From NCBI GenBank assembly GCA_013378385.1, contig JACAFS010000014.1, positions 1 through 20,809 of the forward strand: DNA of 20,809 nt, in the 5' to 3' direction. Below, piece by piece: positions 1-20,809 of the stretch. A program made the position numbers and the translations under genes. Source of the DNA: Nitrososphaerota archaeon. GTDB lineage: Archaea > Thermoproteota > Nitrososphaeria > Nitrososphaerales > UBA57. How positions within the stretch are numbered: the stretch's first letter is position 1; every line of letters starts with the position of its first letter. The notes beneath the pieces are model-generated. The model ran no database searches, was not told the DNA's origin, and was given only the letters and a program-made list of their open reading frames with translations.

Positions 1-513
1 AAAAAACAATTCATCCTCAAAATGTAAACGTTCTGGATCAAATCTTTTCTCTTTTACTAATTGACTTCTTACAAATCTTGGTATTCCTTCATTACTTTTT
101 TCCCAATAAAGACCTCTTAGTTGATGATAAGATCTTTTTAGATAATCTCCAGTTCCTGAAAATTTTTCTGGAATTCTGATTAAATCAAATCCTTCATTAC
201 ATTTCTTAACACAATCTGATAACAGTTCATCTGATTCTGGAATCTGATCTGAGTCCAATAAAAATATATAATCTCCATTTGAATTATCTAATGCTAAATT
301 TCTTTTTATTGAGATGTTGTTTCTTTCTGCTACAAGTATCTTACCAAACAATGGAATGTCTAAATCATTTATCCACTTTGACTTTTCATCACATACAATA
401 ATCCATTCAAATGGTTTAATCGTTTGTTCATTTAATTTATATCCAATCTCCTGAATCATTTTTCCGTATTGTTTTTGTTTTCCATGTATTGGTGTAATTA
501 CTGTTATCTTCAA
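1..513 (-). CDS. Family-2 glycosyltransferase (GT-A fold); C-terminal part lies beyond the window edge
   Basis: The minus-strand frame is open from 513 to position 1 (171 codons, no stop): LKITVITPIHG...EWIIVCDE...DYIFLLDSDQIPE... GT2 hallmarks are the N-terminal strand ITVITP, an acidic CDE and a DSD (DxD) motif. The only usable start is TTG at 513..511, which overlaps the gmhB stop (TTGA). This ORF is not in the supplied track because it has no stop in the window. Confidence 0.7.
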   Translation of the reverse strand, partial: MKITVITPIHGKQKQYGKMIQEIGYKLNEQTIKPFEWIIVCDEKSKWINDLDIPLFGKILVAERNNISIKRNLALDNSNGDYIFLLDSDQIPESDELLSDCVKKCNEGFDLIRIPEKFSGTGDYLKRSYHQLRGLYWEKSNEGIPRFVRSQLVKEKRFDPERLHFEDELFF

Positions 514-956
514 ATTTTGATTACCTTTTTTAAACCTGCATTAAGACCAGCTTTTGTATCTTTCTCACTGTCTCCAATAATTACGCTATTCTCCAAATCA
601 ATATTGTGTTCTTCAGCAGCTTTCAGTAATAATCCAGGTTCAGGTTTCCTACATTTGCATTTTTCTTCAGTTTTATGAGGACAAACATATACTCCTGATA
701 TCTCTATTCCTTGCCTCTTTAATGATTGAATTATGTGTTGATTAATTTCATTTACTTGTTCATGGCTGAGTATTCCTTTGTTTATTCCTGCTTGATTTGT
801 AACCATTATTACCAAATATCCCTCGTTTTGCAACATCAAGATTGCAGGAAAAATTGTTTCAATTAACTCAATTTGATTTATAGACGAGATGTATTCTCCA
901 TCTATTTGTTTAATTATTGTTCCATCTCTGTCAATAAATAAAGCTGGTGATTTCAT
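510..956 (-). CDS. gmhB: D-glycero-D-manno-heptose-1,7-bisphosphate phosphatase (HAD superfamily, HisB-N/GmhB type)
   Basis: 148 aa. It carries HAD motif I (FIDRDGTI), motif II (VTNQAG), the Zn-loop signature CPHxxxxxCxCRKPxPG and a late GDSxxD. By eye it aligns along its full length with E. coli GmhB. Its ATG overlaps the gmhA stop (ATGA). Confidence 0.8.
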   Translation of the reverse strand: MKSPALFIDRDGTIIKQIDGEYISSINQIELIETIFPAILMLQNEGYLVIMVTNQAGINKGILSHEQVNEINQHIIQSLKRQGIEISGVYVCPHKTEEKCKCRKPEPGLLLKAAEEHNIDLENSVIIGDSEKDTKAGLNAGLKKVIKI

Positions 957-1501
957 CCTCGTAATATTTCTGTTATATAATGTAATAAAACTGAGTGAAC
1001 ACCTTCAATCAGCAATATGTTATCTGAAGGAACTTTGATAACTAAATCTGATAATTCTTCCAATTTACCTGCATTACCCGTTAATCCAATTGTTTTTATT
1101 CCTCTTCTCTTAGATTCTTCTACCGCTTTTATTACATTTGTTGAATTACCACTACAACTTATAGCTATCAGAATATCGCCTTTCTCTACAAAGTTCTTCA
1201 ATTGTTCTGAAAATATATCATCATATGAGACATCATTTGACCATGCAGTCATCACCGCTGTATTATCTGATAAACATTGAGCTCTAAATCTCGGTTGACT
1301 GTTATTAATTGAAGTTTTTAGCAGGTCACAAACAAAATGTGAAGCTGTAGAAGAACTCCCACCATTTCCGATCACAAAAACATTATTCTTATTGTTTCTA
1401 ACTTCTTGTAAAAGATTAATCATTTCTGAAATCTTGTCGTTATTCTCTATAAGATCGTCTATTGCATTCTTTGACTCTTGTAAAAATTTCTCATTTTCCA
1501 T
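953..1501 (-). CDS. gmhA: Phosphoheptose (sedoheptulose-7-phosphate) isomerase, SIS domain
   Basis: 182 aa. Motifs GNGGSSSTASHF and ISCSGNSTNVIKAV...GIKTIGLTG match E. coli GmhA (GNGGSHCDAMHF, ISTSGNSANVIKAI) by eye. It overlaps hddA by 11 nt. Confidence 0.8.
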   Translation of the reverse strand: MENEKFLQESKNAIDDLIENNDKISEMINLLQEVRNNKNNVFVIGNGGSSSTASHFVCDLLKTSINNSQPRFRAQCLSDNTAVMTAWSNDVSYDDIFSEQLKNFVEKGDILIAISCSGNSTNVIKAVEESKRRGIKTIGLTGNAGKLEELSDLVIKVPSDNILLIEGVHSVLLHYITEILRG

Positions 1502-2489
1502 AATTTACAACCGCTCCTCTTACTGATACATCAAATAAAACTTTCTTGCATCCAACACCGTGTAGATTTTTTGTAATATTCTTATGATGAGACTTTTCTG
1601 CAATTACCAAAAAATGACCTCCTCCTCCTGCACCCGTAATCTTTGCTCCATACGCTCCTGAATCTATTGCAATGTCATGCACTTTGTCAATAAATCTGTT
1701 GGATACACCTTTTGTAAATTTCTTTTTCAATTCCCAAGCAATTTCTAATGTGTTTCCTACATCTTTAAAGTTTCCATAATCTAAATCTTTTTTCATATCT
1801 CTTGTTAATTTATTCATTGTCTTTAATACATCAATCATCTCACTTGAATTATTCTGAACTCTTTTTTCTTGCCTTCTTAATATTTTATCTGCATCCCTTG
1901 TAGTTCCTAAATAAAAAAGTAAACAATTTTCTGTTAAAGTATTTGATATTTTCTTTTTAAAGGGCGTTACAATTATTTTATTCTTTTTATATTCTATATA
2001 ATTAAATCCACCAAATGCTGCTGGCATGTGATCTTGTTTACCTATTGCTTTCTTGAATATGTCAGCTTCTAATTTATACGCTCTTTCTGAAAGTTCCAAA
2101 GGATCTATTTTTTTCTTGTTACTTACATGATGAAATACATTTACTAAATTTACTGCCAATGTTCCTGATGAACCTAACCCACTTCCCGGTTGAACATCGC
2201 TTTTTATTGTAATCTTTGATGGAATTCCTTTTTCAAGTATTGTATATAGAGGCATTGAATTATTTTTTACTTTTATTAATTCTTCTTTTGTGCCATTATA
2301 ATATTCGTTTACATCACTGGCATTTACTATAAATTTATTTTTTAATTTTCTTAATTTAATTTTTGAGTATCTTGTTATTGCAAAATTTATTACTGCTCCA
2401 TTATGTTGTTTATAGAATGACGGAAAATCAGTTCCGCCACCACATATGCTTATTCTATGGGGGGCAATAGCCGTTAATTTATTATACAT
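1491..2489 (-). CDS. hddA: GHMP-family sugar kinase, most likely D-glycero-D-manno-heptose-7-phosphate kinase
   Basis: 332 aa. It has N-terminal RISICGGGTDFPSFY, the GHMP phosphate loop PGSGLGSSG and C-terminal KITGAGGGGH. It is the first gene of the operon with gmhA and gmhB. A GGAG lies 8 nt upstream of the ATG. Confidence 0.65.
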   Translation of the reverse strand: MYNKLTAIAPHRISICGGGTDFPSFYKQHNGAVINFAITRYSKIKLRKLKNKFIVNASDVNEYYNGTKEELIKVKNNSMPLYTILEKGIPSKITIKSDVQPGSGLGSSGTLAVNLVNVFHHVSNKKKIDPLELSERAYKLEADIFKKAIGKQDHMPAAFGGFNYIEYKKNKIIVTPFKKKISNTLTENCLLFYLGTTRDADKILRRQEKRVQNNSSEMIDVLKTMNKLTRDMKKDLDYGNFKDVGNTLEIAWELKKKFTKGVSNRFIDKVHDIAIDSGAYGAKITGAGGGGHFLVIAEKSHHKNITKNLHGVGCKKVLFDVSVRGAVVNYGK

Positions 2490-2547
2490 TTATTTTACTC
2501 CTTTTACTTTTGTTATCTTTCGTCTTTGTAAAAGTCTTTTGTATAGG

Positions 2548-2557
2548 CTTTTATAGA
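2548..2557 (+). promoter_or_regulatory. TATA-like box (CTTTTATAGA) about 28 nt upstream of the GTG start at 2581, suggesting a leaderless or near-leaderless transcript
   Basis: It is the only strong TATA-like element in the 91-nt divergent spacer 2490..2580. The distance to 2581 matches the archaeal TATA-to-TSS spacing. The quasi-palindromic core could also serve hddA on the other strand, giving a leader of about 37 nt with GGAG. Confidence 0.35.
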
Positions 2558-2580
2558 AACTTTTTTCATATACAATAGAC

Positions 2581-3663
2581 GTGGATATCCAAATATTTGA
2601 ATACCTTAATAATCAGCTAAAAGACGAACGTAAATTATTTTTATTAATTTTTGGTTTTAACTTACTTTTCTTCATATCTGGGTTAGCTTTAGGTTATGAC
2701 GTACATCATTTTGCAGATAAAGCAGATACTGATGGAACCTCTTATTATAATATTGCACTTGATCCTTTTTCATCATCTCCAGAAGAAAGTGGTTTTCGTC
2801 ATGCTACATTTCTCTACCCTCTAATTACATATCTTATTGCACAGGGAAATCCATTTGCTACTGCTTTGACTATGGAGATGATTAATATCACTGCATTCTC
2901 TTTTAGCGTTGTCATGTTCTCTAGAGTTGTTTCTTTAGATAATGCTCGTTCTTCAGTATTGTTCTATGCATTTAATCCAATTCTTCTTATCTCCACTCAT
3001 GGCGGAATGAACGAACCTTTGTTTTTTACATTTATGTTCGGCGCATTGTATTATTTTCGAACTGATAACTTCAAAATGTCTGCAATATTTTTAGCGTTTG
3101 CTTCGTTAGCACGTCCAGATTTTGTTATTTTCTCGTTTCCTTTCTTTTTACTCGCAAAAGATCGAAAGTTTCTTCCATATTTCTTAATTCCACTTATTAC
3201 TATCTCTTTACATGGTGTACATCTTATCTATCGATTTGGTCTGGACCATTTCTTAAGATTTACATCAGGAGTCGATTCAGGTTTTCCACATAGTATGATT
3301 GGAATTCCTTTCCAAACATTCTTTCAAAATCGTTTCTTCGGAGGAGTTAACACTCCTGCGATTACAGGTCTAAATTATTACATCAATGAGTTCCTAACTT
3401 GGTCAATTTTCTTTGCCTTAATTCTATCTATTTATTTTATCTATAAGAAAAAACACATTGATTATTTTAGTTTGTCATTAATTGTGTTCGGATCTGTTTT
3501 ACAACCAGCATATTCATTCTTTTCTGGATTTTTCCGTTTTGCATCAATGGTTCCTTATCTGTATAAAATTCCTGGATTAACTCTAAACAACAAAATGCTT
3601 TCTTTATTTGGATTCCTATATCTTATCTTTGGCATTTCTCTTTTATTCGCTTGGTTCTTTTAG
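2581..3663 (+). CDS. Polytopic integral membrane protein; candidate GT-C-type glycosyltransferase or Wzy/EpsG-like polymerase
   Basis: 360 aa with about 9-10 hydrophobic segments rich in Phe, Leu and Ile. An acidic loop follows directly after TM1 (DVHHFADKADTDGTSYYNIALDPF), as in the first extracytoplasmic loop of GT-C enzymes. The first internal Met lies well past TM1, so a GTG start is required. The gene is co-oriented with the surface-protein gene and sits directly upstream of it. Confidence 0.4.
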   Translation: MDIQIFEYLNNQLKDERKLFLLIFGFNLLFFISGLALGYDVHHFADKADTDGTSYYNIALDPFSSSPEESGFRHATFLYPLITYLIAQGNPFATALTMEMINITAFSFSVVMFSRVVSLDNARSSVLFYAFNPILLISTHGGMNEPLFFTFMFGALYYFRTDNFKMSAIFLAFASLARPDFVIFSFPFFLLAKDRKFLPYFLIPLITISLHGVHLIYRFGLDHFLRFTSGVDSGFPHSMIGIPFQTFFQNRFFGGVNTPAITGLNYYINEFLTWSIFFALILSIYFIYKKKHIDYFSLSLIVFGSVLQPAYSFFSGFFRFASMVPYLYKIPGLTLNNKMLSLFGFLYLIFGISLLFAWFF

Positions 3664-3807
3664 ATTTCATCATTACTTTACCGGATACAGCTCTAATAAT
3701 ATTGTCCATAATGTTTTTCTGCTATTTTTGTCAAATGACTTTATAATTGACCGTTAACCTGAATTTCTCTTCATTTTCCGCCGCAATAGACAATTTATCC
3801 ATAATCC

Positions 3808-3820
3808 TTATATATTAAAA
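3808..3820 (+). promoter_or_regulatory. Candidate TATA box (TTATATATTAAAA) for the S-layer gene; AAGGAG lies at 3837..3842, 9 nt before the ATG
   Basis: This is the strongest TATA-like element in the 188-nt upstream spacer. It predicts a TSS near 3838-3842 and a very short leader. A second candidate (CTTTATAATT, 3739..3748) would give a leader of about 80 nt that contains the Shine-Dalgarno-like AAGGAG. I cannot choose between them from sequence. Confidence 0.35.
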
Positions 3821-3851
3821 CTAGGAAAAACCGTTTAAGGAGTATAATAGT

Positions 3852-3980
3852 ATGAACTATAGTCTAAACACAAATTGGCTATTCTCGAAGCAATTCAAGG
3901 CTGCAACTGCAACCTTGTTATTAGCTGCTAGTATGCTTGTCATTATGGGCTTACCAATAGCTCCAAATGTACAGGCCGCT
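3852..3980 (+). other. Predicted Sec signal peptide of the S-layer protein (residues 1-43)
   Basis: MNYSLNTNWLFSKQFK (n-region, 2 Lys), AATATLLLAASMLVIMGLPIA (h-region), PNVQA|AN (small residues at -1 and -3). Confidence 0.6.
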
Positions 3981-6900
3981 AACACTGGAACTCTCACACT
4001 ATCATCTTCGCAAATCTTTGGAAATCAATCAGTCTCCATGACTATCTCTGATTCAGATATCGGAGTTCAGGAAATGAAGGCTACATACAATCCAAGTGTT
4101 GTCCTACAATGGACAAACACTTCAGGTACATACAGCATCAACGTTACACAGAACACCGGAGGAACATGGGTTGCATATGCAACTGATGCACTTTGGGTAA
4201 GCTATTCATCATCATGTCTAGCTCTTAACGTTACTGCAAGTGATAAGTCGCACAATGCGTCTCACACAGTCTACCATGCAGGACACGCACCAGCTGGCCA
4301 AGGTTCTAACGGACTTGCAACCGGTTCATGTGCAACTGCATACATTAACACTGGACACTTATCAAACGGCGTACCATCAACACGTACTTACACAAACCAT
4401 ACATATCGCGGTGGATCACAATCGAAGTTATCAACAACACACAGTATAGCTTCATCACCAATGATACATGGTATGAATATGACCCGTGGTCACACAATGA
4501 CAATCACGTACAAAGATGCATCTGATTCAACAGGCGCAGCGAAAGATGTTTCACAGACATTAAAGTACCAGGAGACAAAAGCCACAGTTTATAATACGGA
4601 GTCAAAACAGACTACCGTAACCCCAGGAGCTACCCTTAGGTTGTTCCTAAACCATAACGATCTTAATCAAGATCCAACAGAAACTGAAAGTTTCTTAGTT
4701 ACAAACAATACAAATGGATTTAAAGCAACAGTAGTCACTTCATCGAACACTACATTACAGAACCTCGTTAACAAAACAATGAGCTATTATGGCTCAGGTA
4801 ACCGTTTAACAGGTGGAACTGGAACTGCAGAATTTAGATTGAACTTTACAGAAACCGGTCCTAACACTGGTATCTTCAAATGTTCAAACACTGTAACTAC
4901 ATCGCCATGTCTTGAGATGGAAAGATTCTATTTCAACAACACCGGTACAGGTGACACTAACGTGAACACAAACAAGTCACACGCTGGTCATCCACAAGGT
5001 GCATGGGACTCACGTCCAATATGGAACTTTACATCAGACAACACTGGTACTTCCGGATGGAAGAACGGTGACACATTCAAGATAGCTTTCACACCAATTC
5101 AGGATATCCGATATGGTTACAATTCAACTACATGTAAAGCAGACAGTGGAGTTAGAGCTTCATGTTACAATTCAACATCTGTAACATTTACTATAACAGA
5201 AACCGCTGGAACAATGACAACGTCATCTAGTTCTCTGACAAGTGCAACTGATGTAACAGTAACAATTACTGATGCAGATATGAACCACGATCCAGAGAAA
5301 GTTGATACATTAACTAGAGTGTATGCTGAAATTAACAACAGTAGTCCGGTAACAGTAACGGCTAAAGAAAACGCTGTGAACAGCAGTGTCTTCACCTTTA
5401 CAATTCGATCTACTATTGGTGCGTATACATCTGGTTGTAGCTTTAGTGCAGCAGCTGCGCGATTAACTTGTACTCAATCCCCACAAGACGCAAAGGGTAA
5501 TGAGTTCGACGTCAAATATGACGACGGATATGCAAGTTCAATAGCAACAGCAACTGTAACAATGACTACATCTTTGGCAACTATCAGTACTGATAAGGAC
5601 AGTTATGATGAAACTGCATCAGCAATTTCATTCGTATACACTGATGCAGACGCTAACGATGGAGCAACTAAAGAACAAGTATTGTTCAATTCTACACGAC
5701 AGAAACACTACTCATCTAGAGAAGGTACGACAGCCGGTGATAAGACCTGTTCAGGTATATTCGTTGGAAGTACATGTAATGCAAAGAGGTTAGCTAACTT
5801 CACAATTACATCTATCAACGGAACGAACGGTTACACCGATATACGTAACTACTCTGCATTAGTACTAGAATCCACAACAACTTCGGGTTCATGGACTTTG
5901 TCGGTTACACTCGCTACATTGCGAACTGGAACTGATGGTGGTAGAGGAAAATCTGGTAGTACGCTTGGACTTGCAGCAGGAGATAAATTAGTCTTCTCAG
6001 TAAGAGACCACTTTGACTCAGCAACTGTCAATAAAACAGTAACAATTGGCGGAACAGTAGGATCATTATCATTTGATCGTACAGACTTCCCAATTACTGT
6101 CGGTGGCCATGCAACATCACCAGTTTCCCGAAATATGTCACGTGTAAATTCCACAGTTACATTAACAGACGTTGATAAGAACACCAACGCCAATGCAAGA
6201 GACAACGCAACATTACGTATGCTTGTCAAGAATGCAACAGGCGGAGTTGTTGGAACCACATCTGGAGGTAATAACATTCTAGCAGGAATGGGTGCTATGG
6301 GACATCTCTCATGGTATAATGTTACCGCTCTAGAAACAGGAGTCAACACAGGTATCTTCGAACTCAAGTTTGGAATTAACTGGGGTGCATCCAATACGGA
6401 CTTCCCAACAGTATTGAATTACTCATCACCAACACAAGAATATCATACCCTTGATCGTATGCAAGATATGGTCGGAGGACAGGTATGCTTCGAATGGGCT
6501 GATGGCGCTTCAAGTACTAATATAACAGTAGCAAATAGTGCACCAGGTACTATCACTGGCAACAGTGCAGTAAAAGGTGTAGCAAAATGTCTTGACATCA
6601 AGGCACACGATGCAACTATTACATCTACACTTAGTACAGGTAAGCTAGGCGATTCATTCACTGTAACAGCAACTGAAGCTGACTTTAACAGAGATACTGG
6701 AGTGAAAGATACACTCTACATGCTGATGATCGGTACTGCAAAGCAAGCCGCACCAGCAGAAACAGACACTGCAAAGTACAACTCTACAATTGCTCTTACA
6801 GAAACTGGAGTCAATACGGGTGAATTCACAAAGACTATCACATTAGAACCTGGTAAATCACCATTTGGTACAACCTTAACGGCTAACCAACACATCAGAC

Positions 6901-8051
6901 TACGTATAAGAGACAATGCAACATCCAACAGCTTCTATTCAGGAGCAGGATTAGCACGATCCTCTTCAACAGCAGCTCTAACTATCCAAAGTACAACAGC
7001 TACAATGGAGATTAGTCCTACTACAGAAGTCGGTCCTGATGGTAAGATCTATGTGAAACTCGTTGATCCTGACTTAATGACAACTGCAGCCAGCAGTGTA
7101 CAACTAACACAGGTTACATCCAACGGTACAGGCGATATTGAAAAACCATACGCCTCCAATGGAACAACCTCTACAGGTACATACTGGTTCGGTATCACAA
7201 TGGCCAGATCAACCGGAACACCAACTGACGAAGATGGAACACTTCATGTCAACGCATCTGACGTAATATACTTCTATTATTCAGATACAGCTGATGTAAG
7301 TGGAACCTTACAAGTCGTTAAAGCATCCTTGACTGTTAAGACAGAATCTGGTGCAATAACAACTGACAAGGCAAACTATCTAGTAGGTGACTTCGCAGAA
7401 ATCACTGTCGTAGATCTTGATGCAAATACTAATCCAGATACCAAACAATCAATTACCGTAAAGGTAGTTACAGATAGTTGGGAAATTGGAACCAGTATAA
7501 CACTACAAGAAACTGCAGCAGACTCTAACACCTTTACAGGTAAGATTGAATTCATTGCTACAACAAAGGGTGTACCTTCAAGTTCACAGGTATCCGCAAC
7601 TGTTGGTGACGTAGTCACCATCAAGTACACAGATACTTTATGTGATGACAACGCGAAGTGTACAATCGAATTAGCAACGAAGATCGGTCAAGCACTGTCA
7701 AAGACTGAACAAGTTCCAGCAGGAACCCCTGAGATCGTCGATACAGCAGGTAATGCATTCGCATCTCCAAGCGTTGGAGATATCGTAATCGTACAGGCTA
7801 GTGTCACAAACGATGATGACGTAGCACACACAGTAACCTTCTTGGTACAAATCAAGAATGCTGGTGGTGAAGTTATCAACCTCGGTTGGGTAAGAGATAT
7901 CGAACTGGCAACAGACGAATCTCAGACACCAGGACTATCCTGGCTACCTGATTCTGCAGGAACATACACAGCAGAAGTCTACGTATGGACAAGCATAAGT
8001 GAAGCAGAAGCTCTCTCACCAGTGAAGAGCGTAACCTTCACAATCGCATAG
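3852..8051 (+). CDS. Large secreted surface (S-layer) glycoprotein made of repeated Ig-like/beta-sandwich modules; no membrane anchor
   Basis: 1399 aa. It has a Sec-type signal (K-containing n-region, hydrophobic AATATLLLAASMLVIMGLPIA, VQA/AN cleavage-like site). It is very rich in Thr, Ser, Asn, Gly and Ala and is acidic. I counted about 36 N-X-S/T sequons by eye. About eight modules each carry a DxDxN(x)D-type motif followed by an ETGxNTGxF-type motif. Fourteen Cys fall into seven short-range pairs. The C-terminus (…VKSVTFTIA) has no hydrophobic segment. The long antisense ORFs inside it reflect codon bias. Confidence 0.7.
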   Translation: MNYSLNTNWLFSKQFKAATATLLLAASMLVIMGLPIAPNVQAANTGTLTLSSSQIFGNQSVSMTISDSDIGVQEMKATYNPSVVLQWTNTSGTYSINVTQNTGGTWVAYATDALWVSYSSSCLALNVTASDKSHNASHTVYHAGHAPAGQGSNGLATGSCATAYINTGHLSNGVPSTRTYTNHTYRGGSQSKLSTTHSIASSPMIHGMNMTRGHTMTITYKDASDSTGAAKDVSQTLKYQETKATVYNTESKQTTVTPGATLRLFLNHNDLNQDPTETESFLVTNNTNGFKATVVTSSNTTLQNLVNKTMSYYGSGNRLTGGTGTAEFRLNFTETGPNTGIFKCSNTVTTSPCLEMERFYFNNTGTGDTNVNTNKSHAGHPQGAWDSRPIWNFTSDNTGTSGWKNGDTFKIAFTPIQDIRYGYNSTTCKADSGVRASCYNSTSVTFTITETAGTMTTSSSSLTSATDVTVTITDADMNHDPEKVDTLTRVYAEINNSSPVTVTAKENAVNSSVFTFTIRSTIGAYTSGCSFSAAAARLTCTQSPQDAKGNEFDVKYDDGYASSIATATVTMTTSLATISTDKDSYDETASAISFVYTDADANDGATKEQVLFNSTRQKHYSSREGTTAGDKTCSGIFVGSTCNAKRLANFTITSINGTNGYTDIRNYSALVLESTTTSGSWTLSVTLATLRTGTDGGRGKSGSTLGLAAGDKLVFSVRDHFDSATVNKTVTIGGTVGSLSFDRTDFPITVGGHATSPVSRNMSRVNSTVTLTDVDKNTNANARDNATLRMLVKNATGGVVGTTSGGNNILAGMGAMGHLSWYNVTALETGVNTGIFELKFGINWGASNTDFPTVLNYSSPTQEYHTLDRMQDMVGGQVCFEWADGASSTNITVANSAPGTITGNSAVKGVAKCLDIKAHDATITSTLSTGKLGDSFTVTATEADFNRDTGVKDTLYMLMIGTAKQAAPAETDTAKYNSTIALTETGVNTGEFTKTITLEPGKSPFGTTLTANQHIRLRIRDNATSNSFYSGAGLARSSSTAALTIQSTTATMEISPTTEVGPDGKIYVKLVDPDLMTTAASSVQLTQVTSNGTGDIEKPYASNGTTSTGTYWFGITMARSTGTPTDEDGTLHVNASDVIYFYYSDTADVSGTLQVVKASLTVKTESGAITTDKANYLVGDFAEITVVDLDANTNPDTKQSITVKVVTDSWEIGTSITLQETAADSNTFTGKIEFIATTKGVPSSSQVSATVGDVVTIKYTDTLCDDNAKCTIELATKIGQALSKTEQVPAGTPEIVDTAGNAFASPSVGDIVIVQASVTNDDDVAHTVTFLVQIKNAGGEVINLGWVRDIELATDESQTPGLSWLPDSAGTYTAEVYVWTSISEAEALSPVKSVTFTIA
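4047..7540 (+). repeat. Protein-level tandem domain repeats (about 8) inside the S-layer gene; divergent at DNA level
   Basis: Acidic motifs by residue: SDSDIG (66), NHNDLNQDP (267), DADMNHDP (474, nt 5271), DADANDG (598), DVDKNTNANARDN (773), ADFNRDTG (943), DPDL (1072), DLDANTNPD (1188, nt 7413). Each is followed 30-70 residues later by a motif of the ETGPNTGIF type (nt 4851), then ENAVNSSVF, ESTTTSGSW, ETGVNTGIF (nt 6333), ETGVNTGEF (nt 6801), SNGTTSTGTYW and ETAADSNTF (nt 7509). Confidence 0.55.
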
Positions 8052-8103
8052 GAGAGGACAACATAAGTTGACCTCCCCCCTCTTATTTTTCCAGTCTGGA
8101 AAA

Positions 8104-9207
8104 ATGAACGTAGGACTAGCAGTAGTACTGTCAGCGTTATTGCTCGTTGCAGCAACTCCATTTGCTCTAGCACTTACAATTGCTGGTGACAAGGATGAAT
8201 ACAATCCTAGTGATCAGTTAACTGTCAGTGGTACAGCAGGACCAAATGCGGATATTACATTCAAGGTTTCAAACCCTAATGGTGCACAGGTTGCAGTAGG
8301 TCAAACTACTGCTGACTCAAATGGTGATTACTCAGTAACATTATTGAGATTCCCAAGTGCAGCAACAACTACATTCTCATTCGGAAGTTACACTGTAACT
8401 GCAACAGCAGACGAAGGAACAGCAGAATTAACTGTAACACTTACAGAAGCATCTGCAACTCCAAGTCAACCGGCAGCAAGTTCAGAGAGCGGAGGATTCG
8501 CAGTAGCTGTTACATCAGATGGAACATATAATTCTGGTGATACAGTCTCAATCTTCGTGCTAACAACTGACAACGGCGTCTTAGTCGATGCAACAGTATC
8601 TGTTGCTCGTGTACAGACTCCTAGCGGTTCAGAAAATGTACTAAGTACATGTTCTAAAGTTAGTACTGGATTACAAAAATGCTCATATAATGTAGCTGGT
8701 GGAGTAGGCACCTATGGTGTTCTAGTCCAAGCAAACTCAGATTTGGGTTCAGCAGCAGCAGTTGGAACATTCCAAGTTTCAGCAGGTGTCCAAATTGACA
8801 TCCCTGAAGCAGAAAGCAATGCTCCAATACTCAACGCAATCGCTAGCGTAGCACGCGATGTCGACGGTCTTTCCGACGATATCGATGGCGTTAACGATAA
8901 TGTTGGTGCTATTGATGTTGATGTACCACAAGGTGTGAGTTTAGCTCAAATCAGTAGTGCATTAGATGCAGCAGTTGCCGACGTGAAGTCAGCAGTCTCA
9001 GGCAGTCAATCAGCCATTGAAGAGGAAGTCGAAGAAACTGAAGACGATCTCGAAAATGCTATTGGCAGTATTGTTGAGAATGCAGACGCAGCAGCCGCAG
9101 GCTCTGCACAGGCAGCATCTACAGCTCTAATTGCAGCAGTCCTTGCAGCAATTGCAGTAATACTACAAGTAGTCGTAATCGTTAGAGGAAACGTCCTCAA
9201 AAACTAG
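8104..9207 (+). CDS. Type-I membrane-anchored surface protein: signal peptide, two beta-rich domains, acidic helical stalk, C-terminal TM helix; candidate S-layer anchor/stalk
   Basis: ATG 8104 gives MNVGLAVVLSALLLVAATPFALA, a classical signal peptide. The track's longer version starts at TTG 8068, which has GGAGAGG 10 nt upstream, so the start is ambiguous. Two Thr/Ser/Gly-rich modules follow (…TVSGTAGPNADITFKV…, …FAVAVTSDGTYNSGDTVSIFV…). Next comes an Asp/Ala/Val/Glu-rich low-complexity segment (DVDGLSDDIDGVNDNVGAIDVDV…EEEVEETEDDLENAIGSIVENADAAAAG). The TM helix is ALIAAVLAAIAVILQVVVIV, with a short basic tail RGNVLKN. I found no N-X-S/T sequons. Confidence 0.6.
   Translation: MNVGLAVVLSALLLVAATPFALALTIAGDKDEYNPSDQLTVSGTAGPNADITFKVSNPNGAQVAVGQTTADSNGDYSVTLLRFPSAATTTFSFGSYTVTATADEGTAELTVTLTEASATPSQPAASSESGGFAVAVTSDGTYNSGDTVSIFVLTTDNGVLVDATVSVARVQTPSGSENVLSTCSKVSTGLQKCSYNVAGGVGTYGVLVQANSDLGSAAAVGTFQVSAGVQIDIPEAESNAPILNAIASVARDVDGLSDDIDGVNDNVGAIDVDVPQGVSLAQISSALDAAVADVKSAVSGSQSAIEEEVEETEDDLENAIGSIVENADAAAAGSAQAASTALIAAVLAAIAVILQVVVIVRGNVLKN
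9124..9183 (+). other. C-terminal transmembrane helix of the 8104..9207 product
   Basis: Twenty consecutive hydrophobic residues, ALIAAVLAAIAVILQVVVIV, are followed by R-G-N-V-L-K-N-stop. This is positive-inside and implies N-out/C-in topology. Confidence 0.7.
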
Positions 9208-9213
9208 ATAAAT

Positions 9214-9248
9214 GTGGCGCGTTTACGCGCTCCATTTCTTTTTTTTTA
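9214..9248 (+). terminator. Hairpin plus oligo-T terminator after the surface-protein gene pair
   Basis: TGGCGCG-TTTA-CGCGCTCCA forms a GC-rich stem with one small bulge (9214..9234), which is striking in AT-rich DNA. TTTCTTTTTTTTT follows immediately (9235..9247). Oligo-T tracts are the established archaeal termination signal. Confidence 0.6.
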
Positions 9249-9401
9249 ATCTTTACTTAATGTATATTCTATTCTACAATGGTTTTCTAATTGTTTTTAC
9301 TTCCAAGCCACTATTGTTCCAGCTAATGAACAAAATCTTGGATTTATAGCAGATAGAATATAGATATATGGAAAAATTATTGAATCAAATATAGTCTGAC
9401 T

Positions 9402-9911
9402 TTATCTTCCTTTTAATCCAAATCCTCTCATATTATATTTCTTTTCCATAAAATCATTTTTAGTCCAAAGTGATTTATGCGCTAGCGGTTCTATATCTGG
9501 ATCATTACACAAACTCTTCTTATGAGAATGTAGTGTAGTTGGAGCTGTTACTATATGATGTTTTGATATTCGTTCTAATTCATCCATCAAATGTCTCCCT
9601 TCTTCTTTATGTAAATGTGCTAATACTCCACTTGCTATTGCTATATCTACACTTTTATCCTCATGAGGCAATCTTTCTTTTCCAATATCGACGTTCTTAA
9701 TCTCTGTATAGGCATTTCCAAGTGATTTAGCATAGTCTAATGCTGGCTGATAGCAATCATAACCATATATCTTCAATTCTTTTTGCGGATGATCTAATTT
9801 TAATGCAAATCCTAATCTTCCGAATCCCATTCCTGCATCTACGATTGTACATGATTCTAGTTTACCAATCCATTTTGATAGATGGTGATTTACATATCTG
9901 TTCCATGGCAT
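9402..9911 (-). CDS. Class I SAM-dependent methyltransferase (small, single domain)
   Basis: 169 aa. Motif I is IVDAGMGFGRLG. An acidic residue ends beta-2 (YGYDC). The post-I and motif II region is VDIAIASGVLAHL. It is the last gene of the minus-strand sugar-modification operon, 8 nt after the C-methyltransferase. Confidence 0.65.
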   Translation of the reverse strand: MPWNRYVNHHLSKWIGKLESCTIVDAGMGFGRLGFALKLDHPQKELKIYGYDCYQPALDYAKSLGNAYTEIKNVDIGKERLPHEDKSVDIAIASGVLAHLHKEEGRHLMDELERISKHHIVTAPTTLHSHKKSLCNDPDIEPLAHKSLWTKNDFMEKKYNMRGFGLKGR

Positions 9912-9919
9912 GTTACAAA

Positions 9920-11131
9920 TTACTCCTTCAAAATAACCCTTAATTCTGGCATTGGTATTATGTAATTTAATTTCTGATATTTATCTTCAACTTTTTTTAT
10001 TATCTCATCAGAATAATTCCAAGCAAAAATCATCAAATAATCTGGTATTTCTTTTTCTAATATGTCTGGCGAAGTTATTGGAATATGACTTCCAGGCGTA
10101 AATAATCCTTGTTTTAGTGGCGAATCCTCAATAATTAATTCAATATTACTATTGTCTAAACCAATTGAATTAATCATTGTACTTGATTTTGCAGGTGCGC
10201 CATACCCAAAAATTCTTTTATTATCTTTTTTCAGTTTAACAAATAATTCTCTGATTTGTTCTATGTTGTTCTGCAATTTCTTATTAAAATTCTCTAGTGT
10301 CTGCAAATTGTCTATTCCATTTTCTTTTTCTTCCCTGATTAGATTATTGACACTTTGCTGTGGACTCTTTCCTTCAGATATGTAAGCACGTATTGAACCT
10401 CCATGTGTGGGAATCTTTTCAACATTATATACTGTCATGTTATGTTTGTCGAATAAATTAATCATTGAATGTATCGTATAATATAATACATGTTCATGGT
10501 ATATGTTGTCGAACGTCATATCTCTTATCATATCTGCAAAATACTGCACCTCAACAATATACGTTCCATTTTCTGATAACATTCTCTTGACATTTTCAAT
10601 AATGTCATGATATTCATCTAAATGAGCAAAAACATTTGATGCCACAACTATGTCTGCTTTTCCATTATCTGATATTATCTTGTTAACAGTATCTTTATCA
10701 AAATAAGAACAGATTGTTGCAAGTCCGTTATTATTTGCTTGTTCTGCTAAATTTCCTGCTGGTTCTACACCTATCGCTTTACATCCCAATTCTAATAGTG
10801 GCTTTAGTAAAACTCCGTCATTGGATCCTATATCTACTACTATTTTGGGATTGAATTCAGATTTTATCTTATCAGCTAACTCTGTGAAATGATTTCTTAG
10901 TCCTCCTGATATGGATGAAGCATAGGCATAATCCAGGAATAATTTGTCTCTTGGAATATAGCTCTCATCAGTCAACTGAACAAGTAAACAATTCCTGCAG
11001 CAAGTTACATCTAATGGATACAAAACCTCTTTGTCAAAATCACTTTCTTTAAGAAAAGCATTTGCTGGAGGCTGCCTGTTTAATGAAATAAACTCTAAAA
11101 ATTCTTCTTTATTGCATGACCTACATTTCAA
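9920..11131 (-). CDS. NDP-sugar C-methyltransferase family protein (Zn-ribbon N-domain, class I MTase, C-terminal C-methyltransferase domain; TylCIII-like architecture)
   Basis: 403 aa. It has an N-terminal CRSC…(about 38 residues)…CCRNC zinc-ribbon, then VVDIGSNDGVLLKPL (motif I) and DIVVASNVFAHL, then a C-terminal domain of about 150 aa. Size and layout match NDP-hexose C-methyltransferases. The start must be TTG 11131..11129 because the CxxC begins at codon 3. It overlaps the SDR stop (TTGA). Confidence 0.65.
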   Translation of the reverse strand: MKCRSCNKEEFLEFISLNRQPPANAFLKESDFDKEVLYPLDVTCCRNCLLVQLTDESYIPRDKLFLDYAYASSISGGLRNHFTELADKIKSEFNPKIVVDIGSNDGVLLKPLLELGCKAIGVEPAGNLAEQANNNGLATICSYFDKDTVNKIISDNGKADIVVASNVFAHLDEYHDIIENVKRMLSENGTYIVEVQYFADMIRDMTFDNIYHEHVLYYTIHSMINLFDKHNMTVYNVEKIPTHGGSIRAYISEGKSPQQSVNNLIREEKENGIDNLQTLENFNKKLQNNIEQIRELFVKLKKDNKRIFGYGAPAKSSTMINSIGLDNSNIELIIEDSPLKQGLFTPGSHIPITSPDILEKEIPDYLMIFAWNYSDEIIKKVEDKYQKLNYIIPMPELRVILKE

Positions 11132-11853
11132 ATTTCTGGCACCCTGATTATTGGTTCTTTGTCTTTTATAATTACAATATCTGAACCATTAGATACTTCT
11201 AAATTTCCAGATAATATTCTTGATATCACTTCATTTATTCTCGATGTATCTTGTTGATTCTCTGCATCTTCTTGCCCGAATACCATTGCTCTCATTCCTG
11301 TATTGACTCCTGCAGGAGAGATTGAAATACACTTTATTCCTGTGTCTTGTACTTCTTTTGCAACTGATTCAGTTAATCCTCTTACAGCAAATTTTGCTGC
11401 TGTATAAGCTGATAATTTTGGCACTGCTCTCCTTCCTGCTCTTGACGATATATTAATTATAGTTCCCGAATTGTTCTTTTTCATTATTGGTATTGTGTAT
11501 TTCATCATATTGAATGTAGGTAACAAGTTATCTCTTACAACTGAATTTAACATCTTTGAATCTATCTCTTCTACTAAAGCTAAATTATGCGCTACTCCGG
11601 CATTGTTAATTAAAATGTCTATCCTGTTCTCTTTTTGTAAAATGGTTTTTACATATTTCTCCACGTTTAGTTCATCGGCTAAATCTAATAATTCAAAATT
11701 ACATTCTTGTTTACTTTCAGTTGTTAATTCTCTCTCGTTTCTTGAAGATCCATAAACCCGTGCACCTTCTTTGACGAAATAATTTAATAATGAATACCCT
11801 ATTCCACTAGACGCACCAGTCAAAACAACTATCTTATTCTCAAATGCTTTCAT
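11128..11853 (-). CDS. Classical short-chain dehydrogenase/reductase (SDR), probable sugar ketoreductase
   Basis: 241 aa. Motifs: TGASSGIGYS (TGxxxGxG), NNAG, catalytic Ser (ISS) and YTAAK (YxxxK). ATGA overlap with the cupin gene. Confidence 0.75.
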   Translation of the reverse strand: MKAFENKIVVLTGASSGIGYSLLNYFVKEGARVYGSSRNERELTTESKQECNFELLDLADELNVEKYVKTILQKENRIDILINNAGVAHNLALVEEIDSKMLNSVVRDNLLPTFNMMKYTIPIMKKNNSGTIINISSRAGRRAVPKLSAYTAAKFAVRGLTESVAKEVQDTGIKCISISPAGVNTGMRAMVFGQEDAENQQDTSRINEVISRILSGNLEVSNGSDIVIIKDKEPIIRVPEI

Positions 11854-12221
11854 ATTATTTCATATGGTATTGTATCTTTATCATATTTACCCTTAAGTCG
11901 TTTTTCTGTTGTCATTGCTAAAAATACTGAACTCTCAAGAAACTTCATTGCGTGAGGAACTCCCGGTGCACTGTATACCATCTCTCCAGCTTTTACAATT
12001 GCCTTTTCTATCTTTCCACTCTTCCTCTCTTCATAATACTCCATCTTTCCTTTGATTATGTATGACCAATGAGAATCTCTCTTATGATAATGGTTTGCTC
12101 TTACTGCACCTTTCTTGGATGTTATGATCACAATGCTTGTAACTGGACTCTCTAAAATATTTGTGATCTTTCCTCTCTTGTCTATAAACGATTCTTTTAT
12201 CTTGATTACTTTTATTGCCAT
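11850..12221 (-). CDS. Small cupin-fold protein; candidate NDP-sugar isomerase/epimerase (FdtA/WxcM- or RmlC-related)
   Basis: About 123 aa from ATG 12221 (MAIKVIKIK…). The core VRANHYHKRDSHWSYIIKGKMEY…PGVPHAM shows the His-containing cupin motifs. The track's start at 12239 is a TTG. ATG 12221 forms a TAATG junction with the upstream gene and is preferred. Confidence 0.5.
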   Translation of the reverse strand: MAIKVIKIKESFIDKRGKITNILESPVTSIVIITSKKGAVRANHYHKRDSHWSYIIKGKMEYYEERKSGKIEKAIVKAGEMVYSAPGVPHAMKFLESSVFLAMTTEKRLKGKYDKDTIPYEII

Positions 12222-13132
12222 TATAAATTCTTCATCCAATTTACTGTTTTTTCTATACCTTCTTCAAATGATATCTTTGGCGTATATCCAAAATCTCTTC
12301 TTGCTTTTTCTATAGATAACGATAATCTCATTCCTTTCTCGCCTGACCTCCATGGCAAGTTCTTTATCTCTGACTTGCTATCTGTTTGTTTTATAACTAG
12401 ATCTGCTATGTCTTTTATCGAATAATCTTTACCGTATGCTATATTATAAACACCGTTGACTTCAGATTCTGCCATTGATATCATTGCATCAACTAGATTC
12501 TGTACATAATTAAAGTCTGTTGATTGACTACCGTCTCCCTCTATTGTAATTGAAGCATCTTCTAAAGCCTGTTTGATAAATATCGGTATTACCTGTTGTA
12601 ATCTAGAATTCGGACCAAATAACCCACTACTTCTAATTACTGTTATGGGCAATCCAAATGATTCAGCATAACTTTGACACATTAAATCAGCAGCAGCTTT
12701 CCCTGCACCATATGGATCTGTCGGTCTCAATACGTCGTCTTCTGACACTGATGAATTTTCTGCCTTTCCATATACATTCTTACTACTCATAAAAATTAAT
12801 TGTGTATTCTTCTTCGCTCGAATTAGTTCTAAAACATTTATCAAACCTGCGGTATTTGTATGAAAAGAATATTTAGGAGAAGAAAGAACTAGAGGAACAT
12901 CTGCCTGAGCTGCTAAAAATAATATGCAATCAATATCCGCAATATCTTTTTCATTCAAATCTTCTGCACTTTTCCAAATATAATTGATTGATTCCATTTT
13001 ATCTCCTATTCGATTTGCATAATGAGGTCCAATTATGTCTGATACAGAAACATCCGCTTGTTTTTCTAGTAACTCAGTAATTATATGCGACCCTAAGAAT
13101 CCAGAGCCACCTACTATTAGATAGTTCTTCAT
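12221..13132 (-). CDS. NAD-dependent nucleotide-sugar epimerase/dehydratase (extended SDR)
   Basis: 303 aa. Motifs: VGGSGFLGSHI (GxxGxxG), MSSKNVYG (catalytic Ser region), YGAGK (YxxxK). It is the first gene of the five-gene minus-strand operon. Confidence 0.75.
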   Translation of the reverse strand: MKNYLIVGGSGFLGSHIITELLEKQADVSVSDIIGPHYANRIGDKMESINYIWKSAEDLNEKDIADIDCILFLAAQADVPLVLSSPKYSFHTNTAGLINVLELIRAKKNTQLIFMSSKNVYGKAENSSVSEDDVLRPTDPYGAGKAAADLMCQSYAESFGLPITVIRSSGLFGPNSRLQQVIPIFIKQALEDASITIEGDGSQSTDFNYVQNLVDAMISMAESEVNGVYNIAYGKDYSIKDIADLVIKQTDSKSEIKNLPWRSGEKGMRLSLSIEKARRDFGYTPKISFEEGIEKTVNWMKNL

Positions 13133-13156
13133 TGAATACTTTGGAATTCCAATACA

Positions 13157-13164
13157 TTATATAT
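13157..13164. promoter_or_regulatory. Central palindromic TATA box (TTATATAT) of a 55-nt divergent spacer; candidate bidirectional promoter giving two leaderless mRNAs
   Basis: The box centre (about 13160.5) lies about 28 nt from ATG 13132 on the minus strand and about 28 nt from ATG 13188 on the plus strand. This is the canonical archaeal TATA-to-TSS distance in both directions. Confidence 0.45.
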
Positions 13165-13187
13165 GAATCTTCATGAATTCTGTTTAT

Positions 13188-13955
13188 ATGAAAATAGTTG
13201 GCTGTATGCAAGTTGGAGGAGACTGTTCTTGGATATTGGATTCTAGTCTGACAAATATGTCTGAAATAGTTGATGAAATTGTTCTTGTTGGCGGCAGCGT
13301 TTCTGATGATAGTAAAAAAATTATTGAAAGATGTAACAAAGTAGTTGAAACTAATTTCTATCCTGATAATCAATCTCGTATTGAATGGGACGATATGAAT
13401 TCTCTTTTACTTATGGCAAAAAATCACGGTGCAGATTGGATCTTGTTCATGGATGCAGACGAAACATTTGAACCTAGATTTAAGACAACAATTCGTGATT
13501 ACATCAATAATCCTGATGTAGGAATGTATAAATTCCGTCGATATTGGCTTTGGAATACCATGGAACAATATCGAGTTGACCGACCTGAAAAATTTTCTTC
13601 TCTTGCCTACAATAGTTACTTGGTTCGTGCTACTCCCACTCTTCATTTTCCTAATCCTGCTGGATCTTTATGGAAAAGATTAATCAAACATTTACAAGGT
13701 AAAGAAAAACTTAAACCATATTTTGGTAGGGAGCCTATTACTGGAATAATGGGCGACATTCTTGAAAGTGACGTTGTATTACTTCATCATGCTGCCTTAA
13801 ACTGGGAACAATTTGTAAAAAATCAAATGTGGTATTCCATGTTACTCGCTAAACGTCAACCTTTGGATCCTGAAAAAGATATTGTAAATCAATTTTATAG
13901 TATATTGGATGAATCAACTCTCGAATTGAAACCTATCAATAAAGATTGGTTATAA
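13188..13955 (+). CDS. Glycosyltransferase family 2-like protein
   Basis: 255 aa from ATG 13188 (MKIVGCMQVGGD…), or 260 aa from ATG 13173 as in the track. It has an Asp-rich nucleotide-binding region (VGGSVSDDSKKII) and a DxD motif in WILFMDADETF. Promoter geometry favours 13188. Confidence 0.55.
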   Translation: MKIVGCMQVGGDCSWILDSSLTNMSEIVDEIVLVGGSVSDDSKKIIERCNKVVETNFYPDNQSRIEWDDMNSLLLMAKNHGADWILFMDADETFEPRFKTTIRDYINNPDVGMYKFRRYWLWNTMEQYRVDRPEKFSSLAYNSYLVRATPTLHFPNPAGSLWKRLIKHLQGKEKLKPYFGREPITGIMGDILESDVVLLHHAALNWEQFVKNQMWYSMLLAKRQPLDPEKDIVNQFYSILDESTLELKPINKDWL

Positions 13956-13960
13956 AAAAC

Positions 13961-14218
13961 TTATTCTAACTTCTTTACTTTTGCATGTTCATCTAAAATT
14001 CCTTCTATCGCCAGTATGTCCTTATAATATACTTTTGACTTGAAGTCACAATATCCGCAAATTACTCTTATAAAACTAAATTTTGGATCCATTGTTACTC
14101 TTAACGAACATGGCAGTTCTCCTCCATTATCGTCTTTAAGTGGACATGAGCTGCATTTTACTCCTTTTACTGTTCTAATGATTCTAAATTTACCTTTCTC
14201 GCTCAATAAATAATTCAC
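13961..14218 (-). CDS. Small zinc-ribbon protein (CxxC…CxxC), function unknown
   Basis: 85 aa. CSSC (residues 22-25) and CGYC (54-57), plus one further Cys at 37. It starts at GTG 14218 (or TTG 14206) and overlaps the 3' end of the QueF-like gene by 29 nt (or 17 nt), implying translational coupling. Confidence 0.4.
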   Translation of the reverse strand: MNYLLSEKGKFRIIRTVKGVKCSSCPLKDDNGGELPCSLRVTMDPKFSFIRVICGYCDFKSKVYYKDILAIEGILDEHAKVKKLE

Positions 14219-14570
14219 GTTCGAATGAGTCTATTGCCAATTTTGATGTTATTCCTCCCCTAGGCCTGAACTTCATCTCAATTAACAATCTCTTTGGTTT
14301 GTACACCTGTATCAAATCATCATAAATTACATTAATTACTCTTTCATACGAAGCAATTTGATTTCTATATTGTTGTAGATATAACTTTAAAGATTTTAAC
14401 TCAATTACAGATTTTTCTGGAATCATTGTTATAGTTATTGTTGCATAATCTGGTTGATTCTTTGCTCCATAAAATGTAAATTCTGGCGCATCTATCTCAA
14501 TTTCATAAGGCTCTAACGCTGGGTTTGTTATCTTTTTTAATACGCGTTTATTGGTTTTCAATACAGTCAT
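14190..14570 (-). CDS. QueF-like T-fold protein lacking any cysteine (unimodular QueF / QueF-L family relative)
   Basis: 126 aa. PEFTFYGAKNQPDYATITITMIPEKSVIELKSLKLYLQQYRNQIASYERVINVIYDDL…KFRPRGGI aligns by eye with B. subtilis QueF ([23 protein letters not shown]…VESKSLKLYLFSFRNH…FHE…FTPRGGI). This includes the QueF motif E-x-K-S-L-K-L-Y. The position of the catalytic Cys is occupied by Gly/Ala, and the whole ORF contains no Cys. Confidence 0.55.
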   Translation of the reverse strand: MTVLKTNKRVLKKITNPALEPYEIEIDAPEFTFYGAKNQPDYATITITMIPEKSVIELKSLKLYLQQYRNQIASYERVINVIYDDLIQVYKPKRLLIEMKFRPRGGITSKLAIDSFERELFIERER

Positions 14571-14607
14571 TTATTACTATATAATCACTATTTACATCTT
14601 AATTAGA

Positions 14608-15927
14608 TTATCCCAAGCCTATTGCATGGTATTCTAATTTGTTGAATTGTTTCTTCGAAAAGATTCTACGACCGTCAATTATAAGTGGCCTTTTCATCAA
14701 TCGAATAAAATCTTTAGGTTTGAGCATTTTGAATTCTTTCCATTCAGTCACAATAATACAGCAATCTGAATTGCGTATACAAGACTCTGAATCTTTCGCG
14801 TAGGTGATAGAACTTCCAAATATTCTCTTCGTATTATTATTTGCTATAGGGTCGTAGACTCTGACTTTAGCCTTCTTGTCTAACAATCTCTTGATAATTT
14901 TAATTGACGTAGCGTCACGTATGTCATCAGTTTCAGGTTTAAACGCAAGTCCTAGAATCGATATCCTTTTTCCTTCTAATTGGCCTAATTCTTTATTCAA
15001 AATATTAAACACACTCATAAATTGCGTATCGTTAATCGCTAATACTGACTGTAAAATTTCTGAATTAACGCCTAACTCCTTACTAAAAGCAATTAATGCT
15101 TTAACGTCTTTCGGAAAACATGATCCACCAAAACCCAAGCCTGCATTAAGAAATGACTCAGAAATTCTTTTATCCATGCCAATTGCATTTTTAATCTCAT
15201 TCACATCTCCATCTGGTATTCGTTCGGCTATTCTTGATATATAGTTCATAAAACTGATTTTCGTTGCCAATAATGAATTGTTTGCGTATTTAATTAGTTC
15301 AGCATTGCTTGGCGTTGTATAAACTATTGGAAGATTCTTCCTATAGATTTTTTTGAATAATTTATAAATAATTTTTTTATCTTTCTCTGAATTTACTCCA
15401 ACTACAATCTTGTCTGGTCTTAGTGTATCATTTATTGCACTACCCTCTTGCAAAAATTCTGGATTGACTATTACTCCAAAGTGTATTGAATTCTTTTTTC
15501 TTGAATGTTTTTCTAAATTGTCTATTATCTTTAATGCCGTTCCAGGAACAACGGTACTTTTTATAACAATTACAAAATATTCTTCTATATCCTTTATTGC
15601 AATTGCTATATCTTTTGACGCTTGTTCTATATATTTCAAATCTATCGAACCATTTTTCCGACTTGGTGTACCTACTGTAAGAAATATTATCTTTGCTTTT
15701 GTCACATCTGCCACTTTTCTGCTTAACGATAATCTATTCTTTTTGATGGCTTTTTCTAGTAATTCATTCATATATTTCTCATGAATTGGAGAATCTGCAT
15801 TCTTTATCCTGTTTATTTTCTTACTATCGATATCTACACCTAACACATTTATTCCTCTATCTGCAAAGCAAACGGCTGTAGAAAGTCCTACATAACCTAA
15901 ACCCACAAAAGCCACGTCGTATTCCAT
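14608..15927 (-). CDS. ugd: UDP-glucose 6-dehydrogenase (UDP-glucose/GDP-mannose dehydrogenase family)
   Basis: 439 aa. It has the N-terminal Rossmann motif VAFVGLGYVGLSTAVCFA, the catalytic-Cys motif GFGGSCFPKD and a C-terminal UDP-binding domain (ILGLAFKPETDDIRD). Confidence 0.8.
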   Translation of the reverse strand: MEYDVAFVGLGYVGLSTAVCFADRGINVLGVDIDSKKINRIKNADSPIHEKYMNELLEKAIKKNRLSLSRKVADVTKAKIIFLTVGTPSRKNGSIDLKYIEQASKDIAIAIKDIEEYFVIVIKSTVVPGTALKIIDNLEKHSRKKNSIHFGVIVNPEFLQEGSAINDTLRPDKIVVGVNSEKDKKIIYKLFKKIYRKNLPIVYTTPSNAELIKYANNSLLATKISFMNYISRIAERIPDGDVNEIKNAIGMDKRISESFLNAGLGFGGSCFPKDVKALIAFSKELGVNSEILQSVLAINDTQFMSVFNILNKELGQLEGKRISILGLAFKPETDDIRDATSIKIIKRLLDKKAKVRVYDPIANNNTKRIFGSSITYAKDSESCIRNSDCCIIVTEWKEFKMLKPKDFIRLMKRPLIIDGRRIFSKKQFNKLEYHAIGLG

Positions 15928-15949
15928 ACATATTCTGATGATACATTGA

Positions 15950-15957
15950 AATAAATG
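15950..15957. promoter_or_regulatory. Central A/T-rich TATA-like element (AAATAAAT) in the 58-nt ugd/galU divergent spacer
   Basis: Its centre lies about 27 nt from the ugd ATG (15927) and about 32 nt from the galU GTG (15986). The compact geometry matches 13133..13187. This is a weaker TATA match. Confidence 0.3.
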
Positions 15958-15985
15958 GATTATGAGAATATTATAGGGGTTAATA

Positions 15986-16864
15986 GTGTTAAAGAAAGTA
16001 GTTATTCCTGTAGCAGGTCGTGGAACTCGATTACTTCCTACTACAAAAGTTCAACCCAAAGAAATGCTTCCTGTTTTTTCTTCGTTTAAAGGCGATATAT
16101 TACTAAAACCAATGGTTCAGCTTATCTTTGAACAATTATTTGATTTTGGTATTCGTGATTTCTGTTTTATTGTTGGCCAAGAAAAACGCGCTATTAAAGA
16201 TCATTTTTCTCTAGATTATCCATATCTTGACGCCCTATCTAACAAAAAAAATAATATTTCATATAAAGATATGAAATTATTTTACAAACGCATAGAAAAG
16301 TCAAATATTACTTGGATTAATCAAAGTCATCAATTAGGTTATGGACATGCTGTTTCATTAGCTTCTTCTTTTGTTGGTAACGATGATTTCATTTTACATG
16401 CTGGTGATACCTTGATCGTACAACCAAATAGACAACATCTTACTGTCTTGAATAAATTATCTAGTAAATCTGATTGTGTTGTAGCATTAGAGAAAATTTC
16501 TGAACCAAGTGCGTATGGTGTCGTAATCGGCAAACGCACAAAAAAATATTCTCTTCCTTTAAATGAAAAAGTATACGAAGTAACTCAAGCTGTTGAAAAA
16601 CCATCTAAAAAAATTTCTAACCTTGCTATTATGGCATTAAATAAGTTTACTCCTGATGTCATGAAAATTTTAAAGAAAATCCCTTCTGGATATGGAGGAG
16701 AAATACAGATTACTGATGCAATACAGTATATGATTGATTCAAAGATGGATGTTTTGGGATATGAATATCATCATTCTTGTACACGGCTTGATATTGGCAC
16801 ACCAGATACTTATTGGCATGCTCAACAATCTTCTAAAAAACTTGCTACTAAAGGTTGGATGTAA
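15986..16864 (+). CDS. galU: UTP--glucose-1-phosphate uridylyltransferase (GalU-type sugar-1-phosphate nucleotidyltransferase)
   Basis: 292 aa. [35 protein letters not shown] and GEIQITDAI match E. coli GalU ([43 protein letters not shown]) by eye. A GTG start is required because the conserved G-loop precedes the first Met. Confidence 0.75.
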   Translation: [292 protein letters not shown]

Positions 16865-17869
16865 TTGAGCGACATAATAAATTCTGACATAGCAACCCTT
16901 CTATCTGACAACAAAAAATTTCGTATCTCAGATAAACAATTCTTGATTACTGGAGGTGCGGGTTTCTTAGGAAGTTGGTTGTGTGACCTTCTAATAGCAA
17001 AGAATGCTCGAGTATATTGTATTGATAATCTATCTTCTGGCCGTGCTGAAAATATTAAACATCTATTGAAGAATAAATCTTTTGTTTTTAAAAAACACGA
17101 CATCACAAAAAATACTCTTAATGTAAAACCCGATTATATTTTTCATTTAGCTAGTAGACCCTCTCCAGACGATTATCTAAATAATGCAATACAAACTATT
17201 GATGTGAATACTGAAGGAACTAGAAAAATTCTTGAACTCACCAGAAAAACTGATGCAAAACTTCTATTCACTTCTACTTCCGAAGTCTATGGCGAGGCAA
17301 CTGTCTTTCCAACTCCTGAAAGTTATTATGGAAACGTAAATCCATCTGGACCTAGATCATGTTACGACGAAAGTAAACGATTATGTGAATCTCTATGCAT
17401 GGCTTACAACAGAACCTATGGCCTTGATTTGCGAATTGTAAGATTATTCAATACATACGGCCCAAGACTTCGTGGCGATGGCAATTATGGCAGAGCGTTA
17501 TCTAGATTCATTTGGCAATCTATAAACAATCAAAGAATTACTATCTGGGGAAATGGAAAACAAACACGATCATTTTGTTATATTACGGATATGATTAATG
17601 GATTAATGGCTTCTTTACTTGTTAAAAGAACCAAAGGCGAAACCATTAACCTCGGAAATCCTAAAGAAACACGAATTATTGACTTGGCAAATATGGTCAT
17701 TAAGTTAACCGACAGTAAATCTGAAGTTAAATATTTACCAATGCCTGACAACGACCCTCGACGTCGTTTACCAAAAATCACTAAAGCCAGACAAATAATT
17801 GGCTTCACTCCTCGTGTTAAACTTAATCAAGGACTTTCTAAAACTATTGAATGGCAAATAGATAGATAA
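16865..17869 (+). CDS. uxs: UDP-glucuronate decarboxylase (UDP-xylose synthase), extended SDR
   Basis: 334 aa. Motifs: ITGGAGFLGSWLCDLL, TSTSEVYG, YDESKR (YxxxK), and the RLFNTYGPR… region typical of UXS enzymes. A TTG start follows the galU TAA directly (TAATTG). No ATG precedes the Rossmann motif. Confidence 0.7.
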   Translation: MSDIINSDIATLLSDNKKFRISDKQFLITGGAGFLGSWLCDLLIAKNARVYCIDNLSSGRAENIKHLLKNKSFVFKKHDITKNTLNVKPDYIFHLASRPSPDDYLNNAIQTIDVNTEGTRKILELTRKTDAKLLFTSTSEVYGEATVFPTPESYYGNVNPSGPRSCYDESKRLCESLCMAYNRTYGLDLRIVRLFNTYGPRLRGDGNYGRALSRFIWQSINNQRITIWGNGKQTRSFCYITDMINGLMASLLVKRTKGETINLGNPKETRIIDLANMVIKLTDSKSEVKYLPMPDNDPRRRLPKITKARQIIGFTPRVKLNQGLSKTIEWQIDR

Positions 17870-17945
17870 CAGGCCCGGAGAGACTTGAACTCCCGATCTC
17901 CAGCTCCGCAAGCTGACGCCTTAATCCAATCTAGGCTACGGGCCT
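17870..17945 (-). tRNA. tRNA-Arg (anticodon GCG), 76 nt including discriminator G; no intron, no encoded CCA
   Basis: The reverse complement folds as a cloverleaf. The acceptor stem is AGGCCCG/CGGGCCT (7 bp). The D stem is GCCT/AGGC, with a GG-containing 11-nt loop. The anticodon stem is TCAGC/GCTGG, with loop TT-GCG-GA. The variable loop is 5 nt (AGATC). The T stem is GGGAG/CTCTC, with loop TTCAAGT. The 3' end abuts the uxs stop codon (17867..17869) with no spacer. Confidence 0.9.
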
Positions 17946-17970
17946 ATACATACAGTTTGTAATCACTAGA

Positions 17971-17978
17971 ATATAAAA
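17971..17978 (-). promoter_or_regulatory. TATA box (TTTTATAT on the minus strand) about 29 nt upstream of the tRNA 5' end
   Basis: The spacing fits the archaeal TATA-to-TSS distance. The element sits in the middle of the 65-nt spacer, and the GTG 18011 of the plus-strand gene lies about 36 nt away, so it may be shared. Confidence 0.45.
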
Positions 17979-18010
17979 TCAAATATAGATGCAAACGATT
18001 TATAGATATT

Positions 18011-19291
18011 GTGAGTTTGCTTAAAACAAAGGAATACGTCATTTCATTTATATCGCAATCTATAGGAATTCCAAACGGGTTGGAATCCATATATGAAGAC
18101 ATTCCTGACGATATAGTTAAACAGATATCTGTTGCACTAACGGGGAAAGACGTACACACAGAAACTTTTGAAGAGGACGATTCTCCAATAGTTGATGAAT
18201 TCATACAATGGGCTCAAGAAGTTTATGAAGAAGTGTGTAAAGAAAACAATATTCCTGCAGTTTGGAAAAGTAAATGGCCGAATAATAAAAGGTTTGCAGT
18301 TGCATTAACACATGATTCAGATAGTATTGAGGTTACAGAAGAACATTTACAAAAAGTTAAAGATCGTTTTAGTGAAAGCGATTTAAAGGAAGCATTAGAA
18401 GGACGAAAGAATTTATATTGGAATATAGAAAGAATCAAAGAAGTTGAAGATAAATTTAGATTCAAATCGTCTTTTTATTTTCTAACAAGTGAATATAATG
18501 TTGAACAATACAAGGATGTTTTGGACGAATTAATGAAGAATGGTTGGGAGATAGGATTACATGCAGGATTTGGCACACACGATAATGAAGATAAGATGAA
18601 AGAAGATATCGTAGAATTCAAGAAACAATTAGGATATAGACCAAGAGGCGTGCGTGAACATTACTTACAATTTGATTATCATAAAACATTAGATTTCTTA
18701 GAAAGAAATGAATTTGTATATGATACTACATTGGGTTTTAGAGAACATCCCGGTTTCTTTTTAGGAACATCTATGCCATTTTATCCTCCAAAAGAGAATT
18801 GGGAAAGAAGAGAGATAATAGAGTTACCATTAATCATAATGGACACAAGTTTATGGGGATACATGGATCTAGATGAAGAATCTGGAATGAAAATAATAGA
18901 ATATTACATTGCAAATATCAAAAAGTTCGGCGGCCTTCTCACAATATTATGGCATCAAGAGGCATTTTTGATGAAAAAAGGCGAGATTTATACACGTATT
19001 TTAGAAAAATTATCTAAAGAAAATTGCTTTGTATCATCGGGAATCACTATCGCAGAATGGTGGAACAATAGAAACAATTTCGAGATATCAATCGTCGAAG
19101 ATAGCCAAAAAGGGTGGAAATGCATTATAACCAATGCCGCAAAGGGCATGTGCATAGAAGCAAAGATTTTTGACTTAACAAAGAGTATTTCAATTAATGG
19201 ACCGGGAAGAATAATTGATAAATCAGAAGCTGATGGAGAAATACATTATAGTATTGAATTAGAAGGAGATTGTGAGTTATTTTATGTCTAA
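18011..19291 (+). CDS. Cytoplasmic polysaccharide-deacetylase-like (CE4/NodB-homology) protein with an N-terminal extension of about 90 aa
   Basis: 426 aa with no signal peptide. FAVALTHDSDS corresponds to the TFDD-type motif. GWEIGLHAGFGTH is a His-His metal motif with divergent spacing. RGVREHYLQFDYHKTLDFLERNEFVYDTT corresponds to the RxPY…GfxYDSS region, and LLTILWH is a late His motif. The start is GTG 18011, or TTG 18017. Confidence 0.55.
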   Translation: MSLLKTKEYVISFISQSIGIPNGLESIYEDIPDDIVKQISVALTGKDVHTETFEEDDSPIVDEFIQWAQEVYEEVCKENNIPAVWKSKWPNNKRFAVALTHDSDSIEVTEEHLQKVKDRFSESDLKEALEGRKNLYWNIERIKEVEDKFRFKSSFYFLTSEYNVEQYKDVLDELMKNGWEIGLHAGFGTHDNEDKMKEDIVEFKKQLGYRPRGVREHYLQFDYHKTLDFLERNEFVYDTTLGFREHPGFFLGTSMPFYPPKENWERREIIELPLIIMDTSLWGYMDLDEESGMKIIEYYIANIKKFGGLLTILWHQEAFLMKKGEIYTRILEKLSKENCFVSSGITIAEWWNNRNNFEISIVEDSQKGWKCIITNAAKGMCIEAKIFDLTKSISINGPGRIIDKSEADGEIHYSIELEGDCELFYV

Positions 19292-20360
19292 AAATATTTT
19301 GGTTACAGGTTCTGGCGGGATCGGCGGAGTAAATTTTGTCAATGCATTGAAGATTGCAAAGAGAGAATACATAATTTCAGGAACTGATTTTAACAAATAT
19401 TATTTAGAGTTACCGAATCTAGATTCCAAATACAGAACACCAAGACATACAGATCCTAAATTTCTAGAGAAGATTAAAGAAATAATTGATAAAGATAAAA
19501 TTGACTTTCTACATCCAAGTCCACATTCTGAAGCTAGTGTAATTGCAAAGGAGATAGATCAGATAAACACCGCCACATATTTGCCTAGATACGACATCAT
19601 AATTAGAGATAAATTACAAACTCAGGAGATTTTAAAAAGAAACGACGTTCCTGTAGCAAAAACCGAAACAGTGAATTCTTTAGATGAAGTCGAACACACA
19701 AAGGAAAAATTCAAAGATGAGAAAGTTTGGGTGCGAATGAAAAGCGGCGCAGGAGGAAAATTAAGTTTATTGTGTGAGACTGTAGAACAAATACAAGATT
19801 GGATTAGAATATGGGTGAATAGAGGAATTGCAGAACATTCAGATTTTATGATTCAAGAGTATCTTCCAGGTAGAAATATTGCATGTGATAGCTTATGGCA
19901 TGATGGAAAATTAATTGCTTCATTTACAAGAGAGAGATTAGAATATCCATTCAAACATATTTCCCCATCAGGAATTACTGGAACACCGACTGTATCTCGA
20001 ATTGTTATAGATGAAAATGTAAATGATATTTCTAAGAAAGCAATCCTGTCGTCAGATCCAAAGCCTCATGGAAGTTATGCCGTTGATCTGAAAGGCGATG
20101 TAAAAGACAATCCAATCGTAACTGAAATTGATTCAGGAAAATTCCACACTACTACTGCGTTGTGGGGAATAGTATCAGACAGATTAGGATTAGATTCTAA
20201 GAAAAACTTGGCAGATTATTATTGCGCAATAGGAATGAATTTAGTAGAACCAGAAAGTCTTGGTACCGATATCTATCCAGATGACCTATATTTAATCAGG
20301 CATATAGACACAGGAACATGGATTTGGAAAGAAGATGGATACAAGGTAAAGATACTTTGA
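19284..20360 (+). CDS. ATP-grasp family ligase
   Basis: About 358 aa from ATG 19284 (MSKNILVTGSGGIGG…). The track's GTG 19272 adds 4 codons. It has a pre-ATP-grasp Rossmann-like N-domain, VWVRMKSGAGGKLS (Lys plus Gly-rich loop), MIQEYLPGRNIACD (hinge, the EYxPG type) and VTEIDSGKF (Mg/ATP-binding Glu region). The ATG overlaps the upstream stop by 8 nt. Confidence 0.6.
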   Translation: MSKNILVTGSGGIGGVNFVNALKIAKREYIISGTDFNKYYLELPNLDSKYRTPRHTDPKFLEKIKEIIDKDKIDFLHPSPHSEASVIAKEIDQINTATYLPRYDIIIRDKLQTQEILKRNDVPVAKTETVNSLDEVEHTKEKFKDEKVWVRMKSGAGGKLSLLCETVEQIQDWIRIWVNRGIAEHSDFMIQEYLPGRNIACDSLWHDGKLIASFTRERLEYPFKHISPSGITGTPTVSRIVIDENVNDISKKAILSSDPKPHGSYAVDLKGDVKDNPIVTEIDSGKFHTTTALWGIVSDRLGLDSKKNLADYYCAIGMNLVEPESLGTDIYPDDLYLIRHIDTGTWIWKEDGYKVKIL

Positions 20361-20809
20361 TTGAACTAGTTATTTTTGATTTAGATGGAACACTAATTAA
20401 ATTACCTGTAAGATATGATTGGCTTAGAACTGAATTAAAAGACAAATTTAAGATAGAAGGGGAATTCTTCCTTATACCTATGATAGTAGATAGTACAAAA
20501 GGAAAAGACGAACTAAAAAGAGACGCATTTGAACTTATTTGTAAAGAAGAATGTAATTCAATAAATAATTTAGAGATTCATGAAGGCGCAATAGAAGTAA
20601 TAAAAGAAATCCATGCTCGAAATAAGAAACTTGCAATGGTAACTCTACAATGCGAACGCGCTGCAAATCAGATTCTAGAGATTATGGGTGTAGAGAATCT
20701 ATTTTCAAACATATTTACAAGAGACAATTATACCAACCGGTACGACCAAATAATACATACAATGAAAAAATTCGATGTTGATGCACTTGAAACATTGATG
20801 ATTGGCGAT
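20357..20809 (+). CDS. HAD-superfamily hydrolase/phosphatase; C-terminus lies beyond the window edge
   Basis: The frame is open from TTG 20357 to the window end (151 codons). It reads LIELVIFDLDGTLI (motif I, DxDGT), LAMVTLQ (motif II Thr) and ends in …LMIGD (motif III/IV region). The TTG overlaps the ATP-grasp TGA (TTGA). It is not in the supplied track because it has no stop in the window. Confidence 0.65.
   Translation, partial: MIELVIFDLDGTLIKLPVRYDWLRTELKDKFKIEGEFFLIPMIVDSTKGKDELKRDAFELICKEECNSINNLEIHEGAIEVIKEIHARNKKLAMVTLQCERAANQILEIMGVENLFSNIFTRDNYTNRYDQIIHTMKKFDVDALETLMIGD

What the first reader, a model, noticed from the sequence alone, without database searches (positions are those of the whole stretch)
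3852..9207. Two-gene S-layer module: an anchorless 1399-aa glycoprotein followed by a small C-terminally anchored stalk protein
Seen in sequence:
- The large protein has a signal peptide but no hydrophobic C-terminus, lipobox or sortase-type tripartite signal, so it needs a partner or another mechanism to stay on the cell.
- The next ORF lies 52 nt downstream on the same strand, and the only strong terminator (9214..9248) comes after this second gene.
- That ORF encodes a signal peptide, two beta-rich modules, an acidic Ala/Asp/Glu/Val-rich probably helical segment of about 100 aa, one TM helix and a short basic tail.
- The two genes also share an elevated GC content and short-range Cys pairs.

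Established knowledge: Sulfolobales S-layers are built from SlaA (about 1400 aa, outer lattice, no anchor) and SlaB (about 400-475 aa with a signal peptide, beta domains, a coiled-coil stalk and a C-terminal TM helix).

Inference: this AT-rich, probably thaumarchaeal locus encodes an analogous lattice-plus-stalk pair without obvious sequence similarity. To my knowledge thaumarchaeal S-layers are usually discussed as one large protein, but I cannot check whether such a partner has already been described.
Basis: partly seen in the sequence, partly recalled or inferred. Interest (0 to 1): 0.8.

Follow-up and report, generated by a model that had tools for sequence, protein, structure and literature searches.

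The report
Thaumarchaeal S-layer operon: SLP plus SlaB
These two genes encode the surface-lattice protein of a marine ammonia-oxidising archaeon and its membrane-anchored SlaB-type stalk partner, a pairing already published for this phylum in 2024, so the finding is correct but not new.

Summary
A 1399-aa secreted, sequon-rich, anchorless protein (3852..8051) is followed on the same strand by a small protein with a signal peptide, two beta-sandwich domains, an acidic coiled-coil-like segment, one C-terminal TM helix and a basic tail. The small gene most likely starts at TTG 8068, not ATG 8104, so the gap is 16 nt, not 52.

Both proteins belong to known families:
- **Large protein:** a homologue of the Nitrosopumilus maritimus S-layer protein NmSLP (PDB 8c8k: E 5.7e-23 alone, 1.4e-172 as a family profile). 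Its four best Foldseek matches are NmSLP structures.
- **Small protein:** It matches the NCBIfam SlaB model (E 1e-12) and published thaumarchaeal and crenarchaeal SlaBs (5e-9 to 3e-16). Its best PDB fold match is Sulfolobus SlaB.

The pair stays adjacent in all 22 related loci that include upstream DNA. Von Kügelgen et al. (Nature 2024) already reported an SLP plus a minor, TM-anchored SlaB homologue in most Nitrososphaerota (Nmar_1547/Nmar_1546).

Small additions from this work:
- conserved hairpins that sequester the slaB Shine-Dalgarno sequence and start codon;
- a shared SLP C-terminal domain in small secreted proteins;
- a weakly charged, sequon-rich SLP.

The parts
3797..3815 (+). Putative archaeal promoter of the operon: a BRE-like ATCCATAA followed by the TATA box TTATATAT.
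   Evidence: This is the block conserved upstream of the SLP gene in 6 loci whose surrounding sequence has otherwise diverged. The promoter role is inferred from position, 37-44 nt before the ATG.
3837..3843 (+). Shine-Dalgarno-like AAGGAGT, 8 nt upstream of the SLP start codon.
   Evidence: AGGAGT is invariant in the 6 aligned loci; the leading A is missing in L026. Sequence read.
3852..8051 (+). slp: an NmSLP-family S-layer protein of 1399 aa. It is secreted, all-beta, sequon-rich and has no membrane anchor.
   Evidence: - PDB 8c8k (NmSLP): E 5.7e-23 with the single sequence and 1.4e-172 with the family profile, which covers NmSLP residues 596-1734.
- AF2 model of residues 201-1399 is all-beta with mean pLDDT 72.9. 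Its four best Foldseek PDB hits are N. maritimus S-layer entries (8c8m_A, E 3.8e-34).
3852..3977 (+). SLP signal peptide, about residues 1-42, with predicted cleavage near VQA|AN.
   Evidence: It is the only hydrophobic 19-mer stretch in the protein. It resembles the NmSLP N-terminus, which ends ...AMA|AN. The cleavage site is inferred.
7254..8048 (+). Sequon-free, most conserved, most acidic C-terminal region of the SLP (residues 1135-1399). It is probably the cell-facing side. The last roughly 115 aa (7701..8048) form a terminal domain that aligns to the extreme C-terminus of NmSLP, inferred to correspond to its unresolved tenth domain.
   Evidence: - Identity to homologues rises towards the C-terminus: 90-95% here against 59-87% elsewhere in close relatives, and the same trend at every distance.
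- It has 0 sequons and net charges of -8, -6 and -10 in the last three 100-aa bins.
- It aligns to NmSLP residues 1488-1733.
- The terminal domain recurs in small secreted proteins.
8051..8078 (+). Hairpin H1. It pairs the SD sequence GGAGAGG (8051-8057, overlapping the last base of the slp stop codon) and the slaB start codon TTG (8068-8070) with CCTCC (8072-8078).
   Evidence: - Predicted fold of the junction (both hairpins, 8040-8110): -21.5 kcal/mol, z -4.2.
- H1 is predicted in every variant of the clade. The inner stem changes from CAAC/GUUG to GCAA/UUGC.
- The distant locus L025 uses a different sequence (GGUGCAUC/GAUGCAC) that also buries the SD sequence and the AUG.
- The function is inferred.
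8068..9207 (+). slaB: a SlaB-family stalk or anchor protein of 379 aa counted from TTG 8068.
- Signal peptide: 8068..8172
- D1: 8173..8448
- D2: 8494..8781
- Coiled-coil-like helices: 8821..9102
- TM helix: 9112..9183
- Basic tail: 9184..9204
   Evidence: - NCBIfam NF040788 SlaB: E 1.2e-12, and all 13 family members tested hit it.
- Family profile against published SlaB sequences: N. koreense 2.7e-16, Ignisphaera 4e-14, C. symbiosum 8e-14, M. sedula 8e-10, N. maritimus A9A4Y8 5e-9.
- AF2 model. The best Foldseek PDB hit is 8qox_B, S. acidocaldarius SlaB, E 3.8e-10.
- Heptad-like periodicity; TM helix.
8083..8107 (+). Hairpin H2, an AU-rich stem of 11-13 bp inside codons 6-14 of slaB.
   Evidence: - It is conserved in all loci of the clade.
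- Loop length varies from 3 to about 10 nt, always in multiples of three.
- L019 carries a compensatory CCAG/CUGG to CAAG/CUUG change.
- The role is unknown.
9216..9247 (+). Terminator-like element: the hairpin GGCGCG-TTTA-CGCGCT followed by a T-run.
   Evidence: Found. The GCGCG hairpin plus T8-10 follows slaB in 14 of the 15 related loci examined; L025 keeps only the T-run.

Best explanation
This is the slp-slaB S-layer operon of an uncultured marine member of the Nitrososphaerota (Thaumarchaeota). It is orthologous in kind to Nmar_1547/Nmar_1546 of Nitrosopumilus maritimus.

**Gene 1: the lattice protein**
- It encodes an NmSLP-type lattice protein, a secreted chain of tandem Ig-like beta-sandwich domains.
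- The N-terminal four fifths are variable and rich in N-glycosylation sequons, and probably face outward.
- The last roughly 265 residues are conserved, sequon-free and more acidic, and probably face the membrane.

**Gene 2: the stalk protein**
- It encodes a SlaB-type protein with two N-terminal beta-sandwich domains, about 95 residues of coiled-coil-like helix, one C-terminal TM helix and a short basic cytoplasmic tail.

**Proposed mechanism**
- SlaB oligomerises through its helical stalk and sits in the membrane by its C-terminus.
- It holds the underside of the SLP canopy with its N-terminal domains.

**Expression**
- The genes are transcribed from one promoter upstream of slp and terminated after slaB.
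- slaB translation is probably coupled to slp translation. Its SD sequence and TTG start codon are buried in a conserved hairpin that begins at the slp stop codon.
- A ribosome terminating on slp would open that hairpin. SlaB would then be made only alongside the SLP and probably in lower amounts.

**Shown versus inferred**
- Shown here: family membership of both proteins, their anatomy, the conserved adjacency, and the conserved junction elements.
- Inferred: the physical SLP-SlaB contact, the oligomeric state, co-transcription, and the coupling mechanism.
For: **Identity of the large protein**
- PDB 8c8k NmSLP: E 5.7e-23 with the single sequence and 1.4e-172 with the family profile over positions 370-1375.
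- The AF2 model is all-beta, and its four best Foldseek hits are N. maritimus S-layer entries.

**Identity of the small protein**
- NCBIfam SlaB model hit.
- Profile hits to published thaumarchaeal and crenarchaeal SlaB sequences.
- Best fold match is S. acidocaldarius SlaB, 8qox_B.
- Signal peptide, two beta domains, helical stalk with 3.5-3.65-residue periodicity, and a C-terminal TM helix.
- Of the 146 family representatives examined, 64 are 280-520 aa long and have both a hydrophobic N-terminus and a C-terminal TM helix.

**Linkage**
- In 22 of 22 related loci with upstream DNA, the slp gene ends 16-20 nt before slaB. This holds in loci whose flanking genes are rearranged.

**Operon signals**
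- Conserved BRE/TATA and SD elements lie upstream of slp only.
- GGAGAGG lies 10 nt before TTG 8068.
- A conserved terminator-like element follows slaB.

**Coupling element**
- Hairpins with z -3.6 to -5.4 in the 11 sequence variants of this clade that were folded, with register-shifted or compensatory changes. The distant locus L025 (z -2.4) has an equivalent SD/AUG-burying stem of different sequence.

**Orientation**
- Conservation and negative charge rise towards the SLP C-terminus, and sequons stop at residue 1134.
- This matches the published NmSLP topology, in which the ninth domain forms the membrane-proximal base and negative charge increases from N- to C-terminus (PMC11153153).

**Literature**
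- The same pairing is reported for most Nitrososphaerota.
Against: - No data here show that the two proteins touch.
- In N. maritimus, SlaB is reported to be far less abundant than NmSLP. The authors suggest that the tenth SLP domain may itself anchor the lattice, so SlaB may not be the main tether.
- The helical stalk and TM helix are modelled with low confidence, pLDDT below 50. The oligomeric state is unknown.
- Judging from non-consecutive accession numbers only, which is weak evidence, slp and slaB may not be adjacent in some Nitrososphaerota, for example Cenarchaeum symbiosum and Nitrosotalea devanaterra.
- Co-transcription and translational coupling rest on sequence signals alone. A T5-T6 tract inside the junction could also cause partial termination.
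- All loci surveyed for synteny are fairly close relatives: slaB is 55-99% identical in all but L025 (32%) and L004 (38% over residues 17-126), neither of which could be scored for synteny.
Confidence: 0.8

Rival explanations
1. The SLP lattice is tethered mainly through its own C-terminal domain, which binds some other envelope component. SlaB is then only a minor, sub-stoichiometric accessory, acting for example as a spacer, an assembly nucleator or a local reinforcement.
For: - Published proteomics show that N. maritimus SlaB is much less abundant than NmSLP, and the authors speculate that domain 10 anchors the lattice.
- The SLP terminal domain is the most conserved part of the protein.
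- That domain recurs at the C-terminus of at least 11 clusters of small secreted proteins with no TM helix, as a portable docking module would.
- The hairpin that buries the SD sequence suggests low slaB output.
Against: - The strict adjacency, the conserved junction and the conserved SlaB architecture argue that SlaB is functionally tied to the SLP.
- No ligand for the terminal domain is known.
- This rival is compatible with the main explanation and differs only in which tether dominates.
Confidence: 0.3
2. The small protein is an unrelated membrane-anchored surface protein, such as an adhesin or a sensor stalk. It lies next to the large gene only because both sit in a cell-surface gene island.
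For: - The window is a surface-glycan island containing heptose-pathway, methyltransferase, dehydratase and UDP-sugar dehydrogenase genes.
- Ig/MG-like domains are generic, and many unrelated PDB entries also match the model.
Against: - Sequence homology to named SlaB proteins from two archaeal phyla.
- The best fold match is SlaB itself, aligned over the full length.
- The 16-nt junction with its SD sequence and hairpins is conserved even where the flanks are rearranged.
Confidence: 0.05
3. The large protein is a giant adhesin or other non-lattice surface protein and not the S-layer subunit. The true SLP would then be encoded elsewhere in the genome.
For: - Some Nitrosopumilus genomes carry a second, less acidic SLP paralogue, "SlaA1", with a net charge of -63 to -70. 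The net charge here is only -36.
- The rest of this genome is not available, so a second paralogue cannot be excluded.
Against: - Homology to NmSLP extends over most of the length, and the best fold matches are NmSLP.
- This is the copy adjacent to slaB, as Nmar_1547 is in N. maritimus.
- SLPs of Nitrososphaera and Nitrosotalea listed as the main SLP have similarly modest charges of -39 to -77.
Confidence: 0.07

Closest known systems
[quoted passage not shown]
   Same: - Same phylum and the same two families.
- An anchorless lattice protein built of tandem Ig-like domains, with N-glycan sites on the outward part and negative charge rising towards the C-terminus.
- A small SlaB homologue with a signal peptide, two beta domains, a helical segment and a C-terminal TM helix, whose locus tag is consecutive with that of the SLP gene.
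   Different: - The SLP here is 335 aa shorter.
- With the single sequence, only the last roughly 245 aa align clearly to NmSLP.
- Net charge is about -36 against the published -212. There are 37 sequons against 17 observed glycans.
- The SlaB here is only remotely similar to Nmar_1546 (profile E 5e-9) and has a longer, more acidic stalk.
- No experimental data exist for this lineage.
Sulfolobales SlaA/SlaB two-component S-layer (S. acidocaldarius, PDB 7ZCX and 8QOX/8QP0)
   Same: - Two adjacent genes, with an anchorless lattice protein followed by SlaB.
- The SlaB architecture is shared and homologous: signal peptide, beta-sandwich domains, coiled coil and C-terminal TM helix.
   Different: - The lattice protein is not a SlaA homologue. 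There is no sequence hit, and no SlaA entry appears among the 50 best fold hits.
- The SlaB here has two beta domains where S. acidocaldarius has three, and no sequons where Sulfolobus SlaB is heavily glycosylated.
- Lattice symmetry is expected to be p6-like as in NmSLP, not p3. This was not tested.
Haloferax volcanii csg and other single-protein archaeal S-layers
   Same: A glycosylated lattice protein built of tandem Ig-like domains.
   Different: csg is a single-protein S-layer. From my own knowledge, not checked here, csg is tethered by its own lipid-modified C-terminus. The SLP here has no C-terminal hydrophobic or PGF-type signal and has a separate anchor-type partner.
Translational coupling by RNA unfolding, for example the phage f1 VII/IX, MS2 coat/lysis and rpmI-rplT gene pairs (review PMC12548453)
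   Same: The downstream ribosome-binding site and start codon are buried in a hairpin that a ribosome finishing the upstream ORF would open. The intergenic distance is short.
   Different: It has not been demonstrated here. The setting is archaeal, the start codon is TTG, and there is an extra conserved hairpin inside the first codons of the downstream gene.

Membership tests
NmSLP-type thaumarchaeal S-layer protein | Detectable sequence homology to NmSLP (Nmar_1547) | tested here: met
   - phmmer against the PDB: 8c8k E 5.7e-23, query residues 1154-1398 aligned to NmSLP 1488-1733.
- Family profile: E 1.4e-172, covering NmSLP residues 596-1734.
NmSLP-type thaumarchaeal S-layer protein | Secreted chain of tandem Ig-like beta-sandwich domains with no membrane anchor | tested here: met
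   - The AF2 model is all-beta, and its four best Foldseek hits are NmSLP structures.
- The only hydrophobic segment is N-terminal, with none at the C-terminus.
NmSLP-type thaumarchaeal S-layer protein | N-glycosylation on the outward-facing domains | tested here: inconclusive
   Sequons are enriched in residues 1-1134 (36 against 21.5±3.9, P 0.0005) and absent from 1135-1399. Actual glycosylation cannot be tested here.
NmSLP-type thaumarchaeal S-layer protein | Strongly negative net charge with an N-to-C gradient (the basis of the cation-sieve model) | tested here: inconclusive
   - A gradient is present, with the last three 100-aa bins at -8, -6 and -10.
- The total is only about -36, against the published -212 for NmSLP.
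- Other listed AOA SLPs range from -39 to -77, so high charge does not define the family.
NmSLP-type thaumarchaeal S-layer protein | Assembles into a pseudo-hexagonal lattice on cells | not testable with these tools
   Needs cryo-ET or EM of cells or envelopes.
SlaB (S-layer stalk/anchor protein) | Sequence homology to characterised or named SlaB proteins | tested here: met
   - NCBIfam NF040788: E 1.2e-12, with 13 of 13 family members hitting it. The score is far below the 700-bit equivalog cut-off, so this is a remote homologue and not an equivalog.
- Profile against published SlaBs: 5e-9 to 2.7e-16. S. acidocaldarius is marginal (0.03) and S. solfataricus is not significant.
SlaB (S-layer stalk/anchor protein) | Architecture: signal peptide, N-terminal beta-sandwich domains, coiled coil, single C-terminal TM helix | tested here: met
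   - AF2 secondary structure and domains.
- Hydrophobic 19-mers only at the two termini.
- Periodicity of 3.5-3.65 residues, with 0 of 500 shuffles reaching the observed power.
- The best Foldseek hit is 8qox_B, SlaB.
SlaB (S-layer stalk/anchor protein) | Encoded directly downstream of the lattice-protein gene | tested here: met
   The gap is 16 nt in the window. The same arrangement holds in 22 of 22 related loci with upstream DNA.
SlaB (S-layer stalk/anchor protein) | Forms a coiled-coil oligomer (a trimer in Sulfolobus) and binds the lattice protein | not testable with these tools
Needs AF-Multimer, pull-downs or subtomogram averaging.
Sulfolobales SlaA | Sequence or fold similarity of the large protein to SlaA | tested here: not met
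   No SlaA chain appears among the PDB sequence hits at E ≤ 1 or among the 50 best Foldseek hits. The large protein should not be filed as SlaA, although the 2024 paper uses "SlaA" as a label in its table.

The most novel reading that the evidence does not exclude
Three things found here are not in the papers I could read.

1. **Translational coupling.** slaB translation in this lineage may be hard-wired to slp translation. A conserved hairpin buries its SD sequence and start codon, and a second conserved hairpin lies inside its first codons. This would be an RNA-unfolding coupling device that fixes the anchor-to-lattice ratio. An S-P-containing N-terminus, the coding footprint of a CCUCC-type anti-SD stretch, persists in SlaB homologues at about 30% identity.

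2. **A portable docking domain.** The SLP's last domain may be a portable envelope-docking module. It is also carried by a family of small secreted proteins that combine it with SlaB-type N-terminal domains. That combination hints that this domain and the SlaB N-domain work together.

3. **A weakly charged SLP.** This pelagic clade has a weakly charged SLP (-36 to -52, and about neutral in the next relatives) with about three times more sequons than the acidic Nitrosopumilus type. It sits beside uronic-acid-type sugar genes. The negative surface charge proposed to trap ammonium may therefore be supplied by glycans instead of by the polypeptide.
Probability: 0.35. Interest if true: 0.45.

Novelty: new member of a known kind. 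Interest (0 to 1): 0.22.

Why it matters
- **What it adds.** It extends the published SLP-plus-SlaB envelope plan of ammonia-oxidising archaea to an uncultured marine lineage whose genes are unnamed or labelled hypothetical in public data. It also gives correct gene boundaries.
- **A testable control point.** The conserved junction hairpins offer a way to test how an archaeon sets the ratio of lattice to anchor.
- **A check on the ammonium-sieve model.** The weakly charged, sequon-rich SLP is a useful test case for how general the protein-charge-based ammonium-sieve model is.
- **Limits.** None of this overturns current understanding. The central claim of the finding is already in the literature.

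Tried and rejected
**Searches that found nothing useful**
- Pfam gave no family-level hit for either protein, only weak Ig/MG-type matches.
- The word-indexed protein search, with the single sequence and with a profile, did not reach Nitrosopumilus SlaB. I made the link by copying published SlaB sequences from the Nature 2024 supplement and scoring them with the family profile.
- Rfam had no credible match at the junction.
- The genome scan returned only 3 close loci.

- Foldseek against afdb50 was not available.
- A broad 21-sequence SlaB alignment was too diverse for the metagenome scan. A narrower alignment worked.
- The Nitrosopelagicus proteome paper (PMC4313803) is not held.

**Analyses replaced by a better method**
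- MAFFT misaligned the 3' arm of hairpin H2 between clades, so I folded each variant separately.

**Ideas rejected**
- ATG 8104 as the start codon.
- The shared high GC as a sign of common origin or horizontal transfer. It comes from amino-acid composition.
- Faster evolution of the S-layer genes than their flanks. Identities are similar, 82% and 73% against 78-92%.

Full report
**1. The observation**

The window has about 30-34% GC, rising to 40-45% over 3.8-9.2 kb. Two + strand ORFs fill that rise: 3852..8051 (1399 aa) and 8068..9207, which has an internal ATG at 8104.

The large protein:
- It has a single hydrophobic segment at the N-terminus and nothing hydrophobic at the C-terminus.
- It is 16% Thr and 10% Ser, with seven short-range Cys pairs and a net charge of about -36.
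- It has 37 N-X-S/T sequons. Residues 1-1134 hold 36, against 21.5±3.9 in shuffles (P 0.0005). Residues 1135-1399 hold none.

The small protein:
- It has hydrophobic segments only at its two ends, no sequons (3.6 expected, P 0.02) and a net charge of -32. Its one Cys pair is invariant in the homologue alignment.
- An AF2 model built with 29 homologues gives two beta-sandwich domains. D1 spans about residues 24-115 (pLDDT 84-92) and D2 about 131-226 (pLDDT 61-76).
- Long helices follow at 240-268 and 280-333, then a terminal TM helix.
- The helical part has hydrophobic periodicity of 3.5 to 3.65 residues, which none of 500 shuffles reaches.

A GC-rich hairpin followed by a T-run lies just after the second gene. 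So the description is accurate.

**2. Two corrections to the description**

*The start of the small gene.* TTG 8068 is the better start codon.
- Homologues at 55-60% identity have no Met at the position of ATG 8104 and begin at the upstream codon.
- Locus L021 has ATG exactly where the window has TTG.
- Length differences in this stretch are always multiples of three.
- GGAGAGG lies 10 nt upstream and overlaps the last base of the slp stop codon.
- The intergenic gap is therefore 16 nt.

*The shared GC excess.* It lies in codon positions 1 and 2 (GC2 about 50% against about 32% in the flanks). GC3 is only slightly raised. It reflects Thr/Ala/Ser/Gly-rich composition and says nothing about a relationship between the genes.

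**3. What the large protein is**

- A phmmer search of PDB sequences finds one entry, the N. maritimus S-layer protein NmSLP (8c8k). The E-value is 5.7e-23 over the last roughly 245 residues of both proteins.
- A profile of 17 homologues raises this to E 1.4e-172 and covers NmSLP residues 596-1734.
- An AF2 model of residues 201-1399 is all-beta (mean pLDDT 72.9). Its four best Foldseek PDB hits are N. maritimus S-layer entries (8c8m_A, E 3.8e-34). The next hits are generic macroglobulin-domain proteins, about 17 orders of magnitude weaker.
- No Sulfolobus SlaA appears in either search.
- Identity to relatives rises steadily towards the C-terminus at every evolutionary distance. Negative charge does the same.
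- This matches the published NmSLP topology, in which the C-terminal domains face the membrane.

**4. What the small protein is**

- The NCBIfam SlaB model (NF040788) matches residues 8-110 at E 1.2e-12. It also matches all 13 family members tested. The score is far below the equivalog cut-off, so this is a remote homologue.
- I copied published SlaB sequences from the supplement of von Kügelgen et al. 2024 and scored them with the family profile, using a search space of one million sequences:
  - Nitrosarchaeum koreense 2.7e-16
  - Ignisphaera aggregans 4e-14
  - Cenarchaeum symbiosum 8e-14
  - Metallosphaera sedula 8e-10
  - N. maritimus A9A4Y8 5e-9
  - S. acidocaldarius 0.03
- The best Foldseek PDB match of the model is 8qox_B, S. 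acidocaldarius SlaB in the SlaA-SlaB assembly (E 3.8e-10). The remaining hits are generic tandem Ig/MG domains.
- An exhaustive profile search finds 401 cluster representatives at E ≤ 1e-3. Of the 146 examined, 64 are 280-520 aa long and have both a hydrophobic N-terminus and a C-terminal TM helix.
- The small protein is therefore a SlaB-family member.

**5. Linkage and expression signals**

*Adjacency.*
- Three MAG loci (labelled Thaumarchaeota archaeon; UBA223 is filed under Nitrososphaerota), 21 metagenome loci and one further contig were fetched.
- In all 22 loci that include DNA upstream of slaB, the slp gene ends 16-20 nt before it.
- This includes loci whose flanking genes are deleted or rearranged.
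- These are all fairly close relatives, with slaB 55-99% identical.
- A distant SlaB homologue (P0070, locus L004) also has a gene end 16 nt upstream. Its last 50 residues weakly resemble the SLP C-terminus (pairwise E 1e-4).

*Promoter and terminator.*
- Upstream of slp, a conserved ATCCATAA-N3-TTATATA block and an AGGAGT sequence stand out from diverged surroundings.
- Downstream of slaB, a GCGCG hairpin plus T8-10 is conserved in 14 of the 15 related loci examined; the distant L025 keeps only the T-run.
- I infer one transcription unit from these signals.

**6. The junction**

The 60 nt from the slp stop codon into slaB are nearly invariant at the DNA level, even between loci whose proteins are only about 57-60% identical. 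Two hairpins are predicted, with z -4.2 in the window and -3.6 to -5.4 in the ten other clade variants folded.

*H1 (8051..8078).*
- It pairs the SD sequence and the start codon with a CCUCC stretch in codons 2-4.
- The inner stem differs between clades (CAAC/GUUG against GCAA/UUGC) but still pairs the start codon.
- The 32%-identical locus L025 has an unrelated 8-bp stem that also buries its GGUG and AUG.

*H2 (8083..8107).*
- It keeps its arms while its loop varies from 3 to about 10 nt.
- L019 carries a compensatory CCAG/CUGG to CAAG/CUUG change.

*Reading.*
- SlaB homologues at about 30% identity still begin with S-P-containing peptides such as SPLFF, the coding footprint of such a C-rich stretch.
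- My reading, as inference, is translational coupling by RNA unfolding, a mechanism reviewed in PMC12548453. A ribosome terminating on slp opens H1 and so licenses slaB initiation.
- That would tie SlaB synthesis to SLP synthesis and probably keep it lower. It would fit the published low abundance of SlaB in N. maritimus.
- The T5-T6 tract in H2 could also attenuate transcription. I cannot tell which applies.

**7. What is already known**

- Von Kügelgen et al. (Nature 2024, PMC11153153) state that the N. maritimus genome encodes a homologue of the cell-anchoring SlaB protein. They also state that most Nitrososphaerota encode a minor SlaB homologue whose C-terminal TM domain potentially anchors the canopy.
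- Their Supplementary Table 1 lists "SlaA"/"SlaB" pairs for over twenty species, many with consecutive accession numbers.
- PMC11559005 tabulates slp and slaB across AOA.
- A 2026 preprint names Nmar_1546 as the SlaB homologue, and by locus tag it neighbours Nmar_1547.
- The finding's central idea is therefore published. The window is a new, divergent instance in an uncultured lineage.
- The anchoring role itself remains a hypothesis in the literature. The Nature authors suggest that the tenth SLP domain may partly replace SlaB.

**8. Side observations**

*A family of small secreted proteins.*
- At least 11 clusters of secreted proteins (about 240 or about 335 aa, no TM helix) combine one or two SlaB-D1-like domains with a C-terminal domain homologous to the last roughly 115 residues of the SLP.
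- Examples are P0069 (43% identity to the SLP terminal domain), P0080, P0092, P0144 and P0166.
- This suggests that the SLP terminal domain is a portable module and that it works together with SlaB-type domains.

*SLP charge and sequons.*
- SLPs of this clade have net charges of -36 to -52 and 34-38 sequons.
- Relatives at 35% identity are about neutral, with 38-40 sequons.
- More distant relatives carry 8-13 sequons; the Nitrosopumilus-like P0067 has 13 and a charge of -189. The published value for NmSLP is -212.

*The surrounding genes.*
- The operon sits among sugar genes: GmhA-, GmhB- and HddA-like heptose genes, a sugar C-methyltransferase, NDP-sugar dehydratases, a UDP-glucose/GDP-mannose dehydrogenase, and a VimE-like deacetylase of a diacetamido-uronic acid.
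- Acidic glycans could therefore supply surface charge. This is speculation.

**9. Verdict**

- This is a new member of a known kind.
- Interest is low to modest. The junction hairpins, the shared terminal domain and the weakly charged SLP are the only parts worth following up.

Noticed in passing
window 8051-8107; the same place in L001-L003 and L005-L024; a different sequence with an equivalent stem in L025 83-120: Two conserved RNA hairpins lie at the slp-slaB junction. H1 buries the slaB Shine-Dalgarno sequence and start codon. H2 is an AU-rich stem inside codons 6-14 with a loop of variable length. DNA here is nearly invariant although the proteins are only about 57-60% identical.
   Followed up: partly
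proteins P0069, P0080, P0092, P0102, P0115, P0127, P0131, P0135, P0144, P0150, P0166; homologous to window 7701-8048 and 8173-8448: A family of small secreted proteins with no TM helix combines one or two SlaB-D1-like domains with a C-terminal domain homologous to the last domain of the SLP. This suggests that the domain is a portable envelope module.
   Followed up: partly
window 3852-8051 and homologues P0051-P0068: The SLP here is only weakly acidic (net -36; the clade ranges from -36 to -52, and relatives at 35% identity are about neutral). It has 34-40 sequons, whereas more distant relatives carry 8-13 (the Nitrosopumilus-like P0067 has 13, net -189); published NmSLP is -212 with 17 observed glycans. 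This bears on how general the protein-charge ammonium-sieve model is.
   Followed up: partly
window 510-2489 (- strand): Three consecutive genes resemble the nucleotide-activated heptose pathway: a GmhB-like phosphatase, a GmhA-like sedoheptulose-7-phosphate isomerase and an HddA-like heptose-7-phosphate kinase. All score below the equivalog cut-offs.
   Followed up: partly
window 2581-3663 (+ strand): The 360-aa ORF directly upstream of slp has no Pfam hit. It matches an NCBIfam "cell surface glycopolymer formation protein" domain (E 2.5e-21, below cut-off). At 92% identity to L001 it is the most conserved gene of the neighbourhood.
   Followed up: no
window 9402-13955 and 14608-20360: The rest of the window is a surface-glycan gene cluster:
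- two methyltransferases, including a sugar C-methyltransferase type
- an SDR, a cupin and two NDP-sugar dehydratase/epimerases
- a weak GT2
- a UDP-glucose/GDP-mannose dehydrogenase
- a nucleotidyltransferase
- a VimE-like deacetylase
- an ATP-grasp protein

Parts of the cluster are deleted or rearranged in L002 and L003.
   Followed up: partly
window 14190-14570 (- strand): A QueF-like (7-cyano-7-deazaguanine reductase family) gene sits inside the sugar cluster. The same placement is seen in L001, L003 and L026. It is an odd neighbour for glycan genes.
   Followed up: no
window 17869-17946 (- strand): A tRNA-Arg (anticodon GCG) abuts the end of the 16865-17869 dehydratase ORF, sharing position 17869 with it.
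   Followed up: no
L004 3-215 and 232-1539: A distant SlaB homologue (P0070) has a carboxypeptidase-regulatory-like second domain, as the Ignisphaera SlaB appears to. It is preceded, 16 nt upstream, by a gene end whose last 50 residues weakly resemble the SLP C-terminus (pairwise E 1e-4). This hints that the pairing extends well beyond this clade.
   Followed up: partly

Follow-up and report, generated by a model that had tools for sequence, protein, structure and literature searches.

The locus studied here raises two questions: what a protein of the QueF family can do when it has no cysteine for the chemistry of QueF, and whether the small cysteine-rich gene that overlaps its reading frame takes part in that activity. 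The window, by which we mean the whole stretch of 20,809 nucleotides from a Nitrososphaerota archaeon that was analysed, carries ugd, a QueF-like ORF of 126 amino acids and an 85-aa zinc-ribbon-like ORF in this order on the minus strand (Table 1). The first-pass annotation, which was made from the sequence alone, described the pair as a protein with 0 Cys whose reading frame is overlapped by 17-29 nt by an ORF with CSSC and CGYC motifs, 37 nt downstream of ugd, and all of these particulars were reproduced together with the coordinates.

Table 1. Positions of the QueF-like gene, its small partner gene and their main sequence features in the window
Feature	Position	Strand	Description or basis
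ugd (UDP-glucose 6-dehydrogenase)	14608..15927	(-)	upstream, 37-nt gap to QueF-like ORF; Pfam three-domain match
QueF-family T-fold ORF, Cys-less	14190..14570	(-)	126 aa, 0 Cys; PF14489 and TIGR03139 matches; AF2 model
Gly35 codon GGA, at the place of QueF catalytic Cys55	14466..14468	(-)	phmmer alignment to 4f8b/4fgc
Q39-P40-D41, the QueF QPD with catalytic Asp62	14448..14456	(-)	P40 and D41 invariant in family
E57-LKSLKL-Y64, the QueF NADPH-binding motif, kept	14379..14402	(-)	alignment and published motif definition
S74-Y75-E76-R77, family signature in place of F-H/Y-E-x of QueF	14340..14351	(-)	52-sequence alignment
Overlap of QueF-like and 85-aa reading frames	14190..14218	(-)	29 nt from GTG 14218, 17 nt from TTG 14206
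85-aa Cys4 zinc-ribbon-like ORF, lineage-restricted partner gene	13961..14218	(-)	conservation, dN/dS
First metal knuckle C22-S-S-C25 of 85-aa ORF (predicted)	14144..14155	(-)	alignments
Second metal knuckle C54-G-Y-C57 of 85-aa ORF (predicted)	14048..14059	(-)	invariant in alignments

A QueF-related protein without cysteine

The 126-aa protein scores 85 bits against PF14489 (Pfam QueF) and 107.7 bits against TIGR03139, the NCBIfam equivalog for preQ1 synthase; the latter score exceeds the cut-off of 86.9, and therefore annotation pipelines would call the protein QueF. The AF2 model (pLDDT 92.5) is a unimodular T-fold whose best PDB match in Foldseek is the B. subtilis QueF 4f8b (TM 0.84, E 3e-11), and the next structural matches after unimodular QueF are bimodular QueF and GTP cyclohydrolase I. 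Identity to QueF is 33-36%. In the phmmer alignment to the B. subtilis enzyme (4f8b/4fgc), Asp62, Glu78 and Glu97, the last being the Glu that anchors the substrate, correspond to D41, E57 and E76, and the PRGG motif is common to both proteins. The Glu/Asp pair holding the 2-amino-4-oxo-pyrimidine ring is kept, and ELKSLKLY matches the motif for NADPH binding, E(S/L)K(S/A)hK(L/Y)(Y/F/W), Glu78 included (motif definition in PMC10516641 and PMC5372742). In contrast, Cys55 is replaced by Gly35 in a loop that is shorter by one residue (EFTFYGAKNQPD, which matches E-[FILV]-T-F-x-G-x3-[QK]-P-D with Gly at the Cys position), Cys99 by Val78, His96 by Tyr75 and the stacking Phe95 by Ser. The family-specific changes with respect to QueF are S53 to F, C55 to G, F95 to S and D98 to R, the last two giving SYER, and the two new residues, Phe at 53 and Arg at 98, are invariant.

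The loss of the catalytic Cys that had been noticed at the outset is thus borne out by the alignment, and so is the conclusion that a Cys-less protein with Gly35 at the nucleophile position is unable to perform thioimide chemistry; in B. subtilis QueF, exchange of this Cys (C55A or C55S) abolishes activity (PMC13740343). The change of His to Tyr, which had also been singled out, is not diagnostic because many Cys-bearing QueFs likewise read FYE. A sequencing error or chance as the cause of the Gly was considered and rejected, the same Gly being found in ~110 related clusters, 17 independent metagenome contigs and 68 viral contigs.

In the published QueF census, a member had to possess Cys55, Asp62, Glu97 and the QueF motif, and any sequence without one of them was discarded as non-QueF (PMC5372742, section 3.4). 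The 126-aa protein has the equivalents of Asp62 and Glu97, the NADPH motif and the unimodular T-fold, but it fails on Cys55. The other candidate, QueF-L, is the archaeosine synthase of Crenarchaeota (Pyrobaculum calidifontis, PDB 5jyx/5k0p). It resembles the present case in its archaeal host and its T-fold, and the genome studied here has arcTGT without ArcS; the identity is, however, only 12-13%. QueF-L keeps the thioimide Cys21 (P. calidifontis; PMC5485725) and has lost the NADPH site (PMC5699537), whereas the 126-aa protein is the reverse, with the Cys gone and the NADPH motif kept, and it fails on both features that define QueF-L. With Gly in place of the thioimide Cys, a remodelled pocket and a retained NADPH motif, the protein therefore falls outside the published definitions of both the preQ0 reductase and QueF-L.

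We consider it very probable that the gene is neither QueF nor QueF-L but a member of a large Cys-less family that is sister to unimodular QueF. Among the 120 relatives listed, all those above ~50% identity carry E-F/L-T-F-x-G-x3-QPD and S-Y-E-R, and Cys-bearing QueFs are met only at the bottom of the list. An alignment of 52 Cys-less sequences has 21 invariant positions, among them the catalytic Asp, the two Glu residues, the greater part of the NADPH motif and, as residues specific to the family, F33, S74, Y75 and R77; Gly35 is kept in at least 90% of the sequences. The maximum-likelihood tree, a quick search on few columns, sets the Cys-less sequences off from the Cys-bearing QueFs by a long branch (SH-aLRT 99) and places the archaeal sequences at the base of the Cys-less clade, with the bacterial ones scattered among the viral ones. 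Moreover, profile scores in 201 Marinimicrobia genomes are bimodal (9 at 205-222 bits and ~33 at 75-99 bits), and a canonical Cys QueF occurs together with a Cys-less copy in one Nitrotoga, one Planctomycetaceae and one Marinimicrobia genome. The two groups also differ in their surroundings, the Cys-less genes adjoining methionine, folate or glycan genes rather than queuosine genes. In the literature searched we met no account of such a Cys-less family or of the group that the census discarded. A parallel is offered by DpdL, a phage Cys-to-Leu paralog of the T-fold protein QueD for which a new reaction has been proposed (PMC10516641); it likewise lacks the catalytic Cys, but it belongs to another T-fold family and lies within 7-deazaguanine gene clusters, whereas the Cys-less QueF family lies outside them.

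The 85-aa partner gene

That the 85-aa ORF is a genuine gene follows from its conservation in 7 related genomes and 17 metagenome loci over ~60% protein divergence, and its dN/dS of 0.18-0.24, with synonymous sites near saturation, points to purifying selection. Directly upstream of it, in 17/17 metagenome loci found by its profile, is the Cys-less QueF-like gene, the two reading frames overlapping by 29-50 nt; in the sister genus (g4, locus L008) the overlap is replaced by a gap of 12 nt. The conservation of the small ORF and its tight coupling to the QueF-like gene, on which the idea of a working pair depended, were thus confirmed by the metagenome loci, the 7 genomes and the dN/dS values.

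Two Nitrosopumilaceae genera were the only ones in which the ORF was found. Beyond this lineage, 5.8 billion clustered proteins yielded no relative, and in a full HMM scan of 1.84 billion representatives the sole matches were its own clusters and a spurious tandem-repeat protein (P0130). Neither the Pfam, NCBIfam, PHROG and PADLOC families nor a PDB sequence search gave a match, and the ESM Atlas gave chance-level scores only (0.83). The structural model is of low confidence (pLDDT 66.7), with predicted strands at 12-20, 37-44, 49-54 and 60-64 flanking the two CxxC knuckles in the manner of a zinc ribbon, whose knuckles sit on beta-hairpins. Its best Foldseek match, the zinc domain of the ATCase regulatory chain (E 0.4), is not significant, and neither are the VIA-align matches of this low-confidence model (Z 4.6 at most; Elf1 and ATCase Z 3.7). 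DUF2452, the downstream partner in phages, was considered as a relative of the zinc ribbon and was rejected (hhalign probability 0.1%).

Cys54 and Cys57 of the 85-aa protein are invariant, and Cys22 and Cys25 are present in at least 90% of the sequences (alignment A3), the sole exception being one divergent row (P0128); C22-S-S-C25 is present in 17/17 metagenome loci and in the 7 genome loci. Judged from this pattern, the four conserved Cys would form a classical CxxC...CxxC metal site. This weighs against the suggestion of the first-pass annotation that the Cys-rich partner supplies the nucleophile in a split enzyme, since the four conserved Cys would be those of the metal site. Furthermore, the only extra Cys, the fifth one (C37), is absent in 6/17 metagenome loci and in the sister genus (g4), and the great majority of the family, in phages and bacteria, has no such partner. 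We would rather see in the 85-aa protein an accessory subunit peculiar to this lineage, whose Cys4 metal site would be structural and would supply no catalytic Cys.

Whether this subunit is physically attached to the T-fold protein is a separate matter, and on balance we favour such an attachment. The phage and bacterial homologs have in common a C-terminal DSDW..RGG..W tail, which the archaeal proteins lack, their C-termini being DSFERELFIERER or DSQSRKK. The tail-less archaeal subgroup is the one with the zinc-ribbon partner. In B. subtilis QueF the C-terminal tails tie two pentamers together (PMC5372742). As QueF tails join pentamers and the archaeal T-fold protein has no tail, the 85-aa protein may replace or cap the tail surface, and its gene would have been acquired in the two Nitrosopumilaceae genera whose T-fold protein lost the DSDW...RGG tail. 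There is an architectural precedent in GTP cyclohydrolase I and GFRP, in which a T-fold decamer binds a small (~84-aa) beta-rich partner, although GFRP has no detectable homology to the zinc-ribbon ORF and the interaction is, in our case, one that we infer.

It is unlikely that the zinc-ribbon ORF is a mere neighbour, for example a small nucleic-acid-binding protein that does no joint work with the T-fold protein. Small zinc-ribbon ORFs are common in archaea, and the lack of detectable homologs elsewhere and of a fold match would agree with such a role. However, the ORF was never seen apart from the QueF-like gene in the 17 metagenome loci and 7 genomes, the overlap or 12-nt gap has been maintained across the ~60% protein divergence, and the presence of the partner coincides with the loss of the C-terminal tail.

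Gene neighbourhoods in archaea, bacteria and phages

Within the Nitrososphaerales sample the QueF-like gene is present in 6/7 other genomes of the genus of the window and in the single genome (1/1) of one sister genus, and the other Nitrososphaerales genomes searched had no QueF-family gene above the cut-off with a comparable score. Within the Nitrosopumilaceae, sister genera manage without it. The order ugd, QueF-like gene, zinc ribbon is kept in the related genomes and in most metagenome loci, and the downstream genes vary. The window is a glycan island with genes of the heptose pathway (SIS isomerase, GHMP kinase, HAD phosphatase), an NDP-sugar C-methyltransferase and one further methyltransferase, an SDR, a cupin, epimerases, GT2 genes and GalU-Ugd-Uxs; no methionine or folate genes were found near the archaeal copy, whose neighbours are ugd and glycan genes. 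MetF gave no match in this archaeon, and a pair of core-MetE homologs is present in all Nitrosopumilaceae members, this archaeon included. Across the Nitrosopumilaceae, MetF was found in 0/14, DHFR in 1/14 and Pterin_bind in 0/9 genomes, regardless of the presence of the QueF-like gene. Since the pattern is the same with or without the gene, it speaks neither for nor against a folate role.

The Cys-less gene is present in 9/201 Marinimicrobia genomes. In five of these carriers it is preceded by a divergent stand-alone Pterin_bind gene (PF00809) and followed by prfA-prmC, and in one a Pterin_bind gene overlaps it, which brings the adjacent or overlapping Pterin_bind genes to 6 loci in total. 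Of the remaining three, one has an overlapping MetE, one has MsrB before the Cys-less gene, and in one the locus is cut by a contig end. MetF (PF02219) was detected in 2/9 carriers versus 152/192 non-carriers (Fisher p = 6e-4, or p = 0.03 with related genomes collapsed to three events), a contrast in which the Fisher statistic overstates independence, the genomes being related MAGs whose completeness is not established. All carriers (9/9) have a homocysteine S-methyltransferase module, which is part of a full-length MetH in two and stands alone in seven. No que genes were found in the bacterial loci of the Cys-less family, nor were sugar genes found in the Marinimicrobia contexts.

IMG/VR contains 232 relatives. 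Gly occupies the catalytic position in 68/68 viral relatives analysed, with a Cys one residue later in three. The viral carriers are uncultured marine T4-like phages, a T4-type Gp23 capsid being present in 5/5 large carriers tested. Giant-virus carriers, at which the eukaryote-type DUF2452 and the GVMAG contigs had hinted, were rejected on these Gp23 results together with an NCLDV capsid count of 0/5, in a search whose controls were also silent. Cultured or GenBank phages yielded no Cys-less member, only canonical QueFs at 47% identity or less. As for the neighbours, MetK directly adjoins the Cys-less gene in 10 phage loci, AhcY is the first or second neighbour in 11, MetE lies directly downstream in 2, and a PNP_UDP_1 gene (MtnN-like, MTA/SAH-nucleosidase-like) is a neighbour in 3. 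DUF2452 is directly adjacent in 12 loci (11 immediately downstream, one directly upstream) and a single-cluster ferredoxin follows immediately downstream in 5. The 68 phage loci also hold sugar-nucleotide genes (Gmd 13, GT4 13, cytidylyltransferase 12, Ugd-family 5), and QueC, QueD and TGT homologs were not found in them. Many of these loci are near-copies of one another; moreover, because they are AMG islands that also carry the sugar-nucleotide genes, adjacency in phages is the weaker evidence.

A candidate reaction and its alternatives

Taken together, the best explanation of the locus, to which we give a probability of roughly 0.4, is a reductase that depends on NADPH and forms no covalent intermediate, joined in these archaea by an accessory subunit specific to their lineage. 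The substrate of such a reductase would be bicyclic and resemble guanine; a pterin or a folate-type C1 carrier is the most likely one. It had been suggested at the outset that the 126-aa protein might be a T-fold enzyme with another reaction, and as far as sequences allow us to say this appears the most plausible reading. That its function is the reduction of a pterin or folate is a tentative proposal, which we hold to be less likely than not; the T-fold binds purines as readily as pterins, which counts against it.

The chemical argument starts from QueF, where after the thioimide step NADPH delivers a hydride to the exocyclic imine carbon at C7, peri to the 6-oxo group. If the pyrimidine ring of a tetrahydropterin were held by the same Glu and backbone contacts, its N5 would, by chemical reasoning, come to lie in the peri position, and, provided that the pyrimidine rings superpose, the N5=CH2+ iminium of ring-opened 5,10-methylene-THF would take the place of the QueF imine carbon. 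In the best candidate reaction, a hydride would thus be passed to the iminium at N5 of a 5,10-methylene-tetrahydropterin whose ring has opened, and the product would be the 5-methyl form that methionine synthases use. It would require NADPH and a general acid (Asp41) but no Cys, in agreement with what the Cys-less protein has retained and what it has lost. It would also fit the MetE, Pterin_bind, MetK and AhcY neighbourhoods and the Marinimicrobia carriers in which MetF was not detected. In its full form, the proposal is that of a flavin-free, NADPH-dependent T-fold methylene-tetrahydrofolate/tetrahydropterin reductase, spread by marine T4-like phages as a booster of the SAM cycle and working as a two-subunit enzyme with a new Cys4 metal protein in streamlined marine Nitrosopumilaceae; this full form is speculative, and we regard it as rather improbable as a whole. 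MetF/MTHFR, the flavin-dependent 5,10-methylenetetrahydrofolate reductase, would be no more than a candidate analogue in function. The use of NAD(P)H would be common to the two, and the likeness is based on the presence of MetE, split-MetH modules and MetK/AhcY near Cys-less genes and on MetF being undetected in 7/9 Marinimicrobia carriers and in this archaeon; MetF is, however, a TIM barrel, whereas its putative analogue is a T-fold protein without a flavin site.

We consider it improbable that the 126-aa protein still acts on 7-deazaguanines, be it by non-covalent binding or processing of preQ0, preQ1 or another 7-substituted deazaguanine, or as half of a two-subunit archaeosine or nitrile enzyme that employs a Cys of the partner. 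QueF is its closest solved relative, and the base-recognition residues are all kept. In addition, queD-queC, behind which comes an ORF with a FolE2-like motif, and one arcTGT lie elsewhere in the genome, and ArcS, RaSEA, GAT-QueC and a second QueF-family gene, including a Cys-bearing QueF-L, were not found in it, so that the last step of archaeosine formation is left there with no assigned enzyme. Nevertheless, the other Nitrososphaerales genomes searched are without the gene, and the gene is therefore unlikely to be the archaeosine synthase of this order. The connection with archaeosine and QueF-L that had been drawn early on is further weakened by the viral and bacterial copies, which adjoin methionine and folate genes and not que or tgt (no QueC, QueD or TGT in 68 viral loci). 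In the protein itself the stacking Phe95 has become Ser and, unlike in QueF-L, the NADPH motif is kept (PMC5699537). Finally, a partner whose Cys4 are predicted to bind metal, whose fifth Cys is not conserved and which most of the family does without would hardly complete an active site.

An equally improbable alternative to the proposed reductase is a T-fold pseudoenzyme without catalytic activity, a regulatory or ligand-binding protein for the sensing or sequestration of a pterin or purine, with the zinc ribbon as effector or anchor, loosely as in the complex of GTP cyclohydrolase I with GFRP; GCH-GFRP complexes are among the fold matches of the 126-aa model. The nucleophile and the protective Cys99 are both gone, and small downstream partners recur in different lineages of the family: archaea have the zinc ribbon, and phages have DUF2452 (11 loci) or ferredoxin (5 loci). 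On the other hand, ~20 strictly conserved residues, the catalytic Asp and most of the NADPH motif among them, across archaea, bacteria and phages fit an active enzyme better, and auxiliary genes of phages mostly encode enzymes. Slightly less probable still is a role in nucleotide-sugar or glycan metabolism, for example with a GDP-sugar in the guanine pocket, which would explain the fixed position behind ugd in a conserved gene order, the glycan island of the window and the frequent Gmd, GT4, cytidylyltransferase and Ugd-family genes of phage loci, but sugar genes are lacking from the Marinimicrobia contexts, AMG islands of phages combine a variety of functions and we know of no T-fold enzyme that acts on sugars.

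Proteins of the Cys-less family are currently named preQ1 synthase or 7-cyano-7-deazaguanine reductase by JGI and by TIGR03139-based annotation. Because pipelines name them QueF even though the published definition (PMC5372742) excludes them, marine archaea, bacteria and viromes are credited with too much capacity for queuosine or archaeosine. This large and strongly conserved family is carried by abundant ocean phages beside genes of the SAM cycle, and its reaction is a gap in marine one-carbon and methionine metabolism. The archaeal pair offers a clean example of a newly evolved small partner, predicted to bind metal, on an old enzyme fold. If the family were indeed a flavin-free reductase of the MTHFR type, it would supply the step for which MetF is missing in several lineages and would provide a new, non-homologous route to the methyl donor for methionine synthase.

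Small proteins encoded beside the QueF-like gene

In five loci of uncultured marine T4-like phages (L151, L168, L170, L171 and L172) the position downstream of the QueF-like gene is occupied by a Fer4_13 ferredoxin. Seen alongside the Cys4 partner encoded in archaea, this phage ferredoxin raises the possibility that small metal proteins recur as partners. The QueF-like ORFs of L151, L158 and L168, which form a small phage subclade, carry a Cys one residue past the conserved Gly (FEGC-R-x-QPD); this Cys is sporadic and lies off the catalytic position.

In other such phages the Cys-less gene is directly adjoined by that of a protein with a Pfam match to DUF2452, 133-166 aa in length apart from two truncated forms of 87-88 aa. 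Human C1orf50 is a member of this family, for which we know of no function. With an hhalign probability of 0.1%, DUF2452 is unrelated to the zinc ribbon encoded in archaea. P0130, an 828-aa protein of tandem repeats (about 14 copies of a ~57-aa unit) matched by the zinc-ribbon profile, is a false positive, its score being summed over repeats with only a short DPxFSxIRV resemblance.

Locations of the features discussed (L, viral or Marinimicrobia loci; G000, genome of the window)
Feature	Location	Strand	Remarks
Ferredoxin (Fer4_13)	L151:808-1041		77 aa, single-cluster; immediately downstream of QueF-like gene
DUF2452 gene	L125, L126, L127, L130, L174, L177-L179, L184, L187, L192		about 8370-8870 in each locus
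DUF2452 gene	L197		upstream of QueF-like gene
DUF1385 to prmC, example	L253:6143-9438
Adjacent core-MetE pair	G000:C1:2174-4026		Meth_synt_2
queD, queC, 243-aa ORF	G000:C34:2553-4487
Long ORF	window 2581-3663	+	360 aa
Long ORF	window 3852-8051	+	1399 aa
Long ORF	window 8068-9207	+	379 aa
Two long ORFs	window 18011-20360	+	426 aa, 362 aa
Heptose-type module and NDP-sugar C-methyltransferase	window 510-2489 and 9920-11131	-	HAD phosphatase, SIS isomerase, GHMP kinase; PF08421/PF08484

Methionine and deazaguanine genes

Five Marinimicrobia loci (L251-L254, L258) share the order DUF1385, Pterin_bind protein, Cys-less QueF-like gene, prfA and prmC, in which the Pterin_bind protein is divergent and stand-alone (285 aa, 42 bits). 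The genomes with this order encode a stand-alone homocysteine methyltransferase of ~295 aa, and MetF was undetected in them. All Nitrosopumilaceae searched have two adjacent core-MetE homologs of ~330-355 aa; MetF and Pterin_bind gave no match there, and DHFR mostly none. The methyl-group source for methionine in Nitrosopumilaceae is not evident from these families.

In the genome of the window, the ORF following queD and queC has an HMSR motif resembling that of FolE2, and arcTGT is present in one copy (contig C5, 530-aa frame). No known last-step archaeosine enzyme was found in this genome.

The glycan island

The five long ORFs of the island had no match when searched against Pfam at E 1e-4. 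Since a heptose-type module is present together with an NDP-sugar C-methyltransferase, the island suggests an envelope glycan with methylated heptose or a branched sugar.

Follow-up and report, generated by a model that had tools for sequence, protein, structure and literature searches.

The window analysed here, a stretch of 20,809 nt that is the whole of contig C6, ends in three co-oriented genes on the + strand, called as successive overlapping open reading frames. The first (18011..19291, +) encodes a CE4-fold protein of 426 aa, a VimE-related putative de-N-acetylase. The second (19284..20360, +) encodes a putative ATP-grasp carboxylate-amine ligase, whose frame opens at an ATG at 19284 (358 aa) and also at a GTG at 19272 (362 aa). 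The third (20357..20809, +, open at the 3' end) comprises the first 151 codons, from a TTG at 20357, of a HAD-IA type phosphatase, with an alternative longer start at 20318. The shorter ligase and HAD starts were preferred because homologues measure 358 aa and 197 aa. Both junctions read as an earlier, sequence-only reading had described them: the ligase opens with its ATG at 19284 before the CE4 gene closes with a TAA at 19289-19291 (ATGTCTAA, 8 nt in all), and the HAD gene opens with a TTG at 20357 that runs into the ligase stop codon, the TGA at 20358-20360 (TTGA, 4 nt). Judged from the sequence, the ligase is translationally coupled to the CE4 gene through ATGTCTAA. Another contig of the genome, C4, begins with the last ~130 nt of C6 (one mismatch in the overlap). 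It completes the HAD gene, which had been seen to run off the window, with C4:1-270 (end at C4:~270), giving ~197 aa in total. In the nearest relative (G001) only a flippase-like gene lies downstream of the cassette, followed by unrelated sulphur-transport and beta-propeller genes. Given this continuation and these downstream genes, the cassette is taken to consist of three genes without hidden downstream partners.

Directly upstream of the CE4 gene, and divergent from it, lies a tRNA-Arg(GCG) gene (17869..17946, -; ARAGORN), which stands between the cassette and galU-uxs. Pfam and NCBIfam identify the genes beyond it as a UXS-like SDR (16865-17869, +), a GalU-like nucleotidyltransferase (15986-16864, +) and a UDP-glucose 6-dehydrogenase (14608-15927, -), possible suppliers of a uronic-acid substrate; the window also carries S-layer genes and three other sugar pathways. 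The same tRNA is found immediately upstream of the CE4 gene in four relatives (L013, L014, L026 and L044), and the block of tRNA, CE4, ligase and HAD genes is inverted between G000/G001 and G005. G001 and G005 have the three sugar genes beside the cassette too, a linkage that is conserved within the genus only.

Recognition of the CE4 protein required profiles and a fold search, since its single sequence retrieved nothing useful from solved structures, and its Pfam match to Polysacc_deac_1 (PF01522) falls below the cut-off (19.2 against 23.1 bits). The AlphaFold2 model (pLDDT 93.7) nevertheless matches the CE4-fold structures 3rxz, HP0310, PuuE, ArnD and WbmS in Foldseek with E down to 8e-13, with a probability of 1.0 for 3rxz, 3qbu, 3cl6, 5z34, 8t0j and 6h8l, and has the distorted (beta/alpha) barrel common to solved CE4 enzymes, so the CE4/NodB-like assignment made earlier holds by fold. 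Profile comparison with 3rxz (E = 3e-10) aligned THDSD with TFDVD. The divergent spacing of the metal motif was also borne out, as H184-x5-H190 replaces the H-x3-H of 3rxz; the second metal histidine, H190, is displaced by two residues towards the C-terminus relative to the canonical motif and is present in 65% of homologues only. Residues conserved in at least 90% of 68 homologues are H101, D102, D104, H184, R215, H217, D238, E271 and H315, and the motif residues D102 and D104, H184, R215 and L313-W314-H315 (Leu-x-His) are kept. The model thus retains the catalytic Asp, Arg and His and, of the metal-binding residues on which the deacetylase assignment had been made to depend, at least Asp plus His as predicted ligands.

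The catalytic barrel (~95-350) is preceded by a helical region (residues 1-90) and followed by a C-terminal beta-sandwich (~357-426), which the sequence-only reading had overlooked. The acidic character that it gave to the N-terminal ~90 aa stands (18 D/E against 7 K/R), but not their importance as a key unknown: this region is taken to be accessory because it is missing, together with the C-terminal domain, from ~40% of family members. A Pfam scan listed no DUF7033 match in the protein, and hhalign aligned only the last helix of DUF7033, weakly, with the end of the N-terminal region (residues 59-92; probability 44%); the domain is present in more distant relatives. The best named family in NCBIfam is VimE (NF053580, UDP-2,3-diacetamido-2,3-dideoxy-glucuronate deacetylase; E = 1.1e-19), with a match limited to residues 162-331, that is, positions 250-421 of the 431 of the profile (its C-terminal half). 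At 70.4 bits against a cut-off of 440, the protein is not regarded as a VimE orthologue.

For the ligase, Pfam matches to ATP-grasp_3, PylC-like_N, GARS_A and RimK are all sub-threshold, the best NCBIfam match, PRK12767 (3e-20), is below its cut-off (72 against 218 bits), and a single-sequence search of solved structures gave weak PurD/RimK matches only. Its AlphaFold2 model (pLDDT 89.9) has the ATP-grasp fold that had been proposed. The closest structure is 2pn1 (Foldseek E = 6e-17, TM 0.67/0.78), followed by PurD, RizA, BacD, PurK and PylC; all 500 of the 500 matches listed have E <= 0.001 and the top 50 are all ATP-grasp enzymes. Some 70 residues are invariant across 24 homologues of 47-85% identity; G159-A-G-G162, E285 and D287 are likewise invariant, and from general knowledge of the fold we take the former to be the glycine-rich flexible loop and the latter two the Mg site. 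The carbamoyl-phosphate synthase/biotin carboxylase clade, which the sequence-only reading had named as the assignment that would remove the ligase from sugar chemistry, is ruled out by Pfam (no CPSase_L_D2 or Biotin_carb match listed), by the 358-aa size and by the fold ranking, in which those enzymes come below 2pn1 and, with the exception of one biotin-carboxylase subunit ranked fourth, also below PurD and RizA. Additionally, Pfam gave no match to the TupA-like ATP-grasp family (ATPgrasp_TupA, PF14305) at E <= 0.01, and by sequence the ligase belongs to no characterised clade, while keeping ~50% identity across classes. Its structural neighbours are carboxylate-amine ligases, including L-amino-acid ligases and PurD, which acylates a sugar amine (phosphoribosylamine).

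The third gene is a HAD hydrolase, as first read: HAD_2 is matched above its cut-off (E = 4e-13, 50 against 23.8 bits), motif I (FDLDGT) lies in the window and motif IV (GDRIND) on the C4 continuation, and the full-length G001 homologue matches HAD_2 at 3.5e-20 (73 bits). Matches to more specific families are all generic and far below the family cut-offs, with weak ones to MupP and GmhB-type phosphatases. Of 81 loci, 53 have the HAD gene immediately after the ligase, as do 13 of the 20 loci of a ligase clade without CE4; this gene is the most constant partner of the ligase, with or without the deacetylase, which points to a phosphorylated co-substrate or a sugar phosphate as its target and away from the sugar-phosphate carrier in general that had been suggested.

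The association of the genes with each other is also conserved. Across 78 related Thermoproteota loci, spanning Nitrososphaeria, Marsarchaeota, Korarchaeia, Thermoprotei and Bathyarchaeia, the CE4 gene adjoins the ligase in 68 and the full triad occurs in 48; the arrangement recurs in dozens of genomes and is more than chance, in line with the co-occurrence expected by the sequence-only reading. Profiling of the phylum found the ligase in 48 of 401 genomes (~12%) and the CE4 family in 35, with both in ~12 only. This low overlap was traced to a separate clade of ligases that lie in AglB loci and lack CE4, and to CE4 paralogues elsewhere, and after inspection of both groups missing co-occurrence was dropped as a refutation of the cassette. 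In the genomes of the CE4-free clade no CE4 of the same family was found, nor any CE4 gene near the ligase, so prior deacetylation by this CE4 enzyme is not obligatory for the ligase; the clade does keep the HAD partner. In bacteria, homologous ATP-grasp domains are fused to a WbmS-like deacetylase or an Amidohydro_2 hydrolase, and in one protein to a sugar-nucleotide SDR.

Recurrent neighbours of the cassette are a MOP-type flippase-like membrane protein, whose gene adjoins it, GT4/GT2 glycosyltransferases and a sugar nucleotidyltransferase of a family that recurs near it in other lineages. The CE4-free ligase subclade neighbours AglB, an AglH-type transferase and a sugar dehydrogenase, and in the sister clade the pair of ligase and HAD genes sits between AglB and the AglH-type transferase. 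Because of these neighbours, tailoring of a glycan is favoured over the soluble metabolite that had also been considered. In G000, Agl19/WbpB-like and Agl17/WbpD-like genes lie beside an AglH-type gene, and three DegT aminotransferases and two UDP-ManNAc/GlcNAc-dehydrogenase-like genes are present, a gene set that may supply an N-acetylated amino-uronic sugar as substrate. A thymidylate-kinase-like gene and an inositol-monophosphatase gene (on contig C1) were rejected as pathway members, as this genome shows no linkage of either to the cassette. HexA(NAc)2 occurs in the N-glycan of Nitrososphaera viennensis, whose 287.11 Da unit bears acetamido groups at both C2 and C3 by NMR (PMC12153357). 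By arithmetic, C11H17N3O6 (287.11 Da) is also the composition of a diamino-hexuronic acid with one acetyl and one alanyl group; this identity is not claimed, as the published NMR shows both positions to be acetamido.

Most likely, the cassette would put an amide-linked decoration on a sugar of a surface glycan. The tight gene linkage, the bacterial deacetylase-ligase fusions and the VimE match argue for deacetylation followed by ligation within sugar chemistry, and the ATP-dependent amide formation on a deacetylated sugar put forward by the sequence-only reading fits all three. The triad may thus be one cytoplasmic sugar-tailoring module of the N-glycan/S-layer glycan pathway that deacetylates and then re-acylates, a reading to which we give nearly an even chance. 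Substrate, product, order of steps, new acyl group and role of the phosphatase would then be as follows. The CE4-fold enzyme would de-N-acetylate an activated amino sugar, most plausibly an amino-uronic sugar with N-acetyl groups (the di-N-acetyl-hexuronic acid known from the phylum is an example); the ATP-grasp enzyme would turn a carboxylate into an acyl-phosphate and couple it to the freed amine, so that acetyl is swapped for another acyl, e.g., an amino acid or hydroxy acid; the HAD enzyme would take a phosphate off the incoming partner or the sugar; and the modified sugar would enter the lipid-linked glycan and be flipped by the adjacent MOP-type protein. Against the deacetylate and re-acylate reading stand the CE4-free ligase clade, the partial, sub-cut-off VimE match, the displaced H190 and a Vim-type logic that leaves the phosphatase without a ready role. 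A more specific form, which we consider quite unlikely, is that the triad is the enzyme set for non-acetyl N-acyl decorations on diamino-uronic sugars of archaeal N-glycans, of which the N-glyceroyl 2,3-diaminoglucuronic acid of the Methanoculleus N-glycan is an example: the acyl donor would come from central metabolism in phosphorylated form, as 3-phosphoglycerate, phosphoserine or a similar compound, and the HAD enzyme would trim the phosphate after ligation.

The constancy of the HAD gene beside the ligase, with or without CE4, also fits uronic-acid amidation as in Campylobacter jejuni Cj1438C/Cj1435, in which the ligase would activate the C6 carboxylate of an (N-acetylamino)hexuronic acid that the glycan or its carrier already bears. 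The amine partner would arrive phosphorylated (ethanolamine-P, serinol-P, phosphoserine or phosphothreonine) and be dephosphorylated by the HAD enzyme, and the CE4 protein would perform a separate deacetylation or free the amine donor. This scheme has an exact published precedent in an ATP-grasp amidoligase with a HAD phosphatase (PMC11800379), archaeal N-glycans with threonine-amidated uronic acid are known (PMC11407970), and the pair has NDP-sugar dehydrogenase genes in its vicinity here in the window as well as in the CE4-free clade. However, the ligase is not TupA-like by sequence, with no PF14305 match listed, no amine-phosphate-forming PLP enzyme was seen in the cassette or among the annotated recurrent neighbours, and the fusion of deacetylase or amidohydrolase to the ligase, or its translational coupling, is left unexplained; amidation is held to be unlikely, if a real contender.

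Two further routes depend on genes around the cassette. GalU/GlmU-type nucleotidyltransferase and P-loop (thymidylate-kinase-like) genes adjoin it in several lineages and in varied arrangements, which, with the PurD-like matches of the ligase and the weak MupP and GmhB-type matches of the HAD gene, would suit a remodelling of an amino-sugar phosphate by CE4 and ligase, like that of PurD on phosphoribosylamine; the HAD enzyme would be a sugar-6-phosphate phosphatase (MupP/GmhB-like) feeding a kinase and a nucleotidyltransferase towards a new NDP-sugar. This is decidedly unlikely, given that the HAD matches are generic and far below family cut-offs, that the kinase-like gene is absent from the cassette of this genome and that GlcN-6-P can be obtained without any deacetylase. 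A soluble, mycothiol-like N-acyl glucosaminide would be made if a GT4 enzyme formed GlcNAc-X-phosphate, the HAD enzyme dephosphorylated it, the CE4 enzyme deacetylated it and the ligase added an amino acid, an order that mirrors the MshA/MshA2/MshB/MshC steps of the mycothiol pathway, and many Nitrososphaerales loci do have GT4 and inositol-monophosphatase-family genes only a few genes away from the cassette. In this genome, however, the inositol-monophosphatase-family gene is on C1, the GT4 gene of that cluster was not found, and the cassette lies in an S-layer/glycan island; the recurrent flippase-like partner, the sister-clade pair placed between AglB and the AglH-type transferase and the patchy occurrence of the ligase (48 of 401 phylum genomes), unlike that of a core redox buffer, also make such a product very improbable.

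Archaeal N-glycans carry glyceroyl on diaminoglucuronic acid, and uronamides. Threonine on mannuronic acid is another of their amide-linked groups (PMC11407970), the enzymes that add such groups are not assigned in Thermoproteota in the archaeal N-glycan literature consulted, and the N-glycan chemistry of ammonia-oxidising and related archaea has only recently begun to be measured (PMC12153357). The cassette, small and strongly conserved, offers a well-defined biochemical hypothesis with three candidate enzymes that should be soluble and expressible. Its patchy distribution (~12% of sampled phylum genomes) and its place beside S-layer genes would suit a part in surface variation, with possible consequences for how viruses and hosts interact in the ocean.

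Among known systems, the Wbp/Vim pathway of Porphyromonas gingivalis and Tannerella forsythia, in which the putative deacetylase VimE acts before VimA adds Ser or Gly (PMC7468200), is alike in the proposed CE4-type removal of one N-acetyl from a di-N-acetyl-glucuronic acid precursor and the addition of an amino acid by a second enzyme. VimE itself is the named family that the CE4 protein matches best, and more distant relatives of the CE4 protein carry DUF7033. The pathway differs in that the second enzyme is the FemAB/GNAT-type VimA and not an ATP-grasp ligase, whereas here a HAD phosphatase belongs to the unit, the host is archaeal and the probable target is an N-glycan in place of A-LPS. 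By analogy, the bacterial Vim logic of acetyl off, other group on may have an independent, ATP-grasp-based solution. The HS:2 capsule system of C. jejuni, with the C-terminal amidoligase of Cj1438 and the HAD phosphatase Cj1435 (PMC11800379), shares an ATP-grasp amide on a glycan sugar, the subsequent removal of the co-substrate phosphate by a HAD enzyme (both predicted roles here) and a UDP-glucose dehydrogenase encoded nearby. On the other hand, its TupA-like ATP-grasp domain is fused to a GT2 whereas the cassette ligase stands alone, its enzymes forming serinol-P and ethanolamine-P are not present here, and it works without a deacetylase. The 'carbamoyl phosphate synthase-like' 2pn1/PRK12767, the best structural and best NCBIfam match of the ligase though below family cut-offs, is uncharacterised and so gives no substrate clue. 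The bacterial fusions P0178 and P0180 hold both predicted activities in one polypeptide, with an ATP-grasp part 30-32% identical to the ligase, and the CE4 model itself matches WbmS (3hft) by fold; the fusions differ in being bacterial, uncharacterised and without a HAD domain, and in a deacetylase domain from another Pfam family (PF22537). If the phospho-acid form of the proposal were true, the cassette would represent a new phylum-wide 'deacetylate, ligate phospho-acid, dephosphorylate' route, convergent with the Vim and Cj1438/Cj1435 chemistries. Its parts have published precedents that the sequence-only reading did not name, deacetylation and re-acylation in Wbp/Vim and an ATP-grasp amide ligase with a HAD phosphatase in Cj1438/Cj1435.

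The three cassette genes, encoding a CE4-fold VimE-related deacetylase-like protein, an ATP-grasp ligase and a HAD phosphatase, were called as ORFs on the forward strand at 18011-20809, in a host genome of ~1 Mb with 30% G+C. Both junctions are overlaps: at TTTTATGTCTAAAA the stop of the CE4 gene (19289-19291) is overlapped by the ligase ATG (19284), and at CTTTGATTGAA the ligase TGA is overlapped by the TTG of the HAD gene (20357). On re-reading, both junctions match exactly the sequences claimed in the sequence-only reading. The shorter ligase and HAD starts were preferred over longer ORFs because of the homologue lengths (358 and 197 aa, respectively). The window is the complete contig C6, which ends inside the HAD gene; its last ~130 nt (20680-20809) overlap the start of another contig of the same genome, C4, with one mismatch, so that a strain-level SNP probably broke the assembly there. 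The downstream genes, which the sequence-only reading proposed to seek beyond the contig end, were recovered on C4 (C4:1-1777, locus L129): the HAD gene terminates at C4:~270, with its motif IV (GDRIND) on this contig, and is followed by a convergent gene for a 488-aa polytopic, MOP/Wzx-like membrane protein. On the other side, a tRNA-Arg(GCG) gene (17869-17946, reverse strand) separates the cassette from galU-uxs; it is always found directly upstream of the CE4 gene and divergent from it in the genus and its neighbours (L013, L014, L026, L044). Compared with G005, the host genome and G001 carry the tRNA-CE4-ligase-HAD block in the opposite orientation at the same place, flanked by the flippase-like gene and uxs, which indicates that the cassette behaves as a movable unit.

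Within the host's own family, 12 of the 14 genomes sampled carry the ligase; its distribution is patchy elsewhere in the order, and phylum-wide it was found in 48 of 401 genomes. Among 78 loci, counted in species-representative genomes in which the ligase gene was well called, the CE4 gene immediately adjoins the ligase gene in 68, mostly on the same strand and head-to-head in ~16 Nitrosopumilaceae-type loci; the ligase is flanked by both CE4 and HAD genes in 48. Nitrosotenuis, Nitrosarchaeum and Nitrosotalea are among the relatives with the cassette. Clustering of the neighbours gave four recurrent partners: a membrane protein of ~500 aa that weakly matches Polysacc_synt and has Atlas neighbours among the Polysacc_synt, Polysacc_synt_3 and MurJ families (the 488-aa protein encoded on C4 is of this flippase-like type); a GalU-like nucleotidyltransferase; GT4 and GT2 glycosyltransferases; and, in soil lineages, a thymidylate-kinase-like P-loop protein with an inositol-monophosphatase-family gene. 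In soil Nitrososphaerales (L058:5673-6620, L063:5810-6757 and ~25 other loci) this P-loop domain, preceded by a ~100-aa N-terminal extension, belongs to a 316-aa protein encoded directly 5' of the CE4 gene and co-oriented with it, often with a second small kinase-like gene (196 aa) nearby. The 316-aa protein may serve the cassette pathway as a specialised kinase; its gene is absent from the cassette studied here.

The phylum-wide search placed the CE4 family in 35 of 401 genomes, only ~12 of which also carry the ligase, and 20 loci from genomes discordant for the two families (L108-L127) were inspected. A derived ligase clade without CE4, belonging to other families of the same phylum, retains the HAD partner in 13 of these 20 loci. 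Its compact N-glycosylation loci contain AglB/STT3, an AglH-type Glycos_transf_4, DUF354 and the flippase-like gene, together with an NDP-sugar dehydrogenase and an SDR epimerase/dehydratase. In some of them a protein of 289 aa, faintly GH43-like by sequence match, occupies the CE4 position. In two more distant genomes (G018, locus L019, and G020, locus L020), an AIR-carboxylase (PurE-like) domain or a DUF354 protein replaces CE4 upstream of the ligase homologue, so the ligase family has changed partners more than once.

The CE4 protein scores under the cut-off of Pfam Polysacc_deac_1. Of the named families, NCBIfam VimE fits it best (E = 1e-19), but this match is confined to the C-terminal half and its 70 bits fall far short of the 440-bit cut-off. 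An AlphaFold2 model built from 33 homologues is confident (pLDDT 93.7) and matches the CE4-fold structures 3rxz, HP0310, PuuE allantoinase, insect chitin deacetylases, ArnD, PdaC and WbmS; the family profile also finds 3rxz (E = 3e-10), with THDSD aligned to TFDVD. In 68 homologues, conservation reaches at least 90% at H101, D102, D104, H184, R215, H217, D238, E271 and H315, and on this basis the protein likely retains the candidate base, acid and arginine and at least two metal ligands. The second histidine of the classical H-x3-H lies two positions further on, at H190, and only 65% of the homologues have it; the predicted metal site is atypical. The N-terminal 90 aa are acidic and helical, and DUF7033, a domain present in more distant relatives, aligns to them weakly and over the last helix only. 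A seven-stranded beta-sandwich (residues ~357-426 of the product of 18011-19291), unmentioned in the sequence-only reading, is confidently modelled after the catalytic barrel. Core-only forms of 240-300 aa, lacking both regions, make up ~40% of homologues, and both regions are predicted to be accessory.

All ATP-grasp matches of the ligase are sub-threshold by sequence; its predicted model is good (pLDDT 89.9), with the uncharacterised 2pn1 as nearest fold, followed by PurD, L-amino-acid ligases, PurK and PylC. By its family and fold matches it is no carbamoyl-phosphate synthase, biotin carboxylase or TupA-like enzyme. Conservation in the family is unusually high, with ~70 invariant residues among members at 47-85% identity, and longer homologues, among them the bacterial proteins P0178 and P0180 with the WbmS-like domain, are fusions of ATP-grasp with a WbmS-like polysaccharide deacetylase, with Amidohydro_2 and with a sugar-nucleotide SDR. 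By sequence family, the HAD protein is a generic HAD-IA type phosphatase.

Suitable sugar substrates are probably within the synthetic capacity of the host. A Gfo/Idh/MocA oxidoreductase, a hexapeptide acetyltransferase and an AglH-type Glycos_transf_4 are encoded in a row at C18:11565-14817, the same neighbourhood as Agl19, Agl17 and AglH in Nitrosopumilus piranensis according to the locus tags of Table 1 in PMC12153357, and by analogy this row suggests that the host may make a di-N-acetyl-hexuronic acid, a sugar known from the N-glycan of Nitrososphaera viennensis (PMC12153357). The genome also encodes three DegT aminotransferases. Uronic sugars seem to dominate the glycans of the host, given four NDP-sugar dehydrogenase genes in 1 Mb (one each on the cassette contig and C91, two on C1), two of them of UDP-ManNAc/GlcNAc type. 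The dehydrogenase at C1:8262-9956 has a ~130-aa N-terminal extension.

Gene linkage, translational coupling and fusion proteins point to a deacylase and a ligase that would act in succession, and the neighbouring genes indicate protein or surface glycosylation, which disfavours the soluble-metabolite product entertained in the sequence-only reading. Together with the probable substrate supply, these observations favour, by analogy, a Vim-like acyl exchange in which the CE4 protein would strip an N-acetyl group from the sugar and the ATP-grasp ligase would then add another, in the place held by VimA in the Wbp/Vim pathway (PMC7468200). This model accounts least well for the HAD gene, whose constancy, even where CE4 is missing, fits better a precedent from the Campylobacter jejuni capsule. 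There Cj1438, through its ATP-grasp domain, couples serinol-P or ethanolamine-P to glucuronate as an amide, and Cj1435, a HAD enzyme, takes off the phosphate (PMC11800379). An equivalent cassette reaction, with the ligase joining a uronate to a phosphorylated amine before dephosphorylation, is rather unlikely in our estimate. This amidation and the favoured acyl exchange could be reconciled if the ligase used a phosphorylated partner, acyl or amine, that lost its phosphate once joined.

Amide-decorated products of this kind exist in archaeal N-glycans: Methanoculleus carries an N-glyceroyl, N-acetyl diaminoglucuronamide, and Methanococcus has threonyl mannuronic acids (PMC11407970). No characterised member of the CE4/ATP-grasp/HAD combination, and no paper on it, was found in the literature searched. 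Each enzyme class and each two-step logic of the cassette has a precedent; what appears new is that a VimE-related CE4 protein, a HAD phosphatase and a non-TupA ATP-grasp ligase are combined, in a unit that Thermoproteota conserve and that is linked with Agl and flippase-like genes.
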